NCBI GenBank assembly: GCA_052327205.1
Contig: CM126227.1
Coordinates: 51,398,001-51,462,000 of the forward strand
Direction: 5' to 3'
From: Somniosus microcephalus
Taxonomy: Eukaryota
DNA: 64,000 bases
This document shows, in pieces, positions 1 to 64,000 of this stretch. The notes beneath the pieces were generated by a model, which searched no databases, was not told the DNA's origin, and saw nothing but the letters and a program-made list of their open reading frames with translations. Positions within the stretch are counted from its first letter, which is position 1, and each line of letters begins with the position of its first letter. The translations under genes were made by a program, and so were the position numbers.

Positions 1-258
1 AAATGCTTCCCTTCATAACCACGCAGTAGCAGACTGAGCTTGCACAGGTCTTGCTGGGTGTGTGCAAGGGCAATATTTTAGTAATTTTAAAAACTGATAC
101 TCATTGAATTCAGCAAGAATAGAAATCTAGGACAAGAACACCATTTTGAATATCCCAGAACCATCCCACCGAAAGCAGAGTCATTAACAGAGGGCCTGGC
201 CTCCACAGCCCCCTCACTCCAAAGAGCCAGCCCCATAGCAGCCCGCCAAACAGATTCC

Positions 259-778
259 GATCCCACAGCCCCTCACTCCCAGAGAATCCCATCCCACAGC
301 CCCTCACTCCCAGAGAATCCCATCCCACAGCCCCTCACTCCCAGAGATTCCGATCCCACAGCCCCTCACTCCCAGAGATTCCGATCCCACAGCCCCTCAC
401 TCCCAGAGATTCCGATCCCACAGCCCCTCACTCCCAGAGATTCCGATCCCACAGCCCCTCACTCCCAGAGATTCCGATCCCACAGCCCCTCACTCCCAGA
501 GAATCCCATCCCACAGCCCCTCACTCCCAGAGATTCCGATCCCACAGCCCCTCACTCCCAGAGATTCCGATCCCACAGCCCCTCACTCCCAGAGATTCTG
601 ATCCCACAGCCCCTCACTCCCAGAGATTCCGATCCCACAGCCCCTCACTCCCAGAGATTCCGATCCCACAGCCCCTCACTCCCAGAGATTCCGATCCCAC
701 AGCCCCTCACTCCCAGAGAATCCCATCCCACAGCCCCTCACTCCCAGAGAATCCCATCCCACAGCCCCTCACTCCCAA
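259..778. repeat. 31-bp minisatellite (CCCACAGCCCCTCACTCCCAGAGATTCCGAT)n, about 16 copies
   Basis: Direct tandem periodicity; two variants (GATTCCGAT / GAATCCCAT). Confidence 0.95.
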
Positions 779-2239
779 AACTCTTATGTCTCAGGTTCCC
801 CAAAACTCCCACAGCCCCCCAGCATCATCTCACAGCTTCATTACACCCTAAAATGTGCCTTATCCTAATGCACCTTTATTCCCAAGGAGAATCGTACCTC
901 AGTCTTCCCGCTTATTCCCACAACAGCATTACCCAAAAGAATTTTATTCCATATCCTTTATCACCCAAGAAATAAATCCTTCATAAGGTCTTAATGCTCT
1001 AAATGATATGCAGCCCCCACACACCTCAGAAGTGAATCGAGGCCCGGATTTGTTCTGGGGAGATCCACCTGCGAGGCACACTCACTCAATGACATTTCTG
1101 TTCTATCAAAGGCTATATCCGTATACTCTGTCTGCTTTCTTGTTGTCTTGCTGTCTGCACTCAAACTGTTGTCTATCACCACTTCCTTGGTTCCATGAGT
1201 TCTGGCCTCCACCTTCTCCAGTGTGGGGTTGTACATCAGACTGCGTGGTGCTACATGTTGCTTTGTACTCCCACACCACAGGGTCAGTACCAGAGTGCCA
1301 GCTTGTTTTGATCTATAGCTAATTTAAGTTGATTATGGATCCGAACTAAATCCCAGAACAGGTCTGAGGGGATGGCAGCGAGATCGCAAACCTTGAGGAT
1401 ACGAGGCAGCTACAGAATTAAGACCCTACGAGGGAGGTAACCTGTCTGACTTCCTCATTCACCATCTTACACACACTGGGAGACTAACTTAACAGGACAA
1501 GGGCTGGGAGGAGGTACTGGGGAGGGCAGAATATTGTCAAATCTACACTGTTTAATATATAGACAGAGGTTACTCCACATAGCAGCTTAGGTGGAATGAA
1601 TCTCCAGTTCCAACTTGTGTGGAGAAGGATTAAAGGAAAGGATTACAATCGCCTGTTCTAAATTAAACTGAGACAATACTTTAGCCAGAAACCCGTGAGA
1701 TCAAAAAGGGCTGACTGACTGCTAAAGCTTATGAGGAATGCAGGCTAAAACCTCAAAACTCAACAGCAGAGCCATGCTTGGGCAACAGAAACACTGATAA
1801 TTTCCAGAGATGGTACATGGTGTGAAGTGGGCATGGTAACTTGATGCAGTGATGAGCTACAGGTAGTTGATAGGCAGGTGGCGCCAGCGATCCTCCTCTA
1901 ACCTTGCTCTTTTTTAAATAGTTAACCAGACAGGCAAATCTGGAAAAAAATAACCATACTAACTATTTCAGCGTACAGTTTCCGCAGGAACAGAGAACAG
2001 CATTCCTGGCCGGGCATATTTGCAATACAGGAGCAGGCTGGCTGTCTAGTAGTCCCAAAATGTGTCGTAAATCGTCATCAATCGAGCAAAGGACCACTCC
2101 AGAGTGAAACCAGACCGGATTAACTCATGCGGGTATGGAGAATGTGGAGGCCGATAGTTAGATTATTACCTGTTCCTGAATATTCCATAAAATAATAGGT
2201 TTAAACCAAAGCAGCAGAGAGGAATGGGCTGGGACCTAC

Positions 2240-2385
2240 CTGCTCCCTCCCGGATTACTGAGCTCAGCTTGGAGCTGAACAGCACGTCCACATGATTGAG
2301 GATGAATTCCACCACCACAGACTGAATACGAACCTCCATAAAGGCAGCAGTGCCGCTGAAACAGGCAGATTCGATCTGCCGGGAC
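2240..2385 (-). CDS. ARHGAP32: ARHGAP32 coding exon (SRQIESACFSGTAAFMEVRIQSVVVEFILNHVDVLFSSKLSSVIREGA)
   Basis: Acceptor ttttAG 2387-2386, donor GTAGG 2239; 146 nt, phase 2/1. QIESACFSGTAAFMEVRIQSVVVEFILNHVDVLFS matches ARHGAP32 as I recall it. Gene continues beyond the left window edge. Confidence 0.93.
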
Positions 2386-2436
2386 CTAAAAACAGTCAGA
2401 CCAGCCACAGTGAAAGAGGGAAACATGCAGCTCCTC

Positions 2437-5400
2437 CCAGCAACAGAGACCCCCCCAGTAACAGAGACCCCCCAGTAACAGAGACCCCTAGTAACAGAGA
2501 CCCCCAGTAACAGAGACCCCCAGTAACAGACCCCCAGTAACAGACCCCCAGTAACAGAGACCCCCCAGTAACAGAGACCCCCAGTAACAGAGACCCCTAG
2601 TAACAGACCCTCCAGTAACAGAGACCCCCAGTAACAGAGACCCCCAGTAACAGAGACCCCCAGTAACAGACCCCCAGTAACAGAGACTCCCAGTAACAGA
2701 CCCCCAGTAACAGAGACCCCCAGTAACAGATCCCCAGTAACAGAGACCCCCCAGTAACAGACCCCCAGTAACAGATCCCCAGTAACAGAGACCCCCCAGT
2801 AACAGAGACCCCCCAGTAACAGAGACCCCCAGTAACAGACCCCCAGTAACAGAGACCCCCCAGTAACAGAGACCCCCAGTAACAGAGACCCCCAGTAACA
2901 GAGACCCCCCAGTAACAGAGACCCCTAGTAACAGACCCTCCAGTAACAGAGACCCCCAGTAACAGAGACCCCCAGTAACAGACCCCCAGTAACAGAGACC
3001 CCCAGTAACAGAGACCCCCCCAGTAACAGAGACCCCCAGTAACAGACCCTCCAGTAACAGAGACCCCCAGTAACAGAGACCCCCAGTAACAGACCCCCAG
3101 TAACAGAGACCCCCAGTAACAGAGACCCCCAGTAACAGAGACCCCCAGTAACAGAGACCCCCAGTAACAGACCCCCAGTAACAGAGACCCCCAGTAACAG
3201 AGACCCAGTAACAGAGACCCCCAGTAACAGAGACCCCCAGTAACAGAGACCCCCAGTAACAGAGACCCCCAGTAAGAGACCCCCAGTAACAGAGACCCCC
3301 CAGTAACAGAGATCCCCCAGTAACAGAGACCCAGTAACAGAGACCCCCCAGTAACAGAGACCCCCAGTAACAGAGACCCAGTAACAGAGACCCAGTAACA
3401 GAGAGCCCCAGTAACAGAGACCCCCAGTAACAGACACCCAGTAACAGAGACCCCCCAGTAACAGACCCCCAGTAACAGAGACCCCAGTAACAGAGACCCC
3501 CAGTAACAGACCCCCAGTAACAGAGACTCCCAGTAACAGACCCACAGTAACAGACACCCAGTAACAGAGACCCCCCAGTAACAGAGACCCCCCTGTAACA
3601 GAGACCCCCCAGTAACAGAGACCCCAGTAACAGAGACCCCCCAGTAACAGAGATACCCCAGTAACAGAGACCCAGTAACAGAGACCCCCCCAGTAACAGA
3701 GACCCCCAGTAACAGAGACCCAGTAACAGAGACCCAGTAACAGAGACCCCCAGTAACAGAGAGCCCCAGTAACAGAGAGCCCCAGTAACAGAGACCCCCA
3801 GTAACAGACACCCAGTAACAGAGACTCCCCAGTAACAGACCCCCAGTAACAGAGACCCCAGTAACAGAGACCCCCAGTAACAGACCCCCAGTAACAGAGA
3901 CTCCCAGTAACAGACCCACAGTAACAGACACCCAGTAACAGACCCCCAGTAACAGAGACCCCCCTGTAACAGAGACCCCCCAGTAACAGAGACCCCAGTA
4001 ACAGAGACCCCCAGTAACAGAGACCCCCCAGTAACAGACCCCCAGTAACAGACCCCCAGTAACAGAGACTCCCAGTAACAGATCCCCAGTAACAGAGACC
4101 CCCCAGTAACAGAGACCCCCAGTAACAGAGACCCCCAGTAACAGACCCCCCAGTAACAGACCCCCAGTAACATAGACCCCCCAGTAAGAGGCCCCCAGTA
4201 ACAGAGACCCCCAGTAACAGAGACCCCCAGTAACAGAGACCCCCAGTAACAGACTCCCCAGTAACAGACCCCCAGTAACAGACCCCCAGTAACAGAGACC
4301 CCAGTAACAGACCCCCAGTAACAGACCCCCCAGTAACAGAGACCCCCCAGGTAACAGAGACCCCCAGTAACAGACCCCCAGTAACAGAGACTCCCAGTAA
4401 CAGAGACCCCCCAGTAACAGAGACCCCCAGTAACAGAGACCCCCCAGTAACAGAGACCCCCAGTAACAGACCCCCAGTAACAGAGACTCCCACTAACAGA
4501 CCCCCAGTAACAGAGACCCCCCAGTAACAGAGACCCCCAGTAACAGAGACCCCCAGTAACAGACCCCCAGTAACAGACGCCCAGTAACAGACCCCGCAGT
4601 AACAGACCCCGCAGTAACAGACCCCCAGTAACAGACCCCCCCAGTAACAGAGACCCCCAGTGACAGAGACCCCCAGTGACAGACCCCCCAGTAACAGAGA
4701 CTCCCAGTAACAGACCCCCAGTAACAGAGACCCCCAGTAACAGACCTCCCAGTAACAGAGACCCCCAGTAACAGAGACCCCCAGTAACAGACCCCCAGTA
4801 ACAGAGACCCCCAGTAACAGAGACCCCCAGTAACAGAGACCCCGCAGTAACAGAGACCCCCAGTAACAGACCCCCCAGTAACAGACCCCCAGTAACAGAG
4901 ACCCCCAGTAACAGAGACCCCCGCAGTAACAGAGACCCCCAGTAACAGACCCCCCAGTAACAGACCCCCAGTAACAGAGACCCCCAGTAACAGAGACCCC
5001 CAGTAACGGAGACCCACAGTAACAGAGACCCCCAGTAACAGACCCCCAGTAACAGAGACCCCCCAGTAACAGAGATCCCCCAGTAACAGAGACCCCCCAG
5101 TAACAGAGACCCAGTAACAGAGACCCCCAGTAACAGAGACCCCCAGTAACAGAGACCCCCAGTAACAGACACCCAGTAACAGAGACCCCCCAGTAACAGA
5201 CCCCCAGTAACTGAGACCCCAGTAACAGAGACCCCCAGTAACAGACCCCCAGTAACAGAGACTCCCAGTAACAGACCCACAGTAACAGACACCCAGTAAC
5301 AGACCCCCAGTAACAGAGACCCCCCTGTAACAGAGACCCCCCAGTAACAGAGACCCCAGTAACAGAGACCCCCAGTAACAGAGACCCCCCAGTAACAGAC

Positions 5401-8400
5401 CCCCAGTAACAGACCCCCAGTAACAGAGACTCCCAGTAACAGATCCCCAGTAACAGAGACCCCCCAGTAACAGAGACCCCCAGTAACAGAGACCCCCAGT
5501 AACAGACCCCCCAGTAACAGACCCCCAGTAACATAGACCCCCCAGTAAGAGGCCCCCAGTAACAGAGACCCCCAGTAACAGAGACCCCCAGTAACAGAGA
5601 CCCCCAGTAACAGACTCCCCAGTAACAGACCCCCAGTAACAGACCCCCAGTAACAGAGACCCCAGTAACAGACCCCCAGTAACAGACCCCCCAGTAACAG
5701 AGACCCCCCAGGTAACAGAGACCCCCAGTAACAGACCCCCAGTAACAGAGACTCCCAGTAACAGAGACCCCCCAGTAACAGAGACCCCCAGTAACAGAGA
5801 CCCCCAGTAACAGACCCCCAGTAACAGAGACTCCCACTAACAGACCCCCAGTAACAGAGACCCCCCAGTAACAGAGACCCCCAGTAACAGAGACCCCCAG
5901 TAACAGAGACCCCCAGTAACAGACGCCCAGTAACAGACCCCGCAGTAACAGACCCCGCAGTAACAGACCCCCAGTAACAGACCCCCCCAGTGACAGAGAC
6001 CCCCAGTGACAGAGACCCCCAGTGACAGAGACCCCCAGTGACAGACCCCCCAGTAACAGAGACTCCCAGTAACAGACCCCCAGTAACAGAGACCCCCAGT
6101 AACAGACCTCCCAGTAACAGAGACCCCCAGTAACAGAGACCCCCAGTAACAGACCCCCAGTAACAGAGACCCCCAGTAACAGAGACCCCCAGTAACAGAG
6201 ACCCCGCAGTAACAGAGACCCCCAGTAACAGACCCCCCAGTAACAGACCCCCAGTAACAGAGACCCCCAGTAACAGAGACCCCCGCAGTAACAGAGACCC
6301 CCAGTAACAGACCCCCCAGTAACAGACCCCCAGTAACAGAGACCCCCAGTAACAGAGACCCCCAGTAACGGAGACCCCCAGTAATGGAGACCCCCAGTAA
6401 CAGACCCCCAGTAACAGAGACCCACAGTAACAGAGACCCCCAGTAACAGAGACCCCCAGTAACAGACCCCCCCAGTAACAGACCCCCCCAGTAACAGAGA
6501 CCCCCAGTAACAGACCCCCAGTAACAGGCCCCCCAGTAACAGACCCCCAGTAACAGAGACCCCCAGTAACAGACCCCCAGCAACAGACCCCCAGTAACAG
6601 AGACCCCCCAGTAACAGAGACCCCCAGTAACAGACACCCAGTAACAGAGACCCCCAGTAACAGACCCCCAGTAACAGACCCCCAGTAACAGAGACCCCCA
6701 GTAACAGAGACCCCCAGTAACAGACCCCCCAGTAACAGAGACCCCCAGTAAGAGACCCCCAGTAAGAGACCCCCAGCAACAGACCCCTAGTAACAGAGAC
6801 CCCCCAGTAACAGAGACCCCCAGTAACAGACACCCCCAGTAACAGACCCCCAGTAACAGAGCCCCCAGTAACAGACCCCCCAGTAACAGACCCCCAGTAA
6901 CAGAGACCCCCAGTAACAGAGACCCCCAGTAACAGAGACCCCCAGTAACAGAGACCCCCAGTAACAGACCCCCCAGTAACAGAGACCCCCAGTAACAGAC
7001 CCCCAGTAACAGAGACCCCCCAGTAACAGACCCCCCGTAACAGACCCCCAGTAACAGACCCCCCAGTAACAGAGACCCCCCCAGTAACAGAGACCCCCAG
7101 TAACAGGGAGCCCCCCAGTAACAGAGACCCCCAGTAACGGAGACCCCCAGTAATGGAGACCCCCAGTAACAGACCCCCAGTAACAGAGACCCACAGTAAC
7201 AGAGACCCCCAGTAACAGAGACCCCCAGTAACAGACCCCCCCAGTAACAGACCCCCCCAGTAACAGAGACCCCCAGTAACAGACCCCCAGTAACAGGCCC
7301 CCCAGTAACAGACCCCCAGTAACAGAGACCCCCAGTAACAGACCCCCAGCAACAGACCCCCAGTAACAGAGACCCCCCAGTAACAGAGACCCCCAGTAAC
7401 AGACACCCAGTAACAGAGACCCCCAGTAACAGACCCCCAGTAACAGACCCCCAGTAACAGAGACCCCCAGTAACAGAGACCCCCAGTAACAGACCCCCCA
7501 GTAACAGAGACCCCCAGTAAGAGACCCCCAGTAAGAGACCCCCAGCAACAGACCCCTAGTAACAGAGACCCCCCAGTAACAGAGACCCCCAGTAACAGAC
7601 ACCCCCAGTAACAGACCCCCAGTAACAGAGCCCCCAGTAACAGACCCCCCAGTAACAGACCCCCAGTAACAGAGACCCCCAGTAACAGAGACCCCCAGTA
7701 ACAGAGACCCCCAGTAACAGAGACCCCCAGTAACAGACCCCCCAGTAACAGAGACCCCCAGTAACAGACCCCCAGTAACAGAGACCCCCCAGTAACAGAC
7801 CCCCCGTAACAGACCCCCAGTAACAGACCCCCCAGTAACAGAGACCCCCCCAGTAACAGAGACCCCCAGTAACAGGGAGCCCCCCAGTAACAGAGACCCC
7901 CAGTAACAGGGAGCCCCAGTAACAGAGACGCCCCCAGTAACAGGGAGCCCCAGTAACAGACCCCCCAGTAACAGGGAGTCCCAGTAACAGAGACCCCCCA
8001 GTAACAGACCCCCCAGTAACAGACCCCCAGTAACAGAGACCCCCAGTAACAGAGACCCCCAGTAACAGAGACCCCCAGTAACAGACACCCAGTAACAGAG
8101 ACCCCCCAGTAACAGACCCCCAGTAACAGAGACCCCCAGTAACAGACCCCCAGTAACAGAGACTCCCAGTAACAGACCCCCAGTAACAGACCCCCAGTAA
8201 CAGAGACCCCCCTGTAACAGAGACCCCCCAGTAACAGAGACCCCAGTAACAGAGACCCCCAGTAACAGAGACCCCCCAGTAACAGACCCCCAGTAACAGA
8301 GACTCCCAGTAACAGATCCCCAGTAACAGAGACCCCCCAGTAACAGAGACCCCCAGTAACAGAGACCCCCAGTAACAGAGACCCCCAGTAACAGACCCCC

Positions 8401-9813
8401 CAGTAACAAACCCCCAGTAACAGAGACCCCCCAGTAACAGAGACCCCCAGTAACAGAGACCCCCAGTAACAGAGACCCCCAGTAACAGACCCCCAGTAAC
8501 AGGCCCCCAGTAACAGAGACCCCAGTAACAGACCCCCAGTAACAGGCCCCCAAGTAACAGAGACCCCCAGTAACAGACCCCCAGTAACAGAGACTCCCAG
8601 TAACAGACCCCCAGTAACAGAGACCCCCCAGTAACAGACCCCGCAGTAACAGACCCCGCATAACAGACCCCCCAGTAACAGACCCCCCAGTAACAGAGAC
8701 CCCCAGTAACAGACCCCCCCAGTAACAGAGACCCCCAGTGACAGAGACCCCCAGTAACAGAGACTCCCAGTAACAGACCCCCAGTAACAGAGACCCCCAG
8801 TAACAGGCCTCCCAGTAACAGAGACCCCCAGTAACAGAGACCCCCAGTAACAGACCCCCAGTAACAGAGACCCCCAGTAACAGCGACCCCGCAGTAACAG
8901 AGACCCCCAGTAACAGACCCCCCAGTAACAGACCCCCAGTAACAGACCCCCAGTAAAAGAGACCCCCAGTAACAGAGACCCCCAGTAACAGAGACCCCCG
9001 CAGTAACAGAGACCCCCAGTAACAGACCCCCCAGTATCAGACCCCCAGTAACAGAGACCCCCAGTAACAGAGACCCCCAATAACGGAGACCCCCAGTAAC
9101 AGAGACCCCCAGTAACAGACCCCCAGTAACAGAGACCCCCAGTAACAGAGACCCCCAGTAACAGAGACCCCCAGTAACAGACCCCCAGTAACAGAGACCC
9201 CCAGTAACAGGCCCCCCAGTAACAGACCCCCAGTAACAGAGACCCCCAGTAACAGAGACCCCCAGTAACAGAGACCCCCAGTAACAGACCCCCAGTAACA
9301 GACCCCCAGTAACAGAGACCCCCCAGTAACAGAGACCCCCAGTAACAGACCCCCCAGTAACAGACCCCCAGTAACAGAGACCCCCAGTAACAGAGACCCC
9401 CAGTAACAGACCCCCAGTAACAGACCCCCCAGTAACAGAGACCCCCAGTAACAGACCCCCAGTAACAGAGACCCCCCAGTAACAGACCCCCCAGTAACAG
9501 ACCCCCCCCCAGTAACAGAGACCCCCCCAGTAACAGGGAGCCCCAGTAACAGGGAGCCCCAGTAACAGAGACCCCCCCAGTAACAGGGAGCCCCAGTAAC
9601 AGACCCCCCAGTAACAGGGAGCCCCAGTAACAGAGACCCCCAGTAACAGAGACCCCCCAGTAACAGACCCCCAGTAACAGAGACCCCCCAGTAACAGACC
9701 CCCCAGTAACAGAGACCCCCAGTAACAGAGACCCCCAGTAACAGAGACCCCCAGTAACAGACCCCCCAGTAACAGAGACCCCCAGTGACAGATCCCCAGT
9801 AACAGGGAGCCCC
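2437..9813. repeat. About 7.4-kb satellite, variable 14-18 bp unit C(3-8)AGTAACAG(AG)A
   Basis: Continuous tandem array; explains the 444-2298 aa repetitive minus-strand ORFs. Confidence 0.98.
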
Positions 9814-10311
9814 TCTCTCACAGTACTGTAAATCCAGTTACTTTAACAATCTTTTGAAAAATACATTATAAGTTGTCTTCACTTCACAGCAATGATTTAA
9901 CTGCCGATTTAACAGTTTCGCATCAGGGAGCACCTCTGTAATGTAACCTTGATTCCGAGTTTGCCCTTTAAAGCTGCTTGTTCATACTGCACCATTCCAG
10001 TATTCAGCAAACGAACACACACGTGGCATTATGGCGCCGTTGCCAACATCAAGCAGTCCCAGGTCAGATACAACACACTTAACTGCCGAGTCCAACTCCT
10101 ACTCTACTTCAACAATGACCACCTGAAAAGAGCAGCCCCTAGTTCACCGTGAGCAGGGCTGCCAGTCGAAGCTCCCCGGGTCCAGGCATTAATCACGTGA
10201 CCAGGTCAACAGTTACACTCTAAGCCTTCAAAGCCGATTCTCAGCTTGCGGATGAGGAAAGGGATGTTAAGGGTATTAAGTTTTGTTTTCCCAAGAGATA
10301 TAAGGCATATA

Positions 10312-10730
10312 GAATGAACAAACATGGGTTTATATAGCACCTTCCACTTCCTCAGGATGTCCCAAAGTGCTTTACAACCAATGAAATACTTCTGAAGTTG
10401 TTTTGTAGGCAAAGTTGGAAGTCAATTTGCACACAGCAATGTCCCAGAAACAGCACTGAAATGAATGAGCAGTCTGTTTTAGTGATATTGGTAAATACTG
10501 ACCAGGGCACCAGTATTATCCTGCTGTTCAAATAGAGCTATGACATCTTTTACATCCATGAAAACAAGCAGTTTAACGTCTCATCTGAAAGAGAGCACCT
10601 TCGACAGTGCAGCACTCCCTCTGTACTGCACTGGAGCCTAGATTATGTGCTTAAGTCCTGGAGTGGGGCTTGAACCCACAACCTCCTGACTCAGAGGCAA
10701 GAGTGCTGCCCACTGAGCCACTACTGACAC
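10312..10730 (-). mobile_element. tRNA-derived Deu-domain SINE (SacSINE1-like) with L2-type tail
   Basis: Minus strand: tRNA-like head (GTGGCTCAGTGGG...GGTTCAAGCCCC), GATGAGACGTTAAAC core, tail GGTGCTATATAAA; similar copies elsewhere in the window. Confidence 0.75.
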
Positions 10731-11402
10731 TTACAAATTGATGAGGTGGAAATAAAAGATGGATAAAGTTAAGATAGAGAGTGAAAGTATGGAGGTGGAG
10801 GAAAGGAAATCAGGGTGTGCATAACTAAAGGATTTAACGTGTTTTATTTTTAATTAAAGTCCTGAACCTGCTGGCACTCTAAGTTGATATCTGTGAATAA
10901 GACATTTCCATACACGTTCAATGTGCAGCCACAGCCTTGCAGATAAACAAGAAATGTTCAAGCCTTCTTTAATTCAGGATCTGTACCAGCCATTAACAAC
11001 ACCCAGAGGCTACTTCTATCTATAGATATCTGATAGCTGAGTTAAAGAACTGAAAGATAGTGCTTTAAATGTTGTGACACTAACCTCAGTTTTAGCAAAG
11101 TTATTAAGTAGGTACACTGCTCCACATTAACCTATATATACCTCAATGGTCACTTTAACCGTACAAAGTTGCCTCCAACAGTAAATGGGTCACCAGAGAT
11201 CCCTGCAGGCTGACCTGACATACGTCGCAAGACATTTTTCACTGCCTAGCTCCAGTACCACCTGTCACAATCACTTGGTGTGAGGTTGACTATTTCGATT
11301 CTGGCGAAGTCAGTTTAACATTGAAGGCCTATATACAGCAGCCCCAGCTTCACCACTTCTCCGCAGCTCAGATGCCCCGGTTATCAGTCCGCCTGCTCTC
11401 AC

Positions 11403-11510
11403 CTCAGAAGGTTTGGCGCCCAGACGATAGCCAGGTTCTTGGTGTGCATGTTGGTGATGTAACTGAAGGTCGCCAATCGAGCCAAGTGCCTCATCAGAAA
11501 CTCCAGGGTC
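11403..11510 (-). CDS. ARHGAP32: ARHGAP32 coding exon (TLEFLMRHLARLATFSYITNMHTKNLAIVWAPNLLR)
   Basis: Translated by hand. Acceptor gtccAG 11512-11511, donor GTGAG 11402; 108 nt, phase 2/2; NM..KNLAIVWAPNLLR RhoGAP C-terminal motif. Confidence 0.95.
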
Positions 11511-12205
11511 CTGGACACAGAATAAATCACCAGTTACCCAAGTTTCAGCATAATATCAAGAGGACATGGAGGAGGAATTTCACAAGTACGGCAGTCACAC
11601 TTCACCCTAGTGGTGCTAAGACAGCCAATTCAAATAGAAGAAAGCAGTTAGAGGAGTGGTGTGCATTAATCCGGTGATGTTAATGCAATTCTGTTTACAC
11701 TTGGCCAAATTAATACTGTTTTGGGAACAAGTCAAGTGACACACAGTTGCCAGAAGTGAGGGGAGCAGGAGTAACAGCACACAACGTCCCAAACCAGTCA
11801 TCAAGAGGAGATTGGTACACAATGCTTGTGTCAACAGTTGTGAATAAAAGCCGCGTGCAACAGTGCCCCAAGGGCAGCAGACTCTAAGAATGCTGACGGG
11901 TCTTGGTGTGACAGAGATACTAGTGTAACCAGCGTGGGGTTACTGCAGACCAGGTGCTGCCCCATCACCCAAACCTACCAATGTAGCAGTTCTTAATTTT
12001 CTTCCTTTGAGTGCTGCGGCTGTATTTCTGCGCCAGGACTGACAGAGATACTATTACCACTGTTAACGGAACGCAGAGATTTAAATCCATTCGATATTCA
12101 GCCTCCTACATTTTTTACAATGCAAAATTTATCACAGCAAAGATTATATGAAAGAGTAGGCACGTGGAAGAGCTTCGCAGGGTTAATCAGACGCAGTGTG
12201 CTTAC

Positions 12206-12288
12206 CTGTAATGAGGAGGAGGAAGCTGCTGGATGACATCGTGAATTTTAATCAAACGATCCTCATCTGAAGCCACCGACACAGAATC
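12206..12288 (-). CDS. ARHGAP32: ARHGAP32 coding exon (DSVSVASDEDRLIKIHDVIQQLPPPHYR)
   Basis: Not in the ORF track; translated by hand. Acceptor cctgcAG 12290-12289, donor GTAAG 12205; 83 nt, phase 0/2. Confidence 0.93.
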
Positions 12289-12314
12289 CTGCAGGACACG
12301 AGCAGTCAGTCAAA

Positions 12315-13475
12315 CCCCTCACTGAGCACACTCACCCCCCCTGAGCACACTCACCCCTCCTGAGCACACTCACCCCCCCTGAGCACACTCACCCCCCCTC
12401 ACTGAACACACTCACCCCTCACTGAACACACTCACCCCCCTCACTGAACACACTCACCCCCCTCACTGAACACACTCACCCCCCTCACTGAACACACTCA
12501 CCCCCCTCACTGAACACACTCACCCCCCCTCACTGAACACACTCACCCCCCTCACTGAACACACTCACCCCCCCTCACTGAACACACTCACCCCCCCTCA
12601 CTGAACACACTCACCCCCCCTCACTGAACACACTCACCCACCCTGAGCACACTCACCCCCCCTCACTGAACACACTCACCCACCCTGAACACACTCACCC
12701 CCTCACTGAACACACTCACCCCCCCCTCACTGAACACACTCGCCCCCCCTCACTGAACACACTCACCCCCCCACCCTGAACACACTCACCCCCCCTCACT
12801 GAGCACACTCACCCCCCCTCACTGAACACACTCACCCCCCCTCACTGAACACACTCACCCCCCTCACTGAGCACACTCACCCCCCCCTCACTGAACACAC
12901 TCACCCCCCCTCACTGAACACACTCACCCCCCCCTCACTGAACACACTCACCCCCCCTCACTGAACACACTCACCCCCCCTCACTGAGCACACTCACCCC
13001 CCCCTCACTGAACACACTCACCCCCCCTCACTGAGCACACTCACCCCCCCTCACTGAACACACTCACCCCCCCTCACTGAACACACTCACCCCCCCTCAC
13101 TGAGCACACTCACCCCCCTCACTGAACACACTCACCCCCCCTCACTGAACACACTCGCCCCCCCCTCACTGAACACACTCGCCCCCCCTCACTGAACACA
13201 CTCACCCCCTCACTGAACACACTCACCCCCCCTCACTGAACACTCACCCCCCCTCACTGAACACACTCACCCCCCCTCACTGAACACACTCACCCCCCCT
13301 CACTGAGCACACTCACCCCACCTCACTGAACACACTCACCCCCCTCACTGAACACACTCGCCCCCCCTCACTGAACACACTCACCCCCCCTCACTGAGCA
13401 CACTCACCCCCCTCACTGAACACACTCACCCCCCTCACTGGACACACTCGCCCCCCCTCACTGAACACACTCACC
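12315..13475. repeat. About 22-bp minisatellite (CCCCCCTCACTGAACACACTCA)n, about 50 copies
   Basis: Tandem periodicity with variable C-run. Confidence 0.97.
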
Positions 13476-13789
13476 GTCCCCACCCCCCAACTGGGAAATG
13501 GCCTTGCAAGGTCAGGGGTGGCTGGTAATGGGTGCGGGCTTGGAGTCTGATCTTGTTGCTGTGCATCTGTGTCTCCTTGTTCCTTTATGTGTGTTTGTGT
13601 CTGTCGGTATACCCACCATGCTATGGTACTAATGAACAGAGTGAGCAGTAGAATTTAGCGCAATAAATTTTAAAGTGTGCTGTAACATTATCTAAAGAGC
13701 GCAAATGGAAAGAGACAGTTTTTGGTTTTGTGCATGTTGCTGTGGTTGAGTGTGTAGTTATCGCTCCGTGTCTGATAGTATTTCTGGGG

Positions 13790-14890
13790 CTGTGACTGGG
13801 TCTGTGTCTGGGCGTCACTGTCTCTCTGTGTCTGGGCGTCACTGTCTCTGGGTCTGTGTCTGGGTGTCACTGTCTCTGGGTCTGTGTCTGGGTGTCACTA
13901 TCTCTGGGTCTGTGTGTCACTGTCTCTGGGTCTGTGTGTCACTGTCTCTGGGTCTGTGTCTGGATGTCACTGTCTCTGGGTCTGTGTCTCGGTGTCACTG
14001 TCTCTGGGTCTGCCTCTGGATGTCACTGTCTCTGGGTCTGCCTCTGGATGTCACTGTCTCTGGGTCTGCGTCTGGGTGTCACTGTCTCTGGGTCTGCCTC
14101 TGGATGTCACTGTCTCTGGGTCTGCCTCTGGATGTCACTGTCTCTGGGTCTGTGTCTGGGTGTCACTGTCTCTGGGTCTGTGTCTGGGTGTCACTGTCTC
14201 TGGGTCTGTGTTTGGGTGTCACTGTCTCTGGGTCTGTGTTTGGGTGTCACTGTCTCTGGGTCTGTGTCTGGGTGTCACTGTCTCTGGGTCTGTGTCTGGG
14301 TGTCACTGTCTCTCTGTGTCTGGGCGTCACTGTCTCTGGGTCTGTGTTTGGGTGTCACTGTCTCTGGGTCTGTGTCTGGGTGTCACTGTCTCTGGGTCTG
14401 TGTCTGGGTGTCACTGTCTCTGGGTCTGTGTCTGGGTGTCACTGTCTCTGGGTCTGTGTCTGGGTGTCACTGTCTCTGGGTCTGTGTCTGGATGTCACTG
14501 TCTCTGGGTCTGCCTCTGGATGTCACTGTCTCTGGGTCTGTGTCTGGGTGTCACTGTCTCTGGGTCTGTGTCTGGGTGTCACTGTCTCTGGGTCTGTGTC
14601 TGGGTGTCACTGTCTCTGGGTCTGTGTGTCACTGTCTCTGGGTCTGTGTGTCACTGTCTCTGGGTCTGTGTTTGGGTGTCACTGTCTCTGGGTCTGTGTC
14701 TGGGTGTCACTGTCTCTGGGTCTGTGTCTGGGTGTCACTGTCTCTGGGTCTGCCTCTGGATGTCACTGTCTCTGGGTCTGTGTCTGGGTGTCACTGTCTC
14801 TGGGTCTGTGTCTGGGTGTCACTGTCTCTGGGTCTGTGTTTGGGTGTCACTGTCTCTCTGTGTGCAGGTCTGTGTCTGGTGTCACTGTCA
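13790..14890. repeat. 28-bp minisatellite (TGTCACTGTCTCTGGGTCTGTGTCTGGG)n
   Basis: Tandem periodicity; source of ORFs 13750..15060, 13856..14917, 13884..14921. Confidence 0.97.
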
Positions 14891-15405
14891 TTGTGTGGGC
14901 AATGTTGCTCTCACTAGATGATACTCAAGGAAAAAGCAGTGTATTTTCTCTTTTGCATTCTAACAGCGTCCTTGAAGCAGATTGGACTGGATTAGTTCCA
15001 CTTGCTGAACCTTCGCTGGCAGATATAGACACTAAAGACACTTCAGCCACTGAGAAATAATAATACATTATCTGTGTACTCTCACAGGGAGCAGTGAGAG
15101 CCAGTACGAGCTCAGCTAGCAGCCAGGCCCCTTGGCTTGGGGTTGGGATTGAGTCTGGTAGCATGAAAATGGTGGCTGTGTTGGGAAAGATGAAGTGAAG
15201 TGTTGTCCAGTGGGGCATGGGCCCTATGAGCACACGAAACACAACGTCCGGAGTGTCCTGAGCCAGGCATACTCTGGGACGATGATCCAAATGCCACGTT
15301 TAACCACTGCCTGTTATGGAGTTCTGTAAAACAACTGCCCTTTGAATTACACGATCATGAACAGCTCAGGGTTGTTTTTAATTCACTGATGGTGGAAGTA
15401 CTCAC

Positions 15406-15550
15406 TGAGAATTTCTCGTACAGCTGGTAGGTTAGCAGTGGGTTGGGTAACTCTCTGAAGTAGAGCTTGCACAGCGACCCAACACAATGGATATCCTGGA
15501 GGTAGAGATCCTTCGTTAACTCAGGGATCTGCTCAGAGTCAAACTCATGC
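15406..15550 (-). CDS. ARHGAP32: ARHGAP32 coding exon (HEFDSEQIPELTKDLYLQDIHCVGSLCKLYFRELPNPLLTYQLYEKFS)
   Basis: Acceptor tttgtAG 15552-15551, donor GTGAG 15405; 145 nt; CG|G=Arg junction; KLYFRELPNPLL RhoGAP motif. Confidence 0.95.
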
Positions 15551-17039
15551 CTACAAAAGAAATGAGACATAATCGGCTTCCAGTAACTCAGTTGCTAAAA
15601 CACAGACAGGAAGATATACAGTGCACATTTCACCTGATCTTCCTTTCCCAGTCAGCTGTGCAAGTTTGCAAATGAAGCTGAACTCTTTATCACAACTTCA
15701 GCATCACTGCAATTCCTGCAGGCAGCCACTGAGAGTTACACACACCAAGCCATGGCATCTGATTGGAACATAGGAACAGGAGGAGGCCATTCAGCCGCTC
15801 GAGCCTGTTCCACCATTCAATTAGATCACGGCTGATCTCTGTCTTAACTCCATCGCCCCGCCCTGGTTCCATAACCCTTAATACCCTTGCTTAACAAAAA
15901 TCTATCAATCTCAGTTTTTTAATTTTCAATGGGGCTAGCCTCAACAGCTTTTTTTGCAGGGGGGGGGGGGGAAAGAGTTCCAGATTTTCACTACCCTTTG
16001 TGTGAAGAAGTGCTTCCTGGCATCACCCCTGAACGGCCTGGCTCTCATTTTAAGGTTCTGCCCCCTTGTTCTGGACTCCCCCCACCAGAGGAAATAGTTT
16101 CTCTCTCTCTACCCGATCAACTCCTTTAATCATCTTAAACACCTCGATTAGATCACCCCTTAATCTTCTTTACTCAAGGGAATACAACCCTGTAATGTAT
16201 GTACCTTTAAGGGGGGGAACTACTTTTTACAGCTCATGTATACTGTAGTACCGGCAGTGACCACACCTGTATATAACGTTGAGTAGTAATCTGTACAGAT
16301 CAGTTGCAGTCTGAGCCACGTTGAGTAAACACCGTTTGTACCGTTCTCCGCAGTCTGTGTCTGATTATACACGGACGTAACATTGGCGACGAGGCAGATT
16401 CGAACCTACCTGCAACTCTGCATCACCTCCCAGGGATTCGCTCCTGGAGAACAGCGGAAGAAGATCGAGGCCAGAAGCACGGGCGTTGACCACGGGCAAC
16501 CGCCCAGTCATCCAGCGGAGATTTGAGCATCGCAGGGGAGGCTGTCGAGAGCCAGGCTTGGCTTTCCACTCACGGTGGTCCAGCGAAACGGGCTGGCAAC
16601 AGGTACTGCGCAGACCCTTCCTGGACAGCGGCGGGCTAGAGCCCGACCGAGTGGCACAGAAAAAGGCCGAGCAGCGTCGACGGGGGAGAGAGGGCAGAGC
16701 GCACAGGGTGCAGCCGGTGTTCAGGACCGAGCGGCGTCAATGGGGGAGAGAGACGAGAGAGAGCAGAGCGCAGCCGGTGTTCAAGGGCCGAGCAGCGTCA
16801 ACGGGGGAGAGAGGCGCGCAGGAAAACGTGAGGCGCTGCCATTGCCACGAGGACCGCAGAGAGCGGCGTTGGCAGCAGCGCAGGAGCAGCGCGCGAAACC
16901 CACAGGGCGTCGCCATTTGCCACGAGGACCGCCGAGAGCGGCGTTGGCAGCAGCGCGGGAGACGCCATTTTAAGCCGCAGCGGGGAAGAAAGGAAAGCGC
17001 GGGAGACGCCATTTTAAGCCAGTCTAACCACACCCAAAA

Positions 17040-18242
17040 ATGCCGAAGAGTGGCAGTATCACAGCGTTCGACAATGAAGTCGAAGATTGGACGACATATG
17101 TCGAACGCATAGAAGTATACTGCAAGGCGAATGAAGTGCCAGATGACAAGAAAGCGCTGGTATTGTTGAATTCAATGGGTGCAAAAACGTATGGCTTACT
17201 ACGAAACCTAGTAACCCCAGAGAAGCCAGTAGAAAAGGATTTTGAAAACATGGACCACTTAAACCCCACACCGCTGCTGATAGCAGAAAGATTTAAGTTT
17301 CACAAAAGGAACCAGCATAAAGATGAAAGTAATGCTGAGTATTTAACGGAACTGCGCAAGCTATCGAAACACTGCCAGTTTGGAACGGGACTAGCAGATA
17401 CCTTAAGGGACAAGTTTGTGTGTGGGCTTCAAAGTGAAGGAACCCAGAAACGGCTTTTATCTGAAAAGGACCTTACGCTGGAAAAGGCTTTCAGCATTGC
17501 GGTATCATATGAAGCAGCAGCACGGGGCGCTGCAGAGATACAACAGAGACCGCAAGAATATGGCACAAACGAAATGTCATATGGAACAGAGAAGTGCTAT
17601 AGCTGCGGCAGAACAACACACGACCAGAATGATTGCTGGTTCAAAGACAAAGTGTGCAGACAGTGTGGAAAAGTAGGACACATAGCACGAGTCTGCAGGT
17701 CGGGAAAGAAAACCAGCAATAAGAAACCGACCAAAGGAAAGTACAAGAAGGTACATAAGATAACGGAGAATAGTTCAGACGAACAAAAGAGTGATAACGA
17801 CTCCGAAAGCAGGGAACTGAGTTGTCTGAAACTACATAATGTGATCACAACAGAGGATCACCGAACCATTTGGGTCACTCTCAAGGTAGCAGGAGTCCAG
17901 GTAAAGATGGAATTGGACACAGGATCAGCCCTAACAGTCATAAACCGACGGGACTATGAGCGGCTATTCTCACACATACCCTTGAGAGACACAAAAATTA
18001 TTTTGAAGACGTACACGGGGCAAAAAGTCTACCCCAAAGGAAAAATAAGGGTGACCGTTATATATAACGGTAAGGAAACACCAAAACTAGACCTGTATGT
18101 ATTGCAAGATGGAGGACCACCATTACTGGGACGTGAAGGGATCCGGAAAATACAACTGGATTGGCATTCCATACAGGCACTGACTGTGGCTGACAAAAAG
18201 GATGACGACGTCACACCTGGGCGACTGTCAGATCCTAACTGA
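17040..18242 (+). CDS. gypsy Gag with two CCHC zinc knuckles plus aspartic protease
   Basis: CYSCGRTTHDQNDC and CRQCGKVGHIARVC knuckles; LDTGS protease motif; stops at a frameshift before RT. Confidence 0.9.
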   Translation: MPKSGSITAFDNEVEDWTTYVERIEVYCKANEVPDDKKALVLLNSMGAKTYGLLRNLVTPEKPVEKDFENMDHLNPTPLLIAERFKFHKRNQHKDESNAEYLTELRKLSKHCQFGTGLADTLRDKFVCGLQSEGTQKRLLSEKDLTLEKAFSIAVSYEAAARGAAEIQQRPQEYGTNEMSYGTEKCYSCGRTTHDQNDCWFKDKVCRQCGKVGHIARVCRSGKKTSNKKPTKGKYKKVHKITENSSDEQKSDNDSESRELSCLKLHNVITTEDHRTIWVTLKVAGVQVKMELDTGSALTVINRRDYERLFSHIPLRDTKIILKTYTGQKVYPKGKIRVTVIYNGKETPKLDLYVLQDGGPPLLGREGIRKIQLDWHSIQALTVADKKDDDVTPGRLSDPN

Positions 18243-20970
18243 CGCGAAAGAAGTGTTCCAGCAAGGACTCGGAACACTAAAAGGCATGACAGCGATGATT
18301 AAAATTGAAAAAAACGCAAGCCCAAAATGTTTTAAGGCCAGACCTTATGCGACCCGCCCAGCCGTCGAAGCAGAGCTGGAGAGTCTGGAACGTTCAGGTG
18401 TACTGTCCAAGGTAGACTGGAGCGAGTGGGCTACACCCATTGTCCCTGTGATGAAAAAGTCGTTGAGCAGCACGCCTGGGGAACCAAGGAAGGTTCGCAT
18501 CTGTGGGGGCTTTAAGGTAACAGTGAACCCGGTCCTTCACGCCGTACAATATCCACTTCCGCGGATTGAAGATATTTTCGCCTCGCTATCTGGAGGGAAA
18601 CGCTTCACTAAGATTGATCTGGCCCAGGCGTATCTGCAAATGGAGGTAGAAGAAGCATCAAAAAAATACCTCACAATCAACACCCATAAAGGTCTCTACC
18701 AATACAACCGGCTGGTATTCGGGGTAGCATCAGCTCCGGCTATTTGGCAGAGGGCAATGGAACAAGTCCTGCAAGGGATCCCAGGGACCCAGTGTTATTT
18801 GGACGACATCCTGGTCACGGGCGAAAATGACAGTGATCACCTTGCCAACCTGGAGCAGGTGCTCACTAGATTGCAGGAATATGGGCTCCGAGCTAACCGC
18901 CCCAAATGCAAGTTTTTTAGAAAACAGATCTCGTATTGTGGCCACGTTATCGATAAAGAGGGGCTACATAAGTCCCCAGAGAAGATTGAGGCAGTAGTCA
19001 AGGCTCCAGCACCGGAAAATGTGTCACAACTGAGGTCGTTCCTCGGGCTGGTAAACTACTACCATAAGTTCTTGCCAAATTTGTCTACAATACTACACCC
19101 ACTGAACACCCTACTGCAAACTGGGGTGCCATGGAAGTGGAGTGACGAATGTAGACGAGCTTTCCAGAAGAGCAAAACACTAATCACATCGAAAGAGGTA
19201 TTGGCCCATTACAACCCAGCATTACCAATTCGGTTGGCATGTGATGCGTCACCCTACGGCATTGGAGCGGTGCTGTCGCACAAATTCTCGGACGGCTCAG
19301 AGAGGCCAATAGCCTTTGCGTCACGATCACTAACCTCAGCCGAGCGTAACTACGCCCAGATTGACAGGGAGGCCCTCAGCCTAGTGTGGGGAGTGAAAAA
19401 GTTCAATCACTATCTGCACGGGCAGAAATTCACCTTGCTGACTGATCACCAGCCTCTTGTCTCCATTTTTAATCCAAAGAAGGGCGTTCCGGTGATGACT
19501 GCGCAACGACTACAAAGATGGTCACTTTTTCTAGGGGCACACTACTATGAGATTGAATATAAGGGCACGAAACAGCATGGAAATGCTGATGGGCTATCAC
19601 GCCTGCCACTGCCTACTGCGGAGGAAGCACCAGCAGCGGATCCTGTCGAAATATTCCATTCGACTATAGTTGAATACCTATCGGTAACTAACGCTTGTAT
19701 CAAAAAGGAAACCCGAAATGACCCGACACTGTCTCGGGTATATGATTTGACGGTGAAGGGATGGCCAGCACATGGCAACTCACTGTTGCCAGCATTCTCG
19801 ACAAGGAGAGAACAGCTGTCAGTGTGCCGGGGGACCTTGATGTGTGGATCCCGAGTGGTAATTCCACCCAAGTTAAGGGATAGAGTGCTCAATGAGCTTC
19901 ATGAGGGTCATCTGGGAGGAGTAAAAATGAAAAGCCTAGCCAGGGCTTATGTGTGGTGGCCGGGAATCGATAAACAAATCGAGGACCTGACCAAGAGCTG
20001 CTCAGGATGCCAGAAAGTCCAAAGCGCACCACCACAGGCCCCTCTACACCCATGGGAGTGGCCCTCATCTCCATGGCAACGGGTGCATATTGATTTTGCT
20101 GGTCCATTCATGGACTCAATATTTTTAATAGCCGTGGATGCGCACTCGAAATGGCCTGAGGTCATCAAAATGTCCTCCACCACCACGGAGAAAACTATTG
20201 CAGTCCTACGGACCATTTTTGCCAGGAATGGCTTGCCAGAACAGATTTGCTCCGATAACGGGCCACAGTTTGTGTCCGAAAAGTTCCGGAGGTTCTTGAA
20301 AAAGAATGGGGTAAGGCATTACACATCCGCCCCGTATCATCCAGCCACAAATGGATTGGCTGAGAGGTTCGTACAAACCTTTAAGAAGGCAATAAAGGCT
20401 ATGTACAATGACAACATTCCGCTGCAGCACAAGGTGGACAATTTCCTGTTCGCCTACTGGAATGCGACACATGCAGTCACCAACCAGGCCCCAGCCATGA
20501 TGTTCTTTAACCGAAGGTTAAGATCTCGCCTGGATTTGCTCAGACCAAACGTACGAAGAGATGTTGAGAGTAAGCAATTCCAGCACATCCATGAGAAGCC
20601 AACAAGGAGCTTCAATGTAGGGCAACCAGTCTTGGCCCGCGACTACCGAACAGAAAAATGGCAGCCAGGAACGATATGCACACGGCAGGGCCCACTAATG
20701 TACACAGTGGACGTTGGGGAGAGCATCGTGAGACGCCATGCTGACCAGATCCTAGAGTCACAAGAACAAGTCAACCCCATGCCTCGCCCATACGTACCTG
20801 GTGATGAACCCGACGTACAGGTAGCATCTACCCCAGAAACAGTAGCATCGGAAGCTGATGAACCAACCGACGACAGGGGGCCAGAATCGCCTCCGCACCA
20901 AGAGCAAGACACTCGGGAAAGGCGCTATCCAGAAAGGATCAGGAAGCCTCCCCAAAGACTGAATTTATAA
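18229..20970 (+). CDS. gypsy Pol: reverse transcriptase, RNase H, integrase (frameshifted from gag-PR)
   Basis: YLDD, CDASPYGIG, HEGH...CSGC zinc finger, HIDFAGP / SDNGPQF / NGLAER DDE integrase motifs. Confidence 0.93.
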   Translation, partial: QILTDAKEVFQQGLGTLKGMTAMIKIEKNASPKCFKARPYATRPAVEAELESLERSGVLSKVDWSEWATPIVPVMKKSLSSTPGEPRKVRICGGFKVTVNPVLHAVQYPLPRIEDIFASLSGGKRFTKIDLAQAYLQMEVEEASKKYLTINTHKGLYQYNRLVFGVASAPAIWQRAMEQVLQGIPGTQCYLDDILVTGENDSDHLANLEQVLTRLQEYGLRANRPKCKFFRKQISYCGHVIDKEGLHKSPEKIEAVVKAPAPENVSQLRSFLGLVNYYHKFLPNLSTILHPLNTLLQTGVPWKWSDECRRAFQKSKTLITSKEVLAHYNPALPIRLACDASPYGIGAVLSHKFSDGSERPIAFASRSLTSAERNYAQIDREALSLVWGVKKFNHYLHGQKFTLLTDHQPLVSIFNPKKGVPVMTAQRLQRWSLFLGAHYYEIEYKGTKQHGNADGLSRLPLPTAEEAPAADPVEIFHSTIVEYLSVTNACIKKETRNDPTLSRVYDLTVKGWPAHGNSLLPAFSTRREQLSVCRGTLMCGSRVVIPPKLRDRVLNELHEGHLGGVKMKSLARAYVWWPGIDKQIEDLTKSCSGCQKVQSAPPQAPLHPWEWPSSPWQRVHIDFAGPFMDSIFLIAVDAHSKWPEVIKMSSTTTEKTIAVLRTIFARNGLPEQICSDNGPQFVSEKFRRFLKKNGVRHYTSAPYHPATNGLAERFVQTFKKAIKAMYNDNIPLQHKVDNFLFAYWNATHAVTNQAPAMMFFNRRLRSRLDLLRPNVRRDVESKQFQHIHEKPTRSFNVGQPVLARDYRTEKWQPGTICTRQGPLMYTVDVGESIVRRHADQILESQEQVNPMPRPYVPGDEPDVQVASTPETVASEADEPTDDRGPESPPHQEQDTRERRYPERIRKPPQRLNL

Positions 20971-21409
20971 ATAGACTATTTTCAGCTAATGTTGCATGTT
21001 AAAAGTGTTAATTGTAATTAGTTTGATATTTAATTGTTAAATGAGTGTTATGGTACTGTTAATCTAAAAGGGGAGGAATTGTAATGTATGTACCTTTAAG
21101 GGGAGGAACTACTTTTTACAGCTCATGTATACTGTAGTACCGGCAGTGACCACACCTGTATATAACGTTGAGTAGTAATCTGTACAGATCAGTTGCAGTC
21201 TGAGCCACGTTGAGTAAACACCGTTTGTACCGTTCTCCGCAGTCTGTGTCTGATTATACACGGACGTAACAAAGCCCAGTCTGTGCAACCTGTCCTCATA
21301 ATTTAAACCCTTTTAGCCCCAGTATCATTCTGGTGAATCTGAGTTGTACCCCCCTCCCAGGCCGATATATCCTTCCTGAGGTGCGGTACCCAGGCTGAAC
21401 ACAGTGCGC

Positions 21410-21680
21410 CAACGTCCCAAGGCGCTTCACAGGAGTATTGTAAGACTAAAAATTTGACACCGAGCTACATAAGGAGAAATTAGGGCAGGTGACCAAAAGC
21501 TTTGTCAAAGAGGTAGGTTTTAAGGAGCGTCTTAAAGGAGGAAAGAGAGGTAGCGAGGCGGAGAGATTTAGGCAGGGAATTCCAGAGCTTAGGGCCTAGA
21601 CAACAAAAGGCACAGCCACCAGTGGTGGAGCGATTATAATCAGGGATGCTCAAGAGGGCAGAATTAGAGGAGCGCAGATA
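21410..21680 (-). mobile_element. L2 LINE 3' fragment
   Basis: GGCAFCCLGPKLWNSLPKSLRLATSLSSFKTLLKTYLF C-terminal peptide; similar fragments near 22175-22310 and 47290-47545. Confidence 0.8.
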
Positions 21681-23699
21681 TGAAACACCACAAGGGGGCA
21701 CAGTGCCTATTTAAATCACAAGAATGGGGCTGTGTGGGGCAACACTGTCACCACAGGGCAGGATGAAGCTTCAAAGCCCATACCAGAGTGTCTTTGTATC
21801 TCAGCTGGAAGACATTACTCAGTGAGAGCAAGACTGCAGGTGACTCAACTCGTGGTTATCTCTTGCACTTGCACATTTTATTTTAACACAAGAGACTTAT
21901 TTAATAATTCCAGACAATACTAAGCAGTGTGAGTAAGTTTCACCACAGAGATCTGAGCATTGAACAGCCAGGGGAATGGGGCAGAGGCCAAAGGAAGAGA
22001 TGGCTTATAAAATTCAATAGAATCATTTAAACATCTGCTTATTGTCTATCCTCATGGCACTGGTCTAGGGGTCTGGAACTCATTATATGAAGAAACTGCA
22101 GAACAAACAAACCTTTTTGAAAAGGACTTTGAAAAAGGATCCACACTGTTAAATGATTTAATAACGGAAAATGTAATAACAACTTGCATTTATATAGTGC
22201 TTTTAACGTCGTAAAACATCTCAAGGCGCTTCACAGGCGCGTTATCAAACAATACTCGACACCGAGTCACATAAGGAGATATTAGGAACCAAAAGCTTGA
22301 TCAAGATCTGTCAGTAACAGAATAAACTGATGCCCACAAGAGAAAAGGAATTCATTTCCCTCATTCTGGTAACAGTATGGGCTGGGTAATCGCGCTTTCA
22401 CTGGCAGTGCCAAACTTTCAGAGGATCAGTGCCCATGGTGATTACCCACCCCCCTCCCCATTTTGATTGCCCACTGAATCAATTTGTATTTGAAATAAAT
22501 GATGGCGAACAATCTAAACATTTTCAAGATCTCTCCCCAACACCCCCACCCCCGCATCAAAATAATTTCCTGCTGTGAATATAGCAAAAAACCTACAACA
22601 AAAACATGAATGCCAACCATCAGAACAGTAATCCTCGCTCAGCCGGATCTCAGCCCTAGCTCATACCACCCAGCCTCTCTTACTGAAAATTTCTTACAAT
22701 ACAGACAATATAGTGATGGTCGTGTATCATTAGCACAAACACACACACACACAAGTGGTACCCAGTTATCACATGTACTCGATACTTTTCTGTACAAAGA
22801 CTGGCACATCACTGACAGAATAATCACTAGCCTGCAGCTTACACAGCCTCTTGCAGTAAACATTCAGGCAATCACAGGCCTCAAGGGCTAATGGGGAATC
22901 CTCCATCTTCATGTTCTGAAAGGGACACGTTTAAACATTCAGTTCAGACTGGGGCTGGTCTTTCACTGTTGTCCTCCAGTTTTACACCATTACTGTCTGA
23001 GTGAAGGGAACACAGTCTAACCACAAGCAAGCCTCAGTCATCAGAAAACACCATCCTACTAGGAATTCATTAACTTTATTAGTCCAGAGCACACACAGTA
23101 GGATTCCACTGGGGTACCACTGCCAAACATTTATATTCAGCACCTAATCACACCCGCCAACCCAAAACATAAAGAAAAAAAGAATTTGTACTTTCACTGA
23201 TGATAGGCAGGCAATACCTTTAACACAGGCTCCAAACAGCATCTCGACCAGAATCTAATCCCATATAAATCTCTAAAACGTTAAAAAAGCAGCAAAACCA
23301 TACTTTGACATTCTTCAAGCATAAAATGTACCACAGCCAAGTACTGTAAAATTAGAACACTCGATGGGACAGGAACTAGAAGTGATCATGGGGTGGGGTG
23401 AATGTGGAGAGACTGGAACAGAAAAACCTGGTTTGTGTAAACTCTGCAGTTCTACCCACCCCTAGAACGTTGCCCCTCTCCAAAGACACACAAAGCATTA
23501 TACTTATTATGTTTTGATCTGATCAGTTAATGCTATTTGTCCATAAGTGACGATTCTGTACTCATCCCAAGGATAGTCTGGCCTCTAAGGGGATTAAGGA
23601 GTCGACTTGGTACCTTTCCATCGGGAGTTAGGTTATTAAGAGTGGCACTTTGTGGAAATTACATCTCAATCACTTGATGGGCCTGGTGCTTAGCTACAC

Positions 23700-24095
23700 A
23701 GGTCACAAATCCAAAGTACTTTATTTTTGAACTGTAGTCACGATTGTTATGTAGACAAATCAATGGCCAATTTACATACAGGACAAACAGCAAATGAGAT
23801 AAATAAGCAGTTCATTTGTTTTAGGCATTAGTTGAAGTATAAGTATTGGCCAGGACACAGGGAGAACTCCCTACTCTTCCTTGAAAAGGGCCGTGGGTTC
23901 TTTCACATTCTGAACATGTAGACAGGGCCTCGATTTAATGTCTTATCTGAAATATGACACTTGCGACAATGCAGCACTCTCTCAGTACTGCACTGAAGTG
24001 TCAGCCTGGATTATGCACTCAGATCCTGGTGTGGGGATTAAACCCATGGCTTTCTGACCCAGAGGCAACAGTGCTACCATTAAGCCAAGTGGACA
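23700..24095 (-). mobile_element. Degraded Deu-domain SINE copy
   Basis: Similarity to the 10312-10730 and 41843-42258 copies. Confidence 0.65.
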
Positions 24096-24159
24096 CTTGT
24101 ACTAATCATTTATCCAGTGCTACATTCTGGGAAGTGCATATACTTGTAGCCATCAGGCA

Positions 24160-24970
24160 AGGAATCTGTACCCCAATGAGAGTCAGTGTCTGTGGAACCT
24201 GTATCCCAGTGAGAGTCAGTGTCTGTGGAACCCATACCCCGGTGAGAGTCAGTGTCCGTGGAGCCTGTAGCCCAGTGGGAGTCAGTGTGTGTGGAACCTG
24301 TACCCTAATAAGAGTCAGTGTCTGTGGAACCTGTACCCCAGTGAGAGTCAGTGTCTGTGGAACATGTACCCCAGTGAGAGTCAGTGTCTGTGGAACATGT
24401 ACCCCAGTGAGAGTCAGTGTCTGTGGAACATGTACCCCAGTGAGAGTCAGTGTCTGTGGAACCTGTACCCCAGTGAGAGTCAGTGTCTGTGGAACCTGTA
24501 TCCCAATGACAGTCAGTGTCTGTGGAACCTGTACCCCAGGGAGAGTCAGTGTCTGTGTAACTGTACCCCAGGAAGAGTCAGTGTCTGTGGAACTGTACCC
24601 CAGTGAGAGTCAGTGTCTGTGGAACCCGTACCACAGTGAGAGTCAGTGTCTGTGGAACTGTACCCCAGTGAGAGTCAGTGTCTGTGGAACTGTACCCCAG
24701 TGAGAGTCAGTGTCTGTGTAACTGCACCCCAGTGAGAGTCAGTGTCTGTGGAGCTGCACCCCAGTGAGAGTCAGTGTCTGTGGAACTGTACCCCAGTGAG
24801 AGTCAGTGTCTGTGAAACTGTACCCCAGTGAGAGTCAGTGTCTGTGGAACTGTACCCCAGTGAGAGTCAGTGTCTGTGGAACTGTACCCCAGTGAGAGTC
24901 AGTGTCTGTGGAACTGTACCCCAGTGAGAGTCAGTGTCTGTGGAACTGTACCCCAGTGAGAGTCAGTGTC
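24160..24970. repeat. 33/32-bp minisatellite (GGAAC[C]TGTACCCCAGTGAGAGTCAGTGTCTGT)n
   Basis: Tandem periodicity; 33-bp units on the left, 32-bp units on the right. Confidence 0.96.
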
Positions 24971-26441
24971 TTCAGGAAAGGAGGGAAGGAAATAATTGGC
25001 AAAAACAGAAAATTAAATCTGACTTCAGATGCCCAACTGAAAACACCAGCATGGTACCAGTTATAGTGACCATTAAGGATGCACCACACAGCACCTGTAG
25101 GCATTACAGTAACAGCACTCAAAAGGGAGTACTTGGTCACAAGCGAGTGTTAAAGGGAGCAGTTCAATCCCTCGGTCAGGTTTGTCGCGATACTAGATCA
25201 CTACACTGTAAACAAAGCATCAGTCAGGCCAGTTGATTGGACAGTCTACACACCCAATCAAATTGCCAGAATCAAAATTCCAGACATTGATTTGGCTAAT
25301 CTGAATCTATAAATTTAGTTTAAAGGTTACAGAGTATTTAGAATAAATTGGCCGTTAAGACTGGGAGTTCTCATCAACTCCAGTTCATAAGAGGTTGACT
25401 CCAGGTCTTGTTGTCTATCATACAGGTTCCTAAGCTGGGTGCGGTGCGGTGCGGGGCGGGGCGGAGCGGGGAGGCTATCGGGGGGTGGTGAGGACACCAG
25501 CTGTAACTCACTGACAGGAATTGCCTGCAATACCTATTCTCTCCAGTGGTGGCATTTCCGGCACACTAAGAGCAGTGAAGCAGGAGCAGATCCGAGGAAT
25601 TTTCCGGCCCGTGAGTTCTCATGATAGGATTGGGCTTCATATTAAAACCCATTAGTATAAAGGAGCAGAATTAAAATAGCTAAAGTGACAAAATTGAAGT
25701 ATTCTGGGTTACCCGCTATACCTAAACTAACACTGAATACAAAAACACTTTCTTAGAAAGAAGGGGGTGCGTGTGGGGCATGAAACTTCAAAGAAGGGCT
25801 CAGCAAAAAATAAAGTTTGGGATCCCCTGGTCTATGGGGTTTCTCAGCTAAACTCCAGCCTATTACTTGTGCTTTCACTTTGTTTATGCTCCTCCCTCAA
25901 TCTGCTGACAGAAAGCCAAACGTTAACACCGTGCAAACTCTGAGAATGCTGGGCACGGTTCAGCTGGTTAATGGAAACAAACCTGTGACTGAAGAACGTT
26001 TGGAACAGTCTCTGTCATAGAACTACACAGAATACAGAACGTGGACGGCAACACCGTCACACAGACCAACAAAATCCAATTTGGTTCTCTGGCCTATGGG
26101 CTGAGATCCCCAATAATAATAATAATAATAATAATCAACTTTATTGTCATTGTTAGTGCACAAGTGCAGTACAACGAAATGTAGGCTTGCGGCTCCCGAG
26201 AGTGTACATTTAGATTAAGACACTTAAACATTCAACATACATTTGGCTTGTAATACATTAACATAAACATAAACATAATAAAGTGCATTGGCAGATGTGC
26301 AGGCTTTAGAGTTTATTTGTGGAGTTCAGCAGGATGACAGCCCTGGGAAAGTAGCTGTTCCTAAATCTGGTCGTTCGGGTGCGAATGCATCTGCAGCGTC
26401 TCCCAGATGGCAGGAGGGTGAACAGACTGTGGCTGGGGTGG

Positions 26442-29400
26442 TGATGCGCTATCAATTACTCATAAAAGACTGAGAGTTAAGAGAGTAACTAAAGGCTTTT
26501 ATTAACAAAAGAATGAAGGTCTGCCTCGAGTGGTCGACCGGTCCAGAAATACAAAGGGCTGGGGAGCAGTCACCTTTATACTAGGACTTGTGGGAGGAGT
26601 CAGCCGAGGCATGTCCAGGCATGTACACAGTGGAATACAAACAGTGGTTTACCACATTCACCCCTTGTTTAAAATTGAGTCCGGCGGGGTGAAGTGTATT
26701 AAAAGTTAGTGTATTGGAGTCTCTCCGGAGGTCTTGTCTGCCGCTGTGATCAGCGTGGCGACGGCAGGGGTAGTGGAGCTTCCGGCGTCGAGTCCTGCGT
26801 AGGCTGTGGCACAGGCGTGTCGTCCTCGTAGATGTCGAGCGGGTCGCGGGGCCCAGGCCTGCCGTCTGCTGGGGCTGGATATCGGATCGTTGGGGGGGGT
26901 GGTAGTGAGTAGTGGGTTACTGCGGCCCCCGAGGGTGCAAGGTCTCTTATGGAGACTGTGTCCTCCCGCCCGTCCGGGTATGCAATGTAAGCATACTGGG
27001 GGTTGGCGTGGAGGAGGTCGACCCTCTCGACCAGGGGGTCCGTTTTATGGGTCCTCACGTGTCTTCTCAGTAGGTCCGGCCCTGGGGACGTCAGCCATGG
27101 CGGTAGCGATGTCCCCGATGTGGACTTCCTTGGGAAGACAAACATTTTCTCATGAGGGGTGGCGTTAGTGGCAGTGCAGAGCAGTGACCGAATAGAGTGG
27201 AGCGCATCGGGGAGCACATCCTGCCAGCGGGAGGTTGGAAGGCCCCTAGACTTTAAGGCTAGCAGGGCGGCCTTCCAAACTGTCGCATTTTCTCTTTCCA
27301 CCTGTCCGTTCCCCCGGGGGTTGTAACTGGTGGTCCTGCTTGTGGCAATACCCCTAGTTAGCAGGTACTGACGGAGTTCGTCGCTCATAAACGATGAGCC
27401 CCGGTCGCTATGGATATAGCTGGGGAAACCGAACAGGGTGAAGAGGTCGTTCAGACATTTAATGACCGTGGCACTGGTCATGTCCGGGCAGGGGATGGCG
27501 AACGGGAAACGGGAGTACTCATCAATAATATTGAGGAAGTACACATTGCGGTCGGAGCAGGGGAGAGGCCCTTTAAAATCAACGCTCAGGCGCTCGAAGG
27601 GGCGAGTGGCTTTTATCAGGTGGGCCCTGTCTGGTCTATAAAAGTGCGGTTTGCACTCAGCGCAGACTTGGCAGTTCCTGGTCATGGTCCTGACCTCCTC
27701 AATAGAGTAAGGCAGGTTGCGGGCCTTGATGAAGTGGAAGAACCTGGTGACCCCCGGGTGGCAGAGGTCATTGTGGAGGGCCCGCAGTCTATCGATCTGT
27801 GCGCTGGCGCAGGTGCCACGCGATAGCGCATCCGGGGGTTCATTGAGCTTCCCGGGCCGGTACAAGATCTCGTAATTGTAGGTGGAAAGTTCGATTCTCC
27901 ACCTCAAGATCTTGTCATTTTTGATTTTGCCCCTCTGCTTGTTGTTAAACATGAAAGCAACTGAACGCTGGTCAGTGAGCAGGGTAAATCGTTTTCCGGC
28001 CAGGTAGTGCCTCCAATGACGCACAGCCTCCACAATCGCCTGGGCCTCCTTCTCAACAGCGGAGTGTCTGGTCTCCGGGCCTTGGAGGGTTCGTGGAAAG
28101 AAGGCCACGGGTCTCCCCGCCTGATTGAGGGTAGCGGCCAGGGCAAAGTCGGACGCGTCGCTTTCCACCTGGAAGGGGATGGATTCGTCCACTGCGTGCA
28201 TGGTGGCTTTGGCAATGTCCTCCTCGATACGGTGGAAGGCTAAGCGGGCCTCTGCCGTCAAGGGAAAAGAGGTGGACTTGATCAGCGGACGGGCCTTGTC
28301 CGCATAGTAGGGGACCCACTGGGCGTAATAGGAGAAAAACCCTAGGCACCTCTTCAGGGCCTTGAGGCAGTGGGAGTTCCATAAGGGGACGCATCCGGTC
28401 GGGGTCGGGGCCGATGACTCCGTGTTCCACAACACAGCCAAGGATGGCGAGGCGGTTTGTGCGGAATATGCACTTCTCCTTGTTATATGTCAGGTTCAGG
28501 AGTTGGGCGGTGCGGAGGAATTTTTCGAGGTTTGCGTCATGGTCCTGCAAGTCACGGCCGCAGATGGTCACATTGTCCAGATATGGGAAAGTGGCCTGCA
28601 ACGCATTTTGATCTACCATCCGGTCCATCTCCCTTTGGAAGACGGAGACCCCGTTGGTGACGCCAAAGGGAACCCTAAGGAAGTGATAGAGGCGGCCGTT
28701 TGCCTCAAAGGCGGTATACTGGCGGTCCTCAGGGCGGATAGGGAGCTGGTGGTACGCTGATTTCAGGTCAATGGTCGAGAAGACGCGGTACTGCGCGATC
28801 TGGTTGACCATATCAGCTATGCGGGGGAGTGGGTAGGCGTCCAGCAGGGTGTAGCGATTTATTGTCTGGCTGTAGTCGATGACCAGGCGCTGCTTCTCGC
28901 CGGTCTTAACGACCACAACCTGGGCTCGCCAGGGGCTGGTGCTGCCCTCAATAATCCCTTCCTTCAGGAGCCGCTCCACTTCGGTTTTAATGAAAACCCT
29001 GTCCCCGGCACTGTATCGCCTGCTCTTTGTGGCGATGGGCTTACAGTCGGGGGTGAGGTTAGCAAACAGTGGGGGGGGGGGTGACTCTGAGTGTGGAGAG
29101 GTTGCACCTGGTGCGCGGCGGGCAATTTGGAAGCTGCTGGCTGCGGACTGTGAGTGGGGGTAGGGGTCCACCGTACGCCATCGTAACACTTTTAAGGTGG
29201 CACTGAAAATCTAACCCCAGCAGGACGGCAGCGCAGAGGTCGGGCAGGACCAGAAGTTTAAAATGATCGTACACAGTCCCGTCTACTACGAGTGTCACCA
29301 CGCAGTAGCCGCCGATGTCCGCCGACTGGGACTCGGAGGCCATAGAAATCCGCTGGTGCGCAGGCAGGACTGGGAGAGAGCAACGCCGCACCGTGTCGGG

Positions 29401-30750
29401 GTGGATGAAGCTCTCCGTGCTCCCAGAGTCAAAAAGGCAGATTGTATCGTGACCATTTACCTTAATGTCCATTGTGGAACTGGCCAGCTGGTGCGGTCTC
29501 GCTTGGTCTAGTGTAACGGATGCCAGCGTAGGGGTCGGTGTGTCGCTGCGGGTATCAGATGAGGCGGTGTTGGGGGCCTGCTGCGTTCCGGCTGTCATCC
29601 AAGATGGTGGCGTCCATGATCCCCATGTGGCTGGAGGCGTCCAAAATGGCTGCTGTACCGGTGGTTCGCACATGGCCGGGGAGGCCCAAGATGGCGGCCC
29701 GCATGGCCCACACGCGGCGCTGCTGGGGTTCGGGGTGGCTTTGGCCCTGCAGACGCTAGCGTAGTGTCCCTTCTTCCCGCAGCCCGAGCAGATCGCGTTT
29801 TTCGCCGGGCAGCGCGCTCTGGGGTGTTTTGCCTGGCCACAGAAGTAGCATTTCTGGCCTTGGGGCACTGCTGTCTGGCCTTGGGACACTGCTGCGGTAG
29901 TTGGGCCGTTGCTGGGGTGGCACGGCGCTATGAGGCGGTCCTACCGTGTCCCAGGCTGTCATTCCCCGCGGCGTCCACGGTGCAGAGGAGTAGGCATCCA
30001 TGCCCCGGTAGGCTGCATCCAATGATAGTGCGAGTTCAGAGGCCTTGTTGAGGTCGAGGTCACTCTGCTCCAACAGTCGCTGTCGGGTGTAATTGGATCT
30101 GTGGCCCGCTACAAAAGCGTCCCGGAAACGTTCCTCTGTGTACACGGCGGCCTTTACATCCTTACAACCACAGGCCCGGCCAAGCACAGACAGTGCCTGA
30201 AGGTATTCCACGGTCGATTCCCCAGGTTGTTGTTTACGACTCCCCAGAAGGTGCCTGGCGTACACTTCGTTCACTGGGCGCGTGTACTGGTCCTTGAGGA
30301 GCTTGATAGCGTCCGCGTACGAGGTCGCGTCTTGGATGACCGAGTACACTCGGTGGTTCACTTTGGAGGTCAGGACATCCAGTTTGTCCTCGTCCGATTT
30401 GATTGCTGCGGAGGCGGTCAGGAATTTTTCGAAACACTTAAGCCAGTGAGTAAACTTGGTGGATGAGTCCGCCTCCCGATGATCTAAGTCCAGGCATGCT
30501 GGTGTGAGGATCTTCTCCATTATAAAAATTTTGTTAATAAAATTGATGCGCTATCAATTACTCATAAAAGACTGAGAGTTAAGAGAGTAACTAAAGGCTT
30601 TTATTAACAAAAGAATGAAGGTCTGCCTCGAGTGGTCGACCGGTCCAGAAATACAAAGGGCTGGGGAGCAGTCACCTTTATACTAGGACTTGTGGGAGGA
30701 GTCAGCCGAGGCATGTCCAGGCATGTACACAGTGGAATACAAACAGTGGT
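26442..30750 (-). mobile_element. Ty3/gypsy LTR retrotransposon; 3' LTR 26442-26656, 5' LTR 30544-30750 (outer 6 nt missing)
   Basis: LTRs appear identical over 207 bp; 3' LTR is TGTGG...CATCA; PPT AAACAAGGGGTGAA 26670-26657; TATAAA and AATAAA in the LTR; gag-PR-RT-RH-IN on minus. Confidence 0.96.
26750..30520 (-). pseudogene. gypsy gag-pol broken by three frameshifts (about 29890-29945, 29071-29081 and 28370)
   Basis: ORFs 29756..30520 (gag), 29059..29889 (two CCHC knuckles, FDSGS protease), 28053..29189 (RT, YLDN), 26750..28441 (RNase H SDASD, HNDLCH..CQVC, SVDFKGP/SDRGSSF/NGQVER integrase). Confidence 0.9.
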
Positions 30751-32427
30751 CGTTCGGGTGCGAATGCATCTGTAGCGTCTCCCAGATGGCAGGAGGGCGA
30801 ACAGACTGTGGCTGGGGTGGGTAGGGTCTTTGATGATGGACCGTGACCTCCGTAAACAGCGTTTCTGGTATATGTGCTCTATGGTCGGTAGCCGGGTGCC
30901 GGTAATGCGTTGGGCAGTTTTGACTACCCGCTGCAGGGCTTTCCGGTCATAGGAGCTACAGCTGCCATACCATACTGTGATACAGTTCGTCAGGATGCTC
31001 TCTATTGTGCAGCGGTAAAAGTTAGAGAGGATCAGGGGTGACAGGTTACATCCCTTCAGCCTCCTTAGGAAATATAGGCGCTGCTGGGCCTTCTTCACCA
31101 GAGAGGAGGTATTGAGGGACCAGGAGAGGTCTTCCGTGATGTGGACTCCGAGGAACTTAAAGCTGTCCACCCTTTCCACCACAGCCCCATTGGTGCCGAG
31201 CCAGTCAGAAAATAAAAAGACCCTACAATCATACAGATACAAAACTTATAGACATCAGGGCGACCGATTGGAAGTTATCGAGGTGGGTATACTGCCAGTG
31301 CTCAAAGTTCCTTAAGCCTGTGAGTAACAACAGGGTAATAATCTTTAAAAGTATGAAATTTATGCTGCTTTTCACTGCCTCAGTGAGGTGCTTGTTTGTA
31401 GCAGAACTTCTTTAGCAGATTTAACCAGATTTAGTGAATTGCCGAATATATATTGGTGTTGCCATTGCACATGCAAGATCCACTTGCCGGAAACAAGCAC
31501 CTCAAACTGCCCTCCAAGGCCAATGCAAACACAGCTATAACATCGCAACAAACCAGGGACAAAATTCAATTCCCAGCTGGGGTTAATTGTTCAATAAAAA
31601 GCTGTGTGGGCCTCAATACTACTGAACATTAGCAGCTGAACACAGTGCCAAAGGCAAATGATGGACTCTGATCAGCAGATCTTGAATAAGCAGTACAGCA
31701 GAGTAGCTGCATTGTCCCACGCCATGGGTTATAGTCACAACACTGACAGCAACGTACAATCTTCTTTCAATCAGCACTGTAAGCTTTTAAGGCAGAACCC
31801 TTTCAAGATCCTGGTAATGTATGCACTGCTGCAGGATTAAAGCTAGTCTGATCTGAATTGCCTGATGAACAGCCAGCCCAATAAAAGGAGGAGATGAGAG
31901 ACACTAAATCTGTCCATCTACAAAAACATGCGCTCTCAATATGGGATCTGAAAGGCTCATCTGATATCCATTTTCTCGCTCAGTAATGTTACTTTCATCT
32001 CCTTTGCTCAGATAAAAGCTGCTCACAGGAAGCTCAGCATCTTCTTTTATATAAAACATTGCTTTTCTCCTCAACAATTGTTCACCCTCTCTAAATCTCA
32101 GGTGTGCCCAAGGCTACCCCTATGTCAAGGAGGCTCTAACATCTCTCTCATGTTCCTGGACAATATACAAGAAAAAGCTTGCAGCAAATCTGTCTCCCAC
32201 CTGCAACCTCTCTGTTCCAACATTTCCTGCCAGATTTTATTGGCACTACTGTGTTGCTCTGAATTTGCTTCTCTTATTCTATTAATAATGTACTGTCAGG
32301 GCCAGGTGCACAATACTCCTAATAGCAACTAAATGAGGCATGCTTCACGACTATAACACCACCTGGTGGATCCCAAGAATGGAGTCAGAGCCACAGACCG
32401 TGACCAGCAAAAGCGACCAGCAATATA

Positions 32428-32769
32428 CAGGAAACTTTGGTTTATCCGGAGGTTGTATGGCCGGAAACCTCGATCTAACGGCAGAAATCAGCAGCCGTTT
32501 TGTTAGGTTTTTTTTCTTTTTTTTTCTTCTCCTAGCATTTTTTTAAACAGTCAGTCTCTGGAAAGCCTCTCTGAAGCTGTTGCTAAGCTAGAGACGCTTC
32601 CAAGGTACGGGCTGACTGTTTACAAGCTGTTGCTAAGCAACAGTGTTTGTTGTCAGATACGGAGATGAAAGCCTCCGTATCCTTCAACATTAGCGCTGGT
32701 CTGTCCCGAAGTTTTCATAGATCGGCATCACGCCGGTCCCATCGGTGCCGGATATCGCGAAGTTTCCTG
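32428..32769. mobile_element. Tc1/mariner-pogo (Tigger-like) MITE with TA target duplication
   Basis: TA|CAGGAAACTT...AAGTTTCCTG|TA termini; diverged second copy at 42444-42756. Confidence 0.85.
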
Positions 32770-33480
32770 TATATGCTGCAACACTGAAAAGGGGAGGGTG
32801 ACACTCGGGGATAAGCGGCCTCCTCGAGCGTTGCTGTCCCGGATTCACAGCGAGAATATACAGAAGGCTTTAAGAGGAACCAGCACCTGGGCTCTTTGTG
32901 TTAGGACCCAAGGAGACCTTTCTGGTCTGAAGGATTTCCTTGTAGCAAATGAAATTCAAATGAGAGTTCTGCTACTGAGCTTGGAACAGACTTCACAGGT
33001 CTGGAAACTCATACAGGCCACTGTGGGCGTCTGGTACTGGGAAGGATCCATAAACATTATTGCAAGCGTTGAAACTGGGTGGCAGCACTGATCTGCCTGA
33101 GGCACCACAGGCCTCAACCAACTGATGCACAACACAGAGGAGCGCGGCACTGACAACTTTGCAAATCAAAACTCAATGAAACTGAAGTAAAAGCTAAATC
33201 CAACTTTACAGGAAAACAGACTAGCAGTACAAACAGATATATTAATCTTGACAGAGACCGAGGTGACTGAAATCCCAGTCTCATCCCTAAAAACAAGCTT
33301 TTAATTCATCCGGTCTAAGAGTAAAGACAAATAGCGAGCAGGGACCGTGTTTGTAGTTTCCCGGGCAGCAAATTCAACAGCGACACTCAGGTCAAAACGG
33401 ACTATGTAACTATTAATATATTAAAAACTAGCTGGAGTGCCCGGCGGTGCCGAGGCTTTTTCGAGGGCATGTTGTTGTTG

Positions 33481-33840
33481 GAAGAGAGAGAGAGAGTGAC
33501 TGGGGGGAAGAGAGAGAGCGACTGGGGGGAAGAGAGAGAGCGACTGGGGGGAAGAGAGAGAGCGACTGGGGGGAAGAGAGAGAGCGACTGGGGGAAGAGA
33601 GAGAGCGACTGGGGGGAAGAGAGAGGGCGGGGAGGGAGAGGGCGGGGAGGGGGAGCGTGGGGAGGGGGGGAGGGGGAGGGGAGGGAGGGCGGGGGGGAGG
33701 GTAGGGGGGAGGGCGGGGGGAGGAGGGCGGGGAGGGGGGAGGGGAGGGGGGAGGGGAGGGCGGGGGGGAGGGAGGAGGGCGGGGAGGAGGGCGGGGAGGG
33801 AGGAGGGGGGGGGGAGAGAGACAGAGGGAAGGGGAGAGAG
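33481..33840 (+). repeat. 22-bp repeat (GACTGGGGGGAAGAGAGAGAGC)n followed by a G-rich purine tract
   Basis: Direct reading; lies within the Helitron. Confidence 0.9.
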
Positions 33841-33844
33841 AGGG

Positions 33845-34800
33845 CGAGTGGCCCGCGGCCGCAAATGGAGCCAAGCCCCGAGAACAGGCGTGAGCCGGCT
33901 TGAGGCTGAGAGATGGCCACGCCCGGTTGCTGGGGTAACCCATCCCCCCCTTCCGAGCCCCCGTCCTCCCGAGCACCGGCCGCATCGCCCCGCCCCGCAC
34001 TCCACTCCCGAGAGCCCCGCTCTCCGAGCCCCACCCCGCCCCGCACTCCCGAGAGCCCCGCTCTCTGAGCCCCGCCCCCCCGGGCCAGCCGGCTTGAAGT
34101 CCGCCGATTGCGGCTGTGCGAGACGGCCGGCGGGCCCGGTTGCCGGGGTAACCCTTCCCGCTCACCAAGCCCCGGCCGAGATCCGCACTCCCGAGAGCCC
34201 CGCCCCCCCCCCCGCCCGAGCCGAGCGCGGAACAGAGAGAGACGCCGCGTCTCAGCTGCTCCTGCTGCGCGCGCACCCTGACCCTCGTGGCTGACGCCGT
34301 TGCCCCGGGTAACGTGACATGGGGGGGGGGGGGGAGGAGGAGCTTAGCAGAAGCCGTGGGAGAATTACCTAGGTCGGGCCTGGCTGGGCAAGAAACACCC
34401 AGGCTTTCAGGCCTAACAAAAACAGGGAAAGGTAGGAAAAGAATCTTCAGGTTAGAGAAAATATTTACAAATGAATGAAGTTTTTTTTAAAAACAATTTA
34501 ATAAATTCAATTTTATTTTGCTGGAAATGTATATTTGAAAAGAAAGACGCAGAAAGCAGGAAAAAGAATGGAAGCAAGATGGCGGCTACTCACCTCGGTT
34601 CAGAACGATAAGACCTCGAGGTCACTCTGTCGCCAATGAGCGGATAATGAGATGCTAATGAGCGGAATGTTGAAGGTTTTTCGGATACCGCGGGCGCGAT
34701 TTTTGCCCGGCCGAAACGTAAATACGCTTAAGACCGTTTTGGAAAGGTAAGCTTTCTTTCGACGTAACGCACGCGTAGGTACGCTCTATAACTTTCGAGC
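33845..34800. promoter_or_regulatory. CpG-rich promoter-like cargo inside the Helitron
   Basis: High CpG density; X-boxes 33926-33939, 34139-34152, 34299-34313; YY1 CAAGATGGCGGC 34575-34586; CCAAT near 34633; donors at 34593 (-) and 34747 (+). Function not shown. Confidence 0.55.
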
Positions 34801-35129
34801 GCATACCAGACAGACGCACACATGATGACAGACAGACAGAAGGACAGACAGACAGAAGGACAGACAGAAGGACAGACAGAAGGACAGACAGATCTACCGA
34901 TTTATATATATAGATTAAAGAACAGATGTCAGGTTCCAGATGAGGCCTTTACCAACTGCAGGGAAAGGGAACAGCACCTGACCAAAGATACACACTATAC
35001 GGCAGCAAACCGTGATCACTTGTGGTGGTGGCAGCTCTACACCGGGTCCAAACCATCAGCTGCCACTTGCAGCCCATTTACCACAAGCACCTGGAGGCTG
35101 AGGAACTTTTGGCACAATAATAATTCTAC

Positions 35130-35650
35130 AGATTTTTACAGCACAGGAGGAGGCCATTCTTCCCAATGTGCCTGCGTCAGTTCTCTGAAAGGGCCATCCA
35201 GTTAGCATTATTCTCCGAACCATTCCCAAGCCTTTTGACATTTTTCTTTTTCAAAAATTTATCCACTTCACCAGCATCTATAGACCTGCTGCCACCACTG
35301 TTATTTTAGTCCTAATCTTTAGTTACTAACTCACTGGCCCATGGAAATATTTTCCCCGCTTTGCTTTTTCAAGACCCCTCCTAATATTGAGCACCGCTAT
35401 CAGGTCTCCTCTTAACCTTCTTAGTTCAAGTGAAAGGACCCCAAGCAATGTTCTCTTTAAACATGCGCGGTATTTTGAATGGGCTGCGCACCCAAAACAA
35501 AATGAAAGGGAACATTGACCCCAAGTCTCTCCTCATAACTAAAGCCTTTCATCCTTGGTATCATCTTAGTGAATCTCTTCTGTAACCTCGCCATGACCTT
35601 CACATCCTTCGTCAAGCAAGGTGTCCAAAAACTGGACACAATATGGCCAA
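35130..35650 (-). mobile_element. Degraded CR1 3' fragment
   Basis: FWTPCLTKDVKVMARLQKRFTKMIPRMKGFSYEERL peptide and CR1-like tail. Confidence 0.7.
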
Positions 35651-36334
35651 CTCCCTGATTCTGGGGGGAATGGGCGCAAGATCACAGTGCATCAGCGCTC
35701 CCACACTGTTAGGCCGGAATTTTGCCGGCGCTCAGAGGGCGGGTTCGGAGGCGGGTGCGTTGTCAAAATCTAAAAGATTGACAGCGGGTCGGGATCCCGC
35801 CTCTGTGTCAGTTTCCCAAGTGCCGGGTCTGCCTGCGCTTTGCAGACCCGGCACTAAGCGGCGGGTGAGCCAATTGAGATAGTTAAGAGGGTCTTTAAAA
35901 GTAGTTGAACGGCATTTTACCACCTACTAGCCATTTTTCCAACTTTTTCACGAGGTACCCATCAGGTAAGTGTGTCGGGTTCTCTATGACTCTCCATTGC
36001 TGTGAAAAGGTGACAGCTGCAAAAGTGGTATAAACGCTGCCATTTCACAGCTGTTCACTTTCCAATGTCAAAAGCTTGAGCCTTCAAGATTTGGAAGACA
36101 CGTTTGAGCTGTATGCAGTTTGGAAGTGTTTGGGGTAAACTCTCTATCCACTGTCACTTCCTTGGAGCAACCTCTCTCACCACTGATAGATCGTTTCTGT
36201 CATCTCACTTCAGCTGTCATCTATTCCAGCAGCATCGGTGCCCTTGGTCCTCTGAATCCCACCACGATCAGCCCCAACACCAACATCACCAGGCACACCA
36301 GCAGCACCAACAACAACATCAACCTTCTCTGGAA

Positions 36335-36697
36335 TTTGTGGCAAACGTGGCAGCCAATTTGCGTACAGCAAGCTCCCACAAACAGCAATGTGGTAATGAC
36401 CAGATAATGTTTTTGTTATGTAGATTGAGGGATAAATATTGACCAGGACACCGGGGATAACTCCCCTGCCCTTCTTCGAAATAGTGCCATGGGATCTTTT
36501 ACATGCACCTGAGAGAGTAGACGGGGCCTCGGTTTAACGTCTTATTCGAAAGACGGCACCTCCGACAGTGCAGCACTCCCTCAGTACTGCACTGGAGTGT
36601 CAGCCTAGATTTTTGTCTTCAAACCCCTGGAGTGGGACTTGAACCCACAACCTTCTGATTTCAGAGGCGAGTGCGCTACCCATTGATCCACAGCTGC
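36335..36697 (-). mobile_element. Deu-domain tRNA SINE copy
   Basis: Reverse complement of the family core (AAAGATCCCATGGCACTATTTCGAAGAAG...GGTGTCCTGGTCAATATTTATCCCTCAA). Confidence 0.8.
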
Positions 36698-37531
36698 TGT
36701 GTTAAATTGGCAGAAATGCTATAATATGAATTATGTATTTATATATTCCAATTGAAGAATTCTACAATCATTGCTCTGTGTTCTCCTGCAAGTGCCAATA
36801 TCTTATATTCAGAGTTGGAACTATATCACATAGTCAATGATTTGATTGGCCAAGAGCCAGTTTCAAAGTCTGGTTTCTTAACGAATCAGGAGTAGGGTTA
36901 TTGATGTTTATCCTGCTGGCATCAGCAGAGCAACAGATCAAACGGCCGATACATTGTGAAGGGAGGTCCTGTTCTTGGTTGCTTTCCAGTAACTCCAACT
37001 GGAACTATACATGTCTAAGCACAGGAAATACGGCTGCGATGCCCTCTCTGTTTAAGAAGCCTCACTCACCTCTAGACTCACAAATTAATGATGGCCACTT
37101 TCATGGGGCAACAGACAGTGACCAATACCCATGGAATCACACCTGAGCAAAGGGCGGTGACTTCAGGGAGGGAAGACGATGAAATGGAAGGAGACAATAT
37201 TGGCAAGAAAAATAGCTGTGGTTTGAAATCCCTCTGAGTGGGAGTGGAAAATTATGGGGAGTGCGGAACTGGTCCACGTGTTGGAACAGGAAACCAAATG
37301 GAGGGGAAAACCATTACTGGAATTCTTGTGGAAATTCTCATTATAACATAGCTGTGACATAAACCCTTTCACCCAGCTGCACAGGTGCTTAAGCATATTT
37401 ACTTTTGTTTCATAGCCTTAAAATTAGGCCATTCAGGAGTGAAATCTGGAACTCACTCCCCCAAAAGTGGATGCTGGGTCAATTGAAATTTTGCAGACCA
37501 AGATAGACAGATTTTTGTTAAGTAAGGGATA

Positions 37532-38460
37532 GAAACATAGAAGATAGGAGCAGGAGTAGGCCATTTGGCCCCTCGAGCCTGCTCCGCCATTCAATGCGAT
37601 CATGGCTGATCATCCAAATTCAGTACCCCTTGATCCCTTTAGCCTTAAGAAATATATCCAACTCCTTCTTGAATATATTTAATGAACTGGCCTCCACCGC
37701 CCTCTGTGGCAGAGAATTCCACAGGTTCACCACTCTCTGGGTGAAGAAATTCCTCCTCATCTCAGTCCTAAATGGCTTACCCCTTATCCTTAGATTATGA
37801 CCCCTAGTTCTGGACCCCACGGCCATCGGGAACATCCTTCCTGCATCTAGTTTGTCCAGGCCTGACAGAATTTTATAGGTTTCGATGAGATCCCCTCTCA
37901 ATCTTCTAAACTCCAGTGAGTATAAGCCCAATTGACACAATCTCTCCTCATACGTCATTCCTGCCATCCCAGGTATCAGTCTGGTGAATCTTTGCTGTAC
38001 TCCCTCCATGGCAAGAACATCCTTCCTCAGATAAGGCGACCAAAACTGCACACAATACTCAAGGTGCGGTCTCACCAAGGCCCTGTACAACTGCAGCAAG
38101 ACATCCTTGTTCCTGTACTCGAACCCTCTCGCTACGAAGGCCAACATACCATTTGCCTTCTTAACCGCCTGCTGCACCTGCATGCTTACCTTCAGCGACT
38201 GGTGCACAAAGACGCCCAGGTCTCTTTGCACTTCCCCTTCTCCCAATCTATTGCCATTCAAATAATAATCTGCCTTCCTGTTTTTGCCACCAAAGTGGAT
38301 AACCTCACATATATCCACATTATAGTGCATTTGCCATGTTTCTGCCCAATCACCCAACCTGTCCAAATCATACTGGAGTTTCACGACATCCTCCTCACAG
38401 CACACCCTCCCACCCAGCTGTGTGTCGTCTGCAAATTTGGAGATATTACATCCAATTCCC
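37532..38460 (-). mobile_element. 5'-truncated young CR1 LINE nested in an older plus-strand CR1 3' end (about 37425-37531 and 38461-38570)
   Basis: Uninterrupted 261-aa ORF2 C-terminus (LYRALVRPHLEYCVQFWSP...RRLRGDLIE...FFTQRVVNLWNSLP) and CR1 tail. Confidence 0.9.
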
Positions 38461-38719
38461 TCTGATACGGAACAAAGTAAATGGAGTTGAGGTACAGATC
38501 AGCCATAATCTAACTGAATGATGGAAGAGGCTTGAGGGGCTGAATGGCCTCCTCCTGTTCCTATGTTTCTGGTTAATGCTCATTAATTAATTCTCCAAAT
38601 CTATCAGTATTTGAATTTTTCACATAGTAATTCTGTTTTGTTTTAAAAGGGTGCTCACTTCATACCTCTGTCCACCTGTCAGTCACCACAGGCCCTCATC
38701 AGCAAATAAGAGGGTTGGC

Positions 38720-39386
38720 AGGGGACCAGCTGCCCAGACGGTGGCCCACCCGTCTCCCTGGGGACCTGCTGCCCAGACGGTGGCCCACCCGTCTCCCTGG
38801 GGACCTGCTGCCCAGACGGTGGCCCGCCCGTCTCCCTGGGACCTGCTTCCCAGGCGGTGGCCCACCCGTCTCCCTGGGGACCTGCTGCCCAGACAGTGGC
38901 CCACCCATCTCCCTGGGGACCTGCTGCCCAGACAGTGGCCCATCAGTCTCCCTGGGGACCTGCTGCCCAGACAGTGGCCCACCCGTCTCCCTGGGGACCT
39001 GCTGCCCAGACAGTGGCCCACCCATCTCCCTGGGGGCCTGCTGCCCAGACAGTGGCCCACCCATCTCCCTGGGGGCCTGTTGCCCAGACAGTGGCCCACC
39101 CGTCTCCCTGGGGGCCTGCTGCCCAGACAGTGGCCCATCAGTCTCCCTGGGGACCTGCTGCCCAGACAGTGGCCCACCCGTCTCCCTGGGGGCCTGCTGC
39201 CCAGACAGTGGCCCACCCGTCTCCCTGGGGGCCTGCTGCCCAGACAGTGGCCCACCCGTCTCCCTGGGGACCTGCTGCCCAGACAGTGGCCCATCAGTCT
39301 CCCTGGGGACCTGCTGCCCAGACAGTGGCCCACCCGTCTCCCTGGGGGCCTGCTGCCCAGACGGTGGCCCACCCGTCTCCCTGGGG
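38720..39386. repeat. 39-bp minisatellite (GGGACCTGCTGCCCAGACAGTGGCCCACCCGTCTCCCTG)n, about 17 copies
   Basis: 13-aa periodic ORFs in several frames. Confidence 0.96.
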
Positions 39387-39631
39387 ACCGTGGAGACTAT
39401 CCATCTCTGACCAGTGCTGCTTCACAGTGGAGCAACTGAGCTCACTCTCCTATTGAAAGGAGCTGGAATGCTGATACTCCAGCATTCTGTGCCAATGTGC
39501 CCTCCTTCCTTTCACATACTGCTTATGCCTCCAGTTGGCAATTGATGACCATTAAAGAGATTTAACAGGAAGATGTTGGGTGAAATCAGCTGTCATGGCA
39601 AACCCTCCATTCTTCTACTGTAGCAGCTTAC

Positions 39632-39734
39632 CGTAGCTTCTGAATATTGGATGCAATTCCCGAAAGTCGGTAGATGCCGTCCACAACTCCATGTCTCTCA
39701 ATAAAATCCGTGCAGCTTTTGAGTACCTGGGGGA
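39632..39734 (-). CDS. ARHGAP32: ARHGAP32 coding exon (VPQVLKSCTDFIERHGVVDGIYRLSGIASNIQKLR) with the RhoGAP arginine finger
   Basis: Acceptor cttcAG 39736-39735, donor GTAAG 39631; 103 nt; joins previous exon G|TC=Val; GIYRLSG catalytic motif. Confidence 0.95.
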
Positions 39735-41842
39735 CTGAAGAGAAGGGGGGACTCGTTACAAACTCAGAAAAAACAGCACATTCCTCGCAGGTACAAAGCA
39801 AGGGAAACAGCCACATCTACCTTTACAATCAGGTGATCAATTTCCTTTCCTAGCCTCCTCCAACAGGTAAGCTGTGGGTATAAACTGTTAAGTACAACTA
39901 TGTACAGGTATCATGAAACCCACCTGGAAATGTATGAGACAGGTGCACCGTTCAGGTATGTGTTGAGAGAACATCTACTTTTCGTCATTTTTAGCCCTGG
40001 GAGTATCTCAGAGTCACCTCATCTGAACCAACGCTCCCTCGCCATCTAATCTGGTAAGTGCAGCTAGTCCTATGTGCCAGAGGCCAGCCTGTTTTGGGAA
40101 CACTACCACTCAATTTCTGCATGAAGACAAATTAATTAGGCTCAACTGTCCAACTTACACAATCATACAAAGGACGATTCTGCAAAACTGTCTGGATGCT
40201 CAGGCTAGGACAAGGGACAACTTCATTTACTCCAAGTTTATCTGTAAACTGTTGGTACAGAGAGTTCCCATCCCACTGGTTTTCACCGCGAGTGAGCTCC
40301 TGGATTGTGTTTCCAGGCAGATGTTTTGCTCGTCTCATTGTAGTGTTTTCACCAAATGTTTATTGAAGTGGCTACACCTTCATCAGTTTCAGTGACCAAA
40401 TAAATCAACTATAAAATAAGGAAAATCACCCCTCCCAAGAACAGTGTACCCTTTGAGGGCACGAGGGCTGTTTCTGTTCTGCAAATTAAAGCATTTATAG
40501 GTTCTTTTACGATGCTCCCTCTGCTTAAATGGGATCACAATAAGCTCGCTGCTAAAATAATTGAAGATCAAAACAAAGCAGGTTTTCACTGTCCTGACAG
40601 ACTGGAGCCTCCGAAGAGATGAGAAGCTCCTGAGTATTGTCAGCGCTGACGGACGTGTCTTGCCAGAGTTTCTCACTGGTCCACAGGTGTGCCAATAAAA
40701 ACAGAACAAGCCATGGCAGAATCTCGGGCAATACCGGGACGTCTGCGCTCGTTAGTACACTGACACAAACGTGCACCATTGAACAGGTCAGTCAACTAAA
40801 CAGAATCGTTGGTATATATGTTATAACACGGCACTGAGTCTCCAGGACAAGATTTGTAATGGTAGTAAATTCCATTACTCCATTATCACTATCTGTTTTT
40901 GGTCGCACGTTCAGTTAGTAGATTTTGAAAACTGCATGAAAGAAAAATGCAGTCAGCCCTTAAGGGGCTAAAAAGCAGCTGGTTTTGAGGCCGGAGCACA
41001 TGTGAAGGATTGAGGGAATTTATGTTGTCTTCAACTTGTCCGACATCTGAAGACACATTAGTGGGTAAACACTCCTCCAATACGATGGGAACCTGCCCCC
41101 GCTAGCACTCTATCGCACGCCTGTAGAACCTTACCTCTTTAGTCAAAAATGAGCATCTTTGGAGCATCAGTAACGGATGGATAAGGAAATGTAAGCCTCC
41201 CAATGGATTCTCACACAGATGGAGCCAATCTGACAGTCTGACCACAAGATAATATAGTCGGATGTTAATCAGTATGGCTCCCCAATGGTTCAGTGGACAG
41301 TGTGGTATTGAGTCATAAATAACACAAAGGTTGCAAGTTCAATCCCTGATGTGCTAACTTTAGAAAATAAAGACTTGTACTTATATAACTCCTCTCAGGT
41401 ACATCCCAAAGCGCTTCACAAACAATGAACTACTTCAAACTTGCTGCGAAGAGCGTTTACATTTTATTGCGTAGGGTAAGACAGCAGAGGTTTTACACAG
41501 CCTACCAGCAGCACGGAGATGAATGACCAGTTAATCTGATTTGGGTCTCTGGTTGAGGGAAGAGTGTTGGCCGTGACACTGAGAGAACTCCCTGTTCTTC
41601 CCTGGATTAAACTGTTACTCACTGCATTAACCAGCTGAGCTACTGGGGAGCCCTCAAATATTTTTAACTAGGCCAGGTTCAGTGCTCCCTGTCTGTGATG
41701 AAAGGGTAGGGGATGTTCATTAAATAATCACTGACAGCTGAGGATTCTATCACAGATACAGACACTGGATTTAAAACAGGAATGTCAGCTCCTGTACAGC
41801 TTATACAAACCTCATGTGGTTGCACTTTTGTATCACATCCTA

Positions 41843-42258
41843 GTGTCAGCTGTGGCTCAGAGACTTCAGCACAAAACTCTAGGCTGACACTCCAGTGCAG
41901 TGCTGAGAGAGTGCTGCGCTGTCAGAGGTGCCTTCTTTCGGATGAGACGTTAAACTGAGGCCCCATTACTCTCTCAGGTGAACATAAAAGAACCCATGGC
42001 ACTATTTAGAAGAAGAGCAGGGGATTTACCCCCGGTGTCCTGACCAATATTTATCCTTCAATCAGCATAACAGAAACAGATTATCTGGTCATTATCACAT
42101 TGCTGGTTGTGGGAGCTTGCTGTGCGCAAATTGGCTGCTGCATTTCCTACATTACAACAGTGACTACACTTCAAAAAGTACTTCATTGGCTGTAAAGCGC
42201 TTTGGAACATCAGGTGGTGGTGAAAGACGCTTTAGAAATGCAAGTCTTTCTTTCTTTC
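41843..42258 (+). mobile_element. Deu-domain tRNA SINE copy (head partly deleted); further partial copy at 42762-42980
   Basis: GGATGAGACGTTAAACTGAGGCCCC...CCATGGCACTATTT...GGTGTCCTGACCAATATTTATCC core; tail AAATGCAAGTCTTTCTTT. Confidence 0.8.
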
Positions 42259-42443
42259 AGATTTTTACAAGATATGAACCTTACAATAACTTCAGTGCTC
42301 TATAGGTACGAATGTGTCAACACTTGGTGACATTCAACACTGAGTGTAGAGACACCAAGTCAGAATCTTCACAACAAACTTTGCCAGCATGTACACCAAC
42401 CCCTCTCCCTATCAAAACAGAAAGGCAGATATTATAAGATATA

Positions 42444-42756
42444 CAGGAAACTTTGTGTTATCCGGAGGCTAAATGTCCGGCAAGCTCGAGCCACCCGCAA
42501 AAATCAGGAGCCGTTTTTTTTCTTTTCGTTGCTTTTTTCTCAACAGTCAAGCTCTGCAAGGTCTGTAGCTAAGCAACAGCTTCAGCTAGAGACGCTACAG
42601 AGACGCTTGCCGACTGTTTAGAAGCTGTTGGGTTTGTTGATTCACACGGAGCTGAAAATCTCCGTATCTTTCAACATTAGCGCTGGAGTGTCCGGCAGTT
42701 TTGAGGGAATGGCAACAGCTCGGTCCCGTCGGTGCCGGCTAGCACAAAGTTTCCTG
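42444..42756. mobile_element. Tigger-like MITE, second copy
   Basis: TA|CAGGAAACTTTGTG...CACAAAGTTTCCTG|TA. Confidence 0.85.
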
Positions 42757-43329
42757 TACTATGGCCAATATTTATCCCTCAACCCACGTCACTAAAACAG
42801 ATTATCTGGTCGTTATCTCATTGCTGTTTGTAGGACCTTGCTGTGCGCAAATTGGCTGCCGTGTTTCCCTATAATACAACAGTGACTACACTTCAAAAGT
42901 ACTGAATTGGCTATTGCGCTTTGGGATGTCCCGGGGTCATGAAAGGTGCTATATAAATGCAAGTCTCTCTCTTTTTCTTTACCTAAATGTAAGATGGAAG
43001 ACAATGTGTATTGTATGTGTCGCCTCCAGCTCCAAGCAATGTTACGGTCTCAACTGCTGTCAGGTGTCCAAAGCAAACTGACCTTTAGATGGCCAGCGGA
43101 TTACAGTTGATAGCTTTATCCACTGAAGTGCGACAAATGATAAAAATCTTAATTACCCGATCAGTGATAAGAAGCCCATTTGATAACAAATGGAGGCACT
43201 GTAACATGAAAGTGGGTAACCATATAGTTGAGTTAGCTTTGTAGTCCTCAGTTCCCTGACTTTGCACTGCCTCCACCATGTGAGGGTGTGAAGAAGGGGC
43301 TCCACGAGAGTCAGATCCCATGTAGTTTC

Positions 43330-43566
43330 TGAAGGCGCCGAACACCTTGAGTCTCTTCGCCGGGAGCAAGCGGAAGCCAAGCGCAGGCAGCGCAAGGAGC
43401 GCACGTCAACCCAAGCACCCCACCCACCCGCCCCTTCAACCACCGTCTGCCTCACCTGTGACAGAGACTGTAGGTCCCGCATTGGACTCATCAGTCACCT
43501 GAGAACTCATTTTTAATGTGGAAGCAAGTCATCCTCGGTTCCGAGGGACTGCCTAAGAAGAAGAGG
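43330..43566 (+). mobile_element. RTE-clade LINE 3' end
   Basis: Hand translation EAKRRQRKER...CLTCDRDCRSRIGLISHLRTH (C-terminal zinc finger), short 3' UTR and (AAG)n tail. Confidence 0.75.
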
Positions 43567-44879
43567 AGTTTCTACTAGAGTTTCTCTCATAAGCGATTGA
43601 AAAGAATTTGGACTTTTTTTGTTTTGAAACAGTTTATTGCACTTCTCGTACTTTCCTGCTTCTTAGTGCATCTGTGTATTCTATTTGTAAATGAATCTAT
43701 TAGTTTAGCTTTCACACTTTGGTTTGATGGTCTGATTTTTTTCCAATTACCCATTTAATGTGATATCGGCCACTAGAGATCACACAGGATGCCCATTCAC
43801 CATACTTGAAAGAATAAAGAACATGTTGGGCAATCCATGTGATCTCCAGTGACTGATATCACATTGAAAGGTTAATTGGCAATCCTGGACACACTACCTC
43901 AGACAAGGCATGGATTAGGGCACAGACTTTGGTTCATAGAAGATTGAAATTCTGATCAATCTGAGGAACCCTTTGTCCCTGTTCAGTCCTTTTTGAATGG
44001 ATGCATCCTGTTTCCATGTTGTCCTCCTCACTTGCAGATTCCAAAATTTGTTTTTTTGCTGTGGTGGAACAAAGCCCAACTGTAACAGCCCAGTTTGTGC
44101 CTGACTGAGTCAGTGGGTGGGGAGGGCTGGGATTGACTTCAGTGCCCCAGACTAGCAAGGAGGAAAATGAATTTAGCCTGGATTCCCACTGCCATTCACT
44201 GTTGGATGGGAACAGAACGGGGTTCAGCTATAATGTTCCCCACACTTGAACAGCCTACCAACATTCAGCAAGTTCATTCCTGAAGGCTGCCCACGTGGCT
44301 GGGGTACTCGAGTCACGCTTTCAGGCAACGAGGGATTAAAGTCAGGGAAAAATCTACCAGCTGGAAAAACTTCAGGGGAATCGCTGCGTGTGGGAGCAGT
44401 CACTTTAACTTTCTGCTCTGTACAAATTCCTGACAGCCATCAAATATGACCTTTTCAAACCCTTTCTAATCAGTACATGGAATTTACCAAGCAGCCTATG
44501 AGATGCCTTTCTAATGAGCACTGAGCTTCCAATTACTCGACCCCACTGAGAGCAGCAACCCCCAACAGGGCATCATTTAACGAACCTGTATCAGCATGCA
44601 ATCCAGCATCAATGTCTGCAACGCTGACCATCCAGTCGCTCCATACTCAGCAGTTGCAGTTGACCGGAGATGGCAGCTCCTTCACCTCTCACTGCCTCTC
44701 TCTTTCACACACTGTACTGAACCATGATTGTACTGTTACATCAATTCCACTTATCATTTCTCTCTGTGTTTTTTGACATTCCATGCTCCCATCTTCTGAT
44801 ACGAATAAGGCATATCCACACCTGAAACATAAACTTGTCTGTTCTATCCCCAGATTCTCACTGACCTGCCGGGTGCCTC

Positions 44880-46120
44880 CTATAGGACCCCCCCATCCAC
44901 AGGCCTTCCTCCTACAGGCCCCCCCTCCTACAGGCCCCCCCCCTTACAGGCCCCCCCCCCCTACAGGCCCCCCCCCCTCCTACAGGCCCCTCTCCTACAG
45001 GCCTCCCTCTCCTACAGGCCCCCCTCCTACAGGCCCCCCTCTCCTACAGGCCCCCCTCCTACAGGCCCCCCCCCTCCTACAGGCCCCCACTCCTACAGGC
45101 CCCCCCTCCACAGGCCCTCCCTCTACAGGTCCCCCTCCTACAGGCGCCCCCCTCCTACAGGCCCCCCCCCTCCTACAGGCCCCCCCCCCCTACAGGCCCC
45201 CCTCCTACAGGCCCCCCCTCCTACAGGCCCCCCTCCTACAGGCGCCCCACTCCTACAGGCCCCCCCCTCCACAGGCCCTCCCTCCACAGGCCCCCCCTCC
45301 TACAGGCGCCCCCCTCCTACAGGCCCCCCTCCTACAGGCCCCCCCTCCACAGGCCCTCCCTCCACAGGCCCCCCCTCCTACAGGCGCCCCCCTCCTACAG
45401 GCCCCCCTCCTACAGGCCCCCCCTCCTACAGGCCCCCCTCCTACAGGCCCCCCCCTCCTACAGGCCCCTCTCCTACAGGCCTCCCCCTCCTACAGGCCCC
45501 CCTCCTACAGGCCCCCCCCTCCTACAGGCCCCCCCTCCTACAGGCCCCCCTCCTACAGGCCCCCCTCCTACAGGCCCCACTCCTACAGGCCCCCCCTCCA
45601 CAGGCCCTCCCTCTACAGGTCCCCCTCCTACAGGCGCCCCCCTCCTACAGGCCCCCCCCTCCTACAGGCCCCCCCTCCTACAGGCCCCCCTCCTACAGGC
45701 CCCCCTCCTACAGGCCCCCCCTCCTACAGGCCCCCCCTCCTACAGGCGCCCCCCCTCCTACAGGCCCCCCTCCTACAGGCGCCCCACTCCTACAGGCCCC
45801 CCCTCTACAGGCCCCCCCTCCTACAGGCGCCCCCTCCTACAGGCGCCCCCCTCCTACAGGCCCCCCTCCTACAGCCCCCCCTCCTACAGGCCCCCCCCTA
45901 CAGGCGCCCCCTCCTACAGGCGCCCCCCTCCTACAGGCCCCCCTCCTACAGCCCCCCCTCCTACAGGCCCCCCCTCCTACAGGCCCCCCTCCTACAGCCC
46001 CCCCTCCTACAGGCCCCCCCTCCTCCAGGCCCCCCCTCCTACAGGCCCCCCCTCCACAGGCCCTCCCTCTACAGGCCCCCCTCCTACAGGCCCCCCCTCC
46101 TACAGGCCCCCACCCTACAG
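44880..46120. repeat. C-rich minisatellite, about 15-18 bp unit (CCTACAGGCCCCCCCT)n
   Basis: Tandem periodicity; source of the Pro-rich ORF 44783..46318. Confidence 0.96.
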
Positions 46121-48204
46121 CCCACCCCAACTTCACCGCCCTGCCTGTGTCACTATCCTACTAGAAGGTATGTGTGCACAGGGGAGAGGGGGGTCAACAC
46201 CTCCCAGTTCAGACACAGATCATTACAGGTCACTGAAGAGCTCCATCCCATCCCACCACCCCACAAACTGACAATGTTGAATTCTGTAAGGAAGATTCAC
46301 AAACACTGGCTCAGGTAAATGGTTCACTTTAGTGATGGGTCCAATCCCTGGGAGGAATAATTAAAAAAATTAGGAGTAAGAAGGGAAGTCAGGGGAAACA
46401 TTTTATCCAAAGGGTAATCGAGTTATGGAATAAGTTTCAAGAGAAGCCCATTGAAGTGGAGAATCTATAAATGAGATCAAGAGACAACTGAACATACTTC
46501 TGGAGCAATAAGGAGCTGAGGACCATGGTGACGAGGTGGGATGGTGGGGTTAATCTATGAACGTGGGGCAGGCTTACTGAGCCTAATAACACTTTCCTGC
46601 TCCTAAAAACTCTTCTGTTCTTAAGTCAACAGTCAGAGGCCTGGGGCACACATACTGGGTTAATTAAAGCAGCCTCTGCAAACTCTGACAATCACAAGTG
46701 GGGAACCAGTGGGCTCCGTTGTTTCTGCAATGAGAAGGACAACACGGAACCAAGATTCATCCATTCAAAATGGACTGATGGGAACAAAGGGTTCCTCAGA
46801 TACATCAGAATTTAAATCAGATAGCAGTACCAGCAGAGGCTCCCTGCACTCCGGGGGCCTGGTGTTCCTTCCCATGAACACTGTATCGCTACACTATTTT
46901 CCGGTGCTGATTTTATCCATTGAAGCAGCAACGCCCCAGTCCCGACTGCAAGTGCCCTCACTCCATGTACACAGCACGCAGGGTAACCAATGGGGAGCCA
47001 ATCGGAGCAGATTCCAATTTGAACCAGAGTTACAGTCGTGATGGCATGGGTCTGGATTTGCTCTCATTTTATAGGATGCATCATGGCAATGAGCATTGTT
47101 TGAGCATATTTTACTCTGAAACAGCTTTGATCAGAGTCAATTTCATTCAGTTATAAAGGCTGGTTTACAAGTCATTAAAATCACCATTTTAGTTCACAGG
47201 GATCATTCAGAAGCCACATTTGGTGAGGATCAGTTTGACTTTACTCACCTGTTTGCGGTAAGGAAGGGTGTTACCTCTGGAGTCTGAGAATGCTGCATTC
47301 CTCCAGCTCTGGCCACTTCCTTCGCCCCACCATTGGTAGCCGTGCCTTCAGCTGTCTAGGCCCCAAGTTTTGGAGTTCCCTTCCTAAACCTCGCTGGCTC
47401 TCCTCATCTCTCTCCTCCTTTAAGACGCTCCTTAAAACCTAACTCTTTGACCAAGCTTTTGGTCACCTGTCCTAATATCTCCTTCTTTGCCTATTTTAAT
47501 CTGAAAACACTCCTGTGAAGAGCCTTGGGATGTTTTACGACGTTAATTTCCCTTCTCCCTCGTGTATGCATCAAGCCTCCCCTCCAAATCAGTGCTCTCT
47601 GCTTCGACCACTCCATGTGGCAGGGAGTTCCACATTCTCACACCACTCTCTGTGTAAAGAAATTCCTCCTAAATTCTTTATTTGATCGGTTCGTGGCTTT
47701 CTTCTATTTATGTCCCCTTGTTTTGGTCTTACCCACAAGTGGAAACAGTTTCCCCACATCCACCCTTTCATCTTTCGATATTTGCAAAACACAGCGCTGC
47801 TAGAGTGGCAGTAAATCGACACATTTAGTACCATAACACATCAGGTGGCACAGCCAAATAAAGAGAAAGCTAAAAGGGTATGGGAAAGGGCAGACTCAGC
47901 ACAGCGTGAGGGCCCAAGAGGCCTCCTCCAGTGTGCAAAATTCAACCATTCTCCATTATCCACATAAGATGAGCTAAAGACCATTTGGCCCAACTATTCT
48001 ATGCCAATGTTTATACTCAATCTTATGCGGACAGTGGAGAATCGTTGGATTTTACACACAGGAGGAGGCCTGTGCTGAGTCTGAAAGAATTCTCCACTTA
48101 ATCCCACTCCCATGCCCCTTCCCCATGCCCTTTTAACTTTCCAATACACAGGAGATGCATTTAACAGGTGAAATAAATCAACATGGGCAGCAGGTAGGTT
48201 TTCA

Positions 48205-51192
48205 TTGTGCAACAGGAGAGGGTCAATTAATAACCTTGTAGTAAAGGGGCCTTTAGGGAAGAGTGACCATAATATGATAGAATTTTATATTCAGTTTGAA
48301 AGTGATTTAGTTAAATCTGAAACTAGGGTCTTAAATTTAAACAAAGCAGGCTACGTAGGTATGAGGGGCAAATTGGCTAAGGTAGATTGGGAAGCTACAT
48401 TAAAAGGTATGGCAGTAGACAAGCAATGGCTTGCATTTAAAGAATTAATACATAATTTACAACAAATATACATTCCTTTAAGGCACAAAAACCCCACAGG
48501 AAAAGTGGTCCAACCGTGGCTAACAAGAGAAATTAAAGATAGTATTAGATCAAAGGAAGAGGCTTATAATGCTGCCAAAAAGAGTAGTAAGCCTGAGGAT
48601 TGGGAGGATTTTAGAATTCAGCAAAGGAGGACCAAGAAATTGATAAAGAAAGAGAAAATAGAATGAGAGTAAACTAGCAAGGGACATAAAAACAGACTGT
48701 AAAAGCTTTTATAGGTATGTAAAAAGGAAAAGATTAGCGAAAGTAAATGTGGGTCCCTTACAGGCTGAGACAGGAGAAATTATAATGGAGAATAAGGAAA
48801 TGGCAGTGAAATTAAACAAATATTTTGTGTGTCTTCACGGAAGACGCAAAAAACTTTATGAAAGGGAAATCATGTTTGTTGTAACTAGCAGAATAGAAAA
48901 GGGGGAACCAGTGGGTGTGGTGTATTTGGATTTTCAGAAGGCATTCAATAAGGTGCCACACAAGAGGTTATTAAACAAAATTAGAGCTCATGGAATTGGA
49001 GGTAATATACTTGCATGGATTGAGGATTGGTTAACGGACAGAAAACAGAGAGTAGGAATAAACGGGTCATTTTCGGGTTGGCAGGCTGTAACTAGTGGGA
49101 TACCACAAGGATCAGTTATCCACTTTGGTAGGAAAAACAGAAAAGCAGGGTATTTTTTAAATGGTGAGGGATTGTGTTCAGAGGGACCTGGGTGTCCTTG
49201 TATATGAATCACTGAAAGTTAACATGCAGGTACAGCAAGAAATTAGGAAAGCAAATGGTATGTTGGCCTTTATTACAAGACGATTTGAGTATAAGAGTAA
49301 AGACGTCTTACTGCAATTATATAGGGCCCTGGTGAGACCACACCTGGAGTATTGTGTACAGTTTTGGTCTCCTTACCTAAGGAAGGATATACTTGCCATA
49401 GAGGGAGTGCAACGAAGGTTCACCAGACTGATTCCTGGGATGGGGGGATTGTCCTATGAGGAGAGATTCATAGAGTCATAGAGTTATACAGCACAGAAAG
49501 AGGCCCTTCGGCCCATCGTGTCTGCGCCGCCCATCCATCCCTGTCCAGTCTAATCCCATTTTCCAGCATTTGGTCCATAGCCTTGTATGCAATGGCATTT
49601 CAAGTGCTCATCCAAATGCTTCTTGAATGTTGTGAGGGTTCCTGCCTCTACCACCCTTTTAGGCATTGAGTTCCACATTCCAACCACCCTCTGGGTGAAA
49701 AAGTTCCTCCTCAAATCCCCTCTAAATCTCCTGCCCCTTACCCTGAATCTATGCCCCCTTGTTATTGACCCCCCTACTAAGGGGAAAAGTTCCTCTTTGT
49801 CTACCCTATCTATGCCCCTCATCATTTTGTACACCTCAATCAGGTCCCCCCTCAGCCTTCTTTGCTCCAAGGAAAACAACCCCAGCCTGTTTAGTCTTTC
49901 TTCATAGCTGAGGCGCTCCATCCCAGGTAACATCCTGGTGAATCTTCTCTGCACCCTCTCCAGAGCAATCACATCCTTCCTATAGTGAGGCGACCAGAAC
50001 TGCACACAGTACTCCAGCTGTGGCCTCACCAGCGTTTTGTACAGCTCCATCATAACCTCCCTGCTCTTATATTCTATGCCACGGCTAATGAAGGCAAGTA
50101 TCCCATATGCCTTTTTAACCACCTTATCTACCTGTTCCGCTGCCTTCAGGGATCTATGTACATGTACACCAAGGTCCCTCTGACCCTCTGTACTTCCTAG
50201 GGTCCTACCACTCATTGTGTATTCCCTTGCCTTATTTGTCCGTCCAAAATGCATCACCTCGCACTTTTCAGGGTTAAATTCCATTTGCCACTTTTCCGCC
50301 CATCTGACCAACCCGTTTATATCGTCCTGTAGCCTGAGGCTTTCCTCCTCGCAATTTACCACCCCACCAATTTTCGTGTCATCTGCGAACTTACTGATCA
50401 TACCTTTTACATTCTCATCCAAATCATTTATGTAGATCACAAACAACAAGGGACCCAGCACCGATCCCTGAGGTACCCCACTGGACACAGGCTTCCAGTC
50501 ACAAAAGCAACCTTCGACCATCACCCTCTGCCTCCTGCCACTCAGCCAGTTTAGGATCCAACGCGCCAAGGCATCCTGGATCCCATGGGCTCTTACCTTC
50601 TTGACCAGTCTCCTATGCGGGACTTTGTCAAAAGCTTTACTGAAGTCCATGTAAACCACATCCACAGCATTTCCCTCATCCACCCCCCTAGTCACCCCCT
50701 TGAAAAATTCAATCAGATTTGTCAGACATGATTTACCCTTGACAAAGCCTGAGTAGATTGAGTAGACTAGGCCTATATTCTCTAGAGTTTAGAAGAATGA
50801 GAGGTGATCTCATTGAAACATACAAAATTCTTACAGGGCTTGACAGGGTAGATGCAGGGAGGATGTTTCCCCTGGCTGGGGAGTCTAGAACCAGGGGTCC
50901 CAGTCTCAGAATAAGGGGTCGGCCATTTAGGACTGAGATGAGGAGAAATTTCTTCACTCAGAGGGTGGTGAATCTTTGGAATTCTCTACCCCAGAGGGCT
51001 GTGGAGGCTCAGCCGTTGAATTTTTCAAGACAGAGATCGACAGATTTTTGGATATTAAGGGAATCAAGGGATATGGGGATAGTGCAGGAAAGTGGAGTTG
51101 AGGTAGAAGATCAACCATGATCTTATTGAATGGTGGAGCAAGCTCGAGGGGTCAAACGGTCTACTCCTGCTCCTATTTATTATGTTCTTATG
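48205..51192 (+). mobile_element. Internally deleted CR1 LINE (pieces 48205-49468 and about 50755-51192)
   Basis: PLGKSDHNMIEF endonuclease end, [38 protein letters not shown] peptides; CR1 tail. Confidence 0.88.
49469..50750 (-). mobile_element. Young 5'-truncated CR1 nested antisense in the older CR1
   Basis: Intact 381-aa RT C-terminal ORF (YMDFSKAFDKVPH, GVPQGSVLGP, FADD); (CTATGACT) tail; possible AGATT TSD. Confidence 0.92.
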
Positions 51193-52640
51193 TTTAGCAA
51201 ACACTCTGGGAGCCCAGAGATGGGCAGTCTTTATCCGAGGGTACCAAGAGAGAGAAGCAATGAGAGCTGTGAGATGCTAACAGTTATTTTGAAGGTGCTT
51301 AACATGGAGGGGAGAGGGAAGTCCTGCTAGACTAGTAATAGGCTAACTTGGTGCCATTTTTAGAAGAAAATTTAAAAAAAAGACCAATAATACCACAAAC
51401 CTATTAGTCCCAGACCAGGTAAAAAACTGAAACTATTTATCAAGTAGAAGAAGAAAAACTGTACTTATACAGAAACTTTCATATCCTCAGGATGCTTCAC
51501 TAATGAATACTTTGAAATTTAATCACTGTTGTTCTGTAACAACTTGAACCCGTCCAATCAGGTTTCCGCCCATAGCACTGAAATGGTTGTTATCAAAGTC
51601 ACAAAGGACATCCTATGTGACTGACCGTGGTAAACTATCCCTCCTCGTCCTTCTCAACCTGTCTGCAGCTTTTGATATGGTTGACCAGACCATCCTCCTC
51701 CAACGCCTCTCCTCCATCGTCCAGCCTGCCCTCGCCTGCTTCCATTCCTATCTATCCAGTCGTAGCTAGAGAAACTCCTGCAATGGCTTCTCTTCCCGCT
51801 CTCGCATGGTTACCTCTGGAGTCTCCCAAGGATCTATCCTTGGCCCCCACGTTCCCTCTATAAGCTGTGCGGTCGCGCTGCTTTCTGCCAGTCCTGCGCA
51901 GCCCACGACCGGCTTTTCTAATGTTGAATTTCACGCTTGCGCGGAACTGTAAAGGGGCCGTGCACCCAAAAAAAGAGGGGGAACATTGCTCGGCTCCCTC
52001 CTATTTCTCATTTACCTGCTGTCCCTCAGTGACATCACTGAAAACTCAATGTCAGGTTCCAGATGTACGCTGACGACACCCAGCTCTACTTCATCACCAC
52101 CTCTTTCGACCCCTCCACCGTCTCTGATTTGTCACGCTGCTGGTCTGACATCCAGTACTGGATGAGCAGATATGACCTCTTTGGCAACCGCCACAAACTC
52201 CGTTCCCTAGCCATTGACTGCAACCCTCTCCCTGGAAACTATCTAAGGCTGAACCAGACGGTTCCTAATCTCAGCGTCCTTTTTGACCCTGAGCTGAGCT
52301 TCCGACAGCATATCATAGCCACCAGCAAGACCGCCTACTACCACCTCCATAATATCGTCTGATTCCGCCCTTGCCTCAGCTCATCTGCTGCTGAAACCCT
52401 CATCATGTTACCTCTAGGCTCGTCTATTCTAAGGCTCTCCGAGCCGGCCTCCCATCCTACACAATCCGTAAATTTCAGCTCATCCAAAACTCTGCTGGCC
52501 GTATCCTAACTCGCACCTAGTCCCACTCACCCACCACCCCTGTGCTCACGGACACCTCAAGTTTAACATTCTCATCCTTGTGTTCAAATCCTTCCATGCC
52601 TCGCCCCTCCCTATCTCTGTAACCTCCTCAAGCCCTACAA

Positions 52641-55126
52641 TCTTCGGGGAACAGACAGGCGTTTCTGCGGCCGCAGACATGATTCCAGGATGGTATGTTG
52701 CCTCCCTGGTGCCAGGGTCAAGAATGTCACTGAGCGGCTGCAGAACATTCTGAGGGAGGAGGGTGAACAGCCAGAGGTCGTAGTCCATATCGGTACCAAT
52801 GACATAGGAAGAAAGAGGGATGAGGTCCTGCAGGCAGATTTTAGGGAGCTAGGAAAGAGATTAAAAAGGAGTACCTCAAAGGTAGTATTCTCCGGATTAC
52901 TCCGAGTGCCGCAAGCTAGTGAGTCTAGAAATAGGAGGATAGAGCAGATGAATGCATGGCTGGAGAGATGGTGCAGGAGGAGGGGCTATAGATTCCTGGG
53001 ACATTGGGTTGAGAACGGATCTGGCCCGGGTAAATTGTAGGCCAAACTGTAATCGAACAATGGGCTGTGTTTAAAGAGGAGATGGTTCGGGTACAGTCGA
53101 GGTACATTCCCACAAGGGGGAAAGGTAGGGCAACCAAAGCCAGAGCTCCCTGGATGACGAAAGAGATAGAGAGTAAGATGAAGCAGAAAAAGGGGGCGTA
53201 TGACAGATGTCAGGTTGAGAATACAAGTGAGAATCAGGCTGAATATAGAAAGTTCAGAGGGGAAGTGAAAAAGGAAATAAGAGGGGCAAAGAAAGAGTAT
53301 TAGAGTAGATTGGCAGCTAACATAAAAGGGAAAAGTCTTCTATAGGCATAGAAATAGTAAACAAAGTAGTAGGAGGAGGGGTGAGGCTGATTAGGGACCA
53401 AAAAGGAGACCTACGCATGGAGACAGAGAGCATGGCTGAGGTACTAAATGAGTACTTTGCATCTGTCTTTACCAAGGAAGAATATGCTGCTAAAGTCATA
53501 GTGAAAGAGGAGGTAGTTGAGATACTGGATGGAATAAAAATTGATAAAGAGGAGGTACGAGACAGGCTGGCTGTACTTAAAGTAGATAAGTCATCAGGAC
53601 CGGATTGAATGCATCCTAGGATGCTGAGGGAAGTAAAAGGTGGAAATTGCAGAGGTACTGGCCATAATCTTCCAATCCTCCTTAGATACGGGGATGGCGC
53701 CAGAGGACTGGAGCACTGCAAATGTTACACCCTTGTTCAAAAAAGGGTGGAAAGATGAACCCAGCAACTACAGTTTAACCTTGGTAGTGGGGAGCTTTTA
53801 GAAATGATAATCAGGGACAAAATTAACAGTCACTTGGACAAGTGTGGATTAATTAAGGAAAGCCAGCATGGATTTGTTACAGGCAAATCGTATTTAACTA
53901 ACTTGATTGAGTTTTTTGATGAGGTAACAGAGGGTTGATGAGGGCAATGCGGTTGGTTGATGTGGTATACATGGATTTCCAAAATGCGTTTGATAAAGTG
54001 CCACATAATAGGCTTGCCAGCAAAGTTGAAGCGCGTGGAATGAAAGGGACAGTGGCAACATGGATACGGAACTGGCTAAGTGACAGGAAACAGAGTAGTG
54101 CTGAATGGTTTTTCTTCAGACTGGAGGAAAGTACACAGTGGTCTTCCACAGGAGTCGGTACTAGGGCCACTGCTTTTCTTGATCTATATTAATGACTTAG
54201 ACTTGTGTGTACAGGGCACAATTTCAAAATCTGGAGATGGCACAAAACTTGGAAGTATAGTGAACAGTGAGGAGGAGAGTGATAGACTTCAGGAGGCTGG
54301 TGGATTGAGTGGACAGGTGGCAGATGAAATTTAATGCAGAAAATTGTGAAGTGATACATTTTGGTAGGAAGAATGAGGAGAGGAAATATAGACTAAAGGG
54401 TACAATCCTAAAGGGGGTATATGAACAGAGAGCCCTGGGGGTATATGTGCACAAATCATTGTAAATGGCAGGGCAGGTTGAGAAAAGATTTAAAAAAGCA
54501 TACGGGATCCTGGGCTTCATAAATAGAGGCATAGAGTACTAAAGCAAGGAAGTGATGATGAACCTTTATAAAACACTGGTTTGGCCTCAACTGGAGTATT
54601 GTGTCTAATTCTTTAGGAAGGATGTGACGGCCTTAGAGAGGGTGCAGAAAAGATTTACAAGCATGGTTCCAGGATGAAGGACTTCAGTTATGTGGATAGA
54701 CTGGAGAAGCTGGGGTTGTTCTTCTTAGAGCAGAGAAGGTTGAGAGGAGATTTAATAGAGGTGTTCAAAATCATGAGGGGTCTAAACAGAGTAGATACAG
54801 AGAAACTGTTTCCACTGGTGGAAAGGTCGAGAACCAGAGGACATAATTTAAGGCGATTGGCAGACAAACCAAAGGCGACATGAGGAAAAACTTGTTTACG
54901 CAGTGAGTGGTTAGGATCTGGAATGTACTGCCTGAAAGGGTGGTGGAGGCAGATTCAATCGTGGCTTTCAAAAGGGAATTGGATAAGTACTTGAAGGAAA
55001 AAATTTGCAGGGCTACGGGGAAAGGGCGGGGGAGTGGGACTAGCTGAAGCGCTCTTGCAGAGAGCCGGCACGGGCTCGACGGGCCGAATGGCCTCCTTCT
55101 GTGCTGTAACCATTCTATGATTCTAA
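52641..55126 (+). mobile_element. Decayed CR1 with SGNH-esterase ORF1 fragment and ORF2 remnants
   Basis: CLPGARVK...VVVHIGTNDIG ORF1 peptide (52690..53040) followed by frameshifted ORF2; CR1 tail CATTCTATGATTCTA. Confidence 0.85.
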
Positions 55127-55390
55127 TCCTCCCGAGATATCTGCGCTCCTCCAATTCTGGCCTCTTGTGCAACCCTGATTATCATTGCTCCACCACTGGC
55201 GGCCGTGCCTTCAGCTGCCTGGGCCCTAAGCTCTAGAATCCCCTCCCTAAACCTCTCCGTCGCTCTATCTCTCTCCTGCTTTAAACTGTTCCTTAAAACC
55301 TGCCTCTTTGACCAAGCTTTTGGTCATCTGCCCTAACAGCTCCTTATGTGGCTCGGTGTCAGAAATGTCTGTATTGGGACATTGTGCTAT

Positions 55391-57219
55391 GTTAAGAGCA
55401 AGAGGATAACTAAAGAAAGGGTAGGGTCTATTCGTGATCATGAGGGTAATCTGCGTGTGGAGGCGGGAGACGTCGGTAGGGTTCTTAATGAATACTTTGC
55501 ATCTGTTTTCACAAAGGAGTGGGGCGAAGCAGACATTGCTATCGGGGGGGGGGGAGGGAGTGTGAAATATTAGATGAAATAAACATAGTGAGAGAGGAAG
55601 TATTAAAGAGTTTAGCAGCTTTAAAAGTGGATAAATCCCCAGGCCCAGATGAAATATCTCCAGGCTGTTATGCAAAGCAAAAGAGGAAATAGCAGAGGCC
55701 CTGACCATCATTTTTCAATCCTCTCTGGCTTCAGGTGTGGTGCCGGAGGTCTGGAGGATTGCTAATGTGATACCTTTGTTTAAAAAGGGAGAAAAGGATA
55801 GACCGAGTAATTACAGGCCAGTCAGCCGAACCTCGGTGGTGGGAAAATTATTGGAAAGAATTCCGAAAGACACGGATTAATCAAGGATAGTCAGCATGGA
55901 TTTGTTACGGGAAGGTCGTGTCTGACAAACTTGATTGAATTTTTTGAGGAGGTAACAAAGTGGGTCGATGAGGGTAGTGCGTTTGATGTAGTGTATATGG
56001 ACTTTAGCAAGGCTTTTGATAAGGTTCCACATGGCAGACTGGTCACGAAGTTAAAAGCCCATGGGATCCAGGGCAAAGTGTCAAGTTGGATTCAAAACTG
56101 GCTCAGAGACAAGCAGTGAGTTCCAGACCCCCACAACCCTCTGGGTGAAGAAATTTCCCCTCAAATCAGGTTAATGGGTGTTTTTGTGACTGGAAGGCTG
56201 TTTCCAGTAATTCCGCAAAGCTCAGTACTAGGTCCCTTGCTTTTTGTGGTATATATCAACGATCTTGACTTGAATTTAGGGGGTATGATTAAGAAGTTTG
56301 TAGATGATACTAAAATCGGCTGTGTGGTTGATACTGAAGAAGGAAGCTGTAGACTGCAGGAAGATATCAATAAATTGGTCAGGTGGGCAGAACAGTGGCA
56401 AATGGAATTCAATCCGGAGAAGTGTGAAGTAATACATTTGGGGAGGGCTAACAAGGAAAGGAAATACACATTAAATGGTAAGAACTGAGTAGTGTAGAGG
56501 AACAAAGGGACCTTGGAGTGCATGTCCACAGATCCCTGAAGGTAGCAGGCCAAGTAAATAAGGTGGTTAAGAAGGCATACGGAATGATTGCCTTTATTAG
56601 CCGTGGCATAGAATACAAGAGCAGGGGGGGTTATGCTTCAACTGTATAAAACACTAGTTAGGCCTCAGCTAGAGTATTGCATGCAGTTCTGGTCACCACA
56701 TTACAGGAAAGATGTGATTGCACTAGAGAGGGTACAGAGGAGATTTACAAGGATGTTGCTGGGAGTAGAGAATCTTAGCTATGAGGAAAGACTGGATAGG
56801 CTGGGTCTGTTTTCCTTGGAACAGAGGAGGCTGAGGGGAGACCTTATTGAGGTGTATAAAATTATGAGGGGCATAGATAAAGTGGATAGAAAGGACCTAT
56901 TTCCCTTAGCAGAGGGGTCAAAAACCAGGGGGCACAGATTTAAAGTAATTGGGGGAAGGTTTAGAGGGGATTTGAGGGGAAATGTCTTCACCCAGAGGGT
57001 TGTGGGGGTCTGGAACTCACGGCCTGAAAGGGTGGTAGAGGCAGGAACCCGAACCACATTTAAAAAGTACTTGGATGTGCCCTTGGGATGCTGTAACCTG
57101 CAGGGCTACGGACCAAGAGCTGGGAAGTGGGATTAGGCTGGATAGCTCTTTTTTGACCGGCGTGGACACGATGGACTAAAATGGCCTCCTTCCGTGCTGT
57201 AACTTTCTATGATTCTATG
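55391..57219 (+). mobile_element. 5'-truncated CR1 ORF2 remnant
   Basis: LNEYFASVFT, YMDFSKAFDKVPH, LYKTLVRPQLEYC peptides; (TTCTATGA)n tail. Confidence 0.88.
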
Positions 57220-58407
57220 TTAAAGGCGCTATATAAATGCGAGTTGTTGTTGTCGGGGCATGTGGCTGCTAACTTGTGCATAGCAAGGAAATCATTTAAA
57301 TGAGGTAAATGAACAGTTAATCTATTTTTGGTGGTGTTGGTTGAGGGATAAATGTTGACATCTCAATCGCTGACTTCTACTTCCCTCCAATCCATTACTC
57401 CGACTGTAACTCCTATCGTGTCTCAATCCCTCACCCCACCACACCTCAAACCCTTAACAAAATTACAGGATTACCCTACTGAGCTATTTTGCCAACATAA
57501 ATGTTACTTCACTTCAGAGCAATGCATGGTATGTGAAGTGCTTGAGGTTTAGTCAATGGTGAATCATGATCGTGATTCGAAGCTCTTCCACTGAAACCAG
57601 ACCCTGCACTCTCTTCTCTTTGTTTTGAGATTCACTCTAAACATTGCTAAACCCATTTCCCACCTCACACCAAGTACAATCCAGAGGGAGGAACTGTGAT
57701 TGCTCTCCATTGCTGCACTGATACAGGCTCAGAACTGTACGGAATGAGGCTCTACGACTGAAACCAAACCACAAGCACGAGTTAGAAAGAAACCTATTCT
57801 GATGGGTGTGAGCATAACAAACGCACCTGATTGGACAGAGAGAGGCTGATGGTAAATTGCACCCTTTATCCCAGACACATTCCGAGAGCTACTGAACCAT
57901 AGAAACATTTGGCAACAATAAGGTTATTAAATTGAACCCGCTGGTCAGATTGTAATTGAATTGTGGTATCTCTGTGGTGTGAGCCGATATTAAAGGTCTC
58001 CCAGGAATGAGATTGAAGCAGATTCCGTGTGTTTTCCGTCGCTCAGCAGTTATCTCATTGCAAGATCACTCCCCTCAGTAGACCTGCTTTAGGTGGGGAA
58101 TCTTTGACTGCCAGGCTCACAGGACTTCAAAACAGTAAATAAAAATACACCAGCACCAAATCCTGTCAATTCTTCCGCACTGAACTTCCTGGTCGTATTT
58201 GTACCTTTTTCAGTAACAGACAGAGAATTCCCACCATACTGATGAGGCTCGCCTGCCATTACTGAATCGGAAAAGGGAACTTTAACGAGGAAATAGAGGC
58301 TTTAGTGCAAGAATGCCATTGGTTCTCCAGAAAAGCTAACTTCTGCTCTCGCCCCGGCTCTTCCGACACAATCGCTAACTCCTCCGACACAATCGGCGGG
58401 TCTTCCA

Positions 58408-58895
58408 ACAACAATAATTTGCATTTATGTAGCGCCTTTAACGTAGTAAAACATCTCAAGGCGTTTCACAGGAGCTTTATCAAACAATACTTGACACTGA
58501 GCCACATGCGGAGATATTAGGAAAGATGACCAAAAGCTTGGTCAAAGATGTGGGTTTTAAGGATCGTCTTAAAGGAGAGAGAGGTAGAGAGGTGGAGAGG
58601 TTTAGTGGAGGGAATTCCAGAGCTTAGGGCTTCAGCAGCTGAAGGCACAGCCACCAATGGTGGAGCGATTAAAATCGGGGATGCTCTAGAGGCCAGAATT
58701 GGAGGAGCGCAGCGATCTTGAAAGCTTGTAGGGTTGGAGGAGGGTACAATGTAGGGAGGGGCGAGGCCATGGAGGGATTTGAAAACAAGGATGAGAATTT
58801 TAAAATTGAGGCGTTGCTTAACTGGGAGCCAATGTAGGTCGGTGAGCACAGGGTTGATGGATGAACAGGATTTGGTGCGAGTTAGGACACGGGTA
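58408..58895 (-). mobile_element. L2 LINE 3' fragment
   Basis: PVLTDLHWLPVKQRLNFKILILVFKSLHGLAPPY peptide and L2 tail. Confidence 0.82.
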
Positions 58896-59299
58896 GCAGA
58901 CACTATTGCCAACTCCACCGACACTATCGCCAACTCCTCCTGAAAGGGCAGTGTGCTGACCCAGTCCCATGAATGTGTCACTGCTCCCATTTTTCAAATT
59001 CCTTCAAGTGACTTTCAAGTTGACTTCAGACACCAGTTTTAGATTTTCCCACTCCCATCTCTTCACTGCCTCCATCTGAACTGTCTGGGCCAACAGCCTT
59101 AGCACCTCACTGACCATGTCCAGTACACACAAAATAGCAATTGTCCCACAGGAGTCACTGCAGAATTTTTCTCTCCCTCGTCTAAAGACTCTGAGAGCAG
59201 TTGTAGAGCAGGTGAAACTGGAACAACCAAGTTTAAAGTGAAGACATACAAAATAATCAGGGACATTGACTGAACAGAGCCAAAGGCTGTGGCTGGAAC

Positions 59300-60355
59300 C
59301 AGGCGCTAGACAGAACCGGCGCCAGGGCTAGACAGGACCGGAGCCAGGGCTAGACAGGACCGGAGCCAGGGCTAGACAGGACCGGAGCCAGGGCTAGACA
59401 GGACCGGAGCCAGGGCTAGACAGGACCGGAGCCAGGGCTAGACAGGACCGGAGCCAGGGCTAGACAGAACCGGAGCCAGGGCTAGACAGGACCGGAGCCA
59501 GGGCTAGACAGGACTGGAGCCAGGGCTAGACAGGACCGGAGCCAGGGCTAGACAGGACCGGAGCCAGGGCTAGACAGGATCGGAGCCAGGGCTAGACAGG
59601 ACCGGAGCCAGGGCTAGACAGGACCGGAGCCAGGGCTAGACAGGACCGGAGCCAGGGCTAGACAGGACCGGAGCCAGGGCTAGACAGGACCGGAGCCAGG
59701 CGCTAGACAGGACCGGAGCCAGGGCTAGACAGGACCGGAGCCAGGCGCTAGACAGGACCGGAGCCAGGGCTAGACAGGACCGGAGCCAGGGCTAGACAGG
59801 ACCGGAGCCAGGGCTAGACAGGACTGGAGCCAGGGCTGAGCAAGGCTGGTCGGAACAGGGCTAGACAGGACTGGTCAGGACAGGGCGGGAGCCAGGGCTG
59901 GTCAGGACAGGGCGGGAGCCAGGGCTGGTCAGGACAGGGCGGGAGCCAGGGCTGGTCAGGACAGGGCGGGAGCCAGGGCTGGTCAGGACAGGGCGGGAGC
60001 CAGGGCTGGTCAGGACAGGGCGGGAGCCAGAGCGGGACGGGATGGAGCGGGAGCCAGAGCTGAGCAAGGCTGGTCGGGACAGGTCAGGAGCCACGGCTGG
60101 AGCGAGGCGGGACAGTGTGGGTGCGGGACGGGATGGAGCGGGAGCCAGAGCTGAGCAAGGCTGGTCGGGACAGGTCAGGAGCCACGGCTGGAGCGAGGCG
60201 GGACAGTGTGGGTGCGGGACGGGATGGAGCGGGAGCCAGAGCTGAGCAAGGCTGGTCAGGACAGGTCAGGAGCCACGGCTGGAGCGAGGCGGGACAGTGT
60301 GGGTGCGGGACGGGGCGGGAGCCAGGGCTGGACGGGACGGAGCGGGAGCCAGAGC
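59300..60355. repeat. Compound minisatellite: 22-bp, 27-bp and 91-bp units sharing a GGAGCCAG core
   Basis: 22-mer about 59310-59838, 27-mer about 59870-60030, 91-mer about 60031-60350. Confidence 0.93.
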
Positions 60356-60514
60356 TGTGCAGTCCAATTGTGAAAGCAACTGGCATTTTCAACAATGACC
60401 AAAAGCTGTAGTTTTCTACCTAGATCAGTACACTTCAACAGGCTGCTCACCACAATCCTCATTGAAACCCACCCACCAGCCACCTACATGTAAAACACTA
60501 CAAACCCAAACCCA

Positions 60515-61135
60515 CCCGAACAATTCAACAATTTCAGACTATAAATTGGCCCCTGTATTTCTTTATATTTTGTTTCTCTTGTTTCCTCACATGGTAGCTG
60601 TTAATGTTGCTGCCATCATCATTCACACATCATCTAGAGCCATCTTTTGTTTCTTAACTTGTCCCATTACCATCTCCTTCTGTCCCTGCTTAAAAATCTC
60701 TCCTTCCTAACCTTTTCCAGTTCTGACGAAGAGTTCGACCCAAAACATTGACTCTGTTTCTCTCTCCTCGATGCTGCCTGATCTGCTGAGTGTTTCCAGC
60801 ACTTTCTGTTGTTATTCCAAACCCACCCTACCTGAGTGTAACCCTGCCAAACCCACCCTACCTGAGTGTAACCCTGCCAAACCCACCCTACCCGAGTGTA
60901 ACCCTGACAAACCCACCCTACCTGAGTGTAACCCTGCCAAACCCACCCTGCCTGAGTGTAACCCTGCCAAACCCACCCTACTTGAGTGTAACCCTACCAA
61001 ACCTTAATACAAAAGAAAATACTGCAGATGCTGGAAATCTGAAATAAAAACAGAAAGGTCGTCGGCCTGAAACGTTAACTGTTTCTCTCTTCACTGAACT
61101 GCTGAGTTTCTCCAGCATTTTCTGTTTTTATTCCT
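60515..61135 (+). mobile_element. Penelope-like element terminal fragments with degenerate hammerhead-like core, interrupted by a 30-bp minisatellite (about 60817-61000)
   Basis: AATTCAACAATTTCAGACTATAA matches the ORF end at 63645-63667; CTGACGA..CAAAAC core at 60723; family motif CTGCTGAGT...CCAGCA..TTTCTGTT. Confidence 0.65.
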
Positions 61136-61801
61136 GCCAAACCCTATCCTGCATTTAACCATGTTTAACACAGAACCAAACCCGCCATTGTCACCCCCCC
61201 GCCACATATAACACATGGCCAAACCCACTCTGTATAACCAGTAGCTGGGTGTATAGTCCGTGAAGTCATGTGAGCACTGTGAAATTTATCTAATTCTTCC
61301 AAAATTGCTGTAAAGCATGATAAAATTAACAGATCTCTTGACTTCACACATTCTTGATAACTAGTGAGAAATATGCAAACCTGACTATTAAAGAAAAACA
61401 ATGGCTGAGAAGCCAAACTTTCGCTTCAATACATCTGATCTACTTGAAGACAATGGATCAACTATTAACCTGAAGTAACTCAACCAGCCTCCCATCGAGC
61501 AGCACCATTCAGCTCCTGACACGCTGCTTTTCTATTGGGTACAGTCCTGTGAGGACCACTGCTCCCAATATGCAGGCCTTGTGCAGATGGCAGCAATTCC
61601 CAAATAAACTTGCTGGATTGGCTAAGGCCGGCCCCATGGAGATCGATTCAGGCCGTCGCACCTCTATATCAACTCAGCTACAGAGCGCAACGGCACATTC
61701 AATACCTCCCACCTACTGACAGCTCTTCAAATATTACCTCTCAGCTCATAAACGTGTGACCTGATAACAATCTGAACTTACAGAGCCCTGCCAGTTAAAT
61801 T

Positions 61802-62620
61802 AACAACAACTTGAATTTATATCGTATGAGGAGAGATTGGGTCGACTAGGCCTGTATTCACTAGAGTTTCGAAGAATGAGAGGGGATCTCATTGAAACGT
61901 ATAAAATTCTGACAGGGCTAGAGACTGGATGCAGGGAGGATGTTTCCCCTGGCTGGGGGGTCTAGAACGAGGGGTCACAGTCTCAGGATACGGGGTAGGA
62001 CATTTAGGACTGAGATGAGGAGAAATTTCTTCACTCGGAGGGTGGTGAACCTGTGGAATTCTCGACCATAGAAGGCTGTGGAGCCAAGTCACTGAATATA
62101 TTTAAGAAGGAGATAGATAGATTTCTAGACACAAAAGGCATCAAGGGGTATGGGGAGAGAGCGGGAATATGGTATTGAGATAGAGGATCAGCCATGATCA
62201 TATTGAATGGTAGGGCAGGCTCGAAGGGCTGAATGGCCTACTTAGGGCAGTTGAGAGGTAGGTTTTAAGGAGCGTCTTAAAGGAGGAGAGCGAGGTAGAG
62301 AGGCGGAGAGGTTTAGGGAGGGAATTCCAGAGCTTGGGGCCTCGGCAGCTGAAGGCACGTCCGCCAATGGCGGAGCAATTAAAATCGGGGGATGCGCAAT
62401 AGGCCAGAATTGGAGAAGCGCAGATATCTCGGAGGGGTTGGGGCTGGAGGAGATTACAGAGATAGCAAAGGGCGAGGCCATGGAGGGACTTGAAAACAAG
62501 GATGAGAATTTTAAAATCGAGGCGTTGCTGAACCGTGAGCCAATGTAGGTCAGCGAGCACGGGGTGAACGGGACTTGGTGCGAGTTCGCACACGGGCAGC
62601 AAAGCTTTGGATGAGTTCAA
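61802..62620 (-). mobile_element. L2 3' fragment with nested plus-strand CR1 3' end (about 61826-62242)
   Basis: PVLADLHWLTVQQRLDFKIL...GGRAFSCRGPKLWNSLP peptide; CR1 tail GGGCTGAATGGCCTACT. Confidence 0.82.
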
Positions 62621-62926
62621 GTTTAACCAACACGTCAATAAAAACAAACTGGAAAAGGAACACAACCAAACACAACTGAAACTTCTTCAGACTGAACATC
62701 CATCTGTATGAAATAGGGGAACACTGATATCAGGATCCACAAGCACTGATTAACACCACGTGATACTCACAGAGTCTCAAAGAGAGCAGGGAATAGCTTA
62801 AGATGCAGCTGTAATTCGACAGGAATACCGAGGATACACAACAGGATGGCAGACAAAGCAACGTAATTACTGGTGGAATATCTGCTATAAAGGTCACCGT
62901 GCAACCCCTGCGCTTTCGATCCTTAC

Positions 62927-63076
62927 CATCATGACCGGAGTTGAGCAGATGCTCGCCCAGGTCACAGCCAAACACGCGCTCCTTCAGGATTCCTCGCTGC
63001 TTCAGTTTCTGTTTGGTTGGCCGTGACTTCATGAAGGTGCGCAGGAAGGTGATGAGCTTGCCGTGCTTTTTCGAAA
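62927..63076 (-). CDS. ARHGAP32: ARHGAP32 coding exon (VSKKHGKLITFLRTFMKSRPTKQKLKQRGILKERVFGCDLGEHLLNSGHD), start of RhoGAP region
   Basis: Acceptor ttccacAG at 63078-63077 after a pyrimidine tract, donor GTAAG at 62926; 150 nt, phase 1/1. Peptide recognisable as ARHGAP32/33 family. Contains MKSRPTK (ATG 63032-63030), which I recall as the start of the mammalian short isoform. Confidence 0.93.
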
Positions 63077-63109
63077 CTGTGGAACAAAAACAAAGAAAGA
63101 CAAAGAAAT

Positions 63110-63863
63110 TCAGTACGATAGCAAAATACTGCAGATGCTGGAAATCCAAAATAACAACAGAAAATGCAGGAAAAACTCAGCAGGCCCGGCAACTTCCGTG
63201 GAGAGAAATTAGAGTCGACGTTTCGGGTCAAACCCTTTTTCAAAACTGGAAAGGAAATGAAATAGATCGAAAGGCAGGGCTGGGAGACAACAAAAGAAGT
63301 GAAGAGACATTAAGAGGTATTCAAAACCAGACGAGATGGTGATCGGACTAGTGGAGACAAAAGACGGCTCAGATTAGCTGTGAAATGTTCTGGCAGAATG
63401 GGAGACAGCTGCCATGTGGGAGAGAGAAAAAAAAAGGCGGGGGGGGGGGGGAAGGCCCAAAACAAAGACGTGGATAAAATATAAGCAAAAATGTAATGGG
63501 GGCCGCGGTTATGATCTGAAATTGTTGAACTCGATGTTGAGTCCGGAAGACTGTAAAGTGCCTAATCGGAAGATGAGGAAGAACTCGAGGAACTGCTCCT
63601 CATCTTCCGATTAGGTACTTTACAGCCTTCCGGACTCAACATCGAGTTCAACAATTTCAGATCATAACCTCGGCCCCTATTACATTTTTGCTTATATTTT
63701 ATCCACATCTTTGTTTTGGGCCTTTCCCCCCCCTTTCCTTTTTTTCTCTCCCACATGGCAGCTGTCTCTCATTCTGCCCGAACATTTCACACCTAATCTA
63801 GAGCCGTCTTTTGTCTCCAGTAGTCCTATCACCATCTCGTCTGGTTTTGAATACCTCTTAATG
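63110..63863. mobile_element. Penelope-like element end with inverted partial duplication (arms about 63308-63578 and 63597-63863)
   Basis: About 270-bp inverted repeat; hand translation EELLLIFRLGTLQPSGLNIEFNNFRS* resembles the Penelope GIY-YIG endonuclease C-terminus; degenerate hammerhead-like motif on minus near 63215-63250. Confidence 0.8.
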
Positions 63864-64000
63864 GGCTAAAAATTCAGTTGGGCGCCGTTTGGGGCGCCAA
63901 GCTCGCCTGGGCGCCGGAATTACCGCTGCGAGCGGAGCCACTTGCGCCATCCGGATATTCAGTTTCTGCGCCCCAAATGGAAGCGGGCCGCTAATCGAGG
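63864..64000 (+). mobile_element. Probable DNA-transposon end (PIF/Harbinger-like), cut by the window edge
   Basis: Abrupt switch to GC/CpG-rich sequence starting GGGCTAAAAATT; similar termini at 35712 (GGCCGGAATTTT) and about 25610 (minus, GGGCCGGAAAATT). Superfamily is a guess. Confidence 0.45.

Follow-up and report, generated by a model that had tools for sequence, protein, structure and literature searches.

Among Ty3/Gypsy retrotransposons, the parts of the literature that were examined tie self-priming to the Tf1/sushi chromoviruses. The Tf1 primer consists of the first 11 nt of the element's own RNA and is cut by RNase H (PMC7175516), and a pretzel of three duplexes is described, in the available sections of two reports, as common to the chromodomain-bearing Tf1/sushi group (PMC10085805, PMC4600332). 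Self-priming has also been predicted, within the available text of a further study, for Tcn1 (mosses) and for the plant copia TAR lineage (PMC6317226). The name Selgy, considered as a label for self-priming elements, was rejected as it denotes a Selaginella group.

Here we analyzed a 64,000-nucleotide stretch of Somniosus microcephalus contig CM126227.1 (the window) and argue that a young, high-copy Gypsy element on its reverse strand probably primes reverse transcription with a 5′ piece of its own RNA rather than with a tRNA. A full-text literature search, judged mostly by title and the start of the abstract, found no description of self-priming in a chromodomain-less animal Gypsy clade or of pairing between a primer binding site (PBS) and a poly(A) signal; an earlier mention in older Cigr-1 or Saci-2 papers, in Repbase or in GyDB is possible.

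A Gypsy element whose primer binding site matches its own LTR

The window element (Table 1) has the domain order gag-PR-RT-RH-IN between LTRs, with a polypurine tract and without env, as expected of Ty3/Gypsy, and its best match among solved structures is the Ty3 reverse transcriptase. Its coding region is broken into four frames; other copies of the clade have LTRs of 215-293 bp and some carry one open reading frame of ~1,230-1,310 aa. The LTR of its family (family A) measures 215 nt with TG..CA ends, and a 5-bp target duplication is typical, being present, as judged by eye, in most of 20 full-length stretches. With its 74-bp flanks, truncated LTR and 4-nt word shared at the left joint, the window copy is labelled here a one-ended or repaired integration; the LINE in these flanks is presumably Rex1/Babar-like. 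The YLDN motif was considered as a clade marker and dropped, as several members carry YLDD. A TGAA spacer between the polypurine tract and the LTR TG is common to all three families of this genome considered below (A, B and C).

Table 1. Features of the window element and its flanks (positions within the window)
Feature	Position	Strand	Basis and remarks
5′ LTR	30544..30750	(-)	207 nt, first 8 nt of the 215-nt family LTR missing; 207/207 identical to 3′ LTR
3′ LTR	26442..26656	(-)	215 nt; arm copy with AATAAA at 26510-26497, no PBS partner
TATAAA box	30677..30682	(-)	from sequence, putative function; 65 nt before arm
Predicted RNA start = predicted primer 5′ end	30651..30654	(-)	28-31 nt past TATA start; microhomology blur ~5 nt
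Primer arm in R, holding AATAAA (30605-30600)	30599..30612	(-)	complementarity, fold, alignment
Predicted cut	between 30599 and 30598	(-)	from pairing register
Helix 2, 5′ arm	30585..30598	(-)	stacks directly on primer duplex; MFE fold, pairing 0.52-1.0
Helix 2, 3′ arm in U5	30548..30563	(-)	MFE fold
PBS	30529..30542	(-)	complements primer arm; single A (30543) between LTR CA and PBS
7-bp hairpin of the earlier note	30541..30559	(-)	rivals helix 2 and PBS; not favoured
gag N-terminal frame	29756..30520	(-)	ATG at 30520, 23 nt past LTR; homologues in many animals
Two CCHC knuckles + aspartic protease	29059..29940	(-)	separate frame in window copy
Reverse transcriptase, YLDN motif	28053..29210	(-)	separate frame in window copy
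RNase H + integrase core	26750..28489	(-)	no chromodomain / SH3_Tf2-1 match, no env
Polypurine tract + TGAA spacer before LTR	26657..26670	(-)	sequence
74-bp flank duplication, upstream copy	30747..30820	(-)	LINE-like, 2 mismatches; 4 nt common with truncated LTR start
74-bp flank duplication, downstream copy	26368..26441	(-)	sequence

An exact-pattern search found 1,816 exact LTR-PBS-ATG junctions in the genome, and all 150 scored Gag matches were identical over 120 residues, indicating a large and young family. Family size was taken from these protein and pattern searches, as a nucleotide search of the genome, in which common words are skipped, gave only six matches. The closest named protein relatives come from catshark and rays (72-83%), and others, at the protein level alone, from Hydra, sea anemone, shrimp, woodlouse, spiders, sea slug, trematodes and Trichuris. 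Nothing was found when viral contigs were scanned for the element.

The window also holds minisatellites at 128-975, 2400-9850, 12290-14450, 24095-25043, 38721-39500, 44876-46300 and 59217-60997, with periods of ~11-39 nt and long spurious open frames, and a second Gypsy element at 17028-20970 (+), with Mag-like Gag and reverse transcriptase (YLDD), which served as a tree outgroup. In the left flanks of L059 and L304, insertions of different families lie, as seen by eye and possibly by chance, within ~60 bp of the same Mag-like pol motif.

An earlier note, made from the window sequence, had described a 14-mer that follows the 5′ LTR after a single A, shortly before the gag ATG, and that is the exact reverse complement of an AATAAA-containing segment present in both LTRs, ~65 nt past TATAAA. 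Letters and coordinates agree with this description throughout (Table 1), and the sequence observation is confirmed. The note had also remarked that the site does not begin with TGG; it begins with TTT in all 17 rows of an alignment of relatives (described below), and with TGG in none. With 20,000 dinucleotide shuffles each, a 14-nt match arose 0 times from the LTR, 0 times from its last 100 nt and 4 times from the leader.

The first 13 PBS bases are in place in 28 of 30 sampled copies, the two exceptions being a 1-nt insertion and a solo LTR inside the PBS. The earlier note had allowed that other copies might carry a normal tRNA site lost from this one by deletion, which is not what the family shows: the 1,816 exact junctions make the absence of such a site the family norm. 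Two variant copies of family A have an LTR base and its PBS partner altered together, the LTR change being present in both LTRs. Host tRNA sequences matched the PBS over at most 3 nt, in a comparison of only four distinct tRNAs taken mostly from one tandem array.

That array (L240-L268; G000 C24, ~42.9-43.1 Mb) has a period near 1.6 kb, and the loci fetched from it are mainly tRNA-Cys(GCA). At L007 / L177 a 5-bp duplication accompanies a family-C solo LTR that interrupts the PBS of a family-A copy; L007 had been considered as an LTR swap that kept the pairing, and this reading was dropped in favour of the insertion. Two separate insertions (L008 / L178 and L030 / L179) have whole 3′ LTRs but share, in the 5′ LTR only, an identical 21-nt U5 deletion by which helix 2 loses its 3′ arm.

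Compensatory change in relatives

Searches of this genome with distant Gag queries yielded two further families, B and C, with unrelated U3 and U5 regions and the same design, and compensatory variants occur within each of families A, B and C. Among metagenome relatives, 255 loci were found and 80 kept, of which 70 had enough upstream DNA and 10 too little. An inverted pair of at least 10 bp lies upstream of gag in 53 of these 70 (an unrelated pair in two of them) and in 28 of 30 family-C loci. Combined, 81 of 100 usable relatives carry an inverted pair of at least 10 bp, against 6 of 252 flank controls.

Seventeen rows, picked after the pairing was seen so as to cover distinct PBS types, and including close kin, were aligned. 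In this set 95.7% of cells are paired and 11 of the 14 pairs are altered on both sides, a result matched by 0 of 500 shuffles; when the partner is slid by 1-3 columns, pairing falls to 33-52%. The PBS start, CA-A-TTT, is nearly invariant, and so is the arm end, where RCC comes directly after ..AA. The hexamer in the arm is AATAAA or ATTAAA in 10 of 14 families and GATAAA, TTTAAA or GTTAAA in the other four.

Specificity of the PBS for its own LTR was evident in an 18 x 18 cross table, where the match averaged 11.7 nt to the own LTR vs 4.7 nt to foreign LTRs, and the own LTR was the strict best partner in 14 rows. Each of the four rows without a strict own match is altered near the 3′ end of the arm, and for two of them sister copies pair over 11-14 nt. 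Covariation between the two 14-mers, which the earlier note had listed among its checks, is thus present both across the clade and within families; complementarity that is neither conserved nor covarying in relatives, which the note would have taken as a refutation, is not what the clade shows. Judged from these alignments, pairing between PBS and LTR is a trait of the clade.

Inverted LTR copies behind the PBS

LTR elements re-copy their PBS from the primer during plus-strand synthesis. If the R region is the primer, overshoot should therefore extend the inverted LTR segment that lies past the LTR. Exact-pattern searches found such extended inverted copies at 67 loci, with nine in family A (compared with 1,816 normal junctions), 28 in B and 30 in C, and reversed-pattern controls gave 0. 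Thirty-four of the 67 reach the first base of the LTR, and four of these are flanked by a 5-bp duplication, identifying them as integrated LTR-plus-inverted-LTR units; five continue into the polypurine tract or into pol; the other 28 break off earlier, and most of these join the element again at an inner position, frequently at a short word in common. Family-C lengths of 54, 86 and 164-165 were considered as short copies and rejected, as they reflect alignment breaks against divergent references and the copies actually reach the LTR start.

The 28 short copies represent 25 distinct junctions, whose lengths were read by hand off alignments and are blurred by a few bases of microhomology. Measured from the TATA-like box, which in families B and C is non-canonical and was chosen by eye, seven of the 25 end within the 4-nt interval at 28-31 nt, and 22 stop at or short of the 28-nt point. 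The distance from arm end to TATA-like start varies (84, 76 and 94-96 nt), and the longest short copies of family A end at the predicted start (Table 1), 55-56 nt from the arm end. The count within the interval has P ~1e-4 under geometric nulls and <5e-6 under a uniform null; when any 4-nt interval is allowed, the pile-up has P = 0.06, and the 22 of 25 at or before the start are non-significant under short geometric nulls.

The short inverted copies are most simply read as products of a template whose end is the RNA start, although plus-strand DNA that anneals to another RNA molecule, itself uncut, could yield them as well. The 34 + 5 long loci show that fold-back also takes place, either on plus-strand DNA or on the 3′ copy. 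The aberrant loci favour a 5′ primer without proving one. At L299, L312, L314 and L326, one LTR is joined to an inverted partial LTR within 5-bp duplications; these are integrated fold-back products with two U3 ends. Such LTR-plus-inverted-LTR units could seed MITE-like or double-stranded-RNA sources.

Leader folding and transcription

When the leader was folded, the 14-bp duplex formed with a pairing probability of 0.96, and the folding z-score was -2.5. A second helix (helix 2) starts at the first base past the arm. It comprises at least 4 bp in 14 of the 17 aligned rows vs 4.3 expected, and its summed length of 78 bp vs 49 expected was reached by 0 of 2,000 shuffles. The earlier note had drawn attention to a 7-bp hairpin across the U5 edge. 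The letters are there, but the pairing probability is 0.0003 vs 0.96 for the 14-bp duplex, and at least 5 bp are kept in only five of the 17 aligned rows, two of which are the window family. The conserved U5 helix is instead helix 2, stacked on the primer end.

The folds also bear on the earlier note's suggestion that the duplex masks the poly(A) site of the 5′ LTR. AAUAAA has a predicted unpaired probability of 0.00-0.02 in the 5′ context and 0.63-0.96 in the 3′ context. Masking is thus supported by folding only, while the non-canonical hexamers at the arm end in four of 14 families speak against it.

The whole element is covered in both RNA-seq runs inspected, which belong to one study and bear the species label of DNA samples that contain the element; most reads lie in the sense direction expected of a stranded library. 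In both, sense depth climbs from ~26550 towards 26500, downstream of the predicted start, where related subfamilies join. No RNA start, cut, poly(A) tail or RNA-DNA junction was identified in the two runs. Over much of the LTR (26450-26640 and 30550-30750), antisense reads roughly equal or exceed sense reads, unlike in the element body.

A model for self-priming and its alternatives

Constancy of the design within the family, compensatory change across the clade and inverted copies that end at the predicted start together support the earlier note's proposal of self-priming by an internal segment of the leader. In the model that we favour, transcription would start ~28-31 nt past the TATA box, which puts the start 45-65 nt upstream of where the arm ends. 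In the leader fold that follows, the arm would pair with the PBS, and the second helix (RCC.. with ..GGY) would stack upon this duplex. The RNA would next be cleaved directly behind ..UAAA(A); as in Tf1, the likeliest enzyme is the element's own RNase H. The predicted primer is an R-derived RNA with the 3′ end ..UAAUAAAA. This freed 3′ end would prime minus-strand DNA one base from the U5 edge. Plus-strand synthesis would subsequently re-copy the PBS from the primer, so that the arms stay matched, with occasional overshoot to the RNA 5′ end.

The same duplex may hide AAUAAA in the 5′ LTR while leaving it open in the 3′ LTR, because the PBS follows the 5′ LTR only. The 3′ end would then be cleaved 15-30 nt past its signal, leaving no more than the repeat for the first strand transfer. 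This last step, including the strand-transfer repeat, is the weakest of the model, and we lean towards it only slightly.

The primer might instead come from the 3′ copy of the arm, in the 3′ LTR either of the same RNA or of one packaged with it; this arm would be cut after AAUAAA(A) and would anneal to the PBS. That arm is predicted by folding to be unpaired and free, and the five aberrant loci that copy through U3 into the polypurine tract or pol, together with the 34 that end at the LTR first base, fit such a template; however, long classes of this kind would be expected from fold-back of plus-strand DNA as well. Short inverted copies, by contrast, cluster at the predicted RNA start, and helix 2 shows conservation in cis. 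The 5′ arm lies 20-60 nt away from the PBS and should, by folding, be the first to occupy it (0.96). Moreover, cutting the 3′ copy would destroy the acceptor for strand transfer. We therefore regard priming from the 3′ copy as unlikely.

Less probable still, and in our view improbable, is that the duplex serves masking only, with the 5′ poly(A) signal hidden and priming performed by a host RNA fragment or by none. The arm ends in AATAAA or ATTAAA in most families and folding predicts masking, as this explanation would have it, and the thin sampling of host tRNAs (four sequences, best match 3 nt) leaves it some room. Yet the PBS lies one base past the LTR end across the clade, which is the offset found in sushi-type elements of this genome, and a masking hairpin needs no such register. 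Furthermore, the many differing PBSs each fit their own LTR, such that no single host RNA could serve them, and the pairing is kept where the hexamer is non-canonical.

Finally, chance complementarity between two AT-rich arms, which a few leader shuffles did reproduce, or deletion of a tRNA site in one copy, can be practically dismissed, being refuted by the alignment, the cross table and the 1,816 identical junctions, and GC-containing arms of relatives pair equally well.

Taken with its wider reach, the model becomes a more tentative proposal, towards which our doubt slightly outweighs our belief. It would hold that an animal-wide, chromodomain-less Gypsy clade practises tRNA-free priming independently of Tf1/sushi; that the 5′ poly(A) signal is silenced by a single PBS-R duplex, which also specifies the cut between AAUAAA and GCC, provides a 45-65-nt capped primer and fixes the length of the strand-transfer repeat; that over-copied primers are recorded in the genome; and that the system is undescribed.

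Implications

If self-priming by the 5′ arm is true, it would add a second lineage, distant from Tf1/sushi and having protein relatives among sharks, rays, crustaceans, spiders, cnidarians, a mollusc, flatworms and a nematode, and would make tRNA-free priming a repeated solution. The design would also be different, with a long primer that ends on the poly(A) signal. Such elements would escape silencing by tRNA fragments aimed at the PBS, and LTR finders that need a tRNA PBS would miss or misjudge them. Over-copied primers would offer a purely genomic route for mapping the primer and the RNA start. With more than 1,800 copies and RNA expression in a young family, the priming intermediate should be directly searchable in tissue.

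Comparison with known systems

A phylogenetic tree of 40 reverse transcriptase rows, rooted on BEL, placed 30 clade rows on one side of a branch (91/87) and the sushi-type elements separately (100/100); its deep branches are long and weakly placed, with few Gypsy lineages sampled. Grouping with Mag failed, the reverse transcriptase sharing 27% identity with that of the window's second Gypsy element and lying on a separate branch from it; we take that element to be Mag-like from its motifs. No chromodomain or Tf2-type SH3 was found at the integrase C-terminus of the window protein, and no chromodomain family among the 120 relatives listed of 877.

Described animal elements offer partial likenesses. 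Cigr-1 has LTRs of ~245 bp, one open reading frame near 1,210 aa and a Mag-like Gag. Saci-2, as far as the available text describes it, carries a CCCH motif in Gag and stands alone in the tree (PMC2582038); the window Gag can be read as C-X6-C-X2-C-X4-H, and the clade has trematode relatives. By described features alone, the clade may be the Cigr-1 clade or include Saci-2. The available parts of two reports give the range of the Cigr-1 clade and leave the PBS unmentioned (PMC6238403, PMC8556966). The CsRn1 clade is characterized, in the accessible text, by a tRNA-Trp PBS, a CHCC Gag motif and a 4-bp duplication (PMC2582038), whereas the elements described here have a TTT PBS, two CCHC knuckles and a 5-bp duplication. 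The plant Ty1/copia TAR lineage (Houba, Osr-1) is likewise predicted, in the portion available, to self-prime outside Tf1/sushi (PMC6317226), but it has the copia domain order and plant hosts and is unrelated.

As a control within this genome, 10 sushi-type stretches were inspected. Seven have a PBS of 10-11 nt that complements a site ~30 nt past a TATA-like box, and the remaining three gave no usable LTR call or were mis-cut. Their arm and PBS are ~155 nt apart, the poly(A)-like signal lies elsewhere than on the arm, and a chromodomain-like C-terminus is present. Chromoviruses of this type with a self-complementary PBS (L269-L278) are abundant, with 10,196 first-look candidates, such that two self-priming designs coexist in the genome.

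The closest functional parallel is with Tf1/Tf2 and Tj1 of fission yeasts and with the Tf1/sushi group at large, known from fungi, vertebrates and, through Tcn1, mosses; in these, within the text available, the PBS complements the element's own R, helices lie beside the primer duplex, RNase H is part of the polyprotein and the target duplication is 5 bp (PMC10085805, PMC7175516, PMC4600332, PMC6317226); the 1-nt offset of the PBS from the LTR is likewise shared with the sushi-type elements of this genome. Unlike in Tf1/sushi, where the primer is the first 11 nt, the arm here reaches the poly(A) hexamer, with its end 76-96 nt beyond the TATA-like start. It lies 20-60 nt from the PBS, with a predicted primer of 45-65 nt. 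Of the helices that make up the pretzel, the primer duplex and one stacked helix were observed here. Nor is there a chromodomain, and the reverse transcriptase is 30-31% identical and on a separate branch.

Poly(A) masking has a parallel elsewhere. In retroviruses such as HIV-1, which are primed by tRNA, an RNA helix within R-U5 hides AAUAAA in the 5′ LTR. The masking partner here would by comparison be the PBS itself, which is found after the 5′ LTR only. Overall, the clade probably works like Tf1 yet lies outside Tf1/sushi in lacking the chromodomain, the reverse transcriptase grouping and, on indirect evidence, a terminal primer of ~11 nt, and the sequences compared suggest that its self-priming likely arose independently of that group.

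What the first reader, a model, noticed from the sequence alone, without database searches (positions are those of the whole stretch)
33428..34914. Non-autonomous Helitron carrying a CpG-island, promoter-like cassette inside an ARHGAP32 intron
Seen: what looks like an orphan intronic CpG island is bounded by complete Helitron ends on the minus strand. The 5' end is A|TCTATATATATAAA plus a microsatellite at 34914. The 3' end is a GC hairpin ending 11 nt before the terminus, then CTAG|T at 33428. The insertion is at A|T with no TSD, and there is no transposase. The cargo is a mosaic of a purine/G tract, a CpG-dense block, an AT-rich spacer and a second CpG block, with CpGs retained against a CpG-depleted background. 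Established: Helitrons capture host DNA, and promoter or first-exon capture is documented in vespertilionid bats. Inference: a young chondrichthyan Helitron family that may disperse a captured promoter and create internal or antisense transcription starts.
Basis: partly seen in the sequence, partly recalled or inferred. Interest (0 to 1): 0.8.

Follow-up and report, generated by a model that had tools for sequence, protein, structure and literature searches.

The report
Shark Helitron carrying a promoter-like cassette
A 1.5 kb rolling-circle transposon in an intron of a shark gene carries what looks like the start of a gene (promoter motifs and splice sites). This may be its own promoter rather than one taken from the host, and either way it is a known kind of element.

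Summary
33428-34914 (minus strand) has canonical Helitron1 ends: A|TC, a TA-rich start, a CTGT-type microsatellite, and a hairpin 11 nt before CTAG|T. Such an end pair arose in 1 of 300 shuffled windows. No transposase domain was found. The host is a shark-like ARHGAP32, and the element lies sense to it.

The interior is more ordered than a mosaic. It reads as a co-oriented 5' gene end: CpG-rich leader, strong donor with a YY1 motif, 181-nt intron (the 'AT spacer'), 44-nt exon, CpG block with three RFX X-boxes, then six tandem acceptors.

Capture is unproven. An autonomous frog Helitron (Heli1Xen1) has an X-box and reported Rfx2/Foxj1 ChIP signal at its own 5' end, so a native promoter left by internal deletion is at least as likely (about 0.45 versus 0.35). 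CpG retention is no evidence of activity: two young Gypsy elements in the same intron keep CpG equally (observed/expected 0.76-0.77 versus 0.79).

Copy number, parent locus, empty site and expression could not be tested. Verdict: new member of a known kind, modest interest.

The parts
33428..34914 (-). Non-autonomous Helitron1 (HLE1), 1487 nt, inserted A|T, same strand as the host gene
34893..34914 (-). 5' terminus: TC followed by a TA-rich run
   Evidence: a TATATAAA left-end pattern is described for Heli1Xen1 (PMC12001565)
34827..34892 (-). CTGT-type microsatellite just inside the 5' end
   Evidence: a (CTGT)n repeat near the 5' end is described in insect Hel-2 (PMC4344730 passages)
34594..34826 (-). 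CpG block 2 (GC 0.50, CpG o/e 1.63): inferred core promoter and non-coding exon 1; no ATG in 34730-34594
   Evidence: transcription start not determined
34413..34593 (-). Predicted intron 1, 181 nt (the 'AT-rich spacer'): donor at 34593, YY1 motif at 34576-34586, branch-like CTAAC near 34452, pyrimidine tract, AG at 34413
   Evidence: donor rank 5 of 4442 GT sites and acceptor rank 8 of 3947 AG sites on the minus strand (hand-made matrix); YY1 motif; sequence
34369..34412 (-). Predicted 44-nt exon 2, no ATG, donor at 34368
   Evidence: donor rank 82 of 4442
33847..34320 (.). CpG block 1 (GC 0.74, o/e 0.91): three RFX X-boxes at 33926-33939, 34139-34152 and 34299-34313, four GC boxes, internal ~210-nt and 41-nt duplications
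33630..33846 (-). Low-complexity C-rich tract (G/purine-rich on the plus strand)
33487..33629 (-). 22-nt minisatellite, 6.5 copies; each unit is a pyrimidine run ending in CAG, giving six acceptor-like sites (33608 to 33499)
33428..33486 (-). 3' terminal segment: ATG at 33470, hairpin at about 33456-33439, 11 nt, then CTAG
39632..39734 (-). Host ARHGAP32 exon upstream of the insertion (start of RhoGAP domain; phase-2 donor)
15406..15550 (-). Host ARHGAP32 exon downstream of the insertion

Best explanation
It is a young non-autonomous Helitron1, copied into an AT-rich A|T site by a RepHel transposase encoded elsewhere. The 5' TC end starts rolling-circle copying and the 3' hairpin/CTAG ends it (established mechanism, not tested here). 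Its interior is the 5' end of a polymerase II transcription unit pointing the same way as the element: leader exon, intron, 44-nt exon, RFX/GC-box CpG block, acceptors. Most likely this is the autonomous partner's own promoter and spliced 5' UTR, left when the RepHel reading frame was deleted (inferred). At this locus it is most likely a passenger, CpG-rich because it is young. If it is used at all, it would act as a sense-strand alternative start or as an exon trap for ARHGAP32. Component odds: Helitron1 about 0.92; co-oriented 5' gene end about 0.7; native more likely than captured only narrowly.
For: Ends and their low chance rate. The donor-acceptor-donor arrangement scored above all 1000 local shuffles and ranked 1 of 502 window segments, with real host exons ranking 3rd and 4th. 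All 3 strict X-box matches in 64 kb lie in block 1 (expected 0.05 and 0.03); 0 of 5000 dinucleotide shuffles of block 1 gave one. Sites 2 and 3 fit the published consensus exactly (PMC5752003 passage). The predicted leader exons have no ATG, and the first ATG after the acceptor array is at 33470. Precedent for a native promoter: the autonomous Heli1Xen1 sequence has an X-box in its 5' region (supplement Fig. S3 text), and the paper lists rfx2, foxj1, foxn4, myb, ep300 and beta-catenin ChIP enrichment there. Autonomous elements commonly have kilobases between the left end and the Rep domain (75% under 5275 nt; PMC11417382 section 6). No coding homologue of the cargo was found in three protein searches; a calibration showed the two block-1 searches would detect ungapped translated copies at 10-20% DNA divergence. 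Young Gypsy neighbours keep CpG equally.
Against: No autonomous partner was available to align, so native origin is by analogy only. I read no description of a spliced 5' UTR in a vertebrate Helitron. Capture of promoters and 5' gene ends in the same orientation is the documented bias (PMC4224331; PMC12001565). A strong plus-strand donor at 34747 (rank 3 on that strand) and another at 34432 (rank 16) fit a divergent host promoter. The splice matrix was hand-made from recalled frequencies and the test was designed after seeing the sequence; non-genic segments also score high (31.2 versus 31.9). An AG at 34444 lies between the branch-like motif and the main acceptor. Two of the three X-boxes sit in one internal duplication and are not independent; a looser X-box pattern also gave 3 strand-hits outside the element. 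Strict NF-Y, NRF1, E2F and ETS patterns gave 0 hits in the element. The ATG at 33470 may simply lie in the conserved 3' end. Block 1 shows no TpG/CpA excess (0.89 versus 1.11-1.18 in the Gypsy elements), which would fit an unmethylated source.
Confidence: 0.45

Rival explanations
1. Capture: a Helitron picked up a host gene's promoter, first two non-coding exons and CpG island (an RFX-regulated, perhaps bidirectional, promoter) and amplified it, like HelibatN3 with NUBPL.
For: Block 1 looks like a vertebrate CpG-island promoter (GC 0.74, X-boxes, 4 of the window's 5 GC boxes). There is a divergent plus-strand donor at 34747. Bat Helitrons captured promoters from 15 genes and amplified them to 4,690 copies, and HelibatN3 carries promoter plus splice donor. 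In Xenopus 17 of 19 captured fragments are 5' ends.
Against: No parent was found; protein searches were empty, though they cannot see non-coding parents. The same motif class occurs natively in an autonomous Helitron. Block 2 (GC 0.50, o/e 1.63) is unlike a typical vertebrate island and adjoins the left end directly (inference).
Confidence: 0.35
2. A Helitron whose interior is a patchwork of simple and tandem repeats and CpG-rich filler; the splice and promoter motifs are chance or by-products and it never worked as a promoter.
For: About 430 of 1487 nt are simple or tandem repeats. The acceptor array follows automatically from a CT-rich unit. Minisatellite-rich non-autonomous Helitrons are known. 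Several promoter motifs were absent.
Against: X-box enrichment and the ordered donor-intron-exon-donor structure are hard to get by chance.
Confidence: 0.13
3. An old single-copy intronic promoter or enhancer of ARHGAP32 with Helitron-like ends by coincidence.
For: Only one copy in the window; splice signals are sense to the host.
Against: End pair in 1 of 300 shuffles, plus the microsatellite and A|T junction. None of 50 named ARHGAP32 proteins has element-derived peptide, and none of the complete models starts at the exon after the insertion (the source species is not among them).
Confidence: 0.07

Closest known systems
Heli1Xen1 (vertebrate Helitron1; Li and Pollet 2025, PMC12001565; read abstract, Results parts 1-2, Discussion part 1, passages, and part 1 of supplement 5)
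   Same: TC and TA-rich left end, hairpin plus CTAG right end; an RFX X-box in a CpG-rich 5' region; non-autonomous copies of up to about 2 kb.
   Different: Different hairpin sequence; no shark host listed in the parts read; no splice structure described in its 5' region; one full X-box seen by eye versus three here. No alignment was made.
HelibatN3 / HelibatN211 of vesper bats (PMC4778049, PMC4224331; abstracts and passages, plus section 18 of the latter)
   Same: Non-autonomous Helitron1 holding a promoter-like region and a splice donor in element orientation, able in principle to start truncated host transcripts from an intron.
   Different: In bats the single-copy parent (NUBPL, SRPK1), copy number and chimeric transcripts are shown. 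Here none is. Here there are two predicted exons and an acceptor array, and no captured coding piece was found.
Chondrichthyan HLE1: Repbase Helitron-1/2_AmRa, Helitron-1_CM, and HELIANO calls (PMC11417382, supplementary table rows)
   Same: Same class in the same animal group: HLE1 in 4 of 8 chondrichthyan genomes (Leucoraja 11154, Mobula 4818, Hypanus 1651, Carcharodon 1).
   Different: Three of the four sharks sampled (Scyliorhinus, Hemiscyllium, Stegostoma) have no HLE1 row, so shark families are little described. Their sequences could not be compared; four short motifs of this element were absent from that supplement.
Insect Hel-2 non-autonomous Helitron (PMC4344730, passages)
   Same: TC/CTAG ends, 3' stem-loop, (CTGT)n microsatellite near the 5' end.
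   Different: Much shorter (250-nt consensus), with subterminal inverted repeats, and no vertebrate-type CpG block.

Membership tests
Helitron1 (HLE1) | 5' terminus TC | tested here: met
   34914, minus strand; definition in PMC2997563 passage
Helitron1 (HLE1) | 3' terminus CTRR | tested here: met
   CTAG ending at 33428
Helitron1 (HLE1) | 16-20 nt palindrome shortly before the 3' end | tested here: met
   18-nt hairpin, 11 nt before the end, -6.7 kcal/mol; modest alone, 9 of 200 shuffles as good
Helitron1 (HLE1) | Insertion between A and T with no target duplication | tested here: met
   junction bases read directly; empty site not available
Helitron1 (HLE1) | Several copies with identical ends and unrelated flanks | not testable with these tools
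   one copy in the window; no shark genome collection available
Helitron1 (HLE1) | Ends shared with an autonomous RepHel element | not testable with these tools
   no RepHel query could be obtained from the window; none in 41 long ORFs scanned
Autonomous Helitron | Rep and Pif1-helicase coding capacity | tested here: not met
   no such Pfam domain in element frames; 1487 nt is too short
Helitron2 / Helentron (HLE2) | 12-16 nt terminal inverted repeats and T|T insertion | tested here: not met
   insertion is A|T; the last 60 nt hold no complement of the first 15; no terminal pair among the 25 of 93 inverted repeats displayed
HelibatN3-type promoter-capturing Helitron | Promoter-like region plus splice donor in element orientation | tested here: met
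   motif level only
HelibatN3-type promoter-capturing Helitron | Cargo homologous to a single-copy host gene 5' end | tested here: inconclusive
   translated frames found nothing; these searches cannot see non-coding parents; DNA search not possible
HelibatN3-type promoter-capturing Helitron | Drives chimeric host transcripts | not testable with these tools
   no RNA data; no element peptide in 50 named ARHGAP32 proteins of other species
CpG island | At least 200 nt, GC over 50%, CpG o/e over 0.6 (criteria recalled) | tested here: met
   block 1: 474 nt, 0.74, 0.91; block 2 borderline on GC
CpG island | Unmethylated in the germline | tested here: inconclusive
   indirect only: 2 of 5 and 4 of 28 mismatches between internal repeats are CpG-type transitions, and there is no TpG/CpA excess in block 1

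The most novel reading that the evidence does not exclude
A shark Helitron family spreads a ready-made, RFX-driven, spliced promoter cassette, so that copies become alternative starts active in ciliated and germ cells. With Heli1Xen1 this would mean vertebrate Helitrons repeatedly use RFX X-boxes to be expressed in the germline. At this locus the exon-1 donor matches the phase of the next ARHGAP32 exon, so the copy could start a transcript that skips the exon carrying the RhoGAP catalytic motif and encodes a GAP-dead C-terminal isoform.
Probability: 0.12. Interest if true: 0.65.

Novelty: new member of a known kind. Interest (0 to 1): 0.36.

Why it matters
Non-autonomous Helitrons with promoter-like interiors are known, and HLE1 elements are recorded in skates, rays and a chimaera, so the class is not new. 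Two things would add value. First, Helitrons in true sharks are thinly described (no HLE1 row for 3 of 4 sharks in the HELIANO table). Second, three X-boxes here and one in Heli1Xen1 raise a testable idea: vertebrate Helitrons carry RFX-type promoters that seed cilia/testis-type start sites. One search for transposable element + RFX + X-box + promoter + helitron (4 of 5 terms) listed 5 papers, and only the Xenopus paper looked relevant from the listing. That library lacks most subscription journals. The case also shows that an orphan intronic CpG island can be a young transposon's own 5' region.

Tried and rejected
Second copy in the window: none; BLAST of the element gave only internal repeats and one 17-mer. 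Paralogous empty site: the flanking repeats begin more than 200 nt from the junctions, so none could be built. Copies or parent through translated frames: phmmer of one block-1 frame against 1.84 billion representatives gave 0 hits. A profile of three other block-1 frames gave none at E<=1 among 8000 candidates, 57-289 aa only (the plus frame had weak power). A 54-residue block-2 frame had no candidates (not calibrated). These negatives say nothing about DNA copy number. Rfam: 0 matches in the window. ARHGAP33 as host: my initial suspicion; dropped because the named top hits were ARHGAP32 or ARHGAP32-like, apart from one multi-stretch hit labelled ARHGAP30 and some hypothetical proteins. No tree was built. 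piggyBac (TTAA precedes the 5' end): rejected, since the 3' flank is not TTAA and no inverted ends were seen. CpG retention as evidence of promoter activity: rejected by the Gypsy controls. NF-Y, NRF1, E2F and ETS sites seen by eye: not matched by strict patterns. The ATG at 33470 as the RepHel start codon: possible but untestable, kept as a lead only. Literature: searches for helitron + shark and helitron/elasmobranch terms listed no paper on a shark Helitron family among the 30 titles shown in each; passages of PMC10468316 and PMC4350176 gave nothing specific. The Helraiser supplement and the Heli1Xen1 FASTA could not be read; they may bear on the native-promoter question. The prokaryotic, phage and plasmid collections were not searched because they cannot hold shark repeats. 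Metagenome and viral collections stayed unchecked.

Full report
Observation. On the minus strand the element begins TC at 34914 after an A, continues with a TA-rich run and a CTGT-type microsatellite (34827-34892), and ends CTAG at 33428 before a T. The last 40 nt fold into a hairpin followed by 11 free bases; alone it is modest (z -1.71, 9 of 200 shuffles). It is the only hairpin+CTRR|T end in the window. A matching end pair within 10 kb appeared in 1 of 300 shuffled windows with a strict 5' pattern, and at 0.15 pairs per window with a loose one; both patterns were post hoc. No Rep or helicase domain was found in the element's frames. There is no second copy in the window and no Rfam match.

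Host. Six exons of a RhoGAP gene lie on the minus strand. The exon after the insertion matches the solved RICS/ARHGAP32 domain and is identical to catshark, devil-ray and electric-ray ARHGAP32(-like) proteins. Over four exons the closest of 17 named proteins are Scyliorhinus (164/165) and Mustelus (163/165), ahead of batoids (159-160/165) (mis-framed fifth exon dropped). The source is therefore a shark-like elasmobranch; other shark orders were not in the comparison. The element sits in the 24 kb phase-2 intron between 39632 and 15550, sense to the gene.

Interior. Read in element orientation it is ordered. CpG block 2 (GC 0.50, o/e 1.63) ends in a donor at 34593 that ranks 5 of 4442, with a YY1 motif just inside the intron (the GCCAT core is given in PMC11602158 passages). 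The 'AT-rich spacer' is a 181-nt intron-like segment ending in an acceptor ranked 8 of 3947. A 44-nt exon and a second donor (rank 82) follow. This arrangement beat 1000 of 1000 local shuffles and ranked 1 of 502 segments, with true host exons 3rd and 4th. The matrix was hand-made from recalled frequencies, a non-genic segment scored almost as high, and an extra AG lies at 34444. CpG block 1 (GC 0.74, o/e 0.91) holds all three strict X-box matches of the window (expected 0.05 and 0.03) and 4 of its 5 GC boxes; 0 of 5000 shuffles of the block gave an X-box. Two of the X-boxes belong to one internal duplication, and a looser pattern gave 3 strand-hits elsewhere. Strict NF-Y, NRF1, E2F and ETS patterns were absent. 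A C-rich tract and a 22-nt minisatellite follow; the minisatellite gives six acceptor-like sites scoring 11.3-11.9, against 7.4-13.0 for four host acceptors. The first ATG after them is at 33470, 14 nt before the hairpin. Two good donors also exist on the plus strand (34747, 34432), so divergent transcription is not excluded.

CpG retention. It does not show promoter activity. Two Gypsy elements in the same intron, with LTR matches of 99.5% and 100%, have CpG o/e 0.76 and 0.77 against 0.79 for the element. One has its own 5' block with 31 CpG per 250 nt against 33 for block 1. Youth explains the contrast with the background. The methylation evidence is mixed: some differences between internal repeats are CpG-type transitions (2 of 5, 4 of 28), but block 1 has no TpG/CpA excess, unlike the Gypsy elements.

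Origin of the cassette. Capture has strong precedent: bat Helitrons took promoters from 15 genes, and HelibatN3 drives chimeric transcripts through its donor (PMC4224331 and PMC4778049 passages). Xenopus captures favour 5' ends in element orientation. A native origin has an equally direct precedent. The autonomous frog element Heli1Xen1 has an X-box in its 5' region (supplement text), and the paper lists rfx2, foxj1, foxn4, myb, ep300 and beta-catenin ChIP enrichment at that end. Autonomous elements often have kilobases before the Rep domain. A leader-intron-exon-intron-acceptor-ATG layout running from the left end is what an internal deletion of such an element would leave. Against this, I read no report of a spliced vertebrate Helitron leader. 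Three searches with translated frames found no parent or copy (power of the two block-1 searches checked), but non-coding DNA is largely invisible to them. I put native at about 0.45, capture at 0.35, motif by-product at 0.13 and a non-mobile host island at 0.07.

How it works. Shown: the ends, absence of coding domains, motifs and orientation. Established: RepHel acts in trans, the left end is required and the hairpin terminates copying (PMC4778049 passages). Inferred: the cassette is or was a promoter. If active here, exon 1 could splice in phase to the next host exon, bypassing the exon with the GIYR catalytic motif (role recalled). The leader has no ATG and an out-of-frame ATG opens that host exon, so protein output is doubtful. 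Alternatively host transcripts could include the 44-nt exon or use the acceptor array; both lead to early stops. None of 50 named ARHGAP32 proteins from other species contains element-derived peptide. The default is a neutral, probably silenced passenger.

Comparison and novelty. It meets every Helitron1 feature that could be tested and fails the Helitron2 and autonomous tests; copy number and partner were not testable. It works like HelibatN3 at motif level but cannot be filed as a promoter-capturing element without a parent locus. HLE1 elements are recorded in 4 of 8 chondrichthyan genomes, mostly batoids, and Repbase holds skate and chimaera families (PMC11417382 supplement rows). Paper searches listed no description of a shark family or of RFX sites as a general Helitron feature; the library lacks most subscription journals. 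Verdict: new member of a known kind, interest 0.36. The RFX-seeding reading has probability about 0.12 and would merit about 0.65.

Noticed in passing
window 16191-21271 (+): Young Gypsy LTR retrotransposon (protease, RT, RNase H, integrase; 192-nt LTRs 99.5% identical) with its own CpG-dense 5' block at about 16550-16950, a second 'orphan CpG island' in the same intron.
   Followed up: partly
window 26368-30820 (-): Second young Gypsy element. Its LTR match is 207 nt at 100%, the 5' LTR looks slightly clipped, and the element is flanked by an unusual 70-74 nt direct duplication (26368-26441 and 30747-30820, 97%) in place of a short target duplication. Unexplained.
   Followed up: partly
window 63308-63863: 556-nt near-perfect inverted repeat (90% self-complementary), possibly a foldback or MITE-like element; smaller palindromes at 43740-43882 and 47919-48071.
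   Followed up: no
window 2436-9813, 252-777, 12315-13475, 13796-14857, 24161-24971, 38721-39389, 44876-46128, 59295-60357: The ARHGAP32 introns are packed with strand-skewed minisatellites, the largest 7.4 kb of a 15-16 nt unit.
   Followed up: no
window 34747 and 34432 (+): Strong plus-strand splice donors inside the element (ranks 3 and 16 on that strand), and AATAAA signals on both strands of the AT-rich segment at about 34500-34517; compatible with divergent transcription or with chance.
   Followed up: partly
window 34727-33470 (-): If exon 1, exon 2 and the last acceptor (33499) are spliced, one frame stays open for about 70 codons and is in frame with the ATG at 33470; the other two frames have stops. 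No upstream ATG; may be chance.
   Followed up: partly
window 32040 (+): A second TC plus TA-rich start matching the strict Helitron 5' pattern, with no matching 3' end; 0.3 per window expected by chance.
   Followed up: no
window 48662-57217 and 30607-31245: Several decayed LINE fragments with RT domains, a GDSL-lipase-like frame at 52567-53037 and an ALKBH8_N-matching frame at 30607-31245, probably parts of non-LTR retrotransposons (assignment recalled).
   Followed up: no
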